A stretch of DNA of 64,000 nt, taken from NCBI GenBank assembly GCA_905233445.1, contig CAJOEP010000002.1, positions 23,108 through 87,107 of the forward strand, given 5' to 3'. The notes beneath the pieces are model-generated. The model saw nothing but the letters and a program-made list of their open reading frames with translations, was not told where the DNA came from and did no database searches. A program made the position numbers and the translations under genes. The first letter of the stretch is position 1. Every line of letters starts with the position of its first letter. This document shows positions 1 through 64,000 of this stretch, piece by piece. The stretch is from an uncultured Bacteroidales bacterium. Lineage in GTDB: Bacteria; Bacteroidota; Bacteroidia; Bacteroidales; F082.

Positions 1-1101
<1,101 letters not shown>

Positions 1102-1112
1102 AATCAATCATT

Positions 1113-1757
1113 TTAAAAACCGAAATAAACACCGACTACCACCGACGTGAACATCAGGCAGACCACCCACGAATAAATCTTTCCAAGCACCTCAAGCGCG
1201 CGGCCGTATTTGTAGTTGTAAAGCCCCAAAGTCTGGAACATCGCAGCAAATCCGTGACGGATGTGGAACCACACCACCACAAAGAAAACCAGATAGCTTA
1301 TGGCGATATGTGTTATCTGAAATTTCTGATGTGCCTGCTCGTAAAAGTTGAGATTTCCGTCAACCAAGCCGAGTTTTACGAAGTAAAAATCCATGAAATG
1401 GCAGAAAAGGCACACCAAAATCAAGATGCCTGTCCAGACCTGAAGCTTCGAGCCAGTATGAGTCTTTGAGCGTTGCGGCTGATGATATCCTTGCGGACGC
1501 GCCATCTTGTTCTCGATGGTCACCCAAACCGTCAGTATGATATGGAACAAAAACGTCCCTAACAATATGATTTCCATAAACTTAACCAGATAATTGGTTC
1601 CCATGAAATCGCAGAAAGCGTTGTACCACGCACCGCCGTCATGCCTCAGAATACACATGTTCGCCGCTGCATGAAACAGTAAAAACACGCACAAAAACAT
1701 GCCAAGCAGCGCCACCAGAATCTTTTTCGAAATCGAATGTAATTTTATTATTTGCAT
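1113..1757 (-). CDS. frdC: Fumarate reductase/succinate dehydrogenase cytochrome b subunit
   Basis: Polytopic membrane protein with conserved His residues. The ATG at 1757 (MQIIKLHSISKK) is preferred over the longer alt-start ORF. It sits upstream of frdA. Confidence 0.75.
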   Translation of the reverse strand: MQIIKLHSISKKILVALLGMFLCVFLLFHAAANMCILRHDGGAWYNAFCDFMGTNYLVKFMEIILLGTFLFHIILTVWVTIENKMARPQGYHQPQRSKTHTGSKLQVWTGILILVCLFCHFMDFYFVKLGLVDGNLNFYEQAHQKFQITHIAISYLVFFVVVWFHIRHGFAAMFQTLGLYNYKYGRALEVLGKIYSWVVCLMFTSVVVGVYFGF

Positions 1758-1796
1758 ATTTATAACTTCTATTTTCAATTTTATCAAAACAACAAG

Positions 1797-1824
1797 TACG
1801 GACAAGGCATGCCTTGTCCCTACG
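1797..1824. repeat. GGCATGCC-core palindromic hairpin (family copy 1)
   Basis: ggacaaggcatgccttgtcc is a perfect 20-nt palindrome between the nqrF stop and the frdC start. Related copies are at 51603, 58608 and 58655. Confidence 0.8.
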
Positions 1825-1826
1825 GA

Positions 1827-3125
1827 TTAACCACCGAAATCATCAAACATGATGTTTTCTTTTGCAACGCCAAGATTATCAAGCATTTGAATCACTGCTA
1901 CGCTCATTGGACCCGGGCCGCACATGTAATACTCAATATCTTCAGGAGCCGGATGGTTTTTCAAATATGTCTCATACATCACGTTATGCACAAAGCCAGC
2001 AGTATAAGGAACTTTCGCGGCATCGGCTGCCGGATCCGGACGGTCCAGCGCCAAGTGGAAATGGAAGTTCGGGAAATCGCGCTCAAGTTGTTGGAAATCA
2101 GCGAGATAAAACACCTCGTTCAACGCCCTTGCGCCATAGAAATAATGCATCTTGCGGTCTCTGACATTCAAAGTCCTTGTCAGGTGCATTATCTGTGCAC
2201 GAAGCGGTGCCATTCCGGCTCCACCGCCAACCCAAATCATCTCGGGGAGTTGACAGTTGGCAGTTGACAGTTGGCAGTTATCATACCTCTTTACATGAAA
2301 ATCTCCGTATGGCCCCGACATCAGCACTTTGTCGCCTGGTTTCAGCGAGAAGATATACGACGACGCGATGCCTGGATTGACTTTCATGAAGCCTGAGCGG
2401 TCAGGCTTAAACGGCGGCGTGGCGATTCGCACCGTGAGCATGAAAACATCGCCCTCGGCGGGATAATTCGCCATCGAATAGGCTCGCACCGTCGGCTCGT
2501 TGTTGACGCAGCGCAGGTCGAGCATCTTAAACTTCTCCCACGACGGAAGATATTCATTACCAATGAGTTCCTTGTCGAAATCGGAATAGCTCAAGTCGAA
2601 TTTCGGTATCTTGATTTGGGCGTATGAACCCGGGATGAAGTCCATATGCTCGCCAGCAGGCAGCTGTACCTTAAACTCCTTGATAAACGTCGCCACGTTA
2701 CGGTTGCTCACCACAGTGCATTCATATTCTTTTACATCCAAAACCGATTGAGGCACAACGATTTTCAAGTTTTCCTTGACCTTCACCTGACAGCCCAGCC
2801 GCCAATGCTCTTGAATCTGTTTTCTTGTGAAAAATCCCGTCTCGGTAGGCAAAATCGTGCCTCCACCCTCCACCACACGGCATTTGCACTGTCCGCACGA
2901 GCCTTTGCCACCGCACGCCGACGCCAGAAAAATCTTCTGCTCCGCCAAAGTGGAAATCAGCGTGTTGCCAGCCGGCACGGTCAGCTCCTTGTCGTCGTTG
3001 ATGGTGATTTTCACCTCGCCTTTCGGCATGAGCTTCTCGCGCACCCAAAGCAGCAGCGCCACGAGAATCAAAACAATCCCGAGAAACACCGCTACGCTAA
3101 GTAATATATTGACAGTCAAGCTCAT
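1827..3125 (-). CDS. nqrF: Na+-translocating NADH:quinone reductase subunit F
   Basis: N-terminal TM helix, a 2Fe-2S ferredoxin Cys cluster (CGGKGSCGQCKC), FAD/NAD domain motifs (RAYSMAN, GGGAGMAPLR) and the C-terminal YYMCGP..DDFGG. Confidence 0.95.
   Translation of the reverse strand: MSLTVNILLSVAVFLGIVLILVALLLWVREKLMPKGEVKITINDDKELTVPAGNTLISTLAEQKIFLASACGGKGSCGQCKCRVVEGGGTILPTETGFFTRKQIQEHWRLGCQVKVKENLKIVVPQSVLDVKEYECTVVSNRNVATFIKEFKVQLPAGEHMDFIPGSYAQIKIPKFDLSYSDFDKELIGNEYLPSWEKFKMLDLRCVNNEPTVRAYSMANYPAEGDVFMLTVRIATPPFKPDRSGFMKVNPGIASSYIFSLKPGDKVLMSGPYGDFHVKRYDNCQLSTANCQLPEMIWVGGGAGMAPLRAQIMHLTRTLNVRDRKMHYFYGARALNEVFYLADFQQLERDFPNFHFHLALDRPDPAADAAKVPYTAGFVHNVMYETYLKNHPAPEDIEYYMCGPGPMSVAVIQMLDNLGVAKENIMFDDFGG
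2249..2283. repeat. Heptamer tandem array GTTGACA/GTTGGCA x5 inside nqrF
   Basis: gttgaca gttggca gttgaca gttggca gttatca, read in frame as NCQLSTANCQLP. Confidence 0.95.
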
Positions 3126-3129
3126 ACAA

Positions 3130-3744
3130 TCAAAGTTTTATTCCCATAAACGCCATAAACGCTATTCCCATCAGTCCAGTGATGATAAATGCTATGCCGA
3201 CGCCTTCGAGTGCCTTCGGAATCTTCGAATATCGCAGTTTTTCACGAATTGCGGCAATCGTCACGATGGCGAGCAGCCAGCCGAGTCCCGAGCCAAGGCC
3301 GAATACCGCAGCCTCGCCCACATTGCCGAAAGCGCGCTCCTGCATGAAGAGCGAGCAGCCCAAAATGGCGCAGTTCACAGCAATCAGCGGGAGGAAGATG
3401 CCCAGCGCCGAATACAAGGCGGGGCTGTATCTCTCAATCACCATCTCCAAAATCTGCACGATGGCGGCAATGATGGCGATAAAAAGTATAAACGTCAAAT
3501 AACTCAAATCGACGGCGGCAAACTTCGGACTAATCCACGCCAACGCGCCAGCTGATAGTAAATATTTGTCAATCAGATAGTTAACTGGCACGGTGATAAG
3601 CAACACGAAAGTCACCGCCACACCCAGTCCGGCACTCGTCTTCACATTCTTCGACACCGCCAAATACGAGCACATGCCCAGGAAATAGGCGAAAATCATG
3701 TTATCGACGAAGACCGAACGAATTAGGAGATTGACTATATTCAT
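3130..3744 (-). CDS. nqrE: Na+-NQR subunit E
   Basis: 204-aa polytopic membrane protein in the conserved position between nqrD and nqrF, with a typical NqrE/RnfA-like sequence. Confidence 0.9.
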   Translation of the reverse strand: MNIVNLLIRSVFVDNMIFAYFLGMCSYLAVSKNVKTSAGLGVAVTFVLLITVPVNYLIDKYLLSAGALAWISPKFAAVDLSYLTFILFIAIIAAIVQILEMVIERYSPALYSALGIFLPLIAVNCAILGCSLFMQERAFGNVGEAAVFGLGSGLGWLLAIVTIAAIREKLRYSKIPKALEGVGIAFIITGLMGIAFMAFMGIKL

Positions 3745-3759
3745 TTAGTTTATTTTTTT

Positions 3760-3813
3760 GACGCGAGACTTTGAGACACGAGACGCGAGACTTTGAGACA
3801 CGAGACGTGTGAC
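3760..3813. repeat. GAGAC-word array (2 x 22-nt unit plus partial)
   Basis: gacgcgagactttgagacacga occurs twice, followed by gacgtgtgac. Positions 3795-3813 form an inverted repeat with 4241-4259 (17/19 match). Confidence 0.9.
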
Positions 3814-3815
3814 TT

Positions 3816-4172
3816 TTATTTTTTTGTATTATTATCCAAATATGTTATAAATGCTCCTATTGAATTTGATAATGTTTTACATTTATTAATTAACTCATCA
3901 GCTATTTTTTCTGTACAATAACCAATTTTCGGACAAAGATATAACATATTTTTAACTTCTCCACAACTACCTTTTGATATTCTTAGATATCTTATCATTA
4001 TTCTATCAGAATTATATTCTGCTCCTTCTGCAATATTGTTTGATATTGATATAGCTGCTCTTTGTATCTGATCTCTAAATCCATAATCTTTATTATCTTT
4101 AAACAATCCATAGATTTTTAATGCGATATTCTGTGCATCTTTCCATATTCTCAATTCTTCATAAGCCTGCAT
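3816..4172 (-). CDS. Four-helix-bundle protein (23S rRNA intervening-sequence protein / Avd-like family)
   Basis: 118 aa. The sequence WKDAQNIALKIYGLF...AISISNNIAEGAEYNS...RYLRISKGSCGEVKNMLYL is typical of the S23p/IVS-protein family. The gene is visibly AT-rich relative to the flanking nqr genes. Confidence 0.8.
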   Translation of the reverse strand: MQAYEELRIWKDAQNIALKIYGLFKDNKDYGFRDQIQRAAISISNNIAEGAEYNSDRIMIRYLRISKGSCGEVKNMLYLCPKIGYCTEKIADELINKCKTLSNSIGAFITYLDNNTKK

Positions 4173-4233
4173 ACTTTCATCCTTTCTTTTTCTAATTCAA
4201 CATTCATTCCATTTCATCTTATCCATATCCCTC

Positions 4234-4282
4234 GTCTCATGTCTCACGTCTCATGTCTCACGTCTCTTCGTCCCGCGTCTCG
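4234..4282. repeat. GTCTC-word array (2 x 14-nt unit plus partial), inverted relative to 3760-3813
   Basis: gtctcatgtctcac occurs twice, followed by gtctcttcgtcccgcgtctcg. The array overlaps the last codons and the stop of nqrD. Confidence 0.9.
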
Positions 4283-4861
4283 TATCCAGATGACAATTCC
4301 CACGATAATCAACGCCATCGGCGGCAGAATCATCAGTCCGTTATTCTGATATCCGGCATCATAAAATGACTGCGGAATCACTTGATATCCGAGCAGCGTT
4401 CCCGAGCCAAAAAGCTCTCTGAAAAACGCCACGATTATCAATATCAAACTGTATCCGAAACCGTTGCCGAGGCCGTCGAAAAACGACTCGACAGGGCCAT
4501 GCGACAGCGCAAATGCCTCCAGGCGTCCCATGATGATGCAGTTTGTAATGATAAGTCCCACATACACAGAGAGTTGCTTGCTGACATCGTATGCAAATGC
4601 CTTTAAAAACTGGTCAATCAGAATCACCAGCGTCGCGACCACCACCAGCTGCACGATGATGCGGATTCTCGACGGAATCCCCTTTCGCAGCAGCGAGATG
4701 ATAAGGTTCGAAAACGCCGTCACCACCGTCACCGAAAGCCCCATCACCAATGCGGGCTTCAGCTTTGCGGTGACCGCCAGACACGAGCAGATGCCGAGCA
4801 CCAGAACGGTGACCGGGTTCGCCTTGCGCAACGGTTCTATGACGAGTTTCTTCAAATTCAT
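4244..4861 (-). CDS. nqrD: Na+-NQR subunit D
   Basis: 205-aa polytopic membrane protein in the conserved operon position. The C-terminal tail RDAGRRDVRHET is encoded by the repeat array. Confidence 0.9.
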   Translation of the reverse strand: MNLKKLVIEPLRKANPVTVLVLGICSCLAVTAKLKPALVMGLSVTVVTAFSNLIISLLRKGIPSRIRIIVQLVVVATLVILIDQFLKAFAYDVSKQLSVYVGLIITNCIIMGRLEAFALSHGPVESFFDGLGNGFGYSLILIIVAFFRELFGSGTLLGYQVIPQSFYDAGYQNNGLMILPPMALIIVGIVIWIRDAGRRDVRHET

Positions 4862-5394
4862 CGCTTCTCAAAATATTCCCGATACTTCTGCATCGTGTTG
4901 TCTATCATATCTTTAACTCCGTTTGATGTCTTTGTAGCACCCGAAATGGCATCGACATCCATCGGAATCATTTGTCCTTTTATAAAAAACTGTTTTCCTC
5001 TAAACTGGCTCTGGAATTTCGCTGTCGTTATCTCGCCTCCCAAGCCCGGCGTCTCCGATTTATGATCAAAAACAGCACCTATAACCGATTGACCATCAGC
5101 GCTTATCGCGAGATAGCCCCAAATCGGACCCCAGAGTCCGTTGCCGCGCATCGGTAGTACCGTAATGCTGTCATTTACAATGTAAACCGGCAATTCTCCA
5201 TCAAAAAACTCGATTTTTCCGTCGTCATTAGCTGCCGCAGCCGACAAAATCATGTCACGTTTCTCATTTTCTACGTTGCGTTGCTGATAAGGCTGCAGCC
5301 AAAGCGCCGCCGCCGAAAGCAACACCGCCACCACGACCACCAACACCGTGGAATACAGGAAAATATAGCCGTTGCTGTTGATATCGCGTTTCAT
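4858..5394 (-). CDS. nqrC: Na+-NQR subunit C
   Basis: The ATG at 5394 (MKRDINSNGYIFLYS) overlaps the nqrB stop as ATGA. It has one TM helix and the FMN-attachment motif SGATKTS. The longer ORF start at 5556 lies inside nqrB. Confidence 0.85.
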   Translation of the reverse strand: MKRDINSNGYIFLYSTVLVVVVAVLLSAAALWLQPYQQRNVENEKRDMILSAAAANDDGKIEFFDGELPVYIVNDSITVLPMRGNGLWGPIWGYLAISADGQSVIGAVFDHKSETPGLGGEITTAKFQSQFRGKQFFIKGQMIPMDVDAISGATKTSNGVKDMIDNTMQKYREYFEKR

Positions 5395-6512
5395 CTTCTC
5401 TTGCGCCTCCTGATATTTAGCGCCACCACACAATGGTCGATGAGCGGAGCGAAACAATTCATTAACAATATGCTGAGCATCATGCCTTCGGGATATGCTG
5501 GGTTTATCACGCGCAGCATCACCGCGAAAATACCGATGAGCAAGCCGTAAATCCACTTTCCGATGTTGGTCTGGGCCGCAGTCACTGGGTCGGTCGCCAT
5601 GAAAACAGCGCCAAACATGAAACCGCCCATCAGATAATGGTAGTAAAACGGAATCTCAAAGTAAGTTGACAGTTGGCAGTTGGCAGTTGGCAGTTGATTA
5701 AATACCAATCCCATTAGGCCGCCACCAATGATTACGGATAGCATGATTCGCCAACTGGCGATGCCTGTCACCAACAAAATCGCCGCACCAATTAATATTG
5801 CCACCACCGACGTCTCGCATGTCGAGCCAGGGATGGTGCCGATGAACATGTCCAATGCCGATGCTGAAGGCTTCATTCCTGCCGCCAGCTCGGCCAAAGG
5901 CGTGGCTCCGACGACACCGTCGGTACCCCATAAGTCGTTGGCAATCCACACGTTATCGCCCGACATTCTTGTCGGATAGGCGAAAAACAGGAAAGCACGT
6001 GCCACCAACGCGGGGTTCATGAAGTTCATGCCAGTGCCGCCAAACACCTCCTTGCCAATTATTACTGCAAAAGCCACCGCAATAGCAAGCTGCCACAATG
6101 GCGTCGTGACTGGCACAATCATCGGAATCAGAAATCCCGTGACAAGATAACCCTCGTTCACCTGATGATGCCTGATTTGCGCAAAAGTGAATTCTATTAC
6201 CAAGCCCACGATGTAGCTCACCGCAATCATCGGGAGCATGCGAATGAAACCAAACCAGAAATTCTGCCAAAATCCGGCATGCAAACTCTGATATCCGATG
6301 TTCCACATTCCAAACAGCATCGCGGGAATCAGGGCGATGACCACAGTTATCATGGCACGTTTCAGATCGACGGCGTCGCGCACATGGCAGCCGCTCGTTG
6401 TCACCGTTTTCGGAGTGAACGCGAACGTGTGGAAAGCCTCGTAAGTGCTTCCCAACCACGACCATCTGCCCTTCGGTTCATGGTTTTCAAACCAGTTTTC
6501 CAGCCGCTTCAT
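5391..6512 (-). CDS. nqrB: Na+-NQR subunit B
   Basis: The ATG at 6512 (MKRLENWFENHEPKG) overlaps the nqrA stop. The conserved C-terminus reads FMATDPVTAAQT...NPAYPEGMMLSILLMNCFAPLIDH. Confidence 0.9.
   Translation of the reverse strand: MKRLENWFENHEPKGRWSWLGSTYEAFHTFAFTPKTVTTSGCHVRDAVDLKRAMITVVIALIPAMLFGMWNIGYQSLHAGFWQNFWFGFIRMLPMIAVSYIVGLVIEFTFAQIRHHQVNEGYLVTGFLIPMIVPVTTPLWQLAIAVAFAVIIGKEVFGGTGMNFMNPALVARAFLFFAYPTRMSGDNVWIANDLWGTDGVVGATPLAELAAGMKPSASALDMFIGTIPGSTCETSVVAILIGAAILLVTGIASWRIMLSVIIGGGLMGLVFNQLPTANCQLSTYFEIPFYYHYLMGGFMFGAVFMATDPVTAAQTNIGKWIYGLLIGIFAVMLRVINPAYPEGMMLSILLMNCFAPLIDHCVVALNIRRRKRR
5665..5699. repeat. Heptamer tandem array GTTGACA/GTTGGCA x5 inside nqrB
   Basis: gttgaca gttggca gttggca gttggca gttgatt, read in frame as QLPTANCQLST. 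Confidence 0.95.
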
Positions 6513-7864
6513 CACACTCCCTCCTTTCTCAACTTCTCCAGCGCTTCGCGAACAATCGCCTGGATATCTGTTTTCGAGACGTCGATAAACTCGCACAAAG
6601 CGAAATCCTCCGGCTCGACCTCATAAATTCCGAGGTTTTCCATCAGCTCGATGTCGCCAATCACGCAAGCTTTGATGAGTTGCGTTGGATAAATGTCAAA
6701 CGGAAACACTTTTTCGAAATAGCCAGTAAACACTAACGGTCGCACATCGCCATGAGTGTTGGTGTCGAACTTCCACCTCAGCAGTTTCGGCAAAAAACCG
6801 CTCAAAAATGTCCTCGAAAAACTGAATTTCTTGACTCCCGGCATCAGCCAGCCCATGAAATCGTAATAATCGCCTTCCGGGATGGCACTAACCAAATCGT
6901 CGTAAGCTCCAATAAATCCGTCAGATTCTATCTTATTGCCGCTCAACACGTTACCAGAAATTATGCGGCTATTTTCCTTAAATCCGAAATCTTTGATGCA
7001 AGCTCCTGCCCTCACCTTATAATATTGCGGATTCGCGACATTCGGTCCCGCCACCGCGATAATCTTTTCCGGATTGTACACTCCAGTGCTGACAAGCTCG
7101 CCGAGTACCGCCACATCTTGGATGTTCATCGTCCACACCACATCACCTTTATTTATCGGGTCGATGTGCGCAATCTGCGTGCCGATATTTCCCGCCGGAT
7201 GAGGACCTTTCACATAATGAGTTGGCAGTTGGCAGTTGGCAGTTGGCAGTTGTTCGATGTCTCGCATTACACCCCCCAGCGTCTCATGCCCAAAACAAAC
7301 ATGCACTTTGCCTTTTGTCAGTTTTGTCAAGGCTTCGAGCCCTTTTTTAAAGAACTCTTTCCTGCCTTGCATCACGAAATCGTAGTCCGGGGCGAGCGGC
7401 GCACTGCTAAATGCGCTCACAAAAATCGCTTTCGGCTCATCATCGGGATTTGCCACCGTTCCAAACGGACGCTGACGAAGCATTGTCCATAGGCCGCATT
7501 GAAGCATTATATTTTTAAGGTCTTCAGAGTTCTCTGAGAACCCAAAGTACTCTGAAGTTTCTATCTTACCATCAGCTTCCACCACCACCTCCAGTATCTT
7601 GCGTTTCTCGCCTCTCACCACGGCTTTCACCATGCCTCCAACCGGCGAAGTAAACCTTATCCGCTCATCGTTTTTATCGCAAAAAAGCGCATCGCCAACT
7701 TTTATGGCATCGCCTTCAGCGACAAGTAATTTCGGTGTAAGTCCAACAAAATCAGTGGGTTTCACTGCATACAATCTAATATCGAGCTTGTCGATGACAT
7801 GCTGTGCTGCCACCCCGTCAATCGGGATGTCGAGACCTTTTCGTATGGTGATAACATCAGACAT
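6512..7864 (-). CDS. nqrA: Na+-NQR subunit A
   Basis: The ATG at 7864 gives MSDVITIRKGLDIPIDG, a typical NqrA N-terminus. The GPHPAGNIGTQI motif is present. The ORF-track start at 7876 is a TTG. Confidence 0.9.
   Translation of the reverse strand: MSDVITIRKGLDIPIDGVAAQHVIDKLDIRLYAVKPTDFVGLTPKLLVAEGDAIKVGDALFCDKNDERIRFTSPVGGMVKAVVRGEKRKILEVVVEADGKIETSEYFGFSENSEDLKNIMLQCGLWTMLRQRPFGTVANPDDEPKAIFVSAFSSAPLAPDYDFVMQGRKEFFKKGLEALTKLTKGKVHVCFGHETLGGVMRDIEQLPTANCQLPTHYVKGPHPAGNIGTQIAHIDPINKGDVVWTMNIQDVAVLGELVSTGVYNPEKIIAVAGPNVANPQYYKVRAGACIKDFGFKENSRIISGNVLSGNKIESDGFIGAYDDLVSAIPEGDYYDFMGWLMPGVKKFSFSRTFLSGFLPKLLRWKFDTNTHGDVRPLVFTGYFEKVFPFDIYPTQLIKACVIGDIELMENLGIYEVEPEDFALCEFIDVSKTDIQAIVREALEKLRKEGV
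7221..7255. repeat. Heptamer tandem array GTTGGCA x4 plus partial inside nqrA
   Basis: gttggca occurs four times followed by gttgttc, read in frame as QLPTANCQLPT just before the conserved HYVKGPHPAG. Confidence 0.95.
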
Positions 7865-7907
7865 CTTTCTCGTCAATATTCGGGTGCAAATTTACAAAAA
7901 TAATATG

Positions 7908-7915
7908 TATCTTTG
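7908..7915 (+). promoter_or_regulatory. Bacteroidota -7 promoter box TAnnTTTG
   Basis: tatctttg lies 24 nt upstream of the ATG at 7939. The same tatctttgca word recurs upstream of many genes here (9048, 10064, 10974, 23486, 24681, 33122). Confidence 0.5.
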
Positions 7916-7938
7916 CACCATAAATAAACTTTTGCATA

Positions 7939-8967
7939 ATGAATATTAGAAAACGAATCTTTGGAGTCATTAGTTTGCTCTTTTGTTGGGTAACTTTACA
8001 GGCAGGCAACGGATGGTTTACATATGCACCTTACGGGAAGTCGCTTTTAAGTGATGTCCATCCCAATTTTGTACGGTTTGAGTTGGTTGGCAACAGCAAC
8101 CACGAAGTCTTTGATTTCGGTCATAGCGGCAAGTCGTTCCGTTACAGCACGCAAGGCTGTTTGGGGATGGATTTGCCCTTATGGAACGGAAATTTCGGTA
8201 CCGACGGCAGATTTGGCTTAAGTTTCACCATTGCCACATCGTATTATATGTGGTTGGACATGTTTGAATCGAAAACAGCGCCTGTCATCGACACCGACTA
8301 TCGTATCGGACTGCCCACCGCTACCTTCATCCATCGCTTCAACCGCAGGTTTTTGAGAAACTATTCCATTGCCTTCTCTCCTTATAAACATGAGTCGACT
8401 CATATTGGCGATGAGCTACAGATTCAGCGCATGGATGAAGATTATGCACTACGAAGAGCTAACGTGACTTGCAACTATACAGAACTGGCATTTACTCTGA
8501 ATGAGCCGGAAGACAAGAGCGTGCAATGCAATACTTTTCGCTTCGGATTGATGCTTTTATTGCTTCCTGATAAAGGATGGTATAGAATCAAAACATCGGC
8601 GGGAGACGGAAATGCGTCGCTGGCACATCCCACATACTCGCCATATGAAGCATATTTTCAGTATCAATATCAAACAGCCACGTCACGCAGAGGCTATCAA
8701 GGCATAATATCGGCCGAATTACGCAACAGGGTGGTCTATGGATATGATTTGACTTTAAAGAACGGTGACATCGACAACAGTCCGTCCGACTATCGGCGTT
8801 TCACTTACAGCCTTTTTCTTGGAATACGTTACAATATTCCTGGTTTTGAGGGCTATTTCAGCAGTTTTTCCATCGGGGCGAGATTATATCATGGCAACTG
8901 TCCGTTCGGACAATTCCGTTCCATTGATGATTACAGTCAAGTAGGCATTGTCTTTGTGTTTCAATAA
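7939..8967 (+). CDS. Hypothetical secreted/outer-membrane protein (possibly DUF1207-like)
   Basis: N-terminal signal peptide (LLFCWVTLQAG), a beta-rich Tyr/Gly-rich sequence and a HESTHIGDE motif. The family name is tentative. Confidence 0.6.
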   Translation: MNIRKRIFGVISLLFCWVTLQAGNGWFTYAPYGKSLLSDVHPNFVRFELVGNSNHEVFDFGHSGKSFRYSTQGCLGMDLPLWNGNFGTDGRFGLSFTIATSYYMWLDMFESKTAPVIDTDYRIGLPTATFIHRFNRRFLRNYSIAFSPYKHESTHIGDELQIQRMDEDYALRRANVTCNYTELAFTLNEPEDKSVQCNTFRFGLMLLLLPDKGWYRIKTSAGDGNASLAHPTYSPYEAYFQYQYQTATSRRGYQGIISAELRNRVVYGYDLTLKNGDIDNSPSDYRRFTYSLFLGIRYNIPGFEGYFSSFSIGARLYHGNCPFGQFRSIDDYSQVGIVFVFQ

Positions 8968-9021
8968 TTGGATAAATCGAATTGAATACGTCCTATAAAT
9001 AGCTCTCTTTGATTTTCAAAA

Positions 9022-9079
9022 CTTACAAATAATTGCTTATCTTTGCATTTTATTTCGCACTTTACTATTTTAAAAACAT
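9022..9079 (+). promoter_or_regulatory. Shared promoter/5' leader module (copy A)
   Basis: cttacaaataattgcttatctttgcattttatttcgcactttactattttaaaaacat is near-identical to 10962-11015. Its 5' half also matches 23470-23496. Confidence 0.6.
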
Positions 9080-10006
9080 ATGATTAGATTCAAAACCAGG
9101 GGCAAAATCTTCGACGTCGCTGTCACCACCGTTGCGGGACTGGTCTCAGTCGGCACCATGATTTATGCCGTCGGACATTTCGGATTGAGCGAGTCGTGGC
9201 CCGAGCTGATTCTCAACATGTTTTATCTCGCCTGTCTGGTCATGATGGGTATGTTTTTCTTCAACAGGCTGAAGCCTGAGCAGGTAAACTACTGGTGTTC
9301 GGTTTGCATTGGCGTGACGATACTGCTACGCGACATACTCTTCGCGCCCCCGCTGGCATTCTACGCTCTGCATCTTGTGTGTCTCGTCCTTTCGGTGACG
9401 CTGCTTTGCATGCTCACCTATTTCTATTCGCGTAAAGACTGGAAGAACTACACCAAGCGCAACCTGTGGATGATTTGTGTCATCGACATGGTCATTGCCG
9501 CGCTCTACAACTACGACATCCACATCGAGCCGATCGACGAATATACCCCTTACCTCCTCACTGAGATATGGATTCGTCCGACCATCACTTATGGGCTGGT
9601 GGCTTGTTTCGTATCGGAAACCGAAGAAGGAATAGTGCAAAACACACATTCTACCGAACTGATTCGCACCAGCAAGAGCTGGGACGGCGCCCAGCTTCCC
9701 GACTATCTTCAAGGCCATCCCGAAATTGTAGCCATTAAGTATGAGATCCCAGCCGGACAAAAACTTAGCTGGCATCACCATCCAGTGATGAACCACGGCA
9801 TATTGGTGCAGGGAGAGCTCACCATCGTCAGCATCGACGGCACCGAAAAAACCGTATACGAGGGCGAGACCGTCGTCGAGATGGTAGGCACCATCCACCA
9901 CGGCGAGAACCGTGGCACAAAGCCGGTTGTCCTTTACATGTTCTACCTCTCGCAGGAAGGACTGCCATTATCGGTGCAGCACCCGGAGATAGCTAGTAAT
10001 CACTGA
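9080..10006 (+). CDS. Membrane protein with C-terminal cupin domain
   Basis: About 5 TM helices, followed by IRTSKSWDG...WHHHPVMNHGILVQGELTI...TIHHGENRG (cupin metal motifs). Confidence 0.7.
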   Translation: MIRFKTRGKIFDVAVTTVAGLVSVGTMIYAVGHFGLSESWPELILNMFYLACLVMMGMFFFNRLKPEQVNYWCSVCIGVTILLRDILFAPPLAFYALHLVCLVLSVTLLCMLTYFYSRKDWKNYTKRNLWMICVIDMVIAALYNYDIHIEPIDEYTPYLLTEIWIRPTITYGLVACFVSETEEGIVQNTHSTELIRTSKSWDGAQLPDYLQGHPEIVAIKYEIPAGQKLSWHHHPVMNHGILVQGELTIVSIDGTEKTVYEGETVVEMVGTIHHGENRGTKPVVLYMFYLSQEGLPLSVQHPEIASNH

Positions 10007-10252
10007 CACCTGTTTTTGCAAATAGTATTGCTGTCTGTGGCTACATGTAAATCAATAATTTTGTATCTTTGCAGCTTCGCCGTTGGGCTGCGGCATAGAT
10101 GATGATATATACGAATCCGTCGATGTCACGGAGAACGACGGCGCCGTGCCGGAACAGGAAACGACATCGGCTTCGTACTGCCAACCAACCACGGCAATGG
10201 CTCAGACACCCCATCAGCCCCACTCGGCTCAGGCCTTCTAATCCTCACCGCT

Positions 10253-10459
10253 TTAGGCGCAGGATATGCATTGAAGAAGTCTACACATTAAACGCCTTCG
10301 CCATGCTCCCATGCGGCTCTCGTCGAAAACGCCCAACAAATAGTCGCTCTCCTGCAGATTCACTCTCTGTCGGTTCTCGTTTTTCGCACGATAGCCCTCG
10401 CGGCGGTCAAGCAGGACACGTCCCCAACGGTCGGGCTATATGTAAATATCTTTATTCAT
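10253..10459 (-). pseudogene. hipA-like toxin remnant (in-frame TAG at codon 8, internal deletion, truncated)
   Basis: Reverse frame reads MNKDIYI*PDRWGRVLLDRREGYRAKNENRQRVNLQESDYLLGVFDESRMGA.... PDRWGR..L..RRE...DYLLGV.D..R.GA is the HipA N-terminal signature. The start lies 12 nt after the HTH gene stop. Confidence 0.55.
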
Positions 10460-10470
10460 CTTTAAAAAAA

Positions 10471-10773
10471 TTAACGTTTTGAAGCCCTTTGGTTTGTCAG
10501 CAGCCCGGCATCTTGAAGCTTTCTCCCTAAAACATCGTCTTTTGCCACATTCGTCAAATCATCTTCCAAACGAAGCACGATAAGCACCCTGAAATACATT
10601 CCAATGGCAACACCTTCGTCGCCACGCTCAATTTTTATCAAGGTGTTGCGCGAAATGCCGGCACGCTCAGCCACCTGTTCCGACGACAAGTCACGGCGCA
10701 AACGAGCGAGACGGAAATTCTCTCCAAGCTCGCGCATCATTCTTTCATGTTGAGGCAATAATGGACGTTTCAT
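10471..10773 (-). CDS. XRE-family helix-turn-helix regulator (HipB-like antitoxin candidate)
   Basis: HTH segment LSSEQVAERAGISRNTLIKIERG. An upstream 10-bp inverted repeat (ataatgttta/taaacattat, about 10776-10845) is a possible operator. Confidence 0.8.
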   Translation of the reverse strand: MKRPLLPQHERMMRELGENFRLARLRRDLSSEQVAERAGISRNTLIKIERGDEGVAIGMYFRVLIVLRLEDDLTNVAKDDVLGRKLQDAGLLTNQRASKR

Positions 10774-10961
10774 ATCATAATGTTTAAAATACTGCGCAAA
10801 AATAATAAATTTTGTTTAACAAAATAAACATTATTAAAAAATTTTTGTCATAAAACTCCAAACTTTCAAACTCTACACTCCGTAAAGACGTGCCATGGCG
10901 CGTCTCTACTTGCAAAATTTACAAAATTTGAATATTTTAGCATTCTTATGGTACTTTGTTC

Positions 10962-11015
10962 GCACAAATTGCTTATCTTTGCCTTTTATTTCGTACTTTA
11001 CTATTTAAAAAAAAT
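10962..11015 (+). promoter_or_regulatory. Shared promoter/5' leader module (copy B)
   Basis: aaattgcttatctttgccttttatttcgtactttactatttaaaaaaaat. The similarity to copy A continues through the first 6 codons (MIRFKT). Confidence 0.6.
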
Positions 11016-12641
11016 ATGATAAGATTTAAAACCACATCGATTCTCGCCGCCATCATTATCTGCGGCGTTATCTTGCTCACCGGCTGCAAGAAGGAAAATT
11101 CAAGCACCGTCAACCCAAACAACAACCAGTGGGGCGCTGAGACGCTCACCTTCAAGGTGAATAATTCCTCCGACATTATTATGAAAAAAGTGGAAGGTGG
11201 AGATTACTCAATGGAATATATGTACGATGACCAAGTGGCGACAGTCACAGGAACGCTCTCCGACTTTTACATCTGTCCCGTCGAGGTTACCAACAAGCTT
11301 TGGGATGCTGTGATGGGATGGAGACCCGAAGGACAGACAAACGACGGCGACTCATACCCCGTCAGCAATGTGAACTACTACGACATCGTCCGTGAAGGCG
11401 GCTTCATCGACAAGCTCAACGCGATGTGCGCCAGCCAGCTGCCATCTGGCAAACGTTTCGCGCTGCCAAGCGAAGCACAGTGGGAGTATGCAGCCCGCGG
11501 CGGACAACAGTCGATGGGCTACACATATTCCGGATCCAACACATTAGACGAAGTGGCTTGGTACATAGACAACTCTGACGGCACCACCCATCCCGTCGGC
11601 CAGAAGCAAGCCAATGAGCTCGGTCTCTACGACATGACCGGCAACGTCTGGGAATGGACACGCGATCATTTCGTCTATTTCGACAAGCTCCCGCTCGACC
11701 AAGGTCTCAACTACGTCTGCAACGCCGACAACAACTACCGTGTCAACCGCGGCGGCAGCTATGGCACCCGTCAGACGGGTCTCGAAACCGCCTACCATAC
11801 ATGGCTGGGAATACACCAGAACTATATAAACCGCGGCCTGCGACTTGTCCTCGTGGACAACTTCAACGAAGAAACTCTTGTGGAACCTATTCAGCCCGAC
11901 AACCTCCTTTCCATCGCCGTGAATAACGATACAGTCGGCTACTACCTCCCGATGGTTGAAGTGAAAGGCGGCGACTACGAGCTGGTTTACGAACGCGTTG
12001 GCGAACAGAAGACTTTCACAGGAACGCTCTCCGATTTCTATATCTGCCAAACCGAAACAATGAACTACATCTGGCAGACCGTCATGGGCTCGACACCCGA
12101 AGGCCAAACCGAGAGCGAAGGTCTCTATCCCGTCACGATGGTCAACTATGATGACATCACCGGCGCCGGCGGCTTCCTCGACAAGTTGAACATTATGTGC
12201 GTCGACCAGGTGCCTGCCGGGATGCAATTTGCCCTCGCAACCGAAGCCGAATGGCACTATGCCGCCACAGGCGGACGCAAGTCGAATGGCTACATCTACG
12301 CTGGCTCAAACACAATAGGCGATGTGGCATGGTATGCCGACAACGCCGGACAAGCTTCCCACTTCGTGGCCTCCAAGCAGCCTAATGAGCTCGGCATTTA
12401 CGACATGAGCGGCAACGTCTGGGAATACTGCAACGACTGGTATGCCGATTTGGCCGACCTCCCTGCCGACCAGGGCACCAACTATACCGGTCCCGAGTCA
12501 GGTGAAAAGATTGTAGGCGGTGGCGGCTGCTACGACAGCGCACCTTACACTTGCACCTCTGCCTACCACGGCCGCGAGAAAGAACACAACGGCCGCGACG
12601 CCACTCTAGGTTTCCGCATCGTATTGAGACATACAAACTAA
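11016..12641 (+). CDS. Lipoprotein with two tandem FGE/SUMF1 (formylglycine-generating enzyme-like) domains
   Basis: Starts at MIRFKT with lipobox LLTGC. Two roughly 250-aa repeats each carry GTLSDFYIC, AEWEYAARGG, GNVWEW/GNVWEY and RGGSY/GGGCY motifs. Confidence 0.8.
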   Translation: MIRFKTTSILAAIIICGVILLTGCKKENSSTVNPNNNQWGAETLTFKVNNSSDIIMKKVEGGDYSMEYMYDDQVATVTGTLSDFYICPVEVTNKLWDAVMGWRPEGQTNDGDSYPVSNVNYYDIVREGGFIDKLNAMCASQLPSGKRFALPSEAQWEYAARGGQQSMGYTYSGSNTLDEVAWYIDNSDGTTHPVGQKQANELGLYDMTGNVWEWTRDHFVYFDKLPLDQGLNYVCNADNNYRVNRGGSYGTRQTGLETAYHTWLGIHQNYINRGLRLVLVDNFNEETLVEPIQPDNLLSIAVNNDTVGYYLPMVEVKGGDYELVYERVGEQKTFTGTLSDFYICQTETMNYIWQTVMGSTPEGQTESEGLYPVTMVNYDDITGAGGFLDKLNIMCVDQVPAGMQFALATEAEWHYAATGGRKSNGYIYAGSNTIGDVAWYADNAGQASHFVASKQPNELGIYDMSGNVWEYCNDWYADLADLPADQGTNYTGPESGEKIVGGGGCYDSAPYTCTSAYHGREKEHNGRDATLGFRIVLRHTN

Positions 12642-12655
12642 AAGTAAAATAATAG

Positions 12656-13519
12656 ATGAAAACAAGCAGCTATCTCCAAATCAATCTGTCCGACTGGCAG
12701 CAGGTAGGCGAAGGCGGCAACGGAAAGACATATGTCAATCCCGAGGCTCCCGGCGAAATCCTCAAAGTGAACAAAGAACGTCTGAACACTTTGGAGGCGG
12801 TCAAGCGCGAGTACGACACATCCAAGGCCGTGGCGAATCTGGGTGTTTCCGTCCCTCAGATCTATAAGATTGTGCGCGTTGGAGACGCTTATGCCACCCT
12901 CTCCCAGCTTATCAAAGGCAAGAAATCGCTCTCGCGTATATGCCACGACGAGCCGGAACGCACGGAAGAGATGGCCAGGCTATTGTGCCAAAAGGGCAAG
13001 GAACTCTTCGCCACACCTTGCAATACGGTATTCTTCCCCAACAGGAAAGAGCAGGCGCTTCGTGCTATCGAAAAGATAACTTTTGTGAGCAAGAAGAACA
13101 AAAAGACTATCCGAGCCTTCATTGAAACCATCCCGGAGAGCACCAACTGTGTGCATGGCGACTTCCAGACTGGCAACATCATCCAGGCTGGAGAGGACTA
13201 CTATTGGATTGACTTGGATCGATTTGCATACGGAGACCCAATGTTCGACATCGGTCACCTGTTCATGATTTGTAAAATATACGCCCCCATGAAACAAGTG
13301 CAGGACATCTTCCATATGACACAGGAGCAGTTCCATCGGTTTTGGGACGCCTTTGCCAAGGAATACACAGCCCAGGAAGACCATGCCGAATTCGACATTC
13401 TGGCCGGCAAATTCGCCGCCGTCGATGTGGTTCTCCGTACGGTATTACAAACGCCGACATTCGTTGAGAAACTCTTCTTCGGAATATATGTACGTAAACT
13501 TGTAAAGAATTATTTTTAA
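12656..13519 (+). CDS. APH/choline-kinase-like phosphotransferase (paralogue 1)
   Basis: Catalytic loop HGDFQTGN and metal-binding WIDLDRF. Paralogous to 13525 and 20184. Confidence 0.8.
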   Translation: MKTSSYLQINLSDWQQVGEGGNGKTYVNPEAPGEILKVNKERLNTLEAVKREYDTSKAVANLGVSVPQIYKIVRVGDAYATLSQLIKGKKSLSRICHDEPERTEEMARLLCQKGKELFATPCNTVFFPNRKEQALRAIEKITFVSKKNKKTIRAFIETIPESTNCVHGDFQTGNIIQAGEDYYWIDLDRFAYGDPMFDIGHLFMICKIYAPMKQVQDIFHMTQEQFHRFWDAFAKEYTAQEDHAEFDILAGKFAAVDVVLRTVLQTPTFVEKLFFGIYVRKLVKNYF

Positions 13520-13524
13520 ACACC

Positions 13525-14376
13525 ATGAACACATACGAAACCATCGATTTGAACGAGTACGTTCGCACAGGCGAAGGCGGAACAGCCATCACCTACACCC
13601 ACAAGAGCCGCAACACGCTGGCCAAGCTCTACAATCCCGGCTTTGAGGCCGATAGGGCATTGGCGGAATTCCTCACCGCCCGCACCGTCTTCGAGATGGG
13701 CATCCCGACACCTGAACCCTACAGACTGGTGACCGATGGAGAGCGTTTTGGCGCCGAATACGAGCTCATCAGGAACAAACGCTCTTTTGCACGCATCATC
13801 TCAGAAGAGCCCGAGCGTTTGGAGGAAATCTCCCTGACCTTTGCCCAATTCACCCGTGAGCTACACACACGGAAAGCCGACACCGCCCGTCTCCATTCCT
13901 ACAAACAGACCCTCACCCGTTTCTATCAGGAAAAGGATCTTGTCCCGGAAGAATATAAACGTCGCGCCTTGGCTTTTATGGAGAGGGTGCCGGAAGCCGA
14001 CACCTGCCTCCATGGTGACACCCAGATAGGAAACATCATCACCAACGGCGACCGCACGCTGTGGATCGACGTGGGCGAGTTCAGCTACGGCGTTCCCGAA
14101 TGGGATATAGCCATTCTTTGGACGATGGCTCACAATATGAAGGCCGACCGCTCAGTCAACCTTTTCCACATTACTCCGGAAACCTTTAACAAGCACTGGA
14201 ATATCTTCTTCCCCGCCTATCTGGGAACTACGGATCCGGAGGCACTTGAAGCATATACCAAGCGCCTCTTCCCCTTCTATGCCGCCAAGGTCCCGTATGT
14301 CTTTGATATGGCTTACCACACCTCACTTCCGGCTGAAGCCTTGGGAAGAATCATTAATATGTTGCCTAATGTGTAA
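13525..14376 (+). CDS. APH/choline-kinase-like phosphotransferase (paralogue 2)
   Basis: HGDTQIGN, WIDVGEF, and MGIPTPEP shared with 20184. Confidence 0.8.
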   Translation: MNTYETIDLNEYVRTGEGGTAITYTHKSRNTLAKLYNPGFEADRALAEFLTARTVFEMGIPTPEPYRLVTDGERFGAEYELIRNKRSFARIISEEPERLEEISLTFAQFTRELHTRKADTARLHSYKQTLTRFYQEKDLVPEEYKRRALAFMERVPEADTCLHGDTQIGNIITNGDRTLWIDVGEFSYGVPEWDIAILWTMAHNMKADRSVNLFHITPETFNKHWNIFFPAYLGTTDPEALEAYTKRLFPFYAAKVPYVFDMAYHTSLPAEALGRIINMLPNV

Positions 14377-15265
14377 GATTCCGATTCTCGTCATGACACT
14401 CCTTGCATCCATCAACGTTTTTGCGCAGCAGTTCATTCCCGTAGAAGGGATTGTCAACGCGCGTGACCTTGGCGGATATGAGGTTCAGGGAGGATTTAGC
14501 GTCAAAACCGGAAAGCTCATCAGAGCCGCCCATCTTGCCGATGCCACGGATGCCGACATCGCCTATCTCGAAAGCATCCCCGTAGCATTGGTGGTGGATT
14601 TCCGGACGGACATGGAAATGAAGGGCAAAGCCGACAGGGACATTCCCGGTGCCAAGTATGTGCACCTTCCCGTCGATGTCAGCGGCAGCTCAAGAATCAC
14701 CGATGAGGAAAAGACCAGTCTTGCGGGTGGACAGAAGTTCGATGTCCGCGATATCGTCGTCTATGCCGCCTTCAACGAAAAGGCCCAGGCCTTGGTGGAG
14801 GCAATGTATCCCACGCTTTTCTTCAACCCTGATTGTCAGCGGCAGTTTGCCAGCTTCTTCCGTATGGTTCTGGAAACGGAAGATGGAGCCGTCATCTATC
14901 ACTGCAGCCAGGGAAAAGACCGCACAGGTGTGGCATCGGCGCTTCTGCTGGCAGCCCTCGGCGCCGACAGGGAGACCATTGTGGCCGATTTCGATGCCAC
15001 CAACCGCGTCTATGAGAAGGATGTAAAGGAATACAGCCAGCGCGTCATTGCCAATGGCGGCACAGAGAAGGAATTAGCCGTCGTCAAAGCCTTTCTGGGC
15101 TGCAACACAGAGAATTTCATCAAAGCCCTGGATGCCGTTGAAGAACAATACGGCTCTCTGGAAAACTATCTGAAAGGCCCGATAGGACTGTCGGAAGCGG
15201 ACCTCGAGACATTGAGAGGCCGTTACCTTATAGAAACGAATTCATCCAATCGCAAAAACCAATAA
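14369..15265 (+). CDS. Secreted protein-tyrosine phosphatase (CX5R, Y_phosphatase3-like)
   Basis: The ATG at 14369 overlaps the upstream stop. Signal peptide MCKIPILVMTLLASINVFAQQ. Active site HCSQGKDRTG. Confidence 0.8.
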   Translation: MCKIPILVMTLLASINVFAQQFIPVEGIVNARDLGGYEVQGGFSVKTGKLIRAAHLADATDADIAYLESIPVALVVDFRTDMEMKGKADRDIPGAKYVHLPVDVSGSSRITDEEKTSLAGGQKFDVRDIVVYAAFNEKAQALVEAMYPTLFFNPDCQRQFASFFRMVLETEDGAVIYHCSQGKDRTGVASALLLAALGADRETIVADFDATNRVYEKDVKEYSQRVIANGGTEKELAVVKAFLGCNTENFIKALDAVEEQYGSLENYLKGPIGLSEADLETLRGRYLIETNSSNRKNQ

Positions 15266-15268
15266 GCT

Positions 15269-15715
15269 ATGGCAAACAAACCCTTGAATACCGCTATTCT
15301 GGACCGCGCCATCATCTTCGCGGTCCGCGCCCACACCGGCACCGAGCGCCGTGGCAAGGGCTTCCCCTATATCGTCCACCCCATGGAGGCCGTGGAGATT
15401 GTCGCCACCATGACCAAAGGCATGAGTGAGGAGGAGAGCTGGCACACCCGCAAGCAGGCCGCCATCGACCGCCTGGCCCGCGCCTCGCACGACGCCAAAA
15501 TCGTTGCCTTGGGCGACAAACTCTCCAACATGCGGGCCATCGCCCGCGACTATGCCGAGATAGGCGACAAACTCTGGAGCCGCTTCCACGCCAAAGACCC
15601 CAAGGACCACGCCTGGCACTACCGCGGCTTGGCCGCCTCGCTCAGCGAGCTCAGCGACACCTTCGCCTACAAAGAGTTCGTAGCACTCATCAACCAAGTG
15701 TTCGGAAAGGAATAA
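15269..15715 (+). CDS. SpoT/Mesh1-like HD-domain paralogue lacking the HD motif (probable pseudoenzyme)
   Basis: Collinear with 21014-21589, except that about 45 residues containing LHDTVED are replaced by a single K (VATMT-K-GMSEEESWH). The gene is very GC-rich. Confidence 0.75.
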   Translation: MANKPLNTAILDRAIIFAVRAHTGTERRGKGFPYIVHPMEAVEIVATMTKGMSEEESWHTRKQAAIDRLARASHDAKIVALGDKLSNMRAIARDYAEIGDKLWSRFHAKDPKDHAWHYRGLAASLSELSDTFAYKEFVALINQVFGKE

Positions 15716-15727
15716 AAAAATAAAGAT

Positions 15728-17362
15728 ATGAAGAAACTTTTCATGGTGCTCGCCGCCACCCTCATCTGCGGCGCCAGCCTGCTCACCTCCTGCAGCAAGG
15801 AGGAGCCGGCCGCCAATAGCACCGAGCCCGACCGCAAGGTGCTCCTCGTCATCCTCGACGGCTGGGGCATAGGCGACCAAGGCGAGGGCGACGTCATCGC
15901 GAATACTCCCACACCTTATATCGACTACCTCAACGCCACCTATCCTCACTCACAGCTTCAGGCTTCGGGCGAATATGTGGGTCTGCCCGACGGACAAATG
16001 GGCAACTCCGAGACCGGACACCTCAACATCGGCGCCGGACGCGTTGTTTATCAGGATCTGGTGATGATAAACCACGCCTGTGACGACAACTCCATCTTGC
16101 AAAACCCTGAAATCGTGTCGGCTTACAGCTATGCACAATCCACCGGCAAGAGCCTTCACCTCATGGGCTTGACATCCGACGGCGGCGTCCACTCTTCTAT
16201 CAACCACCTCTTTAAGCTCATCGATATCGCCGCACAGTATAACATTGAGAACTGCTACGTGCACTGCTTCATGGACGGTCGCGACACCGACCCTATGTCG
16301 GGCAAAGGCTTCGTCATCGACCTACAGCAGCACATGGCGGAGGCAGGCACAGGCGTTGTGGCAACTGTCATCGGACGTTACTACGCCATGGACCGCGACA
16401 ACAACTGGGACCGTATCAAGCTGGGTTACGACCTGCTCGTACATGGCCAAGGTCGTGAGGTGACGGACATGGTGGAAGGCATACAGTCGTGCTACGACTC
16501 GCACACACCTGAACACAAAAACACCGACGAGTTTATGGAACCGCTCGTCAACAGCAACGTCGACGGACGTATCAAGGATGGCGACGTGGTCATCTTCTTC
16601 AACTTCCGCAGCGACCGTGCCAAAGAAATGACCATAGCGCTCACTCAGCATGATATTCCGGAACATGACATGCAGACCATTCCAAATCTCCAGTATTACT
16701 GCATGACACCATACGACGACTCTTTCACAGGCATACACGTCATCTTCCCTAAAGGAAATGTTGAGAATACCCTTGGCGAATACATAGCAAGCAAAGGCTT
16801 GAAGCAGCTGCATGCTGCCGAAACCGAGAAATATGCCCACGTGACATCATTCATCAACGGCGGGCGAGAAGAGCCGTTCGAGGGAGAAGACCGCATCCTG
16901 GTGAACTCTCCAGCGGTCGCAACCTACGACCTCCAGCCTGAGATGTCGGCCTACGAGTTGAAAGACCGTCTCATCGAGGCGCTCAACACCAACCGCTACG
17001 ACTGGATTGTGGTGAATTTCGCCAACGCCGACATGGTGGGACACACAGGGTTTTACTCCGCCATCCAAACGGCGGTGCAGACTATCGACCAGTGTCTGAG
17101 CGAGCTGGTGGAGGCAGCCAAAGCGAAAGGCTATGAAGTCGTCATCACTGCCGACCACGGCAATGCCGACCATGCCATCAACGACGACGGCACACCCAAC
17201 ACCGCCCACTCCACCAACCCTGTTCCTTTTATCTACGTGACAGAGAACCTTAACGCGAGGGTGAACAATGGTGTCCTGGCCGACGTGGCTCCTACCATAC
17301 TACACATCATGGGACTTGGACAACCACAAGAGATGACCGGACAGTGCCTAATTAATGAATAG
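15728..17362 (+). CDS. gpmI: 2,3-bisphosphoglycerate-independent phosphoglycerate mutase with an N-terminal lipoprotein-type signal in the long ORF
   Basis: LILDGWGIG, the [10 protein letters not shown] catalytic Ser, and ADHGNAD. The first 35 aa, [26 protein letters not shown], form a lipobox signal. An alternative in-frame GTG lies at about 15838. Confidence 0.9.
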
Positions 17363-17385
17363 ACAATAACAATTGAAAAAATATT

Positions 17386-17712
17386 ATGATTGAGACGAAG
17401 ATATATATAGGTCTTAACGATGCCACCACCAAGCAGCAGAAGCATAACACCGACACATATGTCGATATCATGAAATACGTCTGTAAAAGCTATCATGTGC
17501 CGTTCGCATTTTCCATCAGCGAAGGCGGATATCTCCACGAGAATGGCGATTACACTCAAGAGAGAATTCTCCTCATATCGCTGATGGATGCCGATAAGCA
17601 GATAGCCGAAGCCATCGCAAAAGACCTATGCGCTTTCTTCCATCAGGAAAGTGTGATGGTAACGGAGAGTGTGGTTAATGTCAGTTTTATTAAGGATAAT
17701 CTTAATATTTAG
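17386..17712 (+). CDS. Hypothetical small protein
   Basis: 108-aa ORF, last gene of the plus-strand operon. No motif recognised. Confidence 0.5.
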   Translation: MIETKIYIGLNDATTKQQKHNTDTYVDIMKYVCKSYHVPFAFSISEGGYLHENGDYTQERILLISLMDADKQIAEAIAKDLCAFFHQESVMVTESVVNVSFIKDNLNI

Positions 17713-17723
17713 CACTAGACGCT

Positions 17724-18026
17724 TTATTCTATCTCAAAAAGATTAAGGAATCCGGTCATCATAAACACCTGACGGATGCTGTTGCTGATGTTTCTTACAA
17801 TCACCTTGCCGCCTTTGGCTGCTGATGCTTTGCGCAAAGCGAGAAACAGACGCAATCCTGAGCTGGAGATGTAGACAAGCTCCGTGCAGTCGAGTACCAC
17901 CATGCCGTTTGCGGCATCATTCAGCTGCTCGAAACTTGGTGCCACTTCTGTTGATGCAGGTGTGTCGAGACGACCTGCCAGATGGGCGATCGTCATGTCG
18001 TTTGTTTTTTCAATGTTAATAGTCAT
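17724..18026 (-). CDS. STAS-domain anti-sigma-factor antagonist-like protein (RsbV/SpoIIAA family)
   Basis: 100 aa. Carries LDCTELVYISSSGLRLF with the conserved phosphorylatable Ser context. Confidence 0.85.
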   Translation of the reverse strand: MTINIEKTNDMTIAHLAGRLDTPASTEVAPSFEQLNDAANGMVVLDCTELVYISSSGLRLFLALRKASAAKGGKVIVRNISNSIRQVFMMTGFLNLFEIE

Positions 18027-18030
18027 CGCG

Positions 18031-20187
18031 TTAAATATTTTTTGTCATTTTTAATACATTTTTATTATCGAGGCGCTGATAGTGCACCTCATCCATCAGT
18101 TTACGCACCATGAAGATGCCCAAGCCTCCAATAGGGCGCTCGTCGGCCGAGAGGGTGATGTCGGCTTCAGGAGCTGCGGTAGGGTCGAAAGGCACGCCGC
18201 TGTCGGTTATAATGAATTCTAACGAGTGCTCCATCACTATGGCATCAATATCCACCAGTCCGTCGGTTCCTTTAGGATAGGCATAGAGGATGACGTTGGT
18301 GACAGCCTCCTCCAGCGCCAGGTTGAGGTTCATAGCAAGAGTCTCATCCAGCTTTTTCTCTTCGGCTATCTTCTCAATAAACTCGGCAAGCAGTGAAATC
18401 TGCTTTATGTCGTTGTGAAGCTCCAGATGACGCTCCTGTTGTGCCGGAACGACATGAGCCAGATAGTGGATAAAGAGCATAGTGAGGTCGTCGCTCTGCG
18501 GAGCCTCGCCAACAAATTGAGACACCTGTTGTTTGATGTTTTCCAGATGATCTGATGAGCGTTTTCTTCCGTGAAGAGCCTTCTCTATCCTATCCTCGCC
18601 AAACTGTTCCTTTGTTGCGTTTTCAGCTTCCGAGAGACCGTCGGTATAGAGGAAAAGCGCGTCGTCGTAAAGGAAAGGCGTCTCTTGTTCGATGAAATCC
18701 ACCCCTTTCATGATGCCTATCGGGAGGTTTGGCTCCACTGGCAGCACCCTGATGGCATCAGTGAGTATCATTGGCGGGTTATGACCTGCGTTGCAGTAGC
18801 GCAGTTGACCTGCGCTCAAGTCAAGGACACCACAGAAAAATGTGACAAACATGCTTCTCTCATTGGCCTCCGACATAGTGTTATTCATCGAGGTGACGAT
18901 TTTTGCAGGGCTGTCCTCATGAGCCGACATTGCACGAAACAGGCTACGGGTAACCGCCATTACCAGAGAGGCAGGGATACCTTTACCCGAGACGTCGCCT
19001 ATGCAGAAAAACAGCTTCTCGTCGCGGATAAAGAAGTCATACAGGTCACCACCCACTTCCTTCGCGGGAATGATGGATGCAGCGAGGTCCAAGTCTTTCC
19101 GTTCCGGGAAAGGCGGAAAAGTCTTTGGAATCATCGACATCTGAATCTCCCGAGCAATATGCAGCTCGTTTTCAATTCGTTCTTTTTGCTCGTTGATGCG
19201 CTGGTATTTGGCACGATTTTTGGCAACAACCCTAAGAATGATAATAATCATCGACAAACCCAACAGTTGCAGCAATTGCACATTCATTGCCATTCGGCGG
19301 ACGCCGCTGTAAAGATCCTTTTCGGGAAGCACAATCGACAGCGACCAGCCTGTTCGCTCCACAGGTGCAAAATACACGTGGTTGATTTCTCCTTGATATT
19401 TGACCGGCATCTCGCCATATTGCCCGGCCAACATGGCTTTGTTGACACGGTCGAGGGCTTTATAGTCATCTGATTCCAAGGCAATCTGGTCTATGGTGGC
19501 TTTCATAGTCAAGTTTTCGACAGTGCATACCATTATATTTCCGTTACGGCTAACAACCATGTTGAAAGCGTTTGGATAAACCTTCATTCTTTCTATGAGT
19601 TCCGCTAGCCACTCCAACGAGATGTCGGCAGTCACGATGGCGGCTATCTTACCGTTTCTGTCTTTTACCGGCATGGAAAATGTCGTCATCAGGATGTCGC
19701 CTCCATTTTCGTCGAAATAAGGCTCCGACCAGTAGCCTTCGTCCATCTCAATGGGTTTGGTAAACCATTCCGACGATGGATAGTCATATTCTTCGGTGGC
19801 CAGTGAAAGCATCTTTATTTTGCCAGTCTCATCGTCTCTCATGGCGTATGGGGCATACAAAGGATATTTCTCGCTGTAGCCTGGAACCAGCGCCATGGTC
19901 GATCCAACCACGACAGGATTCTCGCTCACTATTCTTTGGGGAATACGTTTCAAACTGTCGGGAGTTTCCAGGCACCATTCCGCAACCCATATACTGTTGC
20001 GAACGGCAGCTTCGGCCTGGTTCACAACATCCATGATTTTGTTTTCGGCACTTTTCAGCTCACTCGCAGCGCGGAGCGAGGCCTCTTTTTTGATTTCCCT
20101 TTGGGAATAGTGATATTGGATGATAAATGTGGCCTCTAACGTTAAAACAGCCACAATCACCAACAACAATCCGGCTTTGAGTTTCAT
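18031..20187 (-). CDS. Membrane sensor: Cache-like periplasmic domain + PP2C/SpoIIE phosphatase + RsbW-like HATPase_c kinase fusion
   Basis: TM helix, about 270 aa extracytoplasmic, then a second TM helix. PP2C motifs GGDLYDF, GDVSGKG, TDGLSEA and SDDLT. C-terminal N-box EEAVTNVILYAY, DSGVPFD and GGLGIFMVRKL. Confidence 0.85.
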   Translation of the reverse strand: MKLKAGLLLVIVAVLTLEATFIIQYHYSQREIKKEASLRAASELKSAENKIMDVVNQAEAAVRNSIWVAEWCLETPDSLKRIPQRIVSENPVVVGSTMALVPGYSEKYPLYAPYAMRDDETGKIKMLSLATEEYDYPSSEWFTKPIEMDEGYWSEPYFDENGGDILMTTFSMPVKDRNGKIAAIVTADISLEWLAELIERMKVYPNAFNMVVSRNGNIMVCTVENLTMKATIDQIALESDDYKALDRVNKAMLAGQYGEMPVKYQGEINHVYFAPVERTGWSLSIVLPEKDLYSGVRRMAMNVQLLQLLGLSMIIIILRVVAKNRAKYQRINEQKERIENELHIAREIQMSMIPKTFPPFPERKDLDLAASIIPAKEVGGDLYDFFIRDEKLFFCIGDVSGKGIPASLVMAVTRSLFRAMSAHEDSPAKIVTSMNNTMSEANERSMFVTFFCGVLDLSAGQLRYCNAGHNPPMILTDAIRVLPVEPNLPIGIMKGVDFIEQETPFLYDDALFLYTDGLSEAENATKEQFGEDRIEKALHGRKRSSDHLENIKQQVSQFVGEAPQSDDLTMLFIHYLAHVVPAQQERHLELHNDIKQISLLAEFIEKIAEEKKLDETLAMNLNLALEEAVTNVILYAYPKGTDGLVDIDAIVMEHSLEFIITDSGVPFDPTAAPEADITLSADERPIGGLGIFMVRKLMDEVHYQRLDNKNVLKMTKNI

Positions 20188-21014
20188 AATATAGATGTTA
20201 ATGCTGCGCGAAATATTGGCATAGGTTGTTTGACGTCTCTTTCAATGATTAAGGTCTTGAGTCCGGCGTATGGTCGGATTATCTCCTCAATTTCCTTCAG
20301 CGGGATACCTTTTCCGAAATATGCCGGCGCAAAATACTCCCAGAATTTTAAGGCAAGAGCCTTCGACATGTGGAAGGTCTCTTGGATGAATGCCTCGTCG
20401 TCAAGGCAGCAGCAGAGATAAGGCATACCCATATCGAAGAGGTGGTTGCCCCAGCAGAAATCGCCTAAGTCGATGAAATAACGCTTGTCGCCGACAAAGA
20501 TGACATTGCTGAATTGGAGGTCGCCGTGGATGGCTGTGTCCTCGTCAGGCGTATCGGCTATAAAACGTGCCAACTTATCCTTTTCAACCGTCGTGAAGAA
20601 TGGATTCTCCTGCAGCAGGCGATAGTAACGGTCCTTTACGTTTTCAAACTGCTTGGTATCAACATGAGTAGCATGCAGTTTGAGGCACATCTGAGCAAAT
20701 TCTTCGGCAAACTGTGCCACCTTTTCGGGCTCGTCGGCTGTGGCGCGCGAATACGATTTCTTGCCCAATATACGCTTAAAACGGATGCCGTAGCGGCCGT
20801 CTTCGGTCACCACATATTCGCCTGGTTCCGGCGTCGGGATGCCCATTTCATAGACTTTCCGGGCGAGGTTCATCTCATCCAAAGGCTGTTGGATCTTGCC
20901 CGAAAAATATAGTTTCAACATCACCGACGGGTCGGTCTTGTGGTCGTAGCTCTCACCGTTGGCGCCGCCTCCGGAAAGAACATAGTCGTTGAGAGATATC
21001 TTGATAGCTTCCAT
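20184..21014 (-). CDS. APH/choline-kinase-like phosphotransferase (paralogue 3)
   Basis: IHGDLQFSN, FIDLGDF and MGIPTPEP. Shows 4-nt ATGA and 1-nt TAATG overlaps with its neighbours. Confidence 0.8.
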   Translation of the reverse strand: MEAIKISLNDYVLSGGGANGESYDHKTDPSVMLKLYFSGKIQQPLDEMNLARKVYEMGIPTPEPGEYVVTEDGRYGIRFKRILGKKSYSRATADEPEKVAQFAEEFAQMCLKLHATHVDTKQFENVKDRYYRLLQENPFFTTVEKDKLARFIADTPDEDTAIHGDLQFSNVIFVGDKRYFIDLGDFCWGNHLFDMGMPYLCCCLDDEAFIQETFHMSKALALKFWEYFAPAYFGKGIPLKEIEEIIRPYAGLKTLIIERDVKQPMPIFRAALTSIL

Positions 21015-21589
21015 TATTTGAAAACTTTATTGATTAACGATTCGAATTCTTTATAAGCCACGGTGTCTTCCAACTCGCGTAATGCGTCGGCGAGTCCGCG
21101 GTAGTGCCATTCGTGTTCTTTGGGATCGTTGGTGTGAAAGCGGTTCCAGAGTGCATCTCCTATCTCATCATAGTCGCGGGCGATGGCACGCATGTTGGAG
21201 AGTTTGTCGCCCAAAGCCACCATCTTGGCATCGTGGCTGGCTTCTGAAAGGCGGTCGATGGCAGCCTGCTTGCGCTGGTGCCAGCTGTCTTCTTCGGTCA
21301 TGCCTTCAGGCATCACATCGCTTTCATCAGCCACCAGAGAGGCTATGCGCTCGCCAAACTCAGCCCTGAGTTGCTCCACCGTCACCTCGGTATCCTCCAC
21401 AGTGTCGTGCAATGCGGCTGCGGCAAGCAGTTCCTGGTCGGGAGTCATTGTTGCCACAATCTCCACGGCTTCCAAAGGATGCACAATGTAAGGATAGCCC
21501 TTGCCTCTACGTTCGGTATTGGAATGAGCCTTGACTGCAAAAACTATTGCGCGATCCAGAAGTTCGGTATTCAGATATTTGTTTGCCAT
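21014..21589 (-). CDS. HD-domain (p)ppGpp-hydrolase-like protein (small alarmone hydrolase type)
   Basis: YIVHPLEAVEIV and AAALHDTVEDT (the HD dyad). About 190 aa with no synthetase domain. Confidence 0.8.
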   Translation of the reverse strand: MANKYLNTELLDRAIVFAVKAHSNTERRGKGYPYIVHPLEAVEIVATMTPDQELLAAAALHDTVEDTEVTVEQLRAEFGERIASLVADESDVMPEGMTEEDSWHQRKQAAIDRLSEASHDAKMVALGDKLSNMRAIARDYDEIGDALWNRFHTNDPKEHEWHYRGLADALRELEDTVAYKEFESLINKVFK

Positions 21590-21593
21590 AATT

Positions 21594-22682
21594 TTACTTA
21601 TTCATAAATGGATAGTCACGAGCCTGTTCCATCAGGAAGTCGGCCATGAAAGCGTTATTTTCCGATGGGCCGTTCAAGGTGTCGAACATCAGTTTCAAGC
21701 CGGTCTTTCCGCCTCCGTTTTTGAGGATGAAAGCCGTGCAGAGGTTCTGTGGTGCCACCGACGATGACAGGATGTCCAGGTCGGTTATGCCCATCTGGAA
21801 ACAGGCAATCTGATAGGCGGCATCCGAAAAATCTTTCACCATCTTCTCAACATCGCCTAAGGTCTTGAAACCCATGGCTTTGAACAATGGGAGGAATGAC
21901 GACAGATCCACCTCCTGTATCTCAGCCTGATTGATTGATGCGATGCGGTGCATCAAAGCGTCGAAAGGTCCTATCTGGAGGTAGCTCTTGAACGAGTCGC
22001 CGTCGAGCAGCACCTCGTCGAGGTTGCCCGATGCCACCAGCGACTGCACCCTGCGCCTGTAGTCGTTAAGCTCCCTGCGGATGCGGCTGAACTCGTCGTC
22101 AACGAGCTCCAGCATACCTGCCAAACGGCTGAGGTTGCGCTTATACACCTTAGGAATCTCCACTCCGCTCTTGTAGCCAGTGTCATGGTTCATGTTCGAC
22201 CAAGCGTGCTGCAGTATGGTGCGCATCTGTACCTCAAAGCGTATCTTGTTGAACTCAGGGCGTCCTGGCATCGTATATGACGACTCGGGAATGCGGCAGA
22301 TATGATGCAATGAGAGGTATCCGAAGCTGTCAATATCGTGAATTTTACGCTTGTCGATGGAGTTCTCCCAGTCGATGTCGAAGAGGTGCTCGAGTATGGT
22401 TGCCACCTTATCCACATCGTCGGTGTAAAAAGTGATGACGCGCACGCCTACCAGGTCGGTGATATCGTATATGTCGCGATATTTTTCTCCCTTGAGCTTC
22501 AGCTTTCCCGCAAGCGATTTCTCGGCCTTCACGCGTTGCTCCACAGCCGCCACTATGATTCCCGTCTTGTCGAAAAAGTCTTTCAGCAATGCCGGAATCA
22601 CCTCCACCATCTTATTATAAACAGGCAGCAGGTTACGGTACTGGTCAAGCAGCTCTTCGTTATGTGATAATTTATTTTCCAT
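21594..22682 (-). CDS. RelA/SpoT-domain nucleotide pyrophosphokinase (small alarmone synthetase type) with about 150-aa C-terminal extension
   Basis: DLVGVRVITFY, GYLSLHHI and FEVQMRTILQHAWSNMNHDTGYK match the synthetase signature (EVQIRT..QH.W...H...YK). Confidence 0.85.
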   Translation of the reverse strand: MENKLSHNEELLDQYRNLLPVYNKMVEVIPALLKDFFDKTGIIVAAVEQRVKAEKSLAGKLKLKGEKYRDIYDITDLVGVRVITFYTDDVDKVATILEHLFDIDWENSIDKRKIHDIDSFGYLSLHHICRIPESSYTMPGRPEFNKIRFEVQMRTILQHAWSNMNHDTGYKSGVEIPKVYKRNLSRLAGMLELVDDEFSRIRRELNDYRRRVQSLVASGNLDEVLLDGDSFKSYLQIGPFDALMHRIASINQAEIQEVDLSSFLPLFKAMGFKTLGDVEKMVKDFSDAAYQIACFQMGITDLDILSSSVAPQNLCTAFILKNGGGKTGLKLMFDTLNGPSENNAFMADFLMEQARDYPFMNK

Positions 22683-23295
22683 AGTTACGGACGTTTTCAG
22701 CGATAAACGATGCCACTTTTTCTGGCTCCATGCCTGTCACATCAAAAACGAAGTTATAGTTGCGGGCGTCGTAGCGTGAGGTCTCGGCAACGGTCTGCAC
22801 GAAGTTGTCTCTTGCCTGGTCAACGCTATCAACCACCTTGGCGGCTTCTTTTGTGCTGAGATTCTGCTTCTTTGCGATACGTGCAATGCGGGCATCACGT
22901 TTTGCAATGATGAGGATGTGCAATGCGTTCGGGTCATCGCGGAAAATATGGAATCCGGCGCGGCCTACTATTATACAGCTTTCCTTTTCTGCCAATTCGC
23001 GCAGCAGGCGTTCTTCAGCGTAATAAACGCTTTTTGGCGTAGGGTCTGCGATGGCACCTGTAGTGTATCCGGCTGCTCCGAACTGCTGGTAGAAGCTGCA
23101 GAACTCGCTCCACCAGTTGGTCTTCTGCGCCTTGATTTTGTCCATCTCCTCAAGGGTGCAACCAAAACGCTTAGCCACAGCTTCAAGCACGGTGCGGCCA
23201 TATACCTTGATACCAAGTTTCTCTCCCAACAGGCGTGCAATCTCGCCGCCTCCACTGCCGCATTCGCGGTTGATAGTGATGATAATCTTGTTCAT
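22672..23295 (-). CDS. Cytidylate-kinase-like family P-loop protein
   Basis: MNKIIITINRECGSGGGEIA. Paralogue at 45111. Overlaps the downstream SAS gene by 11 nt. Confidence 0.7.
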   Translation of the reverse strand: MNKIIITINRECGSGGGEIARLLGEKLGIKVYGRTVLEAVAKRFGCTLEEMDKIKAQKTNWWSEFCSFYQQFGAAGYTTGAIADPTPKSVYYAEERLLRELAEKESCIIVGRAGFHIFRDDPNALHILIIAKRDARIARIAKKQNLSTKEAAKVVDSVDQARDNFVQTVAETSRYDARNYNFVFDVTGMEPEKVASFIAENVRNYGK

Positions 23296-23511
23296 TTTGC
23301 CCTGTTTATTTTTTTACAAAAATAAAAAATCTAATGCATACTTTTTTAATATACACAAATTGTCGAATGTTTTTCACAAACAATCGAATTAACAAATTGA
23401 TAATAAATAGACATTAGACAATAAGTGGTGCCTCAAAAACACAAAAAGTCGAATGATTTTCCACTTAAACTTACAAATAATTGCTTATCTTTGCACCCAA
23501 AATATATTGCA

Positions 23512-24438
23512 ATGGGCAACACTTTTTTCTTCACTTGGGAAGTCTCCTTGATGGAGTGGCTGCAGTCGCACATCGGCAGCACAGGAATATCGTTCATTTC
23601 AAACTTCTCCCTGTTAGGAGAAGAGCTACCTCTAGTCCTTATCGTAGGCTTCTTTTACTGGAGCTACAACAAGCAAATGGGCCGCTCCATTGGACTTATC
23701 GCCATCATGGGACTTATCTGGAACACCATGATTAAAAATATCGTCCTTCGCCGCCGGCCGTATTTCGACCACAAGAACATCAAGATTCTGCGTGTTGTCG
23801 ATCTGTCGGCCGACATCTACGACATTGCGGCCCAAGGCTACTCCTGCCCCAGCGGTCATTCGACCAATGTGGTTACGGTGTTCGGCTCGCTGGCTCTCAA
23901 CCTCCGCAAACGCTGGATGACGATTCTCGCCATCATTATACCGCTGCTCACGGGCTTTTCACGAGTGGTGGTGGGCGCGCACTATCCCACCGATGTACTG
24001 GGAGGTTGGCTGCTTGGATTGCTCAGTGTGATTATCGTTTACACTCTTCAAAAACGGATTAAAAGCACCCTCCTGCTCTACGGCATACTTTTAGCCACAA
24101 CCATTCCGGGTTTCTTCTACTGCAACAGTGCCGATTATTTCGCCGCGACAGGTCTCTTGATCGGTTTCATGGGCGCCACTCTCCTTGACGACTATTGCGT
24201 CCATTTTGAAAGCACTCGCAAGCCACTGTTGATGGCTGCCCGTTTGCTTGGAGGATTGGTGGTCTATATTGTTGTGAGCAAGCTGCTCAAGATGCCATTC
24301 TCAAAGGAATTTCTATCAGATAGCGGCACTGCCGCCATGATGGTGCGCTGCGCCCGCTACGCCATCGTCGCCTTCATCGATTTCGGCTTGTATCCAATGT
24401 TGTTCAAGTTTGAAAAAAATTCTAAACGAAATGACTGA
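23512..24438 (+). CDS. PAP2-family membrane phosphatase
   Basis: Motifs KNIVLRRRP, PSGHS and SRVVVGAHYPTDV. ATG at 23512. Confidence 0.85.
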   Translation: MGNTFFFTWEVSLMEWLQSHIGSTGISFISNFSLLGEELPLVLIVGFFYWSYNKQMGRSIGLIAIMGLIWNTMIKNIVLRRRPYFDHKNIKILRVVDLSADIYDIAAQGYSCPSGHSTNVVTVFGSLALNLRKRWMTILAIIIPLLTGFSRVVVGAHYPTDVLGGWLLGLLSVIIVYTLQKRIKSTLLLYGILLATTIPGFFYCNSADYFAATGLLIGFMGATLLDDYCVHFESTRKPLLMAARLLGGLVVYIVVSKLLKMPFSKEFLSDSGTAAMMVRCARYAIVAFIDFGLYPMLFKFEKNSKRND

Positions 24439-24454
24439 TAATAATAAGGTATAT

Positions 24455-24544
24455 ACCATCGAACCGATTCGTACCAGCCAAAGCTGGGACGGAGTCCAGC
24501 TCCTCCACCCATCCTACGGCAGCTACACCAAACCAACCAATTAA
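24455..24544 (+). pseudogene. N-terminal fragment of a cupin gene
   Basis: TIEPIRTSQSWDGVQL matches TELIRTSKSWDGAQL at the start of the cupin domain of 9080-10006. It has no start codon and only 29 codons. Confidence 0.5.
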
Positions 24545-24666
24545 CTCAACTGCGGAAAGTGTGTAAAAACACCCACTTTCCGCACCTGAGTTTTGCTTTT
24601 TTCATCAACATCCACCAAACTCAACTGCGGAAACTGATATTTTTTTTCACTTTCCGCACCTGAGTT
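24543..24666 (+). repeat. Two tandem copies of a ~50-nt hairpin (aactcaactgcggaaa...ctttccgcacctgagtt)
   Basis: Copies at 24543-24592 and 24618-24666. Each is an imperfect palindrome, and both lie directly upstream of the ATPase promoter box. Confidence 0.85.
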
Positions 24667-24709
24667 TAAAAAATATTTCATATCTTTGCAGCCAGAAAAC
24701 ATTATCACC

Positions 24710-26143
24710 ATGGATAGAAATTTGTTTATCGGACGTGAATACGAAATCCGCCAACTCGAAAAATACCGCGATTCAAAAGAATCCGAATTCGTAATAGTTT
24801 ATGGCCGTCGCCGTGTCGGAAAAACATTCCTTATCAAGGAATTCTTCGACGACACCTACGACTTTCACGTCACCGGGCTTTACAAAAAGCCCAAACAGAT
24901 GCAGCTCAAAAATTTCTATCTGGCATTGCAGGAATACGGTTCCAACCTCAAAAAAGTGCCGTCCGATTGGCTCGAAGCCTTCGAAGAACTCAAAAAACTC
25001 CTTAAAGGCATCAAAAAAAATCGCAAAAAGATAGTCTTCATTGACGAGCTCCCTTGGCTCGACACACGTCAAAGCGAGTTTCTTGGAGCATTTGAAGCAT
25101 TTTGGAACGGCTGGGGCGCTCAGCAAAACGATATCATGCTGGTTGTGTGCGGCTCCGCCACCACCTGGATCACCAAAAAAATCCTCTCCAACAAAGGCGG
25201 TCTGTTCAATCGCGCCGCACGTCGCCTGTTCCTCATGCAATTCACACTTCAGGAAACCGAAAAATACCTCATTTCACGTGGCATCAACTGGAACCGCTAC
25301 GACATCGTTGAGTGCTACATGACGATGGGCGGCATACCTTATTATTTAAAGCTTCTCGACAACGAGCTACCCTATCTCACCAATATCGACAACATATTCT
25401 TCAAGCGCAACGGCTCCCTTTGGGACGAATTCGACCATCTCTACGAAACACTCTTCGGCAACTCAAAGGCATATCTCAAAATCATCGATGCCCTTGCAAC
25501 AAAGAAATCAGGTCTCACCCGTTTAGAGATTATCAATGAAACCAAGTTGGAAGACAACGGACTCCTCACCGAGATGCTTAAAAACCTCAAAGACAGCCAG
25601 TTCGTAAGAGCCTACAACACCTTTGGTTACGGTGAGAAAAACGTCGTCTATCAATTGGCCGATTACTTCACCCTGTTCTACCTTCGTTTCATGAAAGGCA
25701 AACAAAACCCCGACGAACATTTCTGGACTCATTTTCTCGACAATCCGGCAAAGAACAGTTGGGCTGGCCAAACCTTCGAGCAAGTCTGCAAAGATCACAT
25801 TTCTCAAATCAAAAAAGCCATAGGCATCAATGCGGTGCTCACCGACATCTCATCCTGGCAAGGAAGTTCCGATAGTGGCAAAGCACAAATCGACCTCATC
25901 ATCGACCGTCGCGACCACGTCATCAACATATGCGAAATCAAATTCTCCATTAGCGATTATGTCATCGACAAAGACTACGAAGCAAAGCTTCGCCAAAAAA
26001 TTCAAGTCTTCCGCGAAGCCACCAATTCTCGCAAAGCCCTGCAGCTGGTCATGATCACCACCTACGGAGTCAAACCAAACGCCCACAGTGGCATCATGCA
26101 ATCACAAGTCAAAATGGACGACCTCTTTGCAAGTGCAAATTAA
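24710..26143 (+). CDS. AAA-type ATPase (archaeal-ATPase/DUF234-like family)
   Basis: Walker A YGRRRVGKT and Walker B IVFIDELPW. ATG at 24710 (the ORF-track start is TTG). Confidence 0.75.
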   Translation: MDRNLFIGREYEIRQLEKYRDSKESEFVIVYGRRRVGKTFLIKEFFDDTYDFHVTGLYKKPKQMQLKNFYLALQEYGSNLKKVPSDWLEAFEELKKLLKGIKKNRKKIVFIDELPWLDTRQSEFLGAFEAFWNGWGAQQNDIMLVVCGSATTWITKKILSNKGGLFNRAARRLFLMQFTLQETEKYLISRGINWNRYDIVECYMTMGGIPYYLKLLDNELPYLTNIDNIFFKRNGSLWDEFDHLYETLFGNSKAYLKIIDALATKKSGLTRLEIINETKLEDNGLLTEMLKNLKDSQFVRAYNTFGYGEKNVVYQLADYFTLFYLRFMKGKQNPDEHFWTHFLDNPAKNSWAGQTFEQVCKDHISQIKKAIGINAVLTDISSWQGSSDSGKAQIDLIIDRRDHVINICEIKFSISDYVIDKDYEAKLRQKIQVFREATNSRKALQLVMITTYGVKPNAHSGIMQSQVKMDDLFASAN

Positions 26144-26158
26144 CCCAAAGATTCCCAC

Positions 26159-26196
26159 GATTCCGAAGATTCCCACACATAGTAATCTTCGGAATC
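26159..26196. terminator. 13-bp perfect-stem hairpin after the ATPase gene
   Basis: gattccgaagatt ... aatcttcggaatc. There is no clear U-tract. Confidence 0.45.
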
Positions 26197-26229
26197 CCTT
26201 TGTAGTCTAAAATCAAAAACATAAAAAAT

Positions 26230-26506
26230 ATGGCAAGCATTCAGGATATTCACGCTTTTGAAGAAAAAATTTACGACATCGTTCAGTATTATATCGATGA
26301 AAATTATGATGTTGAAGATGTCTTAGCTATTAGTATGTTGTGGACGAATCAACATGAAAGCTGACGCAAAAGAAGCAATAAAGATTGGGAAAACCACAGA
26401 GATTTATCCTCTAAAGGATTTGGTGCGTTTAGATGACGAAGGTCAAAAAGAGCCTGATGTTGATAGGATAAATGACATCGCTAACAGTTGGGTGTTTTTA
26501 GATTAA
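26230..26506 (+). pseudogene. Small gene split into two overlapping ORFs (44 aa and 50 aa) by a +1 shift
   Basis: MASIQDIHAFEEKIYDIVQYYIDENYDVEDVLAISMLWTNQHES* overlaps MKADAKEAIKIGKTTEIYPLKDLVRLDDEGQKEPDVDRINDIANSWVFLD* at 26354-26364. Confidence 0.35.
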
Positions 26507-26680
26507 TAGCGGTAATCATTTTATGCTTTGATTGCAGAAAAAAAGATAAAATAATATGATTTGGCTTTAAAAAAGTTATGTATTTTTGCAACTGATTTTT
26601 AAAGTAATATTAAGGACATAAGCAAATCCTATAATATTAACAACATAACAGTAATTGGGTGTTTATTGAATAAATGTAAG

Positions 26681-27964
26681 ATGGCTGATAAGACGTATAA
26701 AATAATAGAACTATTTGCAGGAGTTGGAGGATTTAGAGTAGGTTTTGATAGAGTTAATGAAAACAACCCAAGTAAAGTCCCCTTTTATAGCACAATTTGG
26801 AGCAATCAATTTGAGCCTGCAACCACAACGCAACATGCATCAAGAACATATTGCCGAGTATTTGGCAGCGAGGGACATTCAAATTGTGATATTGCTTTAG
26901 TTGATAGTAAAGAAATACCGGTTCACGACATTCTTGTTGGCGGTTTCCCTTGTCAGGATTATTCAGTTGCTAGGAATTTGGGGCAAGCAGCAGGAATAGA
27001 AGGTAAAAAAGGTGTACTTTGGTGGCAAATTGTAAGGATTATCCGAGAAAAAGGAAATAAAGCTCCGCAAATTCTCTTCCTTGAAAATGTCGACCGACTT
27101 CTAGGTTCACCAGCCAAACAAAGAGGACGTGATTTTGCCATAATATTAGATTCGTTGAATGATTTAGGATATAAGGTTGAATGGAGAATTATCAATGCGG
27201 CAGAATATGGAATGCCTCAGAGACGAAGAAGGACTTATATTCTTGCTTATAGAAATGGAAGCAAAATCGCAGAAAAAATAGCAGACCCAACAGAATGGAT
27301 ATTCAACGATGGTGTTTTTGCGCAAGCTTTCCCAATATGTGATTACACTGGATTATTACCATTAGAACCAGTTCCGTTAAAAGAAAACAAAAATTGGGAT
27401 TTAGCAGATTTGTCTATAGAATTTAACAAAAAAGGTGGGAATTCACCATTCTTAAATGCAGGGTTAATGGTAGATGGGGTCTTTTATACTTATAAAACCA
27501 TACCATGCTATCATGGGGATTACACTACTCTTGGAGATATAATAGCTACTGGTAAAGACAGAGAATTAATCACAAAGGATTATTATATTTCTGATTCAGA
27601 CTTACCAAAATGGGAATATCTAAAAGGAGCAAAGCACGAGATAAGAAAGACTAAAGCTGGGTTCGAGTTTAATTATAACGAAGGAGGAATGGCTTTCCCA
27701 GACCCGCTAGACAGACCCTCAAGAACTATTATCACATCTGAAGGAGGGCCTACACCTTCTAGATTTAAGCACGTTATTATAGACCCAGTTACAGGGAAAT
27801 ATCGTCGTTTGATTCCGCTAGAACTTGAGAGACTAAATATGTTCCCGGATAATCATACAATAGGTGAAAACGACACAAAAAGAGCATTCTTTATGGGCAA
27901 TGCTTTAGTTTGTGGAGTGATTACTTGTGTTGCCGAAGAATTAAGGAGAAAATTGTTATTGTAA
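26681..27964 (+). CDS. dcm: DNA (cytosine-5)-methyltransferase
   Basis: Motif I ELFAGVGG, motif IV GGFPCQDYS, motif VI ENV, motif VIII QRRRRTYI and motif X GNALV. Confidence 0.9.
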   Translation: MADKTYKIIELFAGVGGFRVGFDRVNENNPSKVPFYSTIWSNQFEPATTTQHASRTYCRVFGSEGHSNCDIALVDSKEIPVHDILVGGFPCQDYSVARNLGQAAGIEGKKGVLWWQIVRIIREKGNKAPQILFLENVDRLLGSPAKQRGRDFAIILDSLNDLGYKVEWRIINAAEYGMPQRRRRTYILAYRNGSKIAEKIADPTEWIFNDGVFAQAFPICDYTGLLPLEPVPLKENKNWDLADLSIEFNKKGGNSPFLNAGLMVDGVFYTYKTIPCYHGDYTTLGDIIATGKDRELITKDYYISDSDLPKWEYLKGAKHEIRKTKAGFEFNYNEGGMAFPDPLDRPSRTIITSEGGPTPSRFKHVIIDPVTGKYRRLIPLELERLNMFPDNHTIGENDTKRAFFMGNALVCGVITCVAEELRRKLLL

Positions 27965-27970
27965 TACAAA

Positions 27971-27995
27971 GGCCCACCTTGCGATGGGCCTTTTT
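27971..27995. terminator. Hairpin plus T-run between convergent genes
   Basis: ggcccaccttgcgatgggcc followed by ttttt. Confidence 0.6.
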
Positions 27996-28001
27996 AATAT
28001 G

Positions 28002-28751
28002 TTAGTAAGAAGTTTTTAATTCAGGGAAAGCTTTAGTAATTTCATTTTTGGGAAGCGCCGACACGCCCATTGAGTACTTGTTGAGCATTTCAGCATAAGA
28101 CGACCTCCCTAATAAACAAGCCGCAAACCTAGCGTAAGTTAACATATTATTTTTTCGTCCAACATCTTCGGTTTGTTTTTTTCCACGAGTAATATATTTG
28201 ACATCTTCCTGCCAAGCAATCGCATCAATGTACATTAAGAAAACTTCTATAGGTATACCTGCATGTTCTTTAACATGTTCTTGTAAATATTTTAAAGCAT
28301 CTTTAGGTATTACATACCTATAATTTTTACCGTCATATACATGATCAACAAGAAAAGCATTTCTTACAAATATACATCCTAATATTAACAAAGATTCTTT
28401 ATCTCCTATGTTTTTCAAATGTTCTAAAAGTCTAAATACTGCTCTAAAACTAGCATCATAATCACATACTTTATCATTGTGAAAAATAGTTGGAGCCATG
28501 TCATTTTTATTAAATTTTGGACCTTTATTGTAATACTCCTTTCCATATTTTCCAAATTGTACAGAGTAATCTCCGCTTCCCCATATTTTTGTGTATATAA
28601 ACTCGCCTTTTGTGGTTTTTCCTGGATAGGAAATTGCTTCTTTAATTAACGCGTCTTTAATTTGTAGCTCTACATTCCTATATGTAGAGTTTCTATGCGC
28701 AATGGGACGATTGATTGCCAAAGAGTCAATTGCTTGTTCAAATGTTGTCAT
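28002..28751 (-). CDS. Hypothetical protein, candidate second subunit/partner of the restriction enzyme
   Basis: Lies 4 nt downstream of 28756-29382 and is convergent with the MTase. It has a possible D..EDVK motif. No confident family assignment. Confidence 0.5.
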   Translation of the reverse strand: MTTFEQAIDSLAINRPIAHRNSTYRNVELQIKDALIKEAISYPGKTTKGEFIYTKIWGSGDYSVQFGKYGKEYYNKGPKFNKNDMAPTIFHNDKVCDYDASFRAVFRLLEHLKNIGDKESLLILGCIFVRNAFLVDHVYDGKNYRYVIPKDALKYLQEHVKEHAGIPIEVFLMYIDAIAWQEDVKYITRGKKQTEDVGRKNNMLTYARFAACLLGRSSYAEMLNKYSMGVSALPKNEITKAFPELKTSY

Positions 28752-28755
28752 AGGC

Positions 28756-29382
28756 TTAAACGAAATAATGGAATTCACCCAATCGAATGTATTCTTCCTT
28801 GTTTAACAATATATTAACTGGTCTTTCTGCTAGGTTTTGTGTAAAAAAGAATCGATACGGCTTACCTGATGGAGCAATCATTTTTGTATTATTCACTCTC
28901 ATCTGCTGCGCTATGTTTAATAAACGGTTCTTATTGTAGCCCTCACTCTCAAAATATTCTTTTAATTTTGATTTGCTAATAAGTACACATTCTATTTCTG
29001 AGATATTATTTTCTTTTACTTGCCAAGGGTCAGTAACATTAGCCTTTATCCATTGCATAAGATAATAATCAGTTGATAAACTATCATTAACAAACCAACC
29101 TTCGCTATATTGAAAACCTTTATTCAGGAATGATATTTCCAATACGAAAGTTCTTAAATCCTTGTTGATGTAGTATATTGAAGCTTTCTCATCAACAATG
29201 GCATCGCTAATCTTTAAACCAGGAATGCTCACAATAATATCCGAACCGTCTATTTGGTTTTTAGCGGAATCCGTCCTTTCAGCTTTTGAAAACATATCTT
29301 TGCAATAGAGATGCTTGTCAAGATACCTTGCAAGTTCTCTTTCTGCTGCCATGTCTTTTGCTCGATACGTGTTGTAAGCCAT
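28756..29382 (-). CDS. Candidate type II restriction endonuclease (PD-(D/E)xK-like)
   Basis: GSDIIVSIPGLKISDAIVDEKAS fits a D-x(n)-(D/E)xK motif. Adjacent to the C5-MTase. ATG at 29382 (the ORF-track start is TTG). Confidence 0.5.
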   Translation of the reverse strand: MAYNTYRAKDMAAERELARYLDKHLYCKDMFSKAERTDSAKNQIDGSDIIVSIPGLKISDAIVDEKASIYYINKDLRTFVLEISFLNKGFQYSEGWFVNDSLSTDYYLMQWIKANVTDPWQVKENNISEIECVLISKSKLKEYFESEGYNKNRLLNIAQQMRVNNTKMIAPSGKPYRFFFTQNLAERPVNILLNKEEYIRLGEFHYFV

Positions 29383-29396
29383 ATCTCTATCTGGGC

Positions 29397-29625
29397 AAAA
29401 AAAAGCCCTCTGTTTTGATAAGAGGGCGCAATAGAGATTATCGGTATCAAGGCCTAGCAAAGCCTTCTTCAGTCAATAACCATACTATCCACGCCCTAAT
29501 TCTAGCGTGAATACCCTTAGATTTGGCTGAACTGAAGATTCGTTTACTTGCTAGTTTTGATACTCAGTCTGGTCAAGGATACTATTTTGTTTTACTCTTG
29601 CTCTATAATACCTTGTTAGGTTTTT
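29397..29625 (-). ncRNA. Candidate structured leader/sRNA ending in an intrinsic terminator just upstream of the restriction gene
   Basis: Minus-strand -7 box tatttttg (29633-29640). Nested stems at 29466-73/29531-38 and 29490-94/29505-09. Terminator gccctct-loop-agagggc plus U8 (29397-29427), 15 nt before the ATG. Confidence 0.4.
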
Positions 29626-29699
29626 ATCAATGCAAAAATACAAAATTTTAACATAAATTTCATTTTTATGCAAACTATGTTAAAAATTTTTTAACATTT

Positions 29700-29717
29700 C
29701 TTGCAAAATTTTGCAAG
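29700..29717. promoter_or_regulatory. Perfect 18-bp palindrome, candidate operator
   Basis: cttgcaaaattttgcaag. A second near-palindrome atgttaaaaattttttaacat lies at 29677-29697. Confidence 0.45.
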
Positions 29718-29825
29718 TTATGTTAACAAAATTTAACAATTAAATCATTGACAGATAAGGTTTTATGATGTAATTTTGCAAACAGGTAACAAATCATTAT
29801 TTAGTAACCTTTAAACGTCATAAAA

Positions 29826-30086
29826 ATGGAAATAACTAATAGTTTACCGGAATTCATTAGCGGAATTCCAACAGCAAAAAATCAAAGTAGAGAAAGAAGA
29901 AGTCTCATTGCAAAGTATTATGAAAACCTTTGGAAAAAACTACAACGTGGAGGCCGTAAAAACATGATTTACAATGAGTATTTAGGTGTTAATGTTTATA
30001 TTGTTGAAAACGAAAGTGATAAAAAGACAATTAAAGCAAATGACAAACACGTACAATACTGTGTCAATAAAATCGAGGTAAAATAA
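29826..30086 (+). CDS. Hypothetical 86-aa protein
   Basis: ORF preceded by a taattttg box (29769-29776) and followed by an imperfect hairpin (about 30092-30148). Confidence 0.4.
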   Translation: MEITNSLPEFISGIPTAKNQSRERRSLIAKYYENLWKKLQRGGRKNMIYNEYLGVNVYIVENESDKKTIKANDKHVQYCVNKIEVK

Positions 30087-30190
30087 AAAAGTCGACCGTA
30101 CCAAGCAATTACCCCAATGGGGAACCACGTACGGAATCGACCTTTTCAAATTGCAAAAATACAACATTTTTTTTGATTGTCAAGAACTTT

Positions 30191-30334
30191 TTAAAAAAAA
30201 GTGGTTAGCCTCACAATCTTCTCCTCCATCGTGCTGTAGCTCCACTCACAGCACAAATCATCCCAATACTCCCTGTTTTGGAGTATCTTTTCATATTCCG
30301 ATAACGGCTCATCAAATGGTTTTAAATATTTCAT
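30191..30334 (-). CDS. Hypothetical 47-aa ORF downstream of the 493-aa gene
   Basis: MKYLKPFDEPLSEYEKILQNREYWDDLCCEWSYSTMEEKIVRLTTFF. Below the ORF-track size cut-off. Confidence 0.25.
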   Translation of the reverse strand: MKYLKPFDEPLSEYEKILQNREYWDDLCCEWSYSTMEEKIVRLTTFF

Positions 30335-30366
30335 GTTTCTATGTTTTTAATTGTTTCTATTCACCT

Positions 30367-31848
30367 TTATATCTCCAAAGCATCCTTCAGTTTCTTCACC
30401 ATCTCTCCAGCCCTCCATTCAATAAAATCTTTGCAAATCTCCATGTATTTTTCAAGTATTCCAAAATAAACCGATGCCGGAGTAGTGTTAAAATTAAATG
30501 GCACTGCCTCAAATATCTGCTGCACCTCACCATCACCCGCAAAATAGTCCAGCATCATATCGCTTAGCAACCGCATATACTCGCCATGAATATATTTTTT
30601 CAGAAAAACATCCTTGTCTCTCGGCTCATATTTATAATCCCTAAGGGCATTGCACAAATTGGTCAATGTCCTGTCAAAATAATATCTGTTTTTCTTATAT
30701 GTTATAAAGTATTCAGGATCAAACCATAGGTTGCCTATCGTGTTGCACAGCTTTGCGCACTCTCTCACCTGCTGCTTCTGCTCTTCTGTAAACTGGTATT
30801 TGTGAAACATCAAATAATCGTCATCTTCCACGTCAATTCTCGTTCCCCAAAAACTTTCATGCATAATTTGCATATTTCTCACCATCATCCTGCCATGTCC
30901 ATCAATAAGCTGCTTCCCAAATACATCTCCCATGGCAACTGCGCATACCGCATCCGCCAGTTTGTCGTAGTCTTTATCTTCTTTCAAAGTGCGCAAATCT
31001 AAAGTCTTCAGTTTGTCAATATCCCAATCCAGCTTCTCCATCACAAACTTCTTCAGCAGATCCTTGTGTTCCTTCAATGGATTGGCCTTGCGCATTTGTT
31101 CCCTCCAGTATTCCATTCGCTGTCGCTCATAAACCGATGGCTCGCTGGCTTTTTTCTTCTTGTATTCACATTTGCCGCTGAAAATCCTGTCTCTAAACGA
31201 TTCCATAAACAACTTTCCGCATCCATGCCCTTCAATGTCAATTCCCCTGCTGAATATGCAACCGTCACATATCGTATAGGCTGTTCCATTCCACAATTCA
31301 TCCAACGTCACATCAAACTCCACCCTCGTAAAGTCAACCAATCTGGCTATTGCATAACCCACACGTCCCTCTCTTTTTATTTTAAGCCGCTCATCGCTCC
31401 CCTTAACCCAAGTTATATCATCATACTGAATCTTCAGTCCTGTCCTGCCACCAACATGCAGCATTCCCTTAAGATATCTGGTCGGATGGTCATCCGTCTT
31501 GCGTATTGTGTTCCCTACTATCAGATATCCGTTTTTATATTCGTAAAAACTATCAAAATTCTCGGCAAATATCAGTTTCCCGTCACTCCTTATCACGTTC
31601 TTTTTAAGTCCGGGAGTAACGTCAACCAAATATAAATCATAATCCAGTCGTTGAATAAACCAGTATTTAAACCCTGTCAGTTCCTGCTCCTGCTCATCAA
31701 CCAGTCCCCAGCCACCTTCATCTGGTTTATGATTTGCGTTAAATCTAATAGCAACCCCATCCACAAAGTCATATATGCTTTGTTTCAACGACGTGCTTGC
31801 AATTATTTTGCCGTCAGCTATTTGAGTAGGTTTTACTTCAGATTCCAT
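30367..31848 (-). CDS. Hypothetical 493-aa protein: WG-repeat-like N-terminus, Cys/His cluster, helical C-terminal domain
   Basis: EGGWGLVDEQ and YEYKNGYLIVG resemble WG/KWG repeats. CDGC..HGCG..C is a possible Zn site. Overlaps the SIMPL gene by 16 nt. Confidence 0.6.
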   Translation of the reverse strand: MESEVKPTQIADGKIIASTSLKQSIYDFVDGVAIRFNANHKPDEGGWGLVDEQEQELTGFKYWFIQRLDYDLYLVDVTPGLKKNVIRSDGKLIFAENFDSFYEYKNGYLIVGNTIRKTDDHPTRYLKGMLHVGGRTGLKIQYDDITWVKGSDERLKIKREGRVGYAIARLVDFTRVEFDVTLDELWNGTAYTICDGCIFSRGIDIEGHGCGKLFMESFRDRIFSGKCEYKKKKASEPSVYERQRMEYWREQMRKANPLKEHKDLLKKFVMEKLDWDIDKLKTLDLRTLKEDKDYDKLADAVCAVAMGDVFGKQLIDGHGRMMVRNMQIMHESFWGTRIDVEDDDYLMFHKYQFTEEQKQQVRECAKLCNTIGNLWFDPEYFITYKKNRYYFDRTLTNLCNALRDYKYEPRDKDVFLKKYIHGEYMRLLSDMMLDYFAGDGEVQQIFEAVPFNFNTTPASVYFGILEKYMEICKDFIEWRAGEMVKKLKDALEI

Positions 31849-32492
31849 TCCACTTCAACATTATCCGAAATCCCCAAATCATCTGGAGTAATCTCTAAGC
31901 TTCCAGGCGTGCTGGCACTAGCTTCCTCGTTGTTATAAATCTTTCTGGCCTCTGAAAACACTTCAACGTGCATCTCTCCATAAACAATCGACTTCACTTC
32001 TCCCAATTCCTTTCCCAAAGCTTTAGCCATTATCTGAGCCTTTTCCTTTGCATCCGTCACAGCCCTTTCAAGCATCTTCAACTGCGTCGGTCTCGGGTCT
32101 CTCTGCGTATGTCCAATATTGATTTGTGCTTCAGCTATAAATTTGCCAACACCTTTTACAATATTGTTCACCAACACATTATCCATTCCAACATCCACCT
32201 TAATTCTCTGGTGTAGCGAATAGCCCTCTTTCTTGTATCCAATATGGTTGCCGTTCTTGTCATACTTGCTTACCATATTGTCGCTGATGTCTAGGAAGAT
32301 TGTCTTGGCCAGTTTGCCCGGCTGCTTGTTATACTCCAAAATCTTCACCATCCATGCGCTGTTCTCTTTCACGCATTCGTATGCTTCATCGTATGTTTTG
32401 AAAATACGACGCACTTCCACGTCCAAACGTGTCACATCAGGCACCACATGCACGCTGCCTGTTCCTGTCACTCTAATAGTTGATGCTTCCAT
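31833..32492 (-). CDS. SIMPL/DUF541-domain protein (no signal peptide)
   Basis: The N-terminus IRVTGTGSVHVVPDVTRLDVEV and overall length are typical of SIMPL proteins. Confidence 0.7.
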   Translation of the reverse strand: MEASTIRVTGTGSVHVVPDVTRLDVEVRRIFKTYDEAYECVKENSAWMVKILEYNKQPGKLAKTIFLDISDNMVSKYDKNGNHIGYKKEGYSLHQRIKVDVGMDNVLVNNIVKGVGKFIAEAQINIGHTQRDPRPTQLKMLERAVTDAKEKAQIMAKALGKELGEVKSIVYGEMHVEVFSEARKIYNNEEASASTPGSLEITPDDLGISDNVEVEWNLK

Positions 32493-32515
32493 TTTAACTT
32501 GTTTTTTGTTTTACA

Positions 32516-32575
32516 CCTGCAAAAATAATAAATTACTGCACCAAAATCTGGTACACCTATATAATAAATGAAATA
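32516..32575 (+). repeat. Partial copy (3' ~60 nt) of the ~170-nt island repeat
   Basis: cctgcaaaaataataaattactgcaccaaaatctggtacacc matches the ends of 32911-33080 and 34274-34440. Confidence 0.7.
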
Positions 32576-32620
32576 AACTGAAAAATTCACGAGTACTCCT
32601 AGTGCTCCGAGTACTCCGAT

Positions 32621-32845
32621 CTATTGGCTCATAACAAAAATAAAACCTATCACCAAAACCAGCACACCATACAGCACCCCCACCGTCCACGCCACCCAAG
32701 GCCTCTCTTTCCTCTCCGAATAAGCATAAATAAAGGGAGCAAACGGCAACAACGGAATAATCCACCACTTGTGAAAACCATCCCATACAAGCCCCACCAA
32801 GCTCGCCAACACATAAAACACCGCTATAACACTCAATATCTCCAT
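32621..32845 (-). CDS. Small membrane protein (74 aa, 2-3 TM)
   Basis: Hydrophobic ORF MEILSVIAVFYVLASLVGLVW.... First gene of the minus-strand cluster. Confidence 0.5.
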   Translation of the reverse strand: MEILSVIAVFYVLASLVGLVWDGFHKWWIIPLLPFAPFIYAYSERKERPWVAWTVGVLYGVLVLVIGFIFVMSQ

Positions 32846-32910
32846 TTTTTCTCACTCTACAGTGACCACGTTTTATCTTGCAAAAGTATAAAACTTTTTA
32901 ATCCCTTTTA

Positions 32911-33080
32911 AAAAGGCGGTAAGCTTGTGCGAAACAGTGACCACAGTTTCTGAGTCTCTTATAACCGCCCCCGGTGCACCGCCCAATACAACACCAGCTT
33001 TGTTTTTCTGGTCGCGCACAAGCTCCGCTGCAAAATTACAACATCCCCTGCACCAAATTCCGGTACACTAATAAAAAATC
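32911..33080 (+). repeat. ~170-nt island repeat, copy 1
   Basis: Aligns end to end with 34274-34440. An internal long-range inverted repeat pairs aagcttgtgcg (32921-31) with cgcacaagct (33015-24). Confidence 0.8.
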
Positions 33081-33159
33081 TCAAAAAAGTTTATTAAGCT
33101 TGTTTATTTCTATCCTTTCACTATCTTTGCACCGTAATTGCATTGAATTGTATTTGTTT

Positions 33160-34053
33160 ATGGAAAAAGTTGTGCTAACCGGTGTCATTGGTTTTGAAGA
33201 TCTGCCTCAATATGACGATTTAGTCCTGCAGCCAGATGTCAAACAAATTGACATAAGCGATTTTTCCATAAAAGAATCAGAGGAAGACAATTGGCGTTAC
33301 ACCTACCTTTGGGAAGAAACAAAACCTTCATTATTGGCAACTCTTGTAATGAACAAAGATTTCTCTTCCATATTTGTCATAGACGGTAGCAACGTTTATT
33401 CAGCCGACAAGAAAACGATAGTTTACTCTTTCAACGAAAACGCAATAAACATTCCAGAAGGCACTGAAAACATTGGCATGTATGCCTTTTGCAATAACAA
33501 GACAAAAAAGGTCAATATTCCCGATGGTGTAAAATCAATCGGTGAATTAGCCTTTTACATGTGCGAAAATCTTATTTCAATTGATATTCCCGATTCAGTT
33601 GAAACGCTGGGTGTTGCAGCATTCTCAATGTGCAATTTGGAAAAAGTAAAGCTGTCAAATAATCTTAAGGAAATTCCAAATGGATGTTTCGAATACAACA
33701 ATATAGAGGAAATAACAATACCATCATCAGTTAAACGAATTGGTTCAGAATCATTTCATTGCAATTTTTTAAACAAGGTCATACTTCCAGAAGGTGTCGA
33801 GTCTATAGGATGGAATGTTTTTACGCATTGCAACGACTATATCTATTTCCCATCAACCATGCGTGAAATAGAAAAAGATTTCTTCTATGAAGACCCTATT
33901 GATGACCCTGAAGATTGTGTGCCGTTCATTGAAGTCAGCGCAAACAACCAGATATTTTTCAGCAAAGAAGGAACCTTATATAAATACAACAACCCCGATG
34001 AACCATATTTGGGATATCCATTCAAGCCCAAAGACAAGCTCACACACAGATAA
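33160..34053 (+). CDS. Leucine-rich-repeat protein (BspA-type LRR_5), no signal peptide
   Basis: Repeats IPDGVKSIGELAF, IPDSVETLGVAAF, IPSSVKRIGSESF and LPEGVESIGWNVF. ATG at 33160 after a tatctttg box. Confidence 0.8.
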   Translation: MEKVVLTGVIGFEDLPQYDDLVLQPDVKQIDISDFSIKESEEDNWRYTYLWEETKPSLLATLVMNKDFSSIFVIDGSNVYSADKKTIVYSFNENAINIPEGTENIGMYAFCNNKTKKVNIPDGVKSIGELAFYMCENLISIDIPDSVETLGVAAFSMCNLEKVKLSNNLKEIPNGCFEYNNIEEITIPSSVKRIGSESFHCNFLNKVILPEGVESIGWNVFTHCNDYIYFPSTMREIEKDFFYEDPIDDPEDCVPFIEVSANNQIFFSKEGTLYKYNNPDEPYLGYPFKPKDKLTHR

Positions 34054-34064
34054 TACGATCAAGC

Positions 34065-34235
34065 CTACAAATACAAACTCTCAATAATCTCCTTCGGATA
34101 CCCAGCCGAAATATCCTCTTTCCCAAACAACATCCGAATCATACTTACAACAAAAGAAATATACAAGACAATTACACCAAAGCACAAGCATATCCAAGCA
34201 ATAACAAACACAACCGTTACAATAACATAAACCAT
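34065..34235 (-). CDS. Hypothetical 56-aa membrane peptide
   Basis: MVYVIVTVVFVIAWICLCFGVIVLYISFVVSMIRMLFGKEDISAGYPKEIIESLYL. Below the ORF-track cut-off. Confidence 0.3.
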   Translation of the reverse strand: MVYVIVTVVFVIAWICLCFGVIVLYISFVVSMIRMLFGKEDISAGYPKEIIESLYL

Positions 34236-34273
34236 AAATCTATATTTATTTTATAATCCTATTTATCTTATCC

Positions 34274-34440
34274 CCAAAGACGGTAAACTTATGCAAAAAT
34301 AGACACTCCTTGGCATCACGAGTTTACTCCCCAATGCACCGTCAATTGACATTGGCTTCACTTAGCATCTCGCACAAGCTCCATTGCAAAAATATAATCT
34401 CCCTGCACCAAATTTCGGTACACCAATTAAAAAAATGAAA
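34274..34440 (+). repeat. ~170-nt island repeat, copy 2
   Basis: gacggtaaacttatgcaaaaa ... tcgcacaagctccattgcaaaaatataatctccctgcaccaaatttcggtacacc. Confidence 0.8.
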
Positions 34441-34466
34441 AAATCTGAAATAACCAAGTAGTCCTA

Positions 34467-35348
34467 TCAAATGGCTTCTCTATGAAGTTCCTCCACACGT
34501 TGAGCCATCTCTTCAGGCTCAATCACCTTCACCCATTTCCCTCTCGACAGCAATTGCGCCAGAAAATCACTCGTAGGCCTCAACCTCAGCTCATAATCAA
34601 TATAATCTTCAGCCTCATTTATCATCTTTTGTGAATGGTGCAGCGGCAAATCTCTCATCGAGAATCTCTCCTTTCCGTAAGCCCTCAGCACTATCCTCTG
34701 CATCGGCACTCTGTCGTCCGACATCACTCCGAAATACTCCGAGAAGTAAGCCTCAGCATCAAACTTGGGGTCAATTGTAAACGACTTTTCCGTTATCTCA
34801 AATGAGTTCATTCTGTCAAAGCTCAGCACCATATAACCCTTCTCGTTGTGGCAGAGCAAATACCATCTCCTGCGGAACAGCTTTATGCAATATGGCTCAA
34901 CCACCCATTCCGAATCCTCGTTATGCCCATATCGTCTGTACCTTATTTTTACGATCACGCTCCGCTGCATGGCCTCCACCACCTGGCGCAAAATCTCCCC
35001 TTCTGTCGGGATGCTCTCAAGCAAAATTCTGTCATGAAGTCCTCTGGCTTCGCCAACGATATTGCTCACCGTCAAAGTCGAAAGCATCCATTGTTGTACT
35101 GTATCGCTTCGAAGCAAGTCATCGTCAACTATATAATAACAATTATCCCCGTCACATCCTATAGTCACACCGAATATCTCTTCAACTTCAGCCCTGTGGC
35201 GGTTAAAAGTCGTTCTGCTCAATGGCACACCCTCACTCAAATAAGTATGCAGCCATCTGTCGTTAAGCTCCGCCAGTGTAATCCTTTTCGCCCTTCTGAT
35301 GGTATCCACCATCCACACATATTTTTTAAAAAGAGAAGATGCTTTCAT
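34467..35348 (-). CDS. WYL-domain transcriptional regulator (wHTH-WYL)
   Basis: N-terminal HTH-like region, a literal RRWYLLCHNEKGYMVLSFDRM WYL core, and a length of 293 aa. Confidence 0.75.
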   Translation of the reverse strand: MKASSLFKKYVWMVDTIRRAKRITLAELNDRWLHTYLSEGVPLSRTTFNRHRAEVEEIFGVTIGCDGDNCYYIVDDDLLRSDTVQQWMLSTLTVSNIVGEARGLHDRILLESIPTEGEILRQVVEAMQRSVIVKIRYRRYGHNEDSEWVVEPYCIKLFRRRWYLLCHNEKGYMVLSFDRMNSFEITEKSFTIDPKFDAEAYFSEYFGVMSDDRVPMQRIVLRAYGKERFSMRDLPLHHSQKMINEAEDYIDYELRLRPTSDFLAQLLSRGKWVKVIEPEEMAQRVEELHREAI

Positions 35349-35457
35349 CTGATATACTATTTACGACCTTACAAAATTACAAAATATTTTGTAACATTTT
35401 TTCTTTTCCCATACTTTATTATTTATTACCTTTGTCCCAACAAAAAATTAGTAGAAT

Positions 35458-36243
35458 ATGTTAGGAGCAATTATAGGCGACATCGTAGGCAGCACCTACG
35501 AGTTCAACAACACTCGTGATTACAACTTCGAGCTCTTCCCTCAGGGCAGCTCTTACACCGACGACACCGTCTGCACCATCGCCATTGCCGATGCTATATT
35601 AAAAGGTATCCCCTACAAAGACAGTCTGTTAGATTGGTGCCGCCGCTATCGCAACCCCATGGGAGCCTACGGCAACATGTTCGCCCAATGGATCGATGCC
35701 GACAATCCCCAGCCCTACAACAGCTATGGCAACGGAGCCGCCATGCGCGTCAGCCCTATCGGTTGGGCATTCCCCAATCCTAAGGAAGCCATCGACGAAG
35801 CTCGCCTCTCAGCCGAGTGCTCCCACAACCATCCCGAAGGCATCAAAGGAGCCGAAGCCATTGCCGCCTGCACCACCTATCTCGCAACCCATCACACCAA
35901 TCCATACGCCAACCAAACGGTTATCATGCTTGCCGCCAACTTCTACGGTGTCAACTTCCGTGAAAACGTCCCCACCCCAGGCACTTGGGACGGCACCTGT
36001 CAAGGCTGCGTACCATTGGCAATCAAACTCTTTCTCGACTCAAAGAATTTTGAAGACGCCATCCGTTTGGCAATATCCTATGGCGGAGATAGCGACACCC
36101 TCGGCTGTATCGTCGGCACCCTCGCCGGCGCCGCCTACGGCATCCCAACCGAATTAAGAGAAAAGGCTTTAACCTATCTCCCTGAAGACATGAAAGAAGT
36201 AATCAATCAATTTGAAACACAATATTGCAAATCTAAGCTCTAA
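35458..36243 (+). CDS. ADP-ribosylglycohydrolase family protein
   Basis: MLGAIIGDIVGSTYEF, NGAAMRVSPIG and YGGDSDTLGCIVG are typical ARH/DraG-fold motifs. Confidence 0.8.
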   Translation: MLGAIIGDIVGSTYEFNNTRDYNFELFPQGSSYTDDTVCTIAIADAILKGIPYKDSLLDWCRRYRNPMGAYGNMFAQWIDADNPQPYNSYGNGAAMRVSPIGWAFPNPKEAIDEARLSAECSHNHPEGIKGAEAIAACTTYLATHHTNPYANQTVIMLAANFYGVNFRENVPTPGTWDGTCQGCVPLAIKLFLDSKNFEDAIRLAISYGGDSDTLGCIVGTLAGAAYGIPTELREKALTYLPEDMKEVINQFETQYCKSKL

Positions 36244-36324
36244 AGTCTAAGGTCTAAACCCCGAGCTCTCCTGGTTCTCTGAACACTCCGAGTTTTTTGG
36301 CGAAAAATTTTAATACTGCTGTCG

Positions 36325-37248
36325 CTACGACTTGATTGTATCAAGCATCTCTCTCAACCTCGACACAACAGCTTCACCTACCAGTTTTATCATCGAATCT
36401 GCAGAACCAGTCTTTGCATAGTCGTCAAAAGCATCGTAATACTTCCGTCTGTCGGCAAATTTGATGTTGATAGCTGGTAAACCAGCCTTTATCAACTGAA
36501 GATTTATCAGAAGTCTTCCTGTTCTACCATTGCCGTCGATGAATGGGTGTATGCTCTCAAACTGCAAATGGAAATTGGCCACACATTCCACAATGTGCAT
36601 CGTTTTACTCCATTTCTGATAATTCTTCAGCAGCTCTTCAATCTTCGGCTCTATCAAATACTGCTGCACCGGATTTGTCAAAGCACCTGCTATCCTAACA
36701 TTGACACGCCTAAAAACGCCTCTATCCTCAGGATGGTCAGCCAACACCAAATTATGAATGCTCTTGATATCACATTCTGACAGAGGTTTGTCTTGTTTCG
36801 CAAGCTTTTCAACGTATTCGAAAGCCTCCTTATAACCCACTGCCTCCAGATGGTCTTTCAAAGGCTTCTGGTCAATGGTTATCCCTTGAAGCACAAGTGC
36901 CGTTTCCTTCAAGGTTAAAGTATTGCCTTCTATAGCATTACTATTATAGGTGTGTTCAACAAGAAACACCTCTTTTATCGCTTCCACCTCTGCAGGTGTC
37001 AGCGGACGACATGAATCCAACGATTTCTTAAGTGAATCAACCTGCTCCAAAATTGGAGTATATTTTTTATAGGTGGTTCTTTTGACATACGTGCGAGCAT
37101 CGATTGGTTGCTCCGCATCATCAGGAATTATATATAAATTACCCTTTCTTTCCACTCCTGCGATGCGGCCTTGCTCGCACAAAAGCCTCACTCTTCTTGA
37201 AGAAATTCCCCATTTTGTAGCGGCTTCAGAAACTTTTATAAAATTCAT
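36325..37248 (-). CDS. Fic-family protein with N-terminal HTH
   Basis: Fic motif HPFIDGNGRTGR. N-terminal MerR/excisionase-like HTH VSEAATKWGISSRRVRLLCEQGRI. Confidence 0.9.
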   Translation of the reverse strand: MNFIKVSEAATKWGISSRRVRLLCEQGRIAGVERKGNLYIIPDDAEQPIDARTYVKRTTYKKYTPILEQVDSLKKSLDSCRPLTPAEVEAIKEVFLVEHTYNSNAIEGNTLTLKETALVLQGITIDQKPLKDHLEAVGYKEAFEYVEKLAKQDKPLSECDIKSIHNLVLADHPEDRGVFRRVNVRIAGALTNPVQQYLIEPKIEELLKNYQKWSKTMHIVECVANFHLQFESIHPFIDGNGRTGRLLINLQLIKAGLPAINIKFADRRKYYDAFDDYAKTGSADSMIKLVGEAVVSRLREMLDTIKS

Positions 37249-37340
37249 ATCATTCCGATTTTAATATTTAAACATTAAAACAACAATGATATTATTCCTA
37301 TTTTAATAATTTTCGGAATAATACAAAAAAAGAACGATAA

Positions 37341-37362
37341 AAAAAAGCATGAAAATCATGCT
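37341..37362 (-). terminator. Intrinsic terminator after tRNA-Leu
   Basis: Minus strand reads agcatga-ttt-tcatgct followed by a T-run. Confidence 0.6.
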
Positions 37363-37370
37363 TTTCTAAG

Positions 37371-37454
37371 TACCCAGGGCCGGGATCGAACCGGCACGAG
37401 TGTTACCTCATCGGTTTTTGAGACCGACGCGTCTACCAATTCCGCCACCTAGGC
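37371..37454 (-). tRNA. tRNA-Leu (anticodon CAA), long variable arm
   Basis: Reverse complement GCCTAGGTGGCGGAATTGGTAGACGCGTCGGTCTCAAAAACCGATGAGGTAACACTCGTGCCGGTTCGATCCCGGCCCTGGGTA. It has the D-arm, anticodon loop CTCAAAA and T-arm GGTTCGATCC. CCA is not encoded. Confidence 0.85.
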
Positions 37455-37565
37455 TCAATTCTTTCAATGAACTTTTTCGACTGCAAAATTAATACATTTT
37501 TTGTTACACGCAACATTTTTTTTTATAATTTTGCAACCGAAAAATTAAACAAACACTTTTTAACT

Positions 37566-38504
37566 ATGCAAGAGCCCATTGTATCAATCTTTTCAGGCAG
37601 AGCCACACGTTATCTAGCCGACAAAATTGCCGATTTTTACGGCAAACCGCTCGGAACATGCAACGTGACAGTGTTCTCCGACGGAGAATTTCAACCATGT
37701 TTTGAGGAAAATCTACGCGGAAGAGACGTATTTTTAATCCAATCTACCTTCCCGCCGACAGAAAACCTCATGGAACTTCTGATGATGGTTGACGCCGCCA
37801 AACGCGCATCAGCACGCCGTATCATCGCCGTCATTCCTTACTTCGGATTCGCCCGTCAAGACAGAAAAGACCGTCCGCGTATCAGCATCGCTGCAAAGCT
37901 CGTCGCCAACCTCCTTCAAGTAGCAGGCGTCACACGCGTCATCACAATGGACATCCACGCCGACCAGATTCAAGGATTCTTCGACATCCCAGTCGACAAC
38001 CTATACGCATCGAAAATTTTCATACCATATATTAATTGCCTGAACCTGAAAGATCCTATCATGGCATCACCTGACGCCGGCGGCACACGTCGCGCCTCGT
38101 CATACGCCAAGATGCTCGACACTGTGTTCTGCATCTGCCACAAACAGCGCTCAAAACCGAATGAGATAGAAAAGATGCTCCTCATCGGCGACGTGAAAGA
38201 CCGCGACGTCATCCTCCTCGACGACATCATCGACACAGCAGGAACAATCACACGCGCCGGCCAGCTGCTCAAAGACAACGGCGCTCGCAGCGTACGCGCA
38301 TTCGCAACACACGCCATCTTCTCAGGCTCGGCAATGGAAAAAATCGACAACTCAGTATTCGACGAAGTGGTCGTAACAGACACCATCCCGCTGAAGAACC
38401 CAAGCAAGAAGATTCACGTGCTCTCAACAGCCGAACTCTTCGCCCAGGTCATCCAGAAAGTGGAAAATTACGAATCACTCAGCGAGTTCTTCAATAAAAA
38501 ATAA
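37566..38504 (+). CDS. prs: Ribose-phosphate pyrophosphokinase
   Basis: FARQDRKDRPR and DDIIDTAGT PRPP-binding motifs. ATG at 37566 after a taattttg box. Confidence 0.95.
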   Translation: MQEPIVSIFSGRATRYLADKIADFYGKPLGTCNVTVFSDGEFQPCFEENLRGRDVFLIQSTFPPTENLMELLMMVDAAKRASARRIIAVIPYFGFARQDRKDRPRISIAAKLVANLLQVAGVTRVITMDIHADQIQGFFDIPVDNLYASKIFIPYINCLNLKDPIMASPDAGGTRRASSYAKMLDTVFCICHKQRSKPNEIEKMLLIGDVKDRDVILLDDIIDTAGTITRAGQLLKDNGARSVRAFATHAIFSGSAMEKIDNSVFDEVVVTDTIPLKNPSKKIHVLSTAELFAQVIQKVENYESLSEFFNKK

Positions 38505-38568
38505 TGTAAGGGCGAATCATTATTCGCCCCCACGATAAATAAATTATAAACGTTAAAAAATTAACAAA

Positions 38569-39168
38569 ATGAATTCAGTATCATTGAGCGGTTCTCTCCG
38601 CGAGAACGTAGGGAAAAAAGATGCTAAAGCATTGCGCGCTAAAGGTCTCGTACCATGCGTCATTTACGGTAACAACATCGAACAGGTGAAATTTGCAACA
38701 GACGCAAGAAGCTTCAAAAAGATTCTTTACACACCTGAGACATTGATCATCGACTTCGAAATCAATGGTAAAGTTTACCACACAATCCTCCAAGACATTC
38801 AGTATCATCCAGTTACTGACGAAGTCCTCCACGCCGACTTCCTCGATGTCAACGAAGAAAACCCAATCACAGTTATGCTTCCTATCCGCACAGAGGGTAC
38901 ATGCCCAGGCGTTATGCGCGGCGGCCGCATGAACATGAACCTTTCAAAATTGAAAGTCCGTGGTTATGTCAACGATCTTCCGGATAACATCATCGTAGAT
39001 GTTACAAAACTCCAGATGAACCAGGCTATCAAAGTGAAAGACCTCAACCTCGAAAAGATGACCGTCCTCGTTCCTGAGAACACCATCGTCGTCGATGTAA
39101 AGGCCCCTCGCAACGCAGCAGCAGCTGAAACCGAAGAAGAAGGCGAAGCAGCAGAAGCAGCAAAGTAA
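38569..39168 (+). CDS. rplY: 50S ribosomal protein L25/general stress protein Ctc
   Basis: L25/Ctc N-terminal domain (REN.GKK.A.ALR..G.VP.V.YG) with an acidic/Ala-rich tail. Confidence 0.9.
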   Translation: MNSVSLSGSLRENVGKKDAKALRAKGLVPCVIYGNNIEQVKFATDARSFKKILYTPETLIIDFEINGKVYHTILQDIQYHPVTDEVLHADFLDVNEENPITVMLPIRTEGTCPGVMRGGRMNMNLSKLKVRGYVNDLPDNIIVDVTKLQMNQAIKVKDLNLEKMTVLVPENTIVVDVKAPRNAAAAETEEEGEAAEAAK

Positions 39169-39194
39169 TGTAAATTTTAAGAAATTTATATGGA

Positions 39195-39222
39195 AAAAGC
39201 CTTCGTTTGAAGGCTTTTTTTT
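39195..39222 (+). terminator. Intrinsic terminator after rplY
   Basis: aaaagccttc gttt gaaggctttt followed by a T-run. Confidence 0.7.
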
Positions 39223-39233
39223 ATTTTTGCAGC

Positions 39234-39797
39234 ATGAAATATCTTATCGCTTGTCTGGGAAATATCGGAGCCGAGTACGCCAACACGCGGCATAACATCG
39301 GTTTTATGGTCGCCGACCATCTTGCGAAAGACCTCGAATGCACCTTCACCACCAGCCGCCTGGCCATGGTGTCGGAGATGAAATACAAAGGCCGCCAGAT
39401 GATTGTCATCAAACCCACGACATACATGAACCTCTCCGGTAAAGCCGTGAAATACTGGGCAACACAGGAAAAAATCCCGATTGAGAACATCCTTGTGGTC
39501 TGCGACGACCTCGCCCTCCCCGTCGGCACCCTGAGAATGCGTAAAAAAGGCAGCGACGGCGGTCATAACGGACTTAAAAACATAATAGAATCGCTCGGCA
39601 CAAGCGACTTCTGCCGCCTGCGCTTCGGCATCGGCAACGACTTCGCCAAAGGCAAACAAATCGACTTCGTCATCGGGGAATGGAAACAACAGGAAATCTA
39701 CGAGATTCAGCCTCGTCTCGACGTCGCCGTGGAATTTGTCAAGAGCTTCGTAGCAATCGGCCCGGATTTGACAATGAATCAATTTAACAACAAATAG
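39234..39797 (+). CDS. pth: Peptidyl-tRNA hydrolase
   Basis: MKYLIACLGNIGAEYANTRHNIGF and DDLALPVGTLRMRKKGSDGGHNGLK. Confidence 0.95.
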   Translation: MKYLIACLGNIGAEYANTRHNIGFMVADHLAKDLECTFTTSRLAMVSEMKYKGRQMIVIKPTTYMNLSGKAVKYWATQEKIPIENILVVCDDLALPVGTLRMRKKGSDGGHNGLKNIIESLGTSDFCRLRFGIGNDFAKGKQIDFVIGEWKQQEIYEIQPRLDVAVEFVKSFVAIGPDLTMNQFNNK

Positions 39798-39874
39798 CCA
39801 TTAGGTTTTAGCCATTAGCCATTAGGTTTAGAGAAGATCATTGCTAATGGCTAATGGCTATTAGCTAATAGCTC
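39796..39874. repeat. Inverted arrays of heptamer GCCATTA between convergent pth and cobB
   Basis: agccattaggttttagccattagccattagg ... ctaatggctaatggctattagctaatagct. The arrays include the pth stop and the last 6 codons plus the stop of cobB. Confidence 0.9.
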
Positions 39875-40555
39875 TAGAAGTTCTTTCATTCCTTCTGAAG
39901 CACCTTTTTTAATATGCGTTATCGGGCGGTGAGTGTTGATGTTAACATCCTTAGGGTCAATGAGATACACTTGAGCGTTGGACGGAACGTAATACAGAAG
40001 GCTTGCAGCCGGATACACGTTCATTGATGTTCCGATGATGACGAAAATGTCAGCTTTTTCAACGAATTTTACTGCCTTATCGATTTCAGGGACCGCCTCA
40101 CCAAACCACACGATGAACGGACGCAGTTGGCTGCCGTCGCCGGCTTTGTCGCCCATTTTCACCTCAAACTCATCAGGTTTCAGCTCGCGGATGTATCGAG
40201 GGTCGTTCGGATTATAGCTCGAGCATACTTTCGTCAGCTCCCCATGTAGATGTATGATGTGATGACTGCCTGCTCTTTCGTGCAGATTATCAACATTTTG
40301 CGTTACGACAGTCACATCGAAATACTTTTCCAATTCGGCACAGAGGATATGACCTTGGTTCGGCTTTACGTCAAGCAACTGCTTACGGCGCTCGTTGTAG
40401 AAATTGATAACCAATTCAGGGTCAGCCTCATAGCCCTCGATTGAGGCCACCTGCATCACAGGGTATTTGTCCCATAGTCCGCCAGCGTCTCTGAACGTAC
40501 TGATTCCACTCTCGGCACTGATGCCCGCTCCGGATAAAATGACTAACTTTTTCAT
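39851..40555 (-). CDS. cobB: NAD-dependent protein deacylase (sirtuin, CobB-type)
   Basis: ATG at 40555 (MKKLVILSGAGISAESGISTFRDAGGLWD), with QNVDNLHERAG and HLHGEL. Confidence 0.85.
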   Translation of the reverse strand: MKKLVILSGAGISAESGISTFRDAGGLWDKYPVMQVASIEGYEADPELVINFYNERRKQLLDVKPNQGHILCAELEKYFDVTVVTQNVDNLHERAGSHHIIHLHGELTKVCSSYNPNDPRYIRELKPDEFEVKMGDKAGDGSQLRPFIVWFGEAVPEIDKAVKFVEKADIFVIIGTSMNVYPAASLLYYVPSNAQVYLIDPKDVNINTHRPITHIKKGASEGMKELLELLANSH

Positions 40556-40691
40556 ATTATTTTTATTTTTTTCGGTCGCCTTTGGCGAGAAATTTTTCAA
40601 ATTTAATTCAAATTTTTCAAATCTAATATTTCTTAAAATTTGTTGAATTTGATAAAAATTTGTTGAATTTCTGCCCGAAGGGTATCTATAA

Positions 40692-43133
40692 TTAGACGCG
40701 ATGAATTGCGTCTCTACGTAATTCATTCAAAACAATTCTCAATTCTCCCCAGGAGTAGTCCTCGCCAAGCACGTCACGGGCTCTGCCCAACGACGAATCT
40801 TCGGTTTCGGTGAAGTATTCCACGATGTTTTCGTAATGTTCCTCGCTCATGAAATCCTTGGCGTCGGCGTAGCCTTTCAAAACGAGTTCTGCCACATGCT
40901 GCTCGATGGTTGATTGTGCCATGTTGCGCTTCTCTGCAATCTCATCAATCGAAAGCCCCTCCTCAATCAATTCCTTTGTACGCTGAACCGAACTGCCGAG
41001 TTCCAGCTCCTCTTTCGACTCTTCATCGTCAAATTCCTGTTTCTTAAATCCTTGATACTCAAGCACTATATTCAAAATATCGGCTCCAAAACGCTGCAAA
41101 CGTGTAGCTCCGATCTTTGACAGCGACTTCAACTCCTTGACCGTGGTCGGCTTCTTTTCCGCGATATCCGTCAACGTTTTTGTTGGAATGACTTTAGTCT
41201 CGCTAACTTCTAGAGCATCAGCCACTTGCTCACGCCATGCCACCAATGCCTTGAACAGCTTGTTATCCTCTTTCGACAGCTGTTTTCTCGACAACTTTAC
41301 CTTCTTCGACTTGTTAAGTTCCTCAGCCTCAACGATTTTTTTGTTCTTCGTGGCAAGATATTTCTTCATCTCGAAGCCTCCCAAACAACATTCCAGACAA
41401 GCTTTTTTAACAAACAAATCCGTCTTAAAAGGTTCTAACTCCTTCTTAATCTGGTCATTAACGGCTTTATTGTCGGTCTCGAATGGCAAATCCGCAATCT
41501 CGTCCAAGTCAGAAAGCTTATCCAAGAAATAAGAGCAGCCTTTTTTAACTCGTTCTTGAAGTTGCAAGTTATTGTCAATCTGGAAGTTATCTTTCAAAAT
41601 ACCGCCAATCTGACGCTTGAATTTTTCCGACACCTCGACCACTTCCTCGTGAAACTTCTGCCCTTTCGGCGCAATTTTTTCATTCACCGAAGTATCGAAA
41701 CTGCCTTTGTTGGCAAAAACAACCTTTCTTATGCCGTTCAAATCGCTCTCAATGTCAATAAAATCGATGAGTTCGAACAATATCTGCGACTCATAGAGTT
41801 TTTTGTTGTATTCAAACTGCTCCTCATTCGGCTCCCGCATCGGCAATTCCGCCACAAACTTATTGATTATCAAATCATTAAACAATCCCGTTTGCGATAA
41901 TTTCGCCTTCAGCACCAATCCTTCGAGCGATGTGCAGCGACTCAAAGCCACATAAACCTGCCCGTGAGCAAAAGCCATACTGGCATCCAAAATCAGTTTA
42001 TCGAACGTCAAACCCTGGCTTTTGTGAATCGTTATCGCCCACGCCAGTTTCAGCGGAATCTGAGTGAAGCTGCCCACCTCTTTTTCCTCTATTTCTTTGG
42101 TTTCCTCATTGATACTATATTCGAAATTCTGCCATGTCACAGCTTTCACCTCAATCACCTCATCGCCACAGCTCACCTCAAGTCCGCTTTCCTCGTCATA
42201 ACTTACAATCCTTCCGATTTTTCCGTTGAAATAAGCCTTCTCCGGCGACGGGTCGTTTTTCACGAACATCACCTGCGCCCCAATCTTCAGTTCGAGTTCA
42301 AATTTGGTCGGATACGAACTCTCCGGAAAGTTGCCGAAAATCTTTGCAGTAAACTTTAAAGGCTTGGTTTTCAATGCGTTAAGCTTACTTTCGTTTATCT
42401 CATCCACCTGACGGTTATGCGTCATCAGGGTTATGTACCCATCGTCTTCTGCGGGTTCAAAATCCGGATGATAATGGCTATTCAGAATCGCGAGACTCCC
42501 TGCATCGAGGCAGTTGTTGCGCACCTTATTTAATATGTTGATAAACTGTCTGTCCTCTTGGCGGTAGATGTGTTCCAGCTCGATGCAACAATATGGTGTC
42601 TTTGTAAGCACTTGACTATCAAAGAAATACACTGATTTGTAATAATCACGCAGCAAAGCCCATTCCTCTTCTTTTGCCACCGGTGCCAACTGATGGATGT
42701 CGCCAATCATCAGCACTTGCACGCCTCCAAATGGTTTTTCACTGTGTCTCACACGTCTCATCACCGCATCAACAGCGTCAAGCAGGTCGGCGCGCACCAT
42801 CGAAATCTCGTCAATTACAAGGAGTTCCAGCGAGCGGATGATTTTCAGTTTTACGGCAGAAAATTTTTGGTATTGCAACACATTATTATTGGGGATCTGA
42901 GGCCCGAATTCCAGCTGGAAAAACGAATGTATCGTCTGTCCGCCCGCATTGATGGCGGCGACGCCAGTCGGCGCCAAAATCACCATTCGTTTCGTGGGAT
43001 TCTCAGCCAGACCGCGCAAAAACGTCGTCTTTCCTGTGCCGGCTTTTCCAGTCAGGAAGATGTTCATGTTGGTGTAACGGACGAACTTTTCGACCATCTC
43101 CAACTTCGCGTTCTCTATTTTCTGCGTCTGCAT
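40692..43133 (-). CDS. Pif1/RecD-like SF1 helicase with C-terminal HRDC and HTH regions
   Basis: Walker A LTGKAGTGKTT, Walker B LVIDEISMV, and AITIHKSQGLTFD..VYVALSRC. An HRDC-like segment reads LFKALVAWREQVA.... ATG at 43133. Confidence 0.85.
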   Translation of the reverse strand: MQTQKIENAKLEMVEKFVRYTNMNIFLTGKAGTGKTTFLRGLAENPTKRMVILAPTGVAAINAGGQTIHSFFQLEFGPQIPNNNVLQYQKFSAVKLKIIRSLELLVIDEISMVRADLLDAVDAVMRRVRHSEKPFGGVQVLMIGDIHQLAPVAKEEEWALLRDYYKSVYFFDSQVLTKTPYCCIELEHIYRQEDRQFINILNKVRNNCLDAGSLAILNSHYHPDFEPAEDDGYITLMTHNRQVDEINESKLNALKTKPLKFTAKIFGNFPESSYPTKFELELKIGAQVMFVKNDPSPEKAYFNGKIGRIVSYDEESGLEVSCGDEVIEVKAVTWQNFEYSINEETKEIEEKEVGSFTQIPLKLAWAITIHKSQGLTFDKLILDASMAFAHGQVYVALSRCTSLEGLVLKAKLSQTGLFNDLIINKFVAELPMREPNEEQFEYNKKLYESQILFELIDFIDIESDLNGIRKVVFANKGSFDTSVNEKIAPKGQKFHEEVVEVSEKFKRQIGGILKDNFQIDNNLQLQERVKKGCSYFLDKLSDLDEIADLPFETDNKAVNDQIKKELEPFKTDLFVKKACLECCLGGFEMKKYLATKNKKIVEAEELNKSKKVKLSRKQLSKEDNKLFKALVAWREQVADALEVSETKVIPTKTLTDIAEKKPTTVKELKSLSKIGATRLQRFGADILNIVLEYQGFKKQEFDDEESKEELELGSSVQRTKELIEEGLSIDEIAEKRNMAQSTIEQHVAELVLKGYADAKDFMSEEHYENIVEYFTETEDSSLGRARDVLGEDYSWGELRIVLNELRRDAIHRV

Positions 43134-43143
43134 AGTCACATTA

Positions 43144-43545
43144 TTAAACCATTGCCTTACTCAACTCCTCAGCGAATTTCTTCACCGAGGCCTTGATTTT
43201 CGCCTCTGTTTTCGGAGACGGATGACGCCTTCCGCAAACATACTGCGAAAGCTGCGCCTTGTTGATTCCTGTTATCTTCGACATCCCCGAAAGCGTCAGC
43301 ATCCCCTTGAAATGCTGCAAAAATGCCGAAGCGTCATAAACAAAGTCGAACTCGGCTTCAACTTTCACACCAGTACGTTCATAATGGTCTTGTGCCATAG
43401 CTGCAAAACCTTCCACATAGTCTCGTTTTGCCTCTTCAACAGAAAAACCTTCTCCAAACCAGCCGAACGGGAAATCATCATTGGGTACATATACCGTGTA
43501 AAAACCATTGTCATTACATTCAATGTGAGCAGTGTATCTTTTCAT
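43144..43545 (-). CDS. hicB: HicB-family antitoxin (HicB fold plus C-terminal HTH)
   Basis: MKRYTAHIECNDNGFYTVYVPN... followed by MSKITGINKAQLSQYVCGRRHPS. Confidence 0.75.
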   Translation of the reverse strand: MKRYTAHIECNDNGFYTVYVPNDDFPFGWFGEGFSVEEAKRDYVEGFAAMAQDHYERTGVKVEAEFDFVYDASAFLQHFKGMLTLSGMSKITGINKAQLSQYVCGRRHPSPKTEAKIKASVKKFAEELSKAMV

Positions 43546-43611
43546 ATTATCAATTTTTAATTATCAAATCAAAACCTGATTTATCCAATATATTTTTTAA
43601 AGTACCAAATC

Positions 43612-43695
43612 TCATTTCTTGCGAATGATGAGTTGTTTTCCAGTGTCATAACATCCAAACCTTCTTAACAATCTCTCTAATTCCGAATATTTCAT
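43612..43695 (-). pseudogene. hicA: hicA toxin remnant (27 codons)
   Basis: MKYSELERLLRRFGCYDTGKQLIIRKK*. The first 15 residues match the HicA N-terminus (MKYSELERLLRK.GC) and the rest is deleted or shifted. It sits directly upstream of hicB. Confidence 0.5.
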
Positions 43696-43880
43696 TTTTT
43701 ATGACTTTGCAAAGTTAATGCTATTTTTTTGAATAGCAAACATTTTTTTATTTTTTTGCAAAATTATCATCCGGGAAGATTTTAGAATAATAAAACAGGC
43801 ATAAATCGCACCGATTTCAGCGATTTTAACTTCAATTTCAAGATAGTGAAGGAAATCTTAAAAATTATTTACAATTCTCA

Positions 43881-44990
43881 TTAAACGAACAACTCCGCTG
43901 CAATGCCGTCGGCAAAAAGCATACCATTGTCATTTAGGATATATTTTTCACCTTTTAGATATATTTTTCCACTTAAAATATATCTTTTAATCTGTTTTTT
44001 AAACCTTTCGGTATATTTAGACCCAAAAGTCTCACGAATATAGTCGATGTCACAGCCCCACATTGTGCGAAGCGAGGTCATGACATATTCATTGTATCTA
44101 TCATCAAGCGTAAGTTCCTCTCTTTCAAAGGAATAGCTATCACAATAATCCTTCACGCTCGCCACATTCCACTGCCGAGAGACACCGTCAAACGAATGAG
44201 CCGACGGACCCAAACCCAGATATTTCTCGCCTTTCCAATAAATGGTGTTGTGCTTCGAATAATGTCCAGGCCGCGCGAAATTACTTATCTCATAATGCTC
44301 AAAGCCTTGATTTTCAGTCATTTCGACAAGAATTTGATACTGTCTTATCGTATCTTCCTCACTTACTGGAGCCACGACACCTTTATTAATACGTTGTCCA
44401 AGCACCGTTTTCTCCTCAACCGTCAACGCATACGCCGACAGATGATTGAAACCCGTCGAGAAGAATATCTCAAGATTTCTGCGCCATTTTTCATCCGTCA
44501 ACGTAGGAATGCCATAAATCAAATCCAACGTAACTTCTTGAAAACCAGCGTCTTTTGCCCAATCCAAGACCTGCAGAGCATGCTTAGAATCGTGTTTTCG
44601 GCTCAGATATTGCAAATCGTCGTCAAAAAAACTCTGAATGCCGATACTCAAGCGATTGATTCCCAATTTATTATACTCAAAAAGCGATTCTTTTGAAACG
44701 GTATCGGGATTGGCTTCAAGCGTTATTTCCGGTTTATCTATAATATTATAATTTTTCTGCAAAACATACAAAACATCAGCAATTTCTGATGGTTTCAGAA
44801 GACTCGGAGTGCCGCCGCCAAAATAAATCGTTTTTATTTCTTCGCCACCTAAATAATCCTTTCTCAACTCCGCCTCTTTCTTCAAAGACTCAAGAAAATC
44901 AACACGTTGCTTCTCCGAAACAACAGAGAAGAAGTTGCAGTATGCGCATTTCGACTTGCAAAACGGAATATGGATATATAATCCTGCCAT
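43881..44990 (-). CDS. hemW: Radical SAM family heme chaperone HemW (oxygen-independent coproporphyrinogen oxidase-like)
   Basis: MAGLYIHIPFCKSKCAYCNF (CxxxCxxC). ATG at 44990. Confidence 0.9.
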   Translation of the reverse strand: MAGLYIHIPFCKSKCAYCNFFSVVSEKQRVDFLESLKKEAELRKDYLGGEEIKTIYFGGGTPSLLKPSEIADVLYVLQKNYNIIDKPEITLEANPDTVSKESLFEYNKLGINRLSIGIQSFFDDDLQYLSRKHDSKHALQVLDWAKDAGFQEVTLDLIYGIPTLTDEKWRRNLEIFFSTGFNHLSAYALTVEEKTVLGQRINKGVVAPVSEEDTIRQYQILVEMTENQGFEHYEISNFARPGHYSKHNTIYWKGEKYLGLGPSAHSFDGVSRQWNVASVKDYCDSYSFEREELTLDDRYNEYVMTSLRTMWGCDIDYIRETFGSKYTERFKKQIKRYILSGKIYLKGEKYILNDNGMLFADGIAAELFV

Positions 44991-45110
44991 GGTTTGCAAA
45001 GATACTATTTTCTCTCGCAGATTACACAGATTATTATCATCATTTCATATTTTTTTATTTTTTTAAAATAAAATTCCTATTTTTGCAAGTTGATTTAAAG
45101 CATTCATATC

Positions 45111-45635
45111 ATGAAAAACGACAAACTTATTATCACCATCAACCGCGAATACGGCTCAGGCGGAAGAGACATCGCCTATAAGCTCGGAGCTCTGCTCGAC
45201 ATCAAGGTCTATGACAAAAACAAACTCGAAGAAATTGAGCAGGAATATGACATCGCCAACGAGCTACCCGACGACATTTACGCGCTTCAAAAGAAAATCT
45301 TACTGAACATCGCCGCCAACGAATCGTGCATCATCGTGGGACGCACAGGCTTCGAAATCTTCAAAAACCACCCGAATGTGGTGCGTATATTGCTCATCGC
45401 CGACTACGACGCACGCGTGAAACACGTCAGCGAAAAACACGGAATCACCAAGATTGCAGCCCGTAAACGCATCAAGGAAATCGACCGCGCACGCGAAGAA
45501 TACACCAAACGTTATGCCGGAGTGTCGCGCTACGACGCCCGCAACTACGACTTCGTGCTAAACGTCACCAACATACCGACATACCACGTGGCAGCATTCC
45601 TCGCTCAAAACATCAGAATGAAATTTTTCAAATAA
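45111..45635 (+). CDS. Cytidylate-kinase-like family protein (paralogue of 22672-23295)
   Basis: LIITINREYGSGGRDIA. The shared C-terminal motif SRYDARNYDFVLNVT compares with SRYDARNYNFVFDVT. Confidence 0.7.
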   Translation: MKNDKLIITINREYGSGGRDIAYKLGALLDIKVYDKNKLEEIEQEYDIANELPDDIYALQKKILLNIAANESCIIVGRTGFEIFKNHPNVVRILLIADYDARVKHVSEKHGITKIAARKRIKEIDRAREEYTKRYAGVSRYDARNYDFVLNVTNIPTYHVAAFLAQNIRMKFFK

Positions 45636-45676
45636 CCTTCTATCTTCAACAAGTCTGACAAGATAGTTTTTTATTG

Positions 45677-45729
45677 ACAGGATTTACAAGATTTATTGCA
45701 TTTTATCTTGTTAATCCTGTCATTTTTGT
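45677..45729 (+). terminator. 17-bp-stem hairpin plus T-run
   Basis: gacaggatttacaagat ... atcttgttaatcctgtc followed by attttt. Confidence 0.65.
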
Positions 45730-45812
45730 CTATAAAAAAAAGAAATCCCGTCAAAAATATTGTGATTTCACAAAAATTTTGTAATTTTGTAGCTTGATTA
45801 AATTGTATAATT

Positions 45813-46673
45813 ATGGCTACACGTTTACAACATCTGAAGAAATTTGCGGCTTTATTAGTCGCAGTCTTCGCTATCTCATTGAGCGTCAACGCCCAAACAT
45901 GGTACATAATGGGCGAATACATATGGAGTCCGCCGCATCCGCAAGGCACATTCACCGTATTTCATTATCAGGCTGAAGACGTCACCATCGACGATATGGA
46001 GTATCATACGGTATATGTCCAAGGCGAAGGAACTCTTCTCGGAGCCTATCGCAACGAGGAAAATCAGGTTTATTTCTGCAAATGGAACGGCTCATCATAC
46101 GACGATGAAGTGATGTTGTACGACTATGACCTCGAAGTCGGCGACTACTTCAACGATGATGACGAACATCCCATGCAAGTTACAGAAGTGTCAACAATCA
46201 CTGACATCCACGGTGTCTCAAGAAAGAAAATATCATTCGAATTCATAGGTCTAGAAGACGAGACAGAGTTTTGGATTGAAGGCGTGGGCAGCAGCAAAGG
46301 CTTTGTCAACAGCGGCAACTACACCCCGACAGAAGACGGCGCCATATTCCACCTTCTCTGCTACCACATTGACGATGACGTGGTTTTCGTCAACCCGGAA
46401 TACAACGACTGCGACCTTCCGTACAGCGTTGAGGAGAACGATGCGGACAATGGCATCAGCATCTATCCAAACCCGGCAAATGATATTGTTAACATATTGA
46501 ACGCCAATGGTTTAAATATAACCAACATCGAGATTATCGACCTGACAGGCCGCATCATTTTAAACACAGAAGACTACGATAACATCAACGTCACCGAAGT
46601 TCCTGAAGGCCAGTATTTCGTGAAGATTTACGGCAATTCGACAATAGTCAGAAAATTATTCATCAAAAAATAA
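45813..46673 (+). CDS. Secreted protein with T9SS C-terminal sorting domain
   Basis: Signal peptide ending SVNAQ. The C-terminus ISIYPNPANDIVNI...GQYFVKIYGNSTIVRKLFIKK is a Por-type CTD. Confidence 0.8.
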   Translation: MATRLQHLKKFAALLVAVFAISLSVNAQTWYIMGEYIWSPPHPQGTFTVFHYQAEDVTIDDMEYHTVYVQGEGTLLGAYRNEENQVYFCKWNGSSYDDEVMLYDYDLEVGDYFNDDDEHPMQVTEVSTITDIHGVSRKKISFEFIGLEDETEFWIEGVGSSKGFVNSGNYTPTEDGAIFHLLCYHIDDDVVFVNPEYNDCDLPYSVEENDADNGISIYPNPANDIVNILNANGLNITNIEIIDLTGRIILNTEDYDNINVTEVPEGQYFVKIYGNSTIVRKLFIKK

Positions 46674-46679
46674 ACTATC

Positions 46680-47387
46680 ATGCAGAAATTCTGGCGGGCT
46701 TTCACATCGTTCATCCTCTTCATAACGCTCATAATCTGTGTGTTTGAGATGTACAGGTGTGCCCAGTATATCATCACGTCGGTGCAAAACGGCACCTATC
46801 AAGGCTTCTTGTGGCTGGCAATCGGAATGCTCGGATTCGTGCTCGTCTCGGCAATATTTTTCAAGAAAAACCGCCATCTGGTCTATACCTTGACCCACGA
46901 AGGCGCCCATTTTCTCGTGGGAGCGCTGTTTTTACGCCGTAAAATCACCGAATTCAACGCAAAAGCCATCGAATATATCAAATCAGGCGAGAATCTCGGC
47001 GAGGTGTGGTCAATCGGAGGCAACAACGTGTTCATGTCGCTGGCTCCGTACATGCTGCCTTACATCACCTTTGTCTTCGTCTTCATCCGCCTGATGATTA
47101 AACCCGAATGTCTCCCTATCATCGACTTCATCATCGGTTTCACTCTCATGTTCCACGTCTTTTGCTGGAAAAGCTACATGGGATCGTATCAGGGCGACCT
47201 TAAAGTGTGCGGCTTGTTCCGCTCATACCTCTTCATCTGGACATTCATTTTCTTCAATTTCGCTATAATATTATACTCCGTGGGCGGCGGAACAATCGAC
47301 CCCGTCAACATCATCCAAGCCAACGTCCATTGGTTCACACAGGCCTGGAACGACATACTTTGGGTAATATCATTATTTGCAAAATAA
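46680..47387 (+). CDS. Membrane zincin-like protein (DUF3267/M50-like, HExxH)
   Basis: Polytopic protein with LTHEGAHFLVG. Confidence 0.6.
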   Translation: MQKFWRAFTSFILFITLIICVFEMYRCAQYIITSVQNGTYQGFLWLAIGMLGFVLVSAIFFKKNRHLVYTLTHEGAHFLVGALFLRRKITEFNAKAIEYIKSGENLGEVWSIGGNNVFMSLAPYMLPYITFVFVFIRLMIKPECLPIIDFIIGFTLMFHVFCWKSYMGSYQGDLKVCGLFRSYLFIWTFIFFNFAIILYSVGGGTIDPVNIIQANVHWFTQAWNDILWVISLFAK

Positions 47388-47399
47388 ATTTATAACAAT

Positions 47400-49061
47400 A
47401 TGAAAATTAAACACTTAGCTATGGCATTAGCACTCGCGGCAACTCTCGTGAGCTGCGGAGAAAAACAAGAACAAAAATCTTGCTGCAAAAAGAATTGCAA
47501 CGGTCACACCGAAAACTACGAGGCCCTCGCAAACCAATATGCCGAGGTAACCCTCACCACCGACATCAGCCATCTCTCAGAAAATGAGGTTCAGATGCTC
47601 GAATTGCTCTTCAAAGCAGGTAGAATCATGGACAACATTTATTGGACTGAGAATTTCAATGGCGATAAAGACGAGTTTTTGGATGGTATCGAAGACGAAA
47701 ACGCCCGCAAATATGCGAGAATCAACTACGGTCCATGGGATCAGCTCGACAACCGCCGCGTTTTCATCCCTGGTTATTGTCCGAAACCTGAAGGAGCAGG
47801 CTTTTACCCGACCGACATGACAAAAGAAGAATTCGAGGCATGGGAAAACGCTGACAAAACCAGCCAATACACACTCATCCGTCGCGACGAAGACGGCAAT
47901 CTACAGGCTGTTTGGTATCATGAGGCTTACGCTGACCAGATATTGAAGGCGGCAGAGTTGCTCAACCAGGCATCGACTCTCGCAGCTGACAAAGAGTTTG
48001 CCGAGTATCTGAAACTCAGAGCACAGGCTCTCCTTACCGACGATTATTACTATTCAGATATGGCATGGATGGATGTCCGCAACAACAATGTCGATTTCGT
48101 TGTTGGACCTATCGAGAACTACACCGACGGCCTCTTCGGCTACAAAGCCGCCCACGAGTCGTTCATCCTCATCAAAGACCAGGAATGGACAAAGAAACTG
48201 TCGCGCTATGTGGCATTATTACCTGAACTTCAGACAAAACTGCCTGTCGATCCAAAATACAAACAGGAAAAACCGGGCAGTGACGCCGACCTCGCGGCAT
48301 ACGACGTGGTATTCTACGGCGGTGACTGCAACATGGCATCGAAGACCATCGCCATCAACCTGCCTAACGACGAGAGAGTGCAACTGCAGAAAGGCACACG
48401 CAAACTCCAGCTCAAGAACGCTATGAGAGCCAAATTCGACAAAATCGTCGTCCCGATCTCGGAAGTGCTGGTATCTCCTGAAGCCCGCAAGAACGTGAAA
48501 TTCGACGCTTTCTTCTCCAACGTGATGTTCCACGAGGTGGCTCACGGTCTGGGCATCAAGAACACATTGGACGGACAAGGCACTGTGCGTCATGCACTTA
48601 AGGAACAATATTCAGCCATTGAAGAGGCGAAAGCCGACATCCTCGGTCTGTTCCTCGTCACCAAGCTCAGCGAGATGGGCGAATACACCACAACAACTCT
48701 GGAAGAAAACTACACCACCTTCATGGCTGGCATCTTCCGTTCGGTACGTTTCGGCGCAGCATCAGCACATGGCAAGGCTAACATGATAGAATTCAACTAC
48801 TTAGCCAACGAAGGCGCATTCACACGCGACGAAAACGGCTTATATGACATCGACTTCCCGAAGATGAAACTCGCAGTCGAGAAACTCGGCGGTGCCATCC
48901 TCACAGCACAAGGCAACGGTGACTATGAATTCGTGAAAAACTGGATCGCCACCGACGGTGTCATCAAGCCGGAACTCCAAGCTGACCTCGACAAGCTCGC
49001 AGGTTACGGCATCCCGAAAGATATCGTTTATAAAATGGGAATGGAATATTTGAAGAAGTAA
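47400..49061 (+). CDS. Lipoprotein, DPP3-like (M49-related) zinc hydrolase
   Basis: Lipobox LVSCG. Contains FHEVAHGLG followed by EEAKADILG. Confidence 0.65.
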   Translation: MKIKHLAMALALAATLVSCGEKQEQKSCCKKNCNGHTENYEALANQYAEVTLTTDISHLSENEVQMLELLFKAGRIMDNIYWTENFNGDKDEFLDGIEDENARKYARINYGPWDQLDNRRVFIPGYCPKPEGAGFYPTDMTKEEFEAWENADKTSQYTLIRRDEDGNLQAVWYHEAYADQILKAAELLNQASTLAADKEFAEYLKLRAQALLTDDYYYSDMAWMDVRNNNVDFVVGPIENYTDGLFGYKAAHESFILIKDQEWTKKLSRYVALLPELQTKLPVDPKYKQEKPGSDADLAAYDVVFYGGDCNMASKTIAINLPNDERVQLQKGTRKLQLKNAMRAKFDKIVVPISEVLVSPEARKNVKFDAFFSNVMFHEVAHGLGIKNTLDGQGTVRHALKEQYSAIEEAKADILGLFLVTKLSEMGEYTTTTLEENYTTFMAGIFRSVRFGAASAHGKANMIEFNYLANEGAFTRDENGLYDIDFPKMKLAVEKLGGAILTAQGNGDYEFVKNWIATDGVIKPELQADLDKLAGYGIPKDIVYKMGMEYLKK

Positions 49062-49207
49062 GATTCCTCACTCCGTTCGGAATGACAAGATAAAAGGTTT
49101 CAGATATGGCGCGGCATGACGAAACATACTAGTTAGTAAGCGACTACAAGCCGCGCCAAAATAAAAACAAAAAATGTTGTCATTCCGAGCACGAAGTGCG
49201 AGGAAAC
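49062..49207. mobile_element. MITE-like element with ~27-nt terminal inverted repeats (cggaatgaca family), long form
   Basis: gattcctcactccgttcggaatgacaa ... ttgtcattccgagcacgaagtgcgaggaaact. Inner stem tggcgcggc/gccgcgcca. A short form is at 61249-61308. Confidence 0.6.
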
Positions 49208-49246
49208 TCGAATAAAGACAAATTTTTAAAATCAAATTAAATAAAA

Positions 49247-51595
49247 ATGAAAAAATTATCAGTTTTCTTTGCCATCATCTTTGGTATGATGGGCATCGTG
49301 CGCGCTGACGAAGGCATGTGGTTGCCAATGTTCGTCGAGCGTTTGAACTACGTTGACATGCAGAAAATGGGTCTCCAGCTCACACCTGAAGAACTCTACA
49401 GCATCAACCACAGCAGCCTTAAGGACGCCATCGTCGGCCTCTCAAACGGCGCAAAACCACGCGGATTCTTCTGCACAGGCGAAATCGTGTCAGGCAACAG
49501 CTTGCTCTTCACCAACCACCACTGCGGCTACAGCTCAATAGCAGCCCTCTCGACAGTGGAGCACGACTACCTCAACGAAGGCTTCGCTGCCAAATCATTC
49601 GAAGAAGAGCTTCCGGCAGAAGGCGTCTCAGCATCATTCCTTGTGAGAATGGAAGACGTGACAGCCGAAATCCTTGGTGTCATTACTGACGACATGGATT
49701 ACATGGCAAGACAGAAAGCCATCAACACTAAGATCAAAGAGTTAGAGGACGCAGCATCGGAAGACGGCAAACTCAACCCAGTCATCAAAGGCTTCTTTGA
49801 GGGTAACGAGTATTACATGTTCGTCTATAAGACCTACACCGATGTCCGTCTCGTGTTCACAGCAGCACAGTCAATTGGCAAGTTCGGCGGCGACACCGAC
49901 AACTGGATGTGGCCTCGTCACACCGGCGACTTCAGCGTTTTCCGTGTATATGCTGACGAAAACGGCGAGCCTGCAGCTTATTCAGAGAACAACAAGCCTC
50001 TCACACCTAAATACAGCCTCACTATCAATATCGACGGCGTCCAGCCAGACGACTTCACCATGATTTGGGGCTTCCCAGGCTCAACAGAGCGTTACATGAC
50101 ATCATACGGCATCAACTACAATGTTGACAGCTTCTACCCGATAGTTTATGAGGTATTCAAAGCCAAGACCGACGTCATGGACAAATATATGAAGATTGAC
50201 AAGGCCGTCAACATCGCCTATGCAGACGAGAAGGCAGGTCTCGCCAACACTTGGAAAAACTTCGAAGGCCAGATGACAATGCTCCGCAAGAACAAAGTCG
50301 CCGAACGCAAGGCCGAACTCGAAGACAGCTTCATGGATTGGGTGAAATTCGGCAGCGCCAACGCCATGATTAATGTGAAAAACGAACAGGACTATCAGGC
50401 TTGGCTCGAGATGACCAAGAAACGTCAGGCAGAATACAGCGATGTTCTCGACAGCACAAAAGACTTGTTCCAAGAACTCAGCGAAGTGGCAAAAGCTTTA
50501 TTCTATCCTAACTTTACAGCACAGCTTAACCAGTTCGACAGAATCTCAACCTTTGACGAATACATGAATGCCGTCAACAATTACAAGGCTCTCACAACCA
50601 AAGAGAACGGCAAGCCAATGAAAGCCAAAGATATTGAGAAGGACTCTGTCGCTATGGCAGCAAAAGCAGCCCTCGACACAGCCACAGCAAACCTCAAGAA
50701 CATCGACATCGACATACTGTTCAAAGACCTCGACGACCGCGTTGAAGGCGAGATGCTCGTCGAAGTGTTGAAGATTTACAGAAGCCACTTCACAGCAGAT
50801 GAACTTCCTGAGACATTACAGCAACTCGACGCTCAGTACAACGGCGATTTCGCAGCATTGGCAAACGACATCATCGAGAATTCAATCTTCGCCACAGCCG
50901 AGTCAATGAAGGCTTTCGTCGAGAATCCTGATCCGGATACCATCGAAAACGACATCGCTGTCATCACTCAGGGTGGCCTCATCGAGCACATCTACACAGC
51001 AGCTCCAGTATATAGAAAAGCCATGATTGGCATCAGCCAGAACGACCATCTCTTTGTGAAAGGTCTTCGCGAGTTCTACGCTGAGACACAGCCTGGCAAG
51101 CACCTCTATCCTGATGCAAACTCAACAATGAGAATGAGTTACGGCTCAGTGAAAGACTACCAGCCTGCCGACGCTATCTCTTACGACTACGTCTGCACCG
51201 CCAACGGTATCCTCGAGAAATACATCCCTGGCGATTTCGAGTTCGACGCTCCACAGCGCCTCCTCGACCTCATCGAGGCAAGAGACTTCGGCCAGTATGC
51301 CGACAAAAACGGCGAGCTTATCACCTGCTTCTTGTCAACCAACGACATCACAGGTGGTAACTCAGGCAGCCCAATCATGAACGGCAAGGGCGAACTCATC
51401 GGCCTGGCATTCGACGGCAACTGGGAAGCAATGAGCGGCGACGTCAACTTCGAGCCTAGACTCCAGCGCACCATCAACGTCGACATCCGCTACGTGCTCT
51501 TCATCATCGACAAGGTTTATGGCGCAACCAACCTCATCGACGAGCTCGACATCCACAAGGCAATGCCGGAGCCGATTCGCGTGGAACAGGAATAA
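49247..51595 (+). CDS. S46-family dipeptidyl-peptidase (DPP7/DPP11-like)
   Basis: Signal peptide then ADEGMWLP, catalytic FTNHHCGY, and GGNSGSP. Confidence 0.9.
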   Translation: MKKLSVFFAIIFGMMGIVRADEGMWLPMFVERLNYVDMQKMGLQLTPEELYSINHSSLKDAIVGLSNGAKPRGFFCTGEIVSGNSLLFTNHHCGYSSIAALSTVEHDYLNEGFAAKSFEEELPAEGVSASFLVRMEDVTAEILGVITDDMDYMARQKAINTKIKELEDAASEDGKLNPVIKGFFEGNEYYMFVYKTYTDVRLVFTAAQSIGKFGGDTDNWMWPRHTGDFSVFRVYADENGEPAAYSENNKPLTPKYSLTINIDGVQPDDFTMIWGFPGSTERYMTSYGINYNVDSFYPIVYEVFKAKTDVMDKYMKIDKAVNIAYADEKAGLANTWKNFEGQMTMLRKNKVAERKAELEDSFMDWVKFGSANAMINVKNEQDYQAWLEMTKKRQAEYSDVLDSTKDLFQELSEVAKALFYPNFTAQLNQFDRISTFDEYMNAVNNYKALTTKENGKPMKAKDIEKDSVAMAAKAALDTATANLKNIDIDILFKDLDDRVEGEMLVEVLKIYRSHFTADELPETLQQLDAQYNGDFAALANDIIENSIFATAESMKAFVENPDPDTIENDIAVITQGGLIEHIYTAAPVYRKAMIGISQNDHLFVKGLREFYAETQPGKHLYPDANSTMRMSYGSVKDYQPADAISYDYVCTANGILEKYIPGDFEFDAPQRLLDLIEARDFGQYADKNGELITCFLSTNDITGGNSGSPIMNGKGELIGLAFDGNWEAMSGDVNFEPRLQRTINVDIRYVLFIIDKVYGATNLIDELDIHKAMPEPIRVEQE

Positions 51596-51602
51596 TCCCG
51601 TA

Positions 51603-51625
51603 GGGGATAAGGCATGCCTTATCCC
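51603..51625. repeat. GGCATGCC-core palindromic hairpin (family copy 2)
   Basis: ggggataaggcatgccttatccc lies directly after the S46 peptidase stop. Confidence 0.8.
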
Positions 51626-51645
51626 AACAGGATGAAAAAGAATAA

Positions 51646-51716
51646 TGGCGGCACCCTTAAGGGCTTTAATGGCATTAATGGCTTTAAAGCCCTTAAGGGT
51701 GCCGCCACTATTTTTT
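51646..51716 (+). terminator. 24-bp perfect-stem hairpin plus T-run
   Basis: tggcggcacccttaagggctttaa - 14-nt loop - ttaaagcccttaagggtgccgcca, then ctatttttt. Confidence 0.8.
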
Positions 51717-51776
51717 ATTCAAAATTTTGTGAAATCATAAAAAATTCTTATTTTTGCATGATTAATAATTGCTATC

Positions 51777-54059
51777 ATGAAAAAACTCCTTACCATTATC
51801 CTGATTTTTACAGCTTTATTCGCTACAGCACAAAACAAAATTGGCGAAAACATCGATGTGACAAATTACGAGATTCATCTCAATAATATCGATTTTACGA
51901 ATCATACATTACAGGCTCAGACTACCGTCACGCTGACGGCAATAAATGCGACCAGCACCATCGAATTGGAACTTAAGACATTGACAGTCAGCGCAGTGAC
52001 AGCTACAGGTGCAAACGTCAGCAGTTTCGCGCAAAACGGCGACGTGCTCACAATAAACCTCGCATCAGCATTGGCGGCAAACGCAAGCGCCTCGTTCACA
52101 ATAACCTACGGCGGCAACACCTTCAACGAGAGCTGGGGCGGCATCATGTGGAGCAACGGCTATGTCTGCAACATGGGCGTGGGCTTCGAGTCTATACCGC
52201 ACAACCTCGGCAAATGCTGGTTCCCGTGCGTCGACAACTTCACCGACAAGGCAACATACGACGTCTATGTCACCGTGCCTAACGAGCTTACCGCAGTGTG
52301 CGGCGGCAACCTCGAGAGTATCATCGACAACGGCGACGGCAACAAGACCGTGCATTACAACGTGCCTCAGGAGATTGCGACATACCACATCTCGTTTGTG
52401 GCAGGCGATTATGTGGAATGGACCGACACCTACAACGGCATCGAGCGCGACATCCCGATTACAGTGTATGTCAAACCGAGCCAAATCAACAACGTGCCAG
52501 GGACTTTCGTACATGTGAAAGACATCGCCAACTTCTATGAAAACAGCTTCGGACCTTATCCTTTCAACCGCATCGGCTATGCAATCACCAGCGTGGGATG
52601 CATGGAACATATAGATAACATCGGCATTACCAGCGGCGTGCTGACAGGCAACACCACACAAGAGGAATATGTCGCGCATGAGCTTTCGCATATGTATTTC
52701 GGCAACAAGGTGACATGCGATAAAGGCGAGGAAATGTGGCTCAACGAAGGATTCGCACAGTTCTGCGGAATGTTTTACCGTTCAGCTGTCTATGGAGAAA
52801 ACGATTTTCAGCAGGTTATGAGTGCCAAAATCAACAACATCGCCTCATGGTGCAAGAACGAAAACAACTGGATACCGCTTAACAACATCCCGCAAACCAT
52901 GACATACGACTCCCAAGCCGTTTACAACCGTGGCGCTGTCATCGTCAACACCTTGATGAATTACTTGGGAAGAGATACGTTTTTGTCGGCATTGCGCAGC
53001 TACCTCAACACCTACGCCTACAGTGCCGTTTCATCAGAACAGCTGCGCGACGCCCTCACAGCAGCAACTGGTATCGACATGAACGGATTCTTCGATACAT
53101 ATGTCTTTACCGCGGGCATGCCACACTATGATGTTGACATTCTTAACGTTACGCCAAACGGAAACCAATATAACACTAACCTGAGAATGACTTACAAGCA
53201 TTACGGTCCGGAGCATATCGGCCAAAACAATCGTGTGGATGTCACATTTTTTGACAACCAAGGCCAGATGCAAACCGTAATGGTCAACTGGGACGGCCAG
53301 GAAGCTAACCAAATGGTGACACTCGATATCAATCCTGTAGCAGCTTTCATCGACTACGACAACCACATCCTCGATGCCAAAGCCGACAAAAACCTCACTG
53401 CCACAGGCAATACAAACATCACTGTTGACCAGTTCAAAGCTGTCGTCAACAATGTCAGCGACTCGGTGATGATGCGTGTCGAATCACATTTTATCGGACC
53501 CGACAACGACCCCGGAATTCCGGCACTCAACATGTCCACAAAACACTATTGGAACTTCATGCGCATGGATTTTGGAGATGCCAATGTCTCTGGTGACATA
53601 GCTTACTCCAGAAATTTCGATTCTGACATCATCCAGACAGAAAACGACTCGGCAGTGCTGCTTTACCGCGCCAACATCAACGAGGCATGGCACATAATAC
53701 CATACACACAACAAGGCAACTGGAAAGTTGGAATCTTCACTGTTGACGATATTCAGTCAGGCCAATACACTATTGGAGTTATCGACAAGACACAACTTGG
53801 TGTGAGCGAAAACACTATCGACACAAAACAGATGATTGTCGCCCCGAATCCAACTGAAAACTTTGTAAAAATCAACACAAAGGTGGAAAACGCCGAATTA
53901 TTGATTATCAACAGTTTAGGACAAACCGTTTATTCTTCTACAATCTCTGGGAACAAAATAATTCTGTATGTAGCCGATTACCCAGCTGGAATTTATTACA
54001 TAAATCTGTTTGACAATAAGAAAAATATCATTTCGACAGAAAAATTGGTCAAGAGATAA
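51777..54059 (+). CDS. M1-family aminopeptidase with T9SS C-terminal sorting domain
   Basis: HELSHMYFGN...WLNEGFA (HExxH-x18-E). Signal peptide present. C-terminal Por CTD (VAPNPTENFVKI...YYINLF). Confidence 0.9.
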   Translation: MKKLLTIILIFTALFATAQNKIGENIDVTNYEIHLNNIDFTNHTLQAQTTVTLTAINATSTIELELKTLTVSAVTATGANVSSFAQNGDVLTINLASALAANASASFTITYGGNTFNESWGGIMWSNGYVCNMGVGFESIPHNLGKCWFPCVDNFTDKATYDVYVTVPNELTAVCGGNLESIIDNGDGNKTVHYNVPQEIATYHISFVAGDYVEWTDTYNGIERDIPITVYVKPSQINNVPGTFVHVKDIANFYENSFGPYPFNRIGYAITSVGCMEHIDNIGITSGVLTGNTTQEEYVAHELSHMYFGNKVTCDKGEEMWLNEGFAQFCGMFYRSAVYGENDFQQVMSAKINNIASWCKNENNWIPLNNIPQTMTYDSQAVYNRGAVIVNTLMNYLGRDTFLSALRSYLNTYAYSAVSSEQLRDALTAATGIDMNGFFDTYVFTAGMPHYDVDILNVTPNGNQYNTNLRMTYKHYGPEHIGQNNRVDVTFFDNQGQMQTVMVNWDGQEANQMVTLDINPVAAFIDYDNHILDAKADKNLTATGNTNITVDQFKAVVNNVSDSVMMRVESHFIGPDNDPGIPALNMSTKHYWNFMRMDFGDANVSGDIAYSRNFDSDIIQTENDSAVLLYRANINEAWHIIPYTQQGNWKVGIFTVDDIQSGQYTIGVIDKTQLGVSENTIDTKQMIVAPNPTENFVKINTKVENAELLIINSLGQTVYSSTISGNKIILYVADYPAGIYYINLFDNKKNIISTEKLVKR

Positions 54060-54121
54060 GATTTTTTCGTAATTTTGCATCGAATTCGAGTTTAATTTTA
54101 ATAATAAATAACGTTATTTTT

Positions 54122-54538
54122 ATGAATCCAACCCATATTGAACACATTGGAATTGCTGTCGTAAGCTTAGACGAGTCGATTCCGGTTTTCGAGAAAATGC
54201 TCGGAACAAAATGCTACGCTATCGAAGAGGTTAAAGATCAGAAGGTTAAGACCGCTTTCTTCAAGGTCGGTCAGACCAAGATCGAGCTTCTCGAGCCAAC
54301 ATCACCTGAGAGCACTATCGCCGCTTTCATCGAGAAAAACAACGGCAAGGGCGGTATGCACCACATCGCATTCGCAGTGGAAGGCATTGAGAATCAGTTA
54401 GCTGATGCCAAAGCAAACGGTTTCCGTCTCATCGACGAGACTCCACGCGGCGGTGCTGAGGGCTTGACAATCGCTTTCTTACACCCGAAATCAACAGCCG
54501 GTGTCCTCACAGAACTTTGCGAAAATAAAAACAAATAA
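54122..54538 (+). CDS. mce: Methylmalonyl-CoA epimerase (VOC fold)
   Basis: IEHIGIAV...ELLEP...GGMHHIAF. Sits directly upstream of the carboxyltransferase. Confidence 0.85.
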   Translation: MNPTHIEHIGIAVVSLDESIPVFEKMLGTKCYAIEEVKDQKVKTAFFKVGQTKIELLEPTSPESTIAAFIEKNNGKGGMHHIAFAVEGIENQLADAKANGFRLIDETPRGGAEGLTIAFLHPKSTAGVLTELCENKNK

Positions 54539-54553
54539 TAAAAATCATTGAAA

Positions 54554-56113
54554 ATGTTAATCGAACAGAAAATTCAAGAGTTGTTGGACAAGCGCGCTCT
54601 CGCACGTCTCGGTGGCGGTGAGAAAGGTATCGCTAAACAACATGAAAAAGGAAAGTACACCGCTCGCGAGCGCATTGCCATGTTGCTTGACGAAGGCAGC
54701 TTCGAGGAGTTCGACATGTTCCTCACACACCGCACCACCGACTTCGGTCTGGAGAAGCAGGTGTATCTCGGCGACGGCGTCGTGACAGGCTACGGCACCA
54801 TCGACGGTCGTCTCGTCTATGTGTATTCACAGGACTTCACAGTGCTCGGCGGCTCATTGTCAGAGACCATGTCGAAGAAGATCTGCAAGGTGATGGACCA
54901 GGCCATGAAGGTCGGTGCTCCTATCATCGGCATCAACGACTCAGGCGGCGCACGTATCCAGGAAGGTTCACGCTCATTGGCAGGTTTTGCTGAGATTTTC
55001 CAGCGTAACATCAACGCATCAGGCGTAGTGCCACAGATCAGCGCTATCTTCGGTCCTTGCGCGGGCGGCGCAGTCTATTCACCTGCATTGACCGACTTCA
55101 TCCTCATGACCGAGCAGAACAGCTATATGTTCCTCACCGGCCCGAAGGTAGTGAAGACCGTGACAGGTGAAGATGTCAGCGTTGACCAGCTCGGCGGCGC
55201 TTTGGTGCACAACCAGAAGTCAGGCGTGAGCCAGTTTATGGCAGCCACAGAGGAAGAGGGTCTCGCTTTGATACGCGACCTCATCTCATATCTTCCACAG
55301 AACAACCTCGAAGAGGCTCCGCGCATCGAATGCAACGACCCTATCGACCGTAAGGAAGACGCCCTCAACGCCATCATCCCTGACAACCCGAACAAGCCAT
55401 ACGACATGAAGCAGATCATCCACGCCATCGTGGATAACGGCGAGTTCCTCGAGGTCGCAAAAGACTTCGCTAAGAACCTCATCGTCGGCTTCGCCCGTTT
55501 CGACGGCAAACCTGTCGGTATCGTCGCAAACAACCCTGCATTCTTGGCTGGCGTGCTCGACATCAACTCATCACGTAAGGGTGCTCGTTTCGTCCGCTTC
55601 TGCGACGCTTTCAACATCCCGATCGTGACCTTGGTCGACGTCCCTGGCTTCTTGCCTGGCACAGTGCAGGAATACGGAGGTGTCATCACCCACGGCGCAA
55701 AGATGCTGTTCGCTTACGGCGAGGCTACAGTGCCAAAGGTCACCATCACAATCCGCAAGTCATACGGCGGCTCACACCTCGTCATGGGTTGCAAGCAGCT
55801 CCGCGCTGACATCAACTACGCATGGCCAACAGCAGAAATCGCCGTCATGGGTCCTTCAGGCGCTGTCGAGATCCTCAACGGTAAGGAAATTGCTGGTATC
55901 GCTAGCGAAGAAGAAAAGACTGAGTTCATCGCAAAGAAAGAGAAGGAATACCGCGACAAGTTCGCAAATCCTTACGACTCAGCGAAATACGGCTACATCG
56001 ACGATGTCATCGAGCCACGCAACACACGTTTCCGCGTCATCAGAGCTTTGCAGGCACTTGAGACAAAGAAAGACACCAACCCTCCTAAGAAACATTGCAA
56101 TATTCCGTTGTAA
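54554..56113 (+). CDS. mmdA: Methylmalonyl-CoA decarboxylase alpha subunit / acyl-CoA carboxyltransferase
   Basis: Carboxyl-transferase domain sequence (GGARIQEG, ...FGPCAGGAVYSPA, RKSYGG). ATG at 54554 (the ORF-track start is TTG). Confidence 0.9.
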   Translation: MLIEQKIQELLDKRALARLGGGEKGIAKQHEKGKYTARERIAMLLDEGSFEEFDMFLTHRTTDFGLEKQVYLGDGVVTGYGTIDGRLVYVYSQDFTVLGGSLSETMSKKICKVMDQAMKVGAPIIGINDSGGARIQEGSRSLAGFAEIFQRNINASGVVPQISAIFGPCAGGAVYSPALTDFILMTEQNSYMFLTGPKVVKTVTGEDVSVDQLGGALVHNQKSGVSQFMAATEEEGLALIRDLISYLPQNNLEEAPRIECNDPIDRKEDALNAIIPDNPNKPYDMKQIIHAIVDNGEFLEVAKDFAKNLIVGFARFDGKPVGIVANNPAFLAGVLDINSSRKGARFVRFCDAFNIPIVTLVDVPGFLPGTVQEYGGVITHGAKMLFAYGEATVPKVTITIRKSYGGSHLVMGCKQLRADINYAWPTAEIAVMGPSGAVEILNGKEIAGIASEEEKTEFIAKKEKEYRDKFANPYDSAKYGYIDDVIEPRNTRFRVIRALQALETKKDTNPPKKHCNIPL

Positions 56114-56160
56114 TTTTGATTTAAAATTTAAAGATTTAAAAATTTAAAATTCAATTGAAT

Positions 56161-56547
56161 ATGAACGTGTTATCAATAATGTTATCAGCTGTTAGAGAGC
56201 CTATCGCCACACACGACTGGGTTGTCACCATCGGTGGTTTCCTCATCGTTATCACGGCTTTGGTTGTTCTTTTCTGCATCTTCACAGGATTCTCGAAGCT
56301 TGTCAACCACGACTTCAAGAAGGCGAAGAAAGAAAAGAAGGCCCCCGAGGCTCCAAACACATCAACAGCAGCGGGCTGGAAGGTCGATGACGACCTCGCG
56401 GTGGTTATCGGACTTGCTCTGGCATTGTCGAAAGACGTGCACGATGAAGAGTCAGGATTCGTGACCATTCAGAGAGTCGAGCGCCGCTATTCCCCATGGA
56501 GCTCGAAGATTTACGGATTAAATGGTTTAAACAGAAGAAATTACTAA
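56161..56547 (+). CDS. OadG-like small membrane subunit of the Na+-decarboxylase
   Basis: Single TM helix (VVTIGGFLIVITALVVLFCIF) in the conserved position within the operon. Confidence 0.7.
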   Translation: MNVLSIMLSAVREPIATHDWVVTIGGFLIVITALVVLFCIFTGFSKLVNHDFKKAKKEKKAPEAPNTSTAAGWKVDDDLAVVIGLALALSKDVHDEESGFVTIQRVERRYSPWSSKIYGLNGLNRRNY

Positions 56548-56550
56548 GCA

Positions 56551-56988
56551 ATGAAGAAATTTAAATTCACAGTCAACGGAAAAGAGTACGAAGTCGAAGT
56601 GAAGAATTACGAAGGCGAAAACGCCGAAGTTATCGTCGATGGTACTCAATATAATGTAACGGTCCAGCGTGAAGAGGAAGAGGCTCCTGCTTTCGTCGCC
56701 CCTAAACGTCAGGCTCCAAAACCGGCTGCCGCTCCTAAACAGGAGGCTGCTCCAGCCACATCGGCACCTGCCGACGGCTACAAGTCACTAGCACCGCTTC
56801 CTGGCACCGTCATGCAGATCTACGTCAACGTGGGCGACACAGTGAAACGCGGCGACAAACTCATGATGTACGAAGCCATGAAGATGGAAAACAACTTCCT
56901 CGCTGAAGTTGACGGAACAATCAAGGAAATTAAAGTCAGAGTGGGCGACAACATTCTGCAAGGCGCTGTTTTATTTGTAATTGGCTAA
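56551..56988 (+). CDS. Biotin carboxyl carrier subunit
   Basis: Ala/Pro linker and the biotinylation motif EAMKMEN. Confidence 0.9.
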   Translation: MKKFKFTVNGKEYEVEVKNYEGENAEVIVDGTQYNVTVQREEEEAPAFVAPKRQAPKPAAAPKQEAAPATSAPADGYKSLAPLPGTVMQIYVNVGDTVKRGDKLMMYEAMKMENNFLAEVDGTIKEIKVRVGDNILQGAVLFVIG

Positions 56989-56990
56989 TT

Positions 56991-58601
56991 ATGAAGAAGA
57001 GATTCAACGTTAAAAAGAAAGCTCTGCTCATCTTCGCCTTGGTGGCCATCCTGCTCGTGCTTCACGGCATCATGACATCAAGCCCTGCGATGGCTGAACA
57101 CGTCTTCAGCGCATCACAGAATGTGACGACAGAGTGCTGCCAAGCTGCTCCACAGGCCGAACAGACAGTGTCGGCAGGCGAAGCCATCGGCAGCGGAATG
57201 TATTCGTTCTGGCAGTTCACCGGCTTCCGTAACTGCACACGAGGCAACCTCATCATGATTTTGGTGGCCTTCGTGTTCATCTTCCTCGCTGTCAAGTACG
57301 ACTTCGAGCCTATGCTGCTCATCCCTATCGGAGTGGGTATCATCGTGGGTAACATCCCGTTTATCCAAGACTCATATACCTTTGATTTACAAGGCGCTTT
57401 GGCAGCCCTCTCTAAGATAGAGATTCAAGGAAACCTCACCTTTGATTTGACAGAAGCACAGAAATTCATCGTAGGATTGTACCAAGGACAAGCCGCTGAT
57501 GCAACAATGACCTGCCAGCAGGCTTTGGATCACTTCCACAGCATGACTCCTGAGCAGCTTCAGGCATTCCTGCCGGCAGGCATGGACCCTACAGCGCCTA
57601 ACACAGCCAAGTTCTTCGACGGCCTCATCAGCCAGGTGTTCAACATGAACATCCAGACTGGTGTCTATCAGAAAGGCTCAGTGTTGAACTATCTGTATTT
57701 CGGCGTCCGTCAGGGTATCTATCCTCCATTGATTTTCTTGGGAATCGGTGCTATGACCGACTTCTCATCACTGATTTCACAGCCTAGATTGATGATTCTT
57801 GGTGCCGCCGCTCAGCTCGGCGTGTTCATCACCTTCATCAGCGCCCGTGCTCTCGGTTTCGACCCACATGAGGCGGCGGCTATCGGTATCATCGGTGGTG
57901 CTGACGGTCCTACCGCTATCTTCATCTCGACAAAGATGGCTCCGCACCTCCTCGGCGCAATCGCTATCGCGGCATACTCATACATGGCCTTGGTGCCTGT
58001 TATCCAGCCGCCTATCATGCGTTTGCTCACCACCAAGGAAGAGCGTCTCATCAAGATGAGAGAGCCTCGTATGGTCGGCAAGACAGAGAAGGTAATCTTC
58101 CCTATCGTCGGTTTGTTGCTCACCACTTTCATCAGCCCTTCAGCACTTCCGTTGCTCGGTATGCTATTCTTCGGTAACCTGTTGAAAGAGAGCGGTGTGA
58201 CAAAACGTCTCGCCAACACAGCAGCCAACCCGCTCATCGACATCGTGACCATCTTGTTGGGTCTCACCGTCGGTGCATCAACACAGGCTGACGTGTTCCT
58301 GACAGTCGATTCACTCATCATCTTTGCTTTAGGTGCCTGCTCATTCGCTGTCGCAACATTCGGTGGCGTGTGCGGTGCCAAGTTGATGAACGTCTTCTGC
58401 AAAGAAGGTAATAAGATCAACCCTCTCATTGGTAACGCAGGTGTGTCGGCAGTGCCTGACGCAGCTCGTGTTTCCGAGGTCGAAGGTCAGAAATACGACC
58501 CATCGAACCACCTCCTCATGCACGCTATGGCACCGAACGTTGCAGGTGTTATCGGCTCGGCAGTGGCGGCTGGTATTTTGATGAGCTTTATTGGAATTTA
58601 A
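56991..58601 (+). CDS. mmdB: Na+-translocating decarboxylase beta subunit (OadB/MmdB family) with ~65-aa N-terminal extension
   Basis: GAMTDF, IGIIGGADGPTAI, AYSYMALVP.IQPPIMR and NPLIGNAGVSAVP are characteristic of the family. Confidence 0.9.
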   Translation: MKKRFNVKKKALLIFALVAILLVLHGIMTSSPAMAEHVFSASQNVTTECCQAAPQAEQTVSAGEAIGSGMYSFWQFTGFRNCTRGNLIMILVAFVFIFLAVKYDFEPMLLIPIGVGIIVGNIPFIQDSYTFDLQGALAALSKIEIQGNLTFDLTEAQKFIVGLYQGQAADATMTCQQALDHFHSMTPEQLQAFLPAGMDPTAPNTAKFFDGLISQVFNMNIQTGVYQKGSVLNYLYFGVRQGIYPPLIFLGIGAMTDFSSLISQPRLMILGAAAQLGVFITFISARALGFDPHEAAAIGIIGGADGPTAIFISTKMAPHLLGAIAIAAYSYMALVPVIQPPIMRLLTTKEERLIKMREPRMVGKTEKVIFPIVGLLLTTFISPSALPLLGMLFFGNLLKESGVTKRLANTAANPLIDIVTILLGLTVGASTQADVFLTVDSLIIFALGACSFAVATFGGVCGAKLMNVFCKEGNKINPLIGNAGVSAVPDAARVSEVEGQKYDPSNHLLMHAMAPNVAGVIGSAVAAGILMSFIGI

Positions 58602-58607
58602 TCCATA

Positions 58608-58676
58608 GGGCAAGGCATGCCTTGCCCGTACAGGATGTAAAAATACAATCTGTAGGGGCAACGCATGCGTTGCCCC
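58608..58676. repeat. Two adjacent GGCATGCC/GCATGC-core palindromic hairpins (family copies 3 and 4)
   Basis: gggcaaggcatgccttgccc (58608-27) and ggggcaacgcatgcgttgcccc (58655-76). The second is followed by tattttt and probably acts as the terminator. Confidence 0.85.
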
Positions 58677-58698
58677 TATTTTTGAAAAATAAAAAATC

Positions 58699-59328
58699 AT
58701 GTTATTAATCGGTATCGCCGGCGGTTCGGGGTCCGGCAAGACAACAGTAGTCAGAAAATTGATGGAGGCGCTCCCGGAAGACTCCATCTCAGTGGTGTCG
58801 CAAGACGCATATTATTGGGACAACGGCAGCCTGTCGCCCGAGGCAAAGAAGGAAATCAACTTCGACCATCCCGATGCCATCGAATGGGACTTGTTGGTGA
58901 GACATCTTGACATGCTGAAGGAAGGCAAGACCATCCCGATGCCTATCTACACCTACGTGACATGTGCCCGTTCGCAGGAAGTCATCCCTGTGAAGCCTAC
59001 GGAGGTAGTGATAGTGGAAGGCATCCTTATCATGACATGTCCTGAGTTGGTGAAACGCTTGGATATCAAGATTTTCGTGGATACCGATGGCGACGACCGC
59101 CTGATGCGCATCATCAGACGCGACATCGAGGAACGCGGAAGAACCGTGTCGGATGTCTTAAGACATTATGAAACTTTTGTGAAGCCGATGCATAACCAAT
59201 TCATCGAGCCGACAAAACGTCTGGCTGACATCATCATCCCGCAAGGCGGCAGTAACCAGGTGGCAATCGACATCATGGCGAGCCGCATCAGGATGCAGCT
59301 GAATCAGATGAAACAACAAAACAATTAA
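58699..59328 (+). CDS. udk: Uridine kinase
   Basis: P-loop IGIAGGSGSGKTT and typical Udk length and sequence. Confidence 0.9.
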   Translation: MLLIGIAGGSGSGKTTVVRKLMEALPEDSISVVSQDAYYWDNGSLSPEAKKEINFDHPDAIEWDLLVRHLDMLKEGKTIPMPIYTYVTCARSQEVIPVKPTEVVIVEGILIMTCPELVKRLDIKIFVDTDGDDRLMRIIRRDIEERGRTVSDVLRHYETFVKPMHNQFIEPTKRLADIIIPQGGSNQVAIDIMASRIRMQLNQMKQQNN

Positions 59329-59336
59329 ACAGTGTG

Positions 59337-59396
59337 GAGTTTGAAGTTTGAAGTTTTGAGTTATAACTGCAAACTTCAAACTCGTAACTTCAAACT
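59337..59396. repeat. Inverted arrays of heptamer GTTTGAA between convergent udk and 59395-59817
   Basis: ggagtttgaagtttgaagttttgagtt ... aaacttcaaactcgtaacttcaaact. The right arm reaches the stop of the minus-strand gene. Confidence 0.85.
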
Positions 59397-59817
59397 AATT
59401 AAGGGTGTAAGCGAAGCCTCTACCCTGATATTTGATTTTCTTCAAATCGTGACGGCGACTTGAAAGTTTAACGAGGCATTGGTTGATTTTTGCCTTCATT
59501 TTTATTTCATCCATATTGATATTCAAGGCATTGGCTTTTTCTATAGCTTTTGAGTATATCTCTCCGCTGGTAGTAGGCTTGCCATTGGCTTTGATCACAT
59601 TCAGGATAATTTCATCCCATTGTGACAAAGGGTATGGCTTGCGTGTCTTTTCGACGGTCATACTCACACTAGAGACGGGAAGTTCGCCTAAAAGTTTAGT
59701 CAATTCCTCAATTTTCCCGTTAAAAAATTCGTTTTTCGCAAGGTTTTTCCTCACTTCGGATTTAAACTCAGCAATCAAACCGATAATCTCTTCTCTTGAT
59801 AGCTCTTTGTTTTCCAT
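59395..59817 (-). CDS. Hypothetical 140-aa protein
   Basis: Clean ORF with an ATG start. No motif recognised. Confidence 0.5.
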   Translation of the reverse strand: MENKELSREEIIGLIAEFKSEVRKNLAKNEFFNGKIEELTKLLGELPVSSVSMTVEKTRKPYPLSQWDEIILNVIKANGKPTTSGEIYSKAIEKANALNINMDEIKMKAKINQCLVKLSSRRHDLKKIKYQGRGFAYTLN

Positions 59818-59972
59818 CTTTAAAATAATAAATATTTATAAACGATTGCAAATATAATAAAAAAACAAGAACTACAGTAATTTATTTCATGCTTTTTTAG
59901 ATTTTTATACATTTTCAGCCTTTTTGTTTAATTTTTAGGAGTTTTTGCTATATTTGCAGAAAAATTCAACAA

Positions 59973-60650
59973 ATGAGAGAGGTTACTGACTTTCTGAATA
60001 TGATTGTTGCCAACAACAACCGCCCATGGTTTCAGCAACACAAACAGTTATATGTCAATGCGCAGGAAAGATTCAATACTATTGCCGAGCAAATATTAAT
60101 AGGTGTACAGAAATTCGACCCGCTCACTCGCGGACTTACCTTGAAAGACTGCACATATCGCTTTTACCGCGACACGCGGTTCTCGCCTGACAAGAGTCCT
60201 TACAAGCGTCATTTTGGCTTGTTTATCTGTCCGAACGGCAAGAAATCGGGATTGGCTGGCTATTATTTCCATGTTGAGGGCGAGGGTGCCGAATATTTAG
60301 GACATCACGGGCTGTATCCGGGGATGTACCAGTGCGAGCCGTTCATCACGAAAAGTGTGCGCGAGGACATAAGCACCAAAGGCAACGAGTTTGTGAAAGC
60401 ACTGAAGAAAGCGAAAAATTTCTCGATGGACTTCTCTTCCAAATTAAAAAAGGTACCGAAAGAATATCCGGCTGACCATCCATATGCTGAGTATTTGAAA
60501 CTCAAGGACTTCTGTCTGCACCAACCGATTACCGACGATTTATTATATTCCGACCACCTGGTGGAATGGGTCGTCGAGGAGTTCCGCTCGTGCTACGATT
60601 TCAACTCGTTTTTGAACCGTGCGGCACTATTTGCGATGGAAAATGAATAA
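59973..60650 (+). CDS. DUF2461 (TIGR02453)-family protein
   Basis: NNNRPWFQQHK...YRFYRDTRFSPDKSPYKRHFG is typical of the family. Confidence 0.7.
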   Translation: MREVTDFLNMIVANNNRPWFQQHKQLYVNAQERFNTIAEQILIGVQKFDPLTRGLTLKDCTYRFYRDTRFSPDKSPYKRHFGLFICPNGKKSGLAGYYFHVEGEGAEYLGHHGLYPGMYQCEPFITKSVREDISTKGNEFVKALKKAKNFSMDFSSKLKKVPKEYPADHPYAEYLKLKDFCLHQPITDDLLYSDHLVEWVVEEFRSCYDFNSFLNRAALFAMENE

Positions 60651-60713
60651 TTTTTTCATTTCTGATGCAGCAAAACCGGCATTCTTTCGTTAAGAAGATG
60701 TAAAACGGACGAA

Positions 60714-61262
60714 ATGTTAGGATTCAACATTGTTTTGGAAAGGGCAAAAAAAGGCCGTCAAGAGTCGCTGATGAGGCTTTATGCCCTCTGTTGCGATGCG
60801 GTTTTCAACGCTTCGTACAGAATAGTGCTGAATGCGCAGGATGCAGAGGAGATAACGCAGGACGCATTTCTGAAAACATTTGCAAATCTTGACAGTTTCA
60901 GCGGTTCGGAGCGCGAATTTGTTGCATTTGTGAAGACCATCGCCATAAACAAAAGCATCGATTTGTTCCGAAAACGTTCGAAGAAGCCATTTTACGAGGA
61001 AATCGACGACACCGCTAACAGAATCGACGATGACACTGATTTTGAAGATTTTCCGATAGATAAAATCAAGGAGACGCTGAACAATCTACCCGATGGTTAC
61101 AGGCTGACGATAACGATGCGATTGATTGAAGGGATGGAGTTCAGCGAGATAGCGGAGAAGATGGGGATTAAGGAATCGACGGTGAGGTCGCAGTATGCGA
61201 GGGGGCTGGAGAAGTTACGAAACACAGTAACTGCACAATACAATGAGGTTCCTCACCCCTAA
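60714..61262 (+). CDS. ECF-type RNA polymerase sigma-70 factor
   Basis: Region 2 DAEEITQDAFLK and region 4 HTH FSEIAEKMGIKESTVRSQYARGLEKLR. Confidence 0.85.
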   Translation: MLGFNIVLERAKKGRQESLMRLYALCCDAVFNASYRIVLNAQDAEEITQDAFLKTFANLDSFSGSEREFVAFVKTIAINKSIDLFRKRSKKPFYEEIDDTANRIDDDTDFEDFPIDKIKETLNNLPDGYRLTITMRLIEGMEFSEIAEKMGIKESTVRSQYARGLEKLRNTVTAQYNEVPHP

Positions 61263-61308
61263 CGGGGTTCGGAATGACAGCGGTTGTCATTCCGAGCGGA
61301 GCGAGGAA
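61249..61308. repeat. cggaatgaca-family hairpin, short form
   Basis: ttcctcacccctaacggggttcggaatgaca gcgg ttgtcattccgagcggagcgaggaa. Overlaps the last 4 codons and the stop of the sigma gene. Confidence 0.8.
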
Positions 61309-61343
61309 ACTCAAACAAATAAAACGGAACAAATAAATAGAAT

Positions 61344-61874
61344 ATGAATATAGAAGAGAAAATAAGAAACAACCGCGTGGCATTTGACGAGGTGAAGATG
61401 CCGGAGGGAAGCCGGGAGAGGTTCGAGAAAAGACTACGAGACGCGGGACTGCGAGACACGAGACCTGAAAGATTTTCTCGCTTCGCTCGGAATGACAGGC
61501 ATCTTTGGTTGACGTGGACTTCGGTGGCGGCGGCAGCGGCAGTGGCAATGTTCATCATCATCAACGGAATAAAATTTGAGGTTGTGGAAAAGGTACCTAA
61601 TCAGCAAGTGGCTGACAATAAATTGATTGAGATGCGCCAGATGTACGATGAGAGAGTCGATGAGGCCATTTTCAATCTTGAAGAGGTGATGAAAAATGTC
61701 GATGACTCGACGAGGATGCAAATCAACGCGGTGATTGACGGACTGCTGAACATGGGCGATGTCTTCGCAGAATTGGCACCGCTTCCGGAAGAGAAACAGA
61801 TGGCGATTGCCGAACAGATTTACGACAACAAATTGAGAACAATTGAATTAATAACCGATAAAATAAATAAGTAA
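61344..61874 (+). CDS. Putative anti-sigma factor (single TM) whose cytoplasmic linker is built from repeat words
   Basis: Located after the ECF sigma gene. TM helix WLTWTSVAAAAAVAMFIIING. Positions 61436-61497 contain a GAGAC array plus one arm of the cggaatgaca element. Confidence 0.6.
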   Translation: MNIEEKIRNNRVAFDEVKMPEGSRERFEKRLRDAGLRDTRPERFSRFARNDRHLWLTWTSVAAAAAVAMFIIINGIKFEVVEKVPNQQVADNKLIEMRQMYDERVDEAIFNLEEVMKNVDDSTRMQINAVIDGLLNMGDVFAELAPLPEEKQMAIAEQIYDNKLRTIELITDKINK

Positions 61875-61879
61875 AGATT

Positions 61880-62941
61880 ATGAAAAAGATTTTGATTTTA
61901 ACAACTTTGGTTTTGACGGCGTTTGTATCTTTCGCCAACAGATGGAGCGACAACAACCGTTACAGCTACAGATTCGAAGAACAGAAAACCGTCGAGCAGA
62001 CTTTCGACGTCGAGGCATTGCCGAACCTCGTGATGGACGGCCGATACAGCGACTTCATCATCACCACCTGGGACCAGCCACAGATTGACATCAAGGTGAA
62101 AATCACCGTGAAAAGCGACAAGGAAAAGACAGTGCAGCAACTGATGGATATCATCAGCGTGGAGCTGACACAGGAATGCAACACCGTAACAGCAAAGACC
62201 GTTTTCAACAACAAGATCAACAAGTCGTTCAATGCCTCAGTGTCGATTAAGTATTATGTGAAAGTGCCGAAGGACGTTCTGATGGATTTGGACACCAGTT
62301 ACGGCGACATCACCATCGACGAGGCTCGCGAGGAGTTGAAAGTCAACATAAAATACGGTGATTTCAAAGCCGACAGCTTGCAAATTGACGCTATTACAAA
62401 AAACTATATTGAAGTTATATACGGAAACATCAATATTGATTATGTAAACCATATTGCCATGCGGCTCACTTACGGTGATTCCAAAATAAACACCTGCGAT
62501 TACATTGACGGATTACTGCGATACAGCAAGATTTTCATTACCAACTTAGATAATTGCATGTTGGATCTAAAATACTCGGATGCAAGAATTGAAAAGGCAA
62601 ACAAAATCAGCATGGGCAACGCTGCATATTCCGATATTAAAGTGAGAGACCTCACAAACATGATAACAGCTAATAATTTGAAATACTCCGATTTGACAGT
62701 GACAATGTCAACGTTATCCCCACAGGTCACCATCGACAGCCAGTATTCCGACGTGGTTTTGTACATTGATGAAAGCGCCTCGTTCGACTACAAGCTCGAT
62801 TCATCGTACGGCGACATCAAGCTCAAGGGCTTCTTCGACAAGAAAAACATTGAAGGCAGAGGCCATTACGGCGACGGGGAGCGCGGTTTGCTCGACATCT
62901 CGGTCAAGTATGGCGATGTGGATATCATAAAAAACAAATAA
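61880..62941 (+). CDS. DUF4097-like beta-repeat protein (putative adhesin), secreted
   Basis: Signal peptide and repeated YGD(I/V/F)K / YSD(I/L/V) strands. Confidence 0.65.
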   Translation: MKKILILTTLVLTAFVSFANRWSDNNRYSYRFEEQKTVEQTFDVEALPNLVMDGRYSDFIITTWDQPQIDIKVKITVKSDKEKTVQQLMDIISVELTQECNTVTAKTVFNNKINKSFNASVSIKYYVKVPKDVLMDLDTSYGDITIDEAREELKVNIKYGDFKADSLQIDAITKNYIEVIYGNINIDYVNHIAMRLTYGDSKINTCDYIDGLLRYSKIFITNLDNCMLDLKYSDARIEKANKISMGNAAYSDIKVRDLTNMITANNLKYSDLTVTMSTLSPQVTIDSQYSDVVLYIDESASFDYKLDSSYGDIKLKGFFDKKNIEGRGHYGDGERGLLDISVKYGDVDIIKNK

Positions 62942-63067
62942 TCTTTTTTTCATACTTTGAATTTTTAATGCCGGATTTCATAGGTTCGGCATATTTTTTT
63001 ACTATTTTTGTATGCTTTTTGTAATAAAATTGAATTATTATTGTTTAATAAAGAAAATGTTAATAGC

Positions 63068-64000
63068 ATGAAACGAGTAACAGCATTCTTCACATTTATC
63101 TTATTAAGCATCAATATATTGATGGCGCAGCACTCAATCTCAGGCACCCTGGTCGACGGAAACACCAACGAAAGTCTGGCATTTGTCAATGTTGGACTCA
63201 TCAGAGCCGCCGACACGGTTTATATCAGCGGGACGGCATCCAACGAAAAAGGGTTCTTCAAGATTGAAAACATCAGGAATGGCGAGTATATTCTGCAGAT
63301 TACAGCCATTGGATATGAGAATTACAAAAACGTTTTGAATATCACGGAAGATGTCGATTTAGGTATCATCAAGATGAACGAAGGCGCTGTTCGCCTTGAC
63401 GAGGTGGTCATCATCGAGAAGAAGCCGCTGTTTGCCAACGAGGGCGAGAAAACTCTCTACAACGTTAGCGAGGACCCGTCGATTCAGACAGGAACGGCAT
63501 CCGACGCCTTGCAGAACGCTCCAGGCGTGGAAGTCGACGTGGAAGGAAACATCACGCTCCGCGGTGTATCGTCAGTGGAAATTTGGATCAACGGAAAGCC
63601 ATCGCATCTCAACGAAGAGAACCTTAAGACATATATTCAGCAGTTGCCGGCGAACGCGATTAAAACCATTGAAGTTATCACCAACCCGAGCGCACGTTAC
63701 GCCTCGAAGAGCGACGGCGGCATCATCAACATCGTGACAAACGGAAAGGTGCAGAAAAACCAGTTTGTGAGCTTCGGCTTCAACGCGTCCACACGTCCCG
63801 ACGTATCGCCTTGGGTTTCATACGTTTACGCTAACGACAAGATTTCTTTTAACCTTTATCTCAACGGACGTTATTCAAACAACATCAACGACAACAACGG
63901 CTACAGCTATTCGTTCAAGGACAACGCCGACCACACTGCGCTCGACACCACCACCACGACGCGTTACGACGGTAGAAGCAAAAGCAACAGCTACGGCTTC
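63068..64000 (+). CDS. Outer-membrane beta-barrel/TonB-dependent-receptor-like protein (partial, runs off right edge)
   Basis: MKRVTAFFTFILLSINILMAQ signal, a CarboxypepD_reg-like ISGTLVDGNTNESLAFVNVGL, and plug-like NITLRGVSSVEIWINGKP. Not in the ORF track because there is no stop. Confidence 0.8.
   Translation, partial: MKRVTAFFTFILLSINILMAQHSISGTLVDGNTNESLAFVNVGLIRAADTVYISGTASNEKGFFKIENIRNGEYILQITAIGYENYKNVLNITEDVDLGIIKMNEGAVRLDEVVIIEKKPLFANEGEKTLYNVSEDPSIQTGTASDALQNAPGVEVDVEGNITLRGVSSVEIWINGKPSHLNEENLKTYIQQLPANAIKTIEVITNPSARYASKSDGGIINIVTNGKVQKNQFVSFGFNASTRPDVSPWVSYVYANDKISFNLYLNGRYSNNINDNNGYSYSFKDNADHTALDTTTTTRYDGRSKSNSYGF

Follow-up and report, generated by a model that had tools for sequence, protein, structure and literature searches.

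A four-helix-bundle gene within a predicted word-array hairpin between nqrD and nqrE of an uncultured Bacteroidales bacterium

Intervening sequences (IVSs) with an ORF encoding S23p are known from the 23S rRNA genes of Coxiella burnetii (helix 45), Leptospira and Brucella, and where rRNA intervening sequences come from has been asked for more than 30 years. PF05635 is a family of thousands of proteins with structures available since 2006, for which we know of no function outside DGRs. Intercistronic hairpins that are processed by RNase III are known as well, from the early mRNA of phage T7 and from rRNA operons.

In C. burnetii, the S23p ORF is surrounded by a 28-bp stem, with tandem GACAGAT heptamers on the 5' side in a copy number that varies between strains, and RNase III cuts within this stem (PMC4990558). 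This ORF is in decay and apparently not translated, and the RNA is unstable once excised; IVS elements have been suggested to be selfish or to have been mobile in the past (PMC4990558). Avd is, according to the titles of PDB entries, part of a DGR ribonucleoprotein with reverse transcriptase. Heptamer repeats have been described in bacterial genomes as TAACTGA in Beggiatoaceae, Cyanobacteria, and Bacteroidetes (PMC4679880) and as GGGNATC in Xanthomonas and Nostoc (PMC4692102). The abstracts of these 2 reports do not tie the repeats to a protein family, and the text of the former contains no mention of “23S”, “four helix”, “intervening”, or “S23”.

Here, we describe a PF05635 gene in the nqr operon of an uncultured Bacteroidales bacterium, located in a window of 64,000 nucleotides (the whole stretch of DNA that was analyzed). 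We consider it probable, at roughly 0.7, that this insert is a promoterless IVS-type hairpin cassette in an mRNA operon, which rides on the nqr transcript.

The insert between nqrD and nqrE

The operon consists of nqrA, nqrB, nqrC, nqrD, nqrE, and nqrF, all on the minus strand (Table 1). As the original prediction had stated, a gene of lower GC content lies between nqrD and nqrE (0.258, against 0.515 and 0.50, respectively), and its other statements of fact, on the operon and the repeats, hold as well. Across positions 3800-4200, the GC content is 0.25-0.29, compared with ~0.49 in the surroundings.

Table 1. Features of the nqr operon and its insert, in order of transcription.
Feature	Position	Strand	Evidence
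nqrA	6512-7876	(-)	
nqrD, Na+-NQR subunit D	4244-4861	(-)	PF02508, E = 2.2e-58
5' arm, seven tandem 7/8-nt words with GAGAC/GGGAC core	4232-4281	(-)	repeats, word parse, paired in MFE and centroid folds
A/G-rich leader inside the loop, from 5' arm to ATG of the four-helix-bundle gene	4173-4231	(-)	sequence
Four-helix-bundle (4HB) gene, 118 aa, PF05635/TIGR02436, GC 0.26	3816-4172	(-)	profile matches, structure, dN/dS
3' arm, seven tandem 7/8-nt words with GTCTC/GTCAC core, complementary to 5' arm	3760-3813	(-)	repeats, fold, word parse
A-rich 15-nt junction, AAAAAAATAAACTAA on mRNA strand, from 3' arm to nqrE ATG	3745-3759	(-)	comparison with empty junctions and L064
nqrE, Na+-NQR subunit E, downstream of the cassette	3130-3744	(-)	PF02508, E = 1.7e-55
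nqrF	1827-3125	(-)	

Both flanks of the 4HB gene are repetitive. The left flank contains 2 identical 22-mers (3760-3781 and 3782-3803) followed by a partial third unit, and the right flank contains units at 4238 and 4252, spaced by 14 nt. While the arrays had rightly been recognized as repeats, the proposed units of 22 and 14 nt gave way to arrays of heptamer and octamer words, with a period of 7/8 nt in both arms. On the mRNA strand, the words of the 5' arm read GAGACGC, GGGACGAA, GAGACGT, GAGACAT, GAGACGT, GAGACAT, and GAGACGA, and those of the 3' arm GTCACAC, GTCTCGT, GTCTCAAA, GTCTCGC, GTCTCGT, GTCTCAAA, and GTCTCGC. The arms are inverted relative to each other: 18/20 positions match between 3794-3813 and 4241-4260, a pair that takes in the inverted repeats noted earlier at 3795-3813 and 4241-4259, and 77% match over the 39 nt of 3775-3813 and 4248-4286.

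An in silico RNA fold agreed with the proposal of a long-range stem around the ORF. In this fold, 4233-4279 are paired with 3760-3813 (~47 nt per arm), with an energy of -129.9 kcal/mol, compared with -95.8 +/- 5.2 for shuffles (z = -6.57). Flanks that were equally complementary were found at 3 of the 1198 control ORFs of the genome (0.25%). The 5' arm also encodes the final ~12 codons of nqrD and its TGA stop, much as had been predicted. The NqrD tail here reads ...IWIRDAGRRDVRHET and that of relatives ...IWIQRTRHPEMQENQN, each followed by the stop.

The 4HB gene is the sole ORF in the cassette. Rfam gave no rRNA or other match within 3500-4500, and searches for terminators and sigma-70 promoters gave nothing above background on the mRNA strand. 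A single Bacteroidetes-type TAnnTTTG motif is located inside the 4HB ORF (3941-3934). As the PADLOC defense models matched no family at E <= 0.01 for the cassette, an anti-phage defense system was rejected as a candidate.

The assignment of the protein to the four-helix-bundle family of 23S IVSs and Avd was confirmed by matches to PF05635 (E = 6.6e-30, 103.9 bits, cut-off 33.8) and TIGR02436 (98.7 bits, cut-off 24), and by a match in sequence to PDB entry 2GSC (E = 1.4e-12). An AlphaFold monomer model (pLDDT 96.2) has helices at residues 8-23, 30-52, 56-83, and 88-116, with TM values of 0.86 to 2GSC (XCC0516), 0.79 to 2RLD (BT_0352), and 0.77 to those bAvd chains of 4DWL that fit best. The gene is under strong purifying selection (dN/dS 0.03-0.15), and 10 residues are invariant: Q35, N45, N46, I47, E49, G50, L63, G68, S69, and E72.

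Filled, empty, and other sites

That the gene is an insert was supported by its relatives: nqrD and nqrE are adjacent in 27/27 relatives examined, 7-55 nt apart. Within one subclade, at least 10 genomes or contigs have the cassette at this junction, with a conserved ORF. Filled hosts are intermingled with empty ones in a clade supported at 100/99, in which the supported branches force at least 3 changes. The flanks of one filled and one empty junction (L121 and G002) are 91-93% identical while the junction itself is wholly replaced, a pair that shows allelic replacement and no clean insertion. Empty junctions read ...GAAAACCAAAACTAA...ATG and the junction of L064 reads AAAACACCAACACTAATG; by comparison, the 15 nt at 3745-3759 may have been left over from the ancestral 3' end of nqrD or from the translation-initiation region of nqrE.

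A single ancestral gain followed by clean losses was rejected as the sole story, because the empty relatives retain the ancestral NqrD tail that is missing from the filled alleles. The insert is old rather than recent, since dS relative to the nearest copy is saturated. For the same reason, and because the 4HB ORF is AT-richer than its own flanks in 78/78 loci of the survey described below, a recent horizontal arrival is an unlikely source of its low GC content.

Cassettes with GGGAC/GAGAC words, and with proteins that are 71-78% identical, were also detected between a holA-like gene and dtd, and between a glycosyltransferase gene and tsaC. This same word family at 2 other junctions supports the earlier idea of a mobile IVS-like cassette. 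In the genome studied here, the flanking genes of these 2 sites are not adjacent. At all 3 sites of this GAGAC subfamily, the last GTC of the 3' arm is followed by an A-run, but start regions in Bacteroidota are normally A-rich. The sites correspond approximately to separate clades of the cassette tree. Only these 3 sites, all of them old, point to movement of the cassette. Of the hallmarks of transposable elements (IS/MITE), the presence of the unit at different sites was found, but there was no transposase or known trans-acting partner, no target-site duplication consistent across the 3 sites, and no near-identical copies at 2 sites within one genome.

The retention of the cassette at the nqr junction, with a conserved ORF, in these genomes or contigs could also reflect a regulatory module that benefits the host, either by uncoupling nqrABCD from nqrEF or by stabilizing the upstream mRNA with a 3' hairpin, and the base of the stem does juxtapose the nqrD stop and the nqrE start. 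We regard such a module as improbable, however, as close relatives lack the cassette and the same cassette type occurs between other, unrelated pairs of genes as well as ahead of convergent genes. Moreover, Na+-NQR requires all 6 subunits, and there is no reason for it to profit from a split.

Arms and genes across 4HB loci

The original prediction had raised the prospect of other copies with the same flanking arrays. The same build does recur, both in this genome and across phyla, but the GAGAC word and the arms have no other occurrence in the genome. Its 2 other full 4HB genes share the gene-in-hairpin build, each with its own words, CTAATGG in the arms of one and AGAAGTA in those of the other, which makes for 3 cassettes with 3 unrelated word sets. 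We surveyed 78 4HB loci, found by single-protein scans, from Bacteroidota, Verrucomicrobiota, Kiritimatiellota, Patescibacteria, and one Pseudomonadota MAG. Arm complementarity beat every shuffle in 63/78 loci, and an arm score of at least 14 was reached by 50/78 (64%), compared with the 0.25% of control ORFs (3/1198). The upstream gene was co-oriented in 71/72 loci, representing ~31 independent sites; the orientation of the downstream gene was mixed (44 vs 29). Arms have a median length of 40 nt. The 5' arm begins ahead of the end of the upstream stop, by a median of 4.5 nt, and the 3' arm ends ahead of the next ATG, by a median of 14 nt.

The sharing of 6-mers between arms climbs with protein identity (0.03, 0.12, 0.41, and 0.86 at different sites), and the rise is equal for same-site and different-site pairs. 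Arms and gene are co-inherited, and they diverge in step regardless of the site.

This genome is rich in heptamer arrays, with 75 arrays of period 7, compared with 1-4 for periods 5, 6, and 8-12, and 127 at a looser threshold. There are also 6 gene-less array hairpins, and it was for these that the position of arrays relative to genes was examined. Given this abundance, the 4HB gene might be an ordinary accessory gene that lies by chance beside common simple-sequence repeats or, given its fold, a DGR accessory gene (Avd). Both options are highly improbable. The GAGAC word is found nowhere else in the genome, and complementary flanks are as strongly enriched at 4HB loci as given above. The Avd equivalog NF033474 was not matched, and the 2 reverse transcriptases of the genome (DGR-type) are located only on contigs C8 and C16, each beside its own 156-aa neighbor gene, which we read from its sequence as HRDC-like. 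On these last grounds, a link to DGRs was rejected.

A more serious alternative is that the arms act in DNA, where a hairpin or cruciform, or homology, would drive recombination, slippage, and copying of the cassette into array sites, leaving the RNA stem as a by-product. Across the arms, G.U mismatches were not in excess of A.C mismatches (101 vs 82, p = 0.18), although the repeats within the arrays blur the pairing register; at the nqrD-nqrE locus, the counts were 5 vs 1. The arms are complementary per locus while the words differ between loci, a pattern for which correction from arm to arm would suffice without selection. At one site, the arrays range between 2 and 12 words in length, and recombinational replacement is what distinguishes filled from empty alleles. 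The 127 heptamer arrays and 6 gene-less hairpins, many of which carry the CTAATGG words of the C36 cassette, are possible landing pads. Even so, a pure DNA mechanism predicts no strand rule, whereas the upstream gene is almost always co-oriented, and the arms are placed at stop and start codons. This placement and the strand rule therefore indicate a constraint at the transcript level, and we find a purely DNA-based account rather doubtful. The DNA-level and RNA-level readings of the arms are not exclusive.

Another possibility is that protein and array form a cognate pair, in which a pentameric 4HB protein binds its own array of ~5 words, as RNA or DNA, and thereby controls its own translation or processing or promotes spread, with the operon site being incidental. 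Each protein subfamily keeps its own word family across sites, and the median arm of 40 nt corresponds to ~5 words of 7-8 nt. The homologs 2GSC and 2RLD have 5 chains in each entry, 2GSC being described as a homopentamer (PMC4990558), and bAvd belongs to a DGR ribonucleoprotein (8UB7 and related entries). The strong purifying selection and the 10 invariant residues are consistent with such a role, as is the observation that every genome rich in arrays of the CTAA type has 2 or more 4HB genes, while 4HB-less genomes have 0-14 hits. This genome-level association is weak, however (p ~0.03), and ignores kinship between the genomes. In the genome studied here, the majority of heptamer arrays are of the AACTGCC type and have no matching cassette. 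In addition, co-divergence of words and protein is equally predicted by simple linkage, and words drift at orthologous sites where the protein is ~75-80% identical (L001 vs L035-L040). We therefore treat recognition of the arms by their own protein as an idea with a minor share of the probability.

Returning to the hairpin cassette as the preferred reading, we propose that the promoterless 4HB gene lies in the loop closed by a stem of ~47-50 nt per arm, formed by 2 inverted arrays with a GAGAC core. The cassette exactly takes up the space from the end of nqrD to the start of nqrE, and it would be transcribed within the nqr mRNA. Gene and arms would constitute one heritable unit that rarely moved, with the GAGAC subfamily now at 3 junctions, and that was inherited vertically after moving. 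Among related species, recombination in the conserved nqrD and nqrE flanks would replace the junction as a whole and thereby exchange or remove the cassette, and the arrays would lengthen and shorten by slippage, between 2 and 12 words. We infer that the arms pair in the transcript in vivo. Such pairing would loop out the AT-rich ORF and bring the upstream stop and the downstream start within ~15 nt of each other, so that an insert of ~500 nt could be tolerated in an essential operon of 6 genes.

By analogy with 23S rRNA intervening sequences, the stem is a likely substrate of RNase III, and the genome contains an rnc gene (G000:C44:10217-10594). Cutting would free the 4HB mRNA with paired ends and split nqrABCD from nqrEF. 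While such processing is plausible, what is known from rRNA may not apply to a gene that is conserved and translated, because the Coxiella ORF decays and its excised RNA is unstable.

More tentatively, PF05635 genes and inverted arrays of 7/8-nt words could represent one bacteria-wide class of minimal cassettes that settle at the 3' ends of genes that are transcribed, be it at operon junctions, in 3' UTRs, or in rRNA helices; the 23S IVSs would then be those members whose landing site was rRNA. In this scheme, the protein, as a pentamer, would recognize its own ~5 words and be needed for persistence or spread; it could direct RNase III in the processing of its own mRNA, or favor copying into other array hairpins that lack a gene. 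This broader scheme is possible, but we would not yet favor it.

Significance and comparison with known systems

The cassette of a 4HB gene and a hairpin is widespread, while in print it is known only from rRNA genes. The nqrD-nqrE locus and its relatives place PF05635 in a genomic setting that defines the family: the gene lies in the loop of a word-array hairpin, follows a co-oriented gene, and is co-inherited with its arms. This setting narrows “function unknown” to 2 questions, namely whether RNase III cuts the arms and whether the protein binds them. For operon biology, it suggests that an essential respiratory operon can host a foreign gene of ~500 nt if a stem re-joins the cistrons; for annotation, it means that the C-terminus of NqrD is here encoded by repeat DNA. 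The analysis contributes evidence from 3 sites that arms and gene travel together, an orientation rule, and a filled/empty pair with allelic replacement.

Among known systems, MITEs and REP/BIME elements resemble the 4HB cassettes in their inverted termini, intergenic location, patchy occurrence among relatives, and the co-occurrence of gene-less hairpin copies within one genome. Unlike these, the cassettes have no terminal sequence that is conserved between copies, as the 3 word sets of this genome show; no transposase or RAYT partner was identified, there is no target duplication, and their copy number is very low. With the RNase III hairpins of T7 and rRNA operons, the nqr cassette shares a long stem inside a polycistronic transcript, cutting of which would separate cistrons and leave paired ends. 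Those hairpins enclose nothing or a whole rRNA, however, whereas the nqr loop holds a protein gene and its stem consists of tandem words.

Heptamer simple-sequence repeats are similar in that they consist of tandem 7-nt words, are intergenic, lie mostly between co-oriented genes and near stop or start codons, and are transcribed. The over-representation of period 7 that characterizes them was found in this genome as well, with 75-127 arrays. In the nqr cassette, by contrast, 2 inverted arrays bracket a PF05635 gene and are inherited together with it. Avd of Bordetella phage BPP-1 (4DWL, 8UB7) shares the four-helix-bundle fold and the Pfam family, but the identity is ~10%, NF033474 is unmatched, and there is no reverse transcriptase near the nqr cassette.

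The 23S IVSs share the same protein family, an inverted-repeat stem around the ORF, tandem heptamers, and a ride on the host transcript. They reside in an rRNA helix (25 or 45), however, whereas the nqr cassette occupies a junction of an mRNA operon. Compared with the Coxiella IVS, in which cutting by RNase III is known, the nqr stem is longer and wholly composed of word arrays, and its ORF, at a dN/dS of 0.03-0.15, is conserved where that of Coxiella is decaying.

The 4HB gene and its arms in the nqr operon

The nqr element is an IVS-type hairpin cassette, consisting of a four-helix-bundle (4HB) gene between two inverted word arrays, in an mRNA operon. Its 118-aa ORF matches PF05635 (E = 6.6e-30) and TIGR02436 (98.7 bits), while the DGR Avd equivalog model gave no match to it. 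XCC0516 (PDB 2GSC) was recovered as a sequence match of the protein (E = 1.4e-12), and the AlphaFold model, which contains four helices (pLDDT 96.2), could be superposed on 2GSC with a TM of 0.86 and on BT_0352 (2RLD) with a TM of 0.79. The fit to bAvd (4DWL) was looser, with a TM of 0.77 for the best-fitting chains and 10% identity. The ORF has a GC content of 0.258, versus 0.515 for nqrD and 0.50 for nqrE.

The source genome also encodes two paralogous 328-aa reverse transcriptases (C8:57916-59335 and C16:2070-3489) with IGNLTSQ, a motif that we regard as DGR-typical. A 156-aa gene lies ahead of each; by eye, this neighbour looks HRDC-like to us rather than Avd-like. Both reverse transcriptases are unlinked to the 4HB cassettes.

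All flanking repeats claimed in the original prediction were found in the repeat analysis, confirming its observation of a 4HB gene between inverted GAGAC arrays. Parsed on the mRNA strand with a period of 7/8 nt, each arm is an array of seven words (see table). nqrD runs into the 5′ arm, which supplies its final ~12 codons and its stop, and the nqrE ATG lies 15 nt beyond the end of the 3′ arm. Within this genome, the GAGAC word is confined to the nqr locus. Folding of positions 3745-4300 as RNA gave a long-range stem of ~47 nt per arm with the whole 4HB ORF inside (-129.9 kcal/mol versus -95.8 +/- 5.2 for shuffles, z = -6.57). Searches of the mRNA strand at the cassette for Rfam families, terminators, and promoters gave no signal above background. 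The arms would pair in the nqr transcript, looping out the AT-rich ORF and bringing the stop of nqrD back close to the start of nqrE.

Features of the nqr operon (window coordinates) and related cassettes, junctions, and hairpins (C, contigs of the source genome; L, loci in other genomes or contigs)
Feature	Location	Strand	Description
nqrA	6512-7876	minus	Na+-NQR operon member
nqrB, nqrC	between nqrA and nqrD	minus	Na+-NQR operon members
nqrD	4244-4861	minus	Na+-NQR operon member
5′ arm	4232-4281	minus	GAGACGC GGGACGAA GAGACGT GAGACAT GAGACGT GAGACAT GAGACGA
4HB ORF, 118 aa	3816-4172	minus	between nqrD and nqrE, co-oriented with operon
3′ arm	3760-3813	minus	GTCACAC GTCTCGT GTCTCAAA GTCTCGC GTCTCGT GTCTCAAA GTCTCGC
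nqrE	3130-3744	minus	Na+-NQR operon member
nqrF	1827-3125	minus	Na+-NQR operon member
4HB gene	C36:4983-5300		between inverted arrays of CTAATGG words
4HB gene	C5:49783-50097		between inverted arrays of AGAAGTA words
holA-like/dtd junction	L065, L069, L128, L129, L135		holA-like gene upstream, dtd downstream
Glycosyltransferase/tsaC junction	L066-L068, L130-L134, L136		glycosyltransferase-like gene upstream, tsaC downstream
Gene-less hairpins	C44:4577-4632, C46:5800-5862, C10:16544-16640		inverted heptamer arrays
Gene-less hairpins	C12:42644-42736, C22:57113-57197, C13:35506-35580		inverted heptamer arrays

Filled and empty nqrD-nqrE junctions

That the 4HB gene is an insert in the operon, as originally proposed, was borne out by the relatives: the nqrD-nqrE junction was uninterrupted in 27 of 27 (15 from the same genus and 12 from other families of the order), with a spacing of 7-55 nt. 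NqrD in these relatives ends in ...IWIQRTRHPEMQENQN or alike, and here in ...IWIRDAGRRDVRHET, which is the translated array. Filled sites were detected in a red-deer MAG (L064; 4HB protein 82% identical) and in eight contigs from rumen metagenomes (L120-L127; 80-83% identical), in all of which the array-encoded NqrD tail (...SNKDAGRETAGRET...) recurs.

In a tree of NqrD+NqrE, all ten filled rows grouped with five empty genomes in one clade (support 100/99), in which filled and empty sites were interleaved, the well-supported branches requiring at least 3 changes. The nearest filled/empty pair, rumen contig L121 and the relative G002, has flanks that are 91-93% identical, while the whole stretch from TGGATT to the nqrE ATG differs (51 nt versus ~480 nt), with divergence reaching into the first ~25 nt of nqrE. 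A clean insertion was ruled out for this pair, as the complete junction is dissimilar; judged from these sequences, the pattern fits an exchange in which homologous recombination within the conserved flanks replaced the junction as a whole. Such a replacement is compatible with a possible role of the arms in DNA, through recombination, slippage, or arm-to-arm correction. Testing for RNA-level selection as an excess of G.U over A.C mismatches in the arms, we counted 101 versus 82 (p = 0.18), which leaves room for this DNA-level role. The empty alleles share the outgroup NqrD tail, and excision from the filled allele as it is now therefore cannot have produced them. The empty 55-nt spacer of another relative (L011 in G003) holds CGTCTCACG, a 9-mer that also occurs, letter for letter, in the GAGAC-type arms (chance ~1% by a rough estimate) and may be the footprint of a lost cassette.

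Gene and arms at other sites

The next-nearest 4HB relatives, 71-78% identical to the nqr-cassette protein, occupy two other junctions (see table), which have the GGGAC/GAGAC word type in common. In an alignment of the three sites, similarity begins at the first GAC word, right after the upstream stop codon, and stops at the last ...GTC plus A-run, with none beyond either limit. The 4HB gene and its arms are co-inherited: over 57 armed loci, representing 31 sites, arm 6-mer sharing grew with protein identity (between-site values of 0.03, 0.12, 0.41, and 0.86), and equally steeply between sites and within a site. The presence of the same co-inherited unit at three junctions supports the earlier idea of a mobile IVS-like cassette. 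The cassette tree contains roughly one clade per site, and moves are therefore rare and old. Within the GAGAC subfamily, dN/dS was 0.03-0.15 and dS was often saturated, marking the protein as functional and the insert as old. The element is a promoterless 4HB gene under selection, and the stem in whose loop it lies is built of word arrays and covers exactly one cistron junction.

Array length at a single site ranged from 2 to 12 words. At the tsaC-side site, the 5′ array varied from 2 words (L136) to 12 (L130, L067), while the 3′ array was steady at 4-5 words; the arms therefore change length independently.

Other copies in the source genome, a point raised by the original prediction, showed the same build twice with distinct words, as inverted heptamer arrays surround each of two further full-length 4HB genes. 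A partial PF05635 match (C51:8488-8619; positions 33-74, 36.5 bits) lies within a 256-aa ORF without flanking arrays, which represents another architecture of the family. Relative genomes carried 0-10 copies. We collected 78 4HB loci from the relatives and a scan of species-representative genomes, taking in Verrucomicrobiota, Kiritimatiellota, Patescibacteria, Flavobacteriia, and one Pseudomonadota MAG. Flank complementarity exceeded every shuffle in 63 of the 78 and scored at least 14 in 50, a score reached by 5 of 1200 control ORFs of the source genome, two of which were 4HB genes. Periods of 7 and 8 predominated, and the ORF was AT-richer than its flanks in all 78 loci (GC 0.366 versus 0.484). 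The upstream gene was co-oriented with the 4HB gene in 71/72 loci, and the downstream gene was of mixed orientation (44 versus 29). The median arm measured 40 nt, the 5′ arm starting a median of 4.5 nt ahead of the end of the upstream stop codon and the 3′ arm ending a median of 14 nt ahead of the next start.

It is attractive to regard the 4HB protein and its repeats as a cognate interacting pair, given that homologues are homopentameric, arms have around five words, and words are specific to each protein subfamily; so far, however, this is indistinguishable from simple linkage.

The sole strong non-4HB case among the control ORFs was a 271-aa gene (C10:14107-14923; flank complementarity 23), unremarkable in appearance and kdsA-like by eye in our reading. 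Heptamer arrays of the AACTGA type lie on its upstream side, and a hairpin of inverted arrays follows it.

Heptamer background and known systems

Period-7 arrays numbered 75 (strict) or 127 (looser) in the source genome, versus 1-4 for neighbouring periods. Six intergenic array hairpins are gene-less, with loops of 10-21 nt; those on C44 and C46 share the CTAATGG words of the C36 cassette. These hairpins may represent empty cassettes or else serve as landing pads. CTAA-type arrays were abundant only in relatives with at least 2 4HB genes, and the ten genomes without a 4HB gene had 0-14 hits, a weak association (about p = 0.03, uncorrected for phylogeny). The reversed-word control patterns GRTAATC and WGRAATC were abundant in three relatives from other families of the order (G031, G033, and G035; up to 82+36 hits, in G031), and lineages therefore amplify different heptamer families. 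In-frame CAACTGC/CAACTGT arrays of 4-5 units also occur within nqrF (2249-2283), nqrB (5665-5699), and nqrA (7221-7255), translated as ...PTANCQL..., all in one orientation and with the inverted partner absent.

Heptamer repeat arrays have been described in Beggiatoaceae, Cyanobacteria, and Bacteroidetes (PMC4679880), and in Xanthomonas and Nostoc (PMC4692102). Neither abstract ties a protein family to them, and the terms "23S", "four helix", "intervening", and "S23" are absent from PMC4679880. The nqr cassette belongs to a widespread class; neither a description of this class nor one of 4HB genes in such arrays outside rRNA was found in the literature searched, whose coverage leaves out many subscription papers.

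In Coxiella burnetii, helix 45 of the 23S rRNA contains an IVS of 428 nt. This element carries an S23p ORF, of the same protein family, is closed by a terminal stem of 28 bp, and includes GACAGAT heptamers in tandem, the number of which differs from strain to strain; RNase III cleaves it within the stem (PMC4990558). By analogy, RNase III, encoded in the source genome at C44:10217-10594, may cut the stem of the nqr cassette. The two elements are alike in anatomy, but the nqr cassette resides in an mRNA, whereas the Coxiella IVS resides in 23S rRNA.

Follow-up and report, generated by a model that had tools for sequence, protein, structure and literature searches.

In the rumen Bacteroidales DNA considered here, a stretch of 64,000 nucleotides referred to as the window, genes for a small alarmone synthetase (SAS) and a small alarmone hydrolase (SAH) lie in one string with a membrane sensor and a STAS protein of the partner-switching type. 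ORF and domain annotation of the window revealed no sigma or anti-sigma gene adjoining this cluster; the first-pass annotation had already remarked on the lack of a sigma factor.

Layout and components of the cluster

The six ORFs were found exactly where the first-pass annotation had placed them, and Pfam agreed with the domains it had assigned (Table 1). According to ORF coordinates, neighbouring genes overlap by 11 nt at the first junction, by 1 nt at the third and by 4 nt at the fourth, and are separated by 4 nt at the second and fifth. The only minus-strand match to TAnnTTTG between 17700 and 23450 was located inside an AT-rich leader of 130 nt; about 1.4 matches would be expected by chance in this span, and the box is suggestive only as promoter of the cluster. 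Terminator prediction gave no intrinsic terminator for the coding strand. Tight junctions, one candidate promoter box and the lack of predicted terminators on that strand support a probable operon structure.

Table 1. Coordinates of the cluster, its candidate promoter box and the convergent neighbouring operon (positions in the window)
Feature	Coordinates	Strand	Evidence or remark
Cytidylate_kin2 (PF13189) protein, 207 aa	22672..23295	-	Pfam 150.9 bits
SAS, 362 aa	21594..22682	-	RelA_SpoT 62.7 bits
SAH, 191 aa	21014..21589	-	HD_4 77.1 bits
APH-fold kinase-like protein (TIGR02172-like), 276 aa	20184..21014	-	Pfam APH 47.3 bits
Membrane sensor, 718 aa	18031..20187	-	MCP-like_PDC_1/dCache_1; SpoIIE 162.9 bits; HATPase_c_2 92.7 bits
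Single-domain STAS protein (anti-sigma-antagonist type), 100 aa	17724..18026	-	STAS 57.3 bits
Candidate Bacteroidetes-type -7 promoter box TATTTTTG, pattern TAnnTTTG	23317..23324	-	~25 nt upstream of first ATG
Convergent neighbouring operon with accessory-gene paralogues	12656..15715	+	domain matches
Two APH/TIGR02172 kinases	12656-13519, 13525-14376	+	domain matches
Y_phosphatase3 with signal peptide	14369-15265	+	domain match
SAH paralogue without HD motif	15269-15715	+	60% identical overall to SAH

The SAS is composed of a RelQ/RelP-like catalytic domain (residues ~1-210) and a family-specific helical C-terminal domain (~212-362). Alignment with RelQ/RelP displayed all of the motifs RxK, DxxDxxGxR, GYxSxH, ExQxRT and HDxGYK, which were invariant in 67/67 orthologues; the catalytic residues, whose possible loss had been named as an objection to the first reading, are thus in place. 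The AF2 model (pLDDT 89.5) matched 5ded, 6fgk and 6ewz over the N-terminal domain with target-normalised TM scores of 0.8-0.88. The C-terminal domain of roughly 150 aa, modelled alone, reached a pLDDT of 93.6 and found no fold match in PDB or BFVD. The best solved relatives of the SAH were stand-alone small alarmone hydrolase-type HD proteins (7qoe, 7qoc and 4yf1), followed by MESH1, and its residues H37, H61-D62, E65-D66 and D128 were invariant in 53/53 orthologues. Pairing of the two enzymes is supported by their adjacency and by a SAS-HD_4 fusion protein (P0186).

The sensor displayed, in order, TM1, a periplasmic dCache domain, TM2, a PP2C phosphatase and an RsbW-type Ser kinase. Hydrophobic segments at residues 1-26 and 299-324 flank its Cache domain, which is therefore extracytoplasmic. 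Relatives in the PDB were 3lic for the Cache domain, Rv1364c (3ke6), RssB and SiaA for the PP2C domain, and RsbW (6m36) and SpoIIAB for the kinase domain. The PP2C aspartates D381, D384, D398, D516, D566 and D567 were kept in 64/64 homologous sequences, the kinase N-box and G-boxes in 62-63/64. The STAS protein scored 63.5 bits against TIGR00377 (cutoff 53.45). A phosphorylatable serine had been proposed for it, and this was borne out by alignment with SpoIIAA (1th8_B), in which Ser55 of ISSSGL falls at the phospho-acceptor position; this residue was kept in 49/49 orthologues. All catalytic motifs are complete and vary hardly at all among orthologues, and the enzymes of the cluster appear catalytically competent.

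The first gene of the cluster had been described as encoding a cytidylate-kinase-like P-loop protein. Membership of the Cytidylate_kin2 family was retained; its status as a kinase was not, GSGGGE being found in place of the Walker A Lys-Ser/Thr. The protein scored 29 bits against the CMP-kinase equivalog, failing the cutoff of 102, and its closest solved structures (3fdi and 3hdt) are themselves uncharacterised, so that it is best placed in the uncharacterised PF13189 family and not taken as a demonstrable kinase. The APH-like protein reached 220.6 bits with TIGR02172, just below the cutoff of 228.2, and found no match in a PDB sequence search; K34, H163-G-D165, N170 and D182 were invariant in 64/64 sequences.

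Conservation of the linkage in related loci

Linkage was counted in those related loci (n=78) that extend at least 5 kb to each side of the SAS gene, genes being considered near when on the same strand and within 7 kb. STAS and/or PP2C genes were near SAS in 70 of these 78 loci, which are not independent observations because many come from related rumen Bacteroidales. By SAS identity, such genes were near in 10/10 loci at ≥70%, 44/46 at 58-70%, 12/15 at 45-58% and 4/7 below 45%. The 367 kb of flanking DNA more than 7 kb from SAS contained no PP2C match and a single STAS match. The arrangement was not peculiar to this strain, conserved gene order being found outside it; among all related loci more than 20 different orders were encountered, with PP2C-STAS upstream or downstream of SAS depending on the locus and with a CK or antiporter gene sometimes inserted.

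The linkage was kept at SAS identities of 35-42%, with altered sensor domains and the kinase fused or split. Loci of this distant group displayed SAS / HD_4 / STAS / 5TMR-LYT-SpoIIE-HATPase_c_2 (L087), SAS / STAS / SpoIIE / separate HATPase_c_2 (L096) or SAS / HD_4 / STAS (L084 and L090). A search starting from the sensor served as reciprocal test: each of the four sensor homologues checked (72-95% identical) had SAS-HD-APH on one side and STAS on the other; three were situated in unrelated housekeeping contexts and the fourth was the window's close relative. Three divergent proteins (P0122, P0271 and P0272; mutually 81-82% identical, from NCBI and JGI sources) carried a HATPase_c_2 domain fused to the N-terminus of a SAS 50% identical to that of the window, the fused kinase domain being 49% identical over 134 aa to sensor residues 585-718. 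These fusions stand alone, STAS and PP2C being absent nearby, and show a relationship between kinase domain and SAS, not the switch itself.

The association was incomplete. A sensor-PP2C gene lay directly beside SAS with kinase and STAS absent nearby in L153 and L099, switch-module genes were absent near SAS in L095, L106, L110, L151 and L159, and in Firmicutes relatives the link was loose (L166) or absent (L168). Extra PP2C-kinase/STAS pairs without a SAS of their own (L029, L050 and L144) themselves adjoined a SAS cluster. Because the linkage was kept through rearrangement, divergence, fusion and the sensor-side check, the core was delimited as SAS, usually SAH, STAS, PP2C and the RsbW-type kinase. 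The functional tie between the synthetase/hydrolase pair and the Cache-PP2C-RsbW/STAS module, as read by the first-pass annotation, was upheld by conserved synteny, by the sensor-side check and by the kinase-SAS fusion.

Its picture of a fixed six-gene system was not. Of the 78 loci, about 11 had the CK-like gene near SAS; its position within the cluster varies (unchanged in L229, the closest relative), and it is an occasional accessory. The APH-like gene was present in 52/56 loci at SAS identities of ≥58%, in 4/15 at 45-58% and in 0/7 below 45%, occurring only in relatives whose SAS is at least ~53% identical, and is a clade-specific accessory. Both were absent from distant relatives that keep SAS, STAS and PP2C/kinase. 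The convergent operon (Table 1) is possibly part of the same system: elsewhere, APH, Y_phosphatase3 and HD genes are co-directional within the SAS/STAS/PP2C cluster (e.g. L148, L158, L121, L123, L125, L128, L135 and L163). L229 lacks the four genes of the convergent operon. In its SAH paralogue, a 45-aa in-frame deletion has taken out H61-D62 and E65-D66. The window's second operon carries APH, PTP, dead HD and iPGM-like lipoprotein genes.

Alternative readings

The cluster could instead be a regulated toxin or growth-arrest (defence-like) module, with a toxSAS-type SAS producing toxic (p)ppApp or pyrophosphorylating tRNA, the SAH as type IV antitoxin, a C-terminal domain that autoinhibits as in CapRel, and a switch that triggers dormancy or abortive infection without tuning physiology. 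The direct succession of SAS and SAH mirrors FaRel/ATfaRel (PMC7229694). Relatives of the catalytic domain were found on viral or prophage contigs (n=56, 33-48% identical), among them one in a P2-like prophage, where it is an extra gene inserted amid those for baseplate and tail (L177), and one in a Firmicutes prophage (L170). They are equally long (350-366 aa), their C-terminal domain is divergent, and such a prophage-borne sister group leaves room for a toxin-like activity; yet the viral relatives lacked the SASc domain, and none had a STAS, PP2C, HATPase, HD or APH neighbour. PADLOC returned a weak match to the defence candidate PDC-S33, but this was limited to the catalytic core and equally weak for every relative tested. 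A low-GC methylase/ATPase island lies only 1.4 kb off in the window, whereas related clusters occupied varied housekeeping contexts (e.g. NusA-IF2-PdxA ... FtsA-FtsZ, DnaG, SusC/D and GlnA) and 80/80 genome-collection loci were single-locus matches, each from a different species representative. The SAH was missing in ~15% of loci, a loss incompatible with a lethal toxin; tRNA-targeting toxSAS are basic, while this SAS is acidic (pI 5.6; family median 5.2) and nearer to RelQ/RelP than to CapRel in sequence and fold. A toxin is thus considered unlikely.

It is quite improbable that the switch acts on an unlinked target (an anti-sigma/sigma factor or another enzyme), with SAS and SAH as co-transcribed passengers making no contact with STAS or kinase. 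Classical partner-switching modules do act in some species on proteins encoded elsewhere, contact is here deduced from genomics, and both SAS relatives without a module and module pairs without their own SAS exist; however, those pairs adjoin a SAS cluster, the HATPase_c_2-SAS fusions make little sense unless kinase domain and SAS are directly related in function, and the linkage has outlasted rearrangements, sensor-domain swaps and SAS divergence. A metabolic pathway, in which the RelA/SpoT-fold enzyme, HD hydrolase, APH-fold kinases, CK-like protein and PTP-like phosphatase would work one after another on a small molecule (such as a modified nucleotide or phosphorylated metabolite) and the sensor would only induce them, is highly improbable. 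It would account for the clustering of as many as seven enzymes of phosphoryl transfer (SAS, SAH, CK, Y_phosphatase3 and between one and three APH-fold kinases), for HD_4-Amidohydro_1 and Amidohydro-like/SASc fusions and for the second operon, but the APH, CK and PTP genes are not kept in distant relatives with SAS, STAS and PP2C, the closest relative is devoid of the second operon's accessory genes, and the catalytic motifs of SAS and SAH all agree with those of genuine alarmone enzymes. Moreover, partner switching is a post-translational device and not an inducer of transcription.

An alarmone synthetase as putative output

The cluster is best read as a probable partner-switching module with a small alarmone synthetase, not a sigma factor, as its output; gene neighbourhoods and one family of fusions suggest the coupling. 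A literature search found no published description of this architecture, in line with the novelty initially claimed for it. If true, bacteria would have a hitherto undescribed means of converting a chemical cue from outside the cell into a stress nucleotide.

A putative periplasmic ligand would be sensed by the dCache domain of the inner-membrane protein and would set the balance of PP2C against RsbW-type kinase on Ser55 of the STAS protein, whose phospho-state would in turn gate synthesis by deciding whether the SAS is active. The active enzyme would make a diffusible purine nucleotide pyrophosphorylated at the 3' position, (p)ppGpp being the likeliest product and (p)ppApp a possible one, and the co-encoded SAH would degrade this nucleotide, resetting the signal; the APH-like kinase, Y_phosphatase3 and Cytidylate_kin2 protein would be lineage-specific accessories. 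Protein contacts and the direction of regulation may follow either of two schemes. Most likely, dephospho-STAS would compete for the RsbW-type kinase domain, which would otherwise hold or inhibit the SAS much as an anti-sigma factor holds its sigma factor; alternatively, STAS may bind directly to the SAS or to its C-terminal domain, in the manner of SiaC with SiaD.

Gene content and predicted activities of the cluster

Six open reading frames of the minus strand were recovered at exactly the positions that the first-pass annotation had given, and each of its domain assignments was confirmed by Pfam and NCBIfam (see the table). Distances between successive genes were, in order, -11, +4, -1, -4 and +4 nt. 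The sole TAnnTTTG sequence (Bacteroidetes-type -7 box) encountered on the minus strand between 17700 and 23450 preceded the first ATG by about 25 nt. A scan for sigma-70 promoters and terminators, which is uninformative for Bacteroidota, predicted no terminator on the coding strand, and no riboswitch or leader RNA was matched by Rfam in 17300-23700, even at E <= 1. At the gathering threshold, the single Rfam match of the window was a tRNA gene. The cluster was flanked by genes for a PAP2 protein and an AAA ATPase and by a convergent DUF3574-like gene. Neither the cluster, nor its flanks in the window, nor the related loci with annotated genes displayed a sigma or anti-sigma factor gene.

Positions of the cluster genes and of other features of the window
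Feature	Position	Strand	Length
CK-like protein (Cytidylate_kin2)	22672-23295	minus	207 aa
SAS	21594-22682	minus	362 aa
HD protein (SAH)	21014-21589	minus	191 aa
APH-like protein	20184-21014	minus	276 aa
Sensor	18031-20187	minus	718 aa
STAS protein	17724-18026	minus	100 aa
NqrA subunit	6512-7876	minus	
FGE-sulfatase-domain protein	10956-12641	plus	
Convergent operon	12656-17712	plus	
APH paralogue	13525-14376		
SAH paralogue	15269-15715	plus	
iPGM_N/Metalloenzyme protein	15728-17362	plus	
Low-GC stretch	24686-34000		
ATPase_2/DUF234 protein	24686-26143		
C-5 cytosine DNA methylase	26666-27964		
tRNA gene	37371-37454	minus	

The small alarmone synthetase (SAS) matched RelA_SpoT in Pfam (62.7 bits for a cutoff of 27) and, once aligned to RelQ and RelP, displayed all of the RxK, DxxDxxGxR, GYxSxH, ExQxRT and HxxxYK motifs. 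These catalytic motifs were invariant in the family alignment, which extended down to 29 % identity, and in 67 out of 67 orthologues. Its AF2 model (pLDDT 89.5) was matched by Foldseek over ~200 residues to the RelQ/RelP structures 5ded, 6fgk and 6ewz (E 1e-7 to 1e-10, target-normalised TM 0.8-0.88), CapRel being a far poorer structural match. Judged by its sequence, the protein looks like a competent alarmone synthetase. It is not of the single-domain type of ~200-250 aa, as its 362 aa include an extra C-terminal domain, and it missed the RelQ equivalog (NF053588, YjbM; 62.9 bits for a cutoff of 320). Modelled alone, residues 212-362 were mainly helical (pLDDT 93.6); this family-specific domain (SASc) found no fold match in PDB or BFVD and no PDB profile match (best E ~1). 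Among 8,000 candidates scored, ~7,600 reached E <= 1e-5, and clustering at 50 % identity gave 1,329 clusters with E <= 1e-30.

The small alarmone hydrolase (SAH) is a stand-alone HD_4 domain (77.1 bits). Its best PDB matches were the stand-alone hydrolases 7qoe, 7qoc and 4yf1, followed by MESH1, and its metal ligands (His, HD, ED and Asp) were invariant in 53 out of 53 orthologues. The pairing of synthetase and hydrolase was further supported by P0186, a related protein in which SAS and HD_4 are fused.

In the sensor, hydrophobic segments (residues 1-26 and 299-324) lie on either side of the periplasmic dCache domain. The PP2C domain (SpoIIE, 162.9 bits) displayed the metal-binding aspartates D381, D384, D398, D516, D566 and D567 in 64 out of 64 sequences, and its PDB relatives included Rv1364c (3ke6, the second-best match of the sensor) and SiaA (6k4e). 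The kinase domain (HATPase_c_2, 92.7 bits) matched RsbW (6m36) and SpoIIAB in PDB; its N, G1 and G2 boxes (N631, D662/G664 and G687-G690) were conserved in 62-63 of 64. The single-domain STAS protein (57.3 bits; TIGR00377 63.5 for a cutoff of 53.45) displayed Ser55, in a DSSG-like loop, aligned with the acceptor Ser of SpoIIAA and conserved in 49 out of 49 orthologues. By sequence criteria, the cluster is thus predicted to encode all three partner-switching activities, namely STAS, RsbW-type kinase and PP2C.

The APH-like protein matched Pfam APH (47.3 bits, cutoff 23.2) and remained just under the cutoff of TIGR02172 (220.6 for 228.2), for which an APH paralogue of the convergent operon scored 309.6. 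Its catalytic Lys, HGD...N loop and DxG/IDxGD metal site were conserved in 64 out of 64 sequences; no relative was found in PDB. The CK-like protein displayed GSGGGE where the Walker A motif GxxGxGK[ST] was expected, and hence no canonical Walker A lysine, and failed the CMP-kinase equivalog (TIGR02173, 29.2 bits for a cutoff of 102.1). Assignment as a cytidylate kinase was rejected on both counts. Its family, PF13189, is uncharacterised, and the solved relatives are exclusively unannotated structural-genomics entries.

Linkage of SAS with partner-switching genes

Related loci were gathered by a scan of species-representative genomes, which gave 80 loci from rumen Bacteroidales (58-81 % SAS identity; for all loci, identity refers to the SAS of the window), and by a search of metagenomes started from distant relatives, which gave 80 further loci. 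Genes were called with domain HMMs built from orthologues. Linkage was counted in loci offering at least 5 kb on either side of SAS, for STAS or PP2C genes that shared its strand and lay no more than 7 kb away. Such a gene was present in 10 out of 10 loci at 70 % identity or more, in 44 out of 46 at 58-70 %, in 12 out of 15 at 45-58 % and in four out of seven below 45 %. Control flanks located more than 7 kb from SAS (367 kb) yielded no PP2C match and a single STAS match. The reciprocal view was consistent: four out of four sensor homologues (72-95 % identical) were flanked by SAS-HD-APH and STAS, three of them in unrelated housekeeping neighbourhoods, while the closest, from L229 (the closest relative of the cluster), displayed the six-gene order of the window.

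More than 20 gene orders were encountered. The commonest were SAS-HD-APH-PP2C/kinase-STAS and, in an intermediate clade, PP2C/kinase-STAS-SAS-APH-HD-Y_phosphatase3. In distant relatives (35-42 %), the sensor domain was swapped and the kinase was sometimes encoded by its own gene, yet the association was kept: locus L087 combined a 5TMR-LYT-SpoIIE-HATPase_c_2 protein with the SAS cluster, L096 displayed SpoIIE and a separate HATPase_c_2, and L084 and L090 displayed SAS-HD_4-STAS. Two loci (L153 and L099) had a sensor-PP2C gene beside SAS and no kinase or STAS gene nearby, which indicates that wiring varies between loci. The SAS family was present almost throughout a large rumen Bacteroidales clade. 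Linkage was loose or absent in relatives from Firmicutes, and tight coupling of SAS with the partner switch may be specific to Bacteroidota.

The distant clade presented further features. Directly upstream of SAS stood a conserved gene for a ~320-aa protein without Pfam match (L084, 6935-7969; L087, 7032-7988; L090, 6054-7022; also in L085, L086 and L104). Locus L087 also harbored, two genes upstream of its SAS-HD-STAS-PP2C/kinase cluster and on the same strand, a gene for a dCache-HAMP-GGDEF diguanylate cyclase (5457-7028), so that two second-messenger systems may be assembled in one locus. An HD_4-Amidohydro_1 fusion was also present in L084, and in the related protein P0188 an amidohydrolase-like region was joined to a SASc-like domain.

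Accessory genes were more variable. APH was found in 52 out of 56 loci at 58 % identity or more, was common in the intermediate clade and was absent below 45 %. CK occurred in a minority of loci and at varying positions (before SAS, between SAS and HD, or after STAS), including directly upstream of a 37 %-identical SAS in L092. Y_phosphatase3 was a cluster member in the intermediate clade, where it lacked the signal peptide of the window copy; the idea that it partners the Cache domain in the periplasm was discarded, a signal peptide being restricted to the copy of the window and a few others. In ~20 loci, a Na_H_Exchanger and TrkA_C antiporter gene followed STAS or interrupted the cluster, and it may represent a further accessory or output. 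Its sites were after STAS, between APH and sensor, or between sensor and STAS (L065, 14828-16315; also L039, L049, L067, L073-L076 and L130).

The convergent operon of the window comprised genes for two TIGR02172/APH paralogues, a Y_phosphatase3 with signal peptide (MCKIPILVMTLLASINVFA), a SAH paralogue, an iPGM-like protein and the DUF3574-like protein. At the same position, L229 displayed the iPGM-like gene only; as both APH genes, Y_phosphatase3 and the SAH paralogue were missing there, this block appears to have been inserted or duplicated recently. The SAH paralogue was 60 % identical overall to the cluster SAH, and a 45-aa in-frame deletion removed its HD and ED motifs; it is likely a pseudo-enzyme or a decaying copy. 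At its N-terminus, the iPGM-like protein (of the type of cofactor-independent phosphoglycerate mutases) displayed a lipoprotein-like signal, which suggests a location outside the cytoplasm, an unexpected place for a glycolytic mutase. The NqrA subunit and FGE-sulfatase-domain genes, both upstream of the APH paralogues, represented an ordinary housekeeping context. Beyond the cluster, the low-GC stretch (0.32-0.38 in the intervals ~26-31 kb and 33-34 kb) carries the ATPase_2/DUF234 and C-5 cytosine DNA methylase genes and is probably a restriction-modification or defence island.

Kinase-SAS fusions and possible functions

Three proteins from NCBI and JGI (P0122, P0271 and P0272; 521 aa, mutually 81-82 % identical) displayed a HATPase_c_2 domain fused N-terminally to a SAS with 50 % identity to that of the window. 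Over its whole length, the fused domain was 49 % identical to residues 585-718 of the sensor and thus belongs to the same kinase subfamily. The fusion genes stand alone, adjoining MFS transporter genes (loci L164 and L165). These fusions lead us to infer a functional interaction between the RsbW-type domain and SAS. They also speak against the reading that SAS and SAH are passengers, carried in the operon without contact to the switch. Alternatively, the clustered phosphoryl-transfer enzymes could form a metabolic pathway, against which stands the lack of conservation of the accessory enzymes.

A toxin-like or defence role of the SAS-SAH pair deserves weight. Such pairs can be toxin-antitoxin systems, and a SAS beside a SAH is the layout of FaRel/ATfaRel (PMC7229694); moreover, the catalytic domain has a sister group carried by prophages, with proteins that are 33-48 % identical, of equal size and divergent at the C-terminus. 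These prophage and viral relatives, however, lacked both the SASc domain and the neighbour genes of the module, while the SAS/STAS/PP2C clade resided in housekeeping rather than mobile contexts. SAH adjoined SAS in most loci but was missing from ~15 % of them, where it may be dispensable, and the SAS is acidic; both observations lean against a toxin. PADLOC gave nothing for the other five proteins of the cluster and, for SAS, a weak match confined to the catalytic core (PDC-S33, 57 bits, profile positions 33-175 of 349), equally weak in all relatives tested; identification as a defence system by this model was consequently rejected. An antitoxin role of the SAS C-terminal domain is possible. 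Within the prophage sister group, members 40-48 % identical and 350-366 aa long were located in L177 (5878-6978) and L170 (5995-7047), the former as an extra gene in the baseplate and tail region of a P2-like prophage. These relatives, which had no good match to a named PADLOC system, are possibly single-gene defence or toxin SASs.

Among these readings, we rather favour control of SAS by the partner switch, the mechanism being inferred throughout. In the simplest model, SAS would occupy the classical place of the sigma factor, with dephosphorylated STAS as the competing partner. Direct contact between STAS and SAS, in the manner of SiaC-SiaD, would be equally compatible with the SAS-HD-STAS triads devoid of adjacent PP2C. 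The first-pass annotation had proposed that the phospho-state of STAS gates synthesis or turnover of a nucleotide messenger, or its further phosphorylation by the two kinase-like proteins; the core of this proposal, a switch tied to SAS, gained support from linkage and fusions, which its details did not. A fuller version of switch control appears unlikely: the RsbW-type domain would be an 'anti-synthetase factor', dephosphorylated STAS would release SAS when the Cache domain binds a rumen metabolite, and APH, the PTP-like phosphatase and the CK-like protein, in the lineages carrying them, would act on the alarmone to give another phosphorylated nucleotide, as yet undescribed. Under the 'anti-synthetase' reading, an extracytoplasmic ligand would directly gate alarmone synthesis.

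The known controls of small alarmone synthetases act through transcription and through nucleotides or RNA as allosteric effectors. If switch control holds true, a transmembrane ligand sensor wired by a phospho-switch to SAS and SAH would constitute a new input route to (p)ppGpp-type signalling. Partner-switching modules are common in Bacteroidota, for which we know of no target of the sigma-B type; they would thereby acquire a concrete output. Given the abundance of the family and its spread among rumen Bacteroidales, such control may affect the response of major fibre-degrading gut bacteria to their chemical environment. The fusion of kinase domain and SAS provides a directly testable hypothesis.

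Comparison with known systems

The cluster shares PP2C, GHKL Ser kinase and a single-domain STAS protein with the conserved phosphorylatable Ser with the RsbU/RsbP-RsbV-RsbW and SpoIIE-SpoIIAA-SpoIIAB modules of Bacillus, as indicated by Pfam, NCBIfam and PDB matches. In contrast to these, whose kinase has a sigma factor, usually encoded alongside, as its alternative partner, it has no sigma factor; kinase and phosphatase form a single membrane protein together with a Cache domain facing the periplasm, and the genes conserved alongside are those of an alarmone synthetase and its hydrolase. Chlamydia RsbU is likewise a membrane PP2C with an extracytoplasmic Cache-like ligand domain, feeding a STAS switch (RsbV/RsbW) in a bacterium not known to have a sigma-B-type factor; there, however, the kinase is a separate protein and no alarmone enzymes are known to take part.

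HsbR also combines PP2C and RsbW-like kinase in one protein. HsbR-HsbA-HsbD from Pseudomonas and SiaABCD from P. aeruginosa offer a precedent for control of a nucleotide second-messenger synthase by the phospho-state of a STAS-type or similar switch, the target being a diguanylate cyclase for both SiaC-SiaD (PMC8457831) and hsbAR (bioRxiv 10.1101/2024.11.25.625174). In these systems, a GGDEF enzyme makes c-di-GMP as the output and the input is a receiver domain or cytoplasmic signal, whereas the cluster displays a RelA/SpoT-fold pyrophosphokinase with paired hydrolase and a periplasmic Cache domain.

The cluster SAS and SAH agree with RelQ/RelP and with stand-alone SAHs in catalytic fold and in every motif. 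Whereas RelQ and RelP consist of a single domain (~210 aa) and are subject to transcriptional control and to pppGpp or RNA as allosteric effectors, the cluster SAS carries an extra 150-aa domain of no known fold and is genomically tied to a phospho-switch. It resembles CapRel, a fused toxin-antitoxin, in being a ~360-aa SAS with a putative regulatory domain at its C-terminus. It differs from toxSASs in being acidic, structurally nearer to RelQ than to CapRel, and linked to STAS/PP2C, a linkage we know for no described toxSAS.

Rv1364c from M. tuberculosis is a PAS-PP2C-RsbW-STAS multidomain regulator whose PP2C domain matches that of the sensor. Together with the STAS protein RsfA (Rv1365c), it is assigned to SigF control. 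We take Rv1364c, Rv1365c and Rv1366 to lie side by side, from their consecutive locus tags, and to our knowledge nobody has connected Rv1364c/RsfA with Rv1366. The latter is a predicted SAS reported to be catalytically inactive (PMC8622095). The trio may represent a second, independent and unnoticed parallel of the association between SAS and partner switch.

Partner switches with non-sigma outputs (c-di-GMP synthases among them) are already known, and the literature covers the SAS, SAH and toxSAS families well. In the literature searched, no paper was found to connect a SAS with a PP2C/RsbW/STAS module; what would be new is that the output of a partner switch is an alarmone synthetase.
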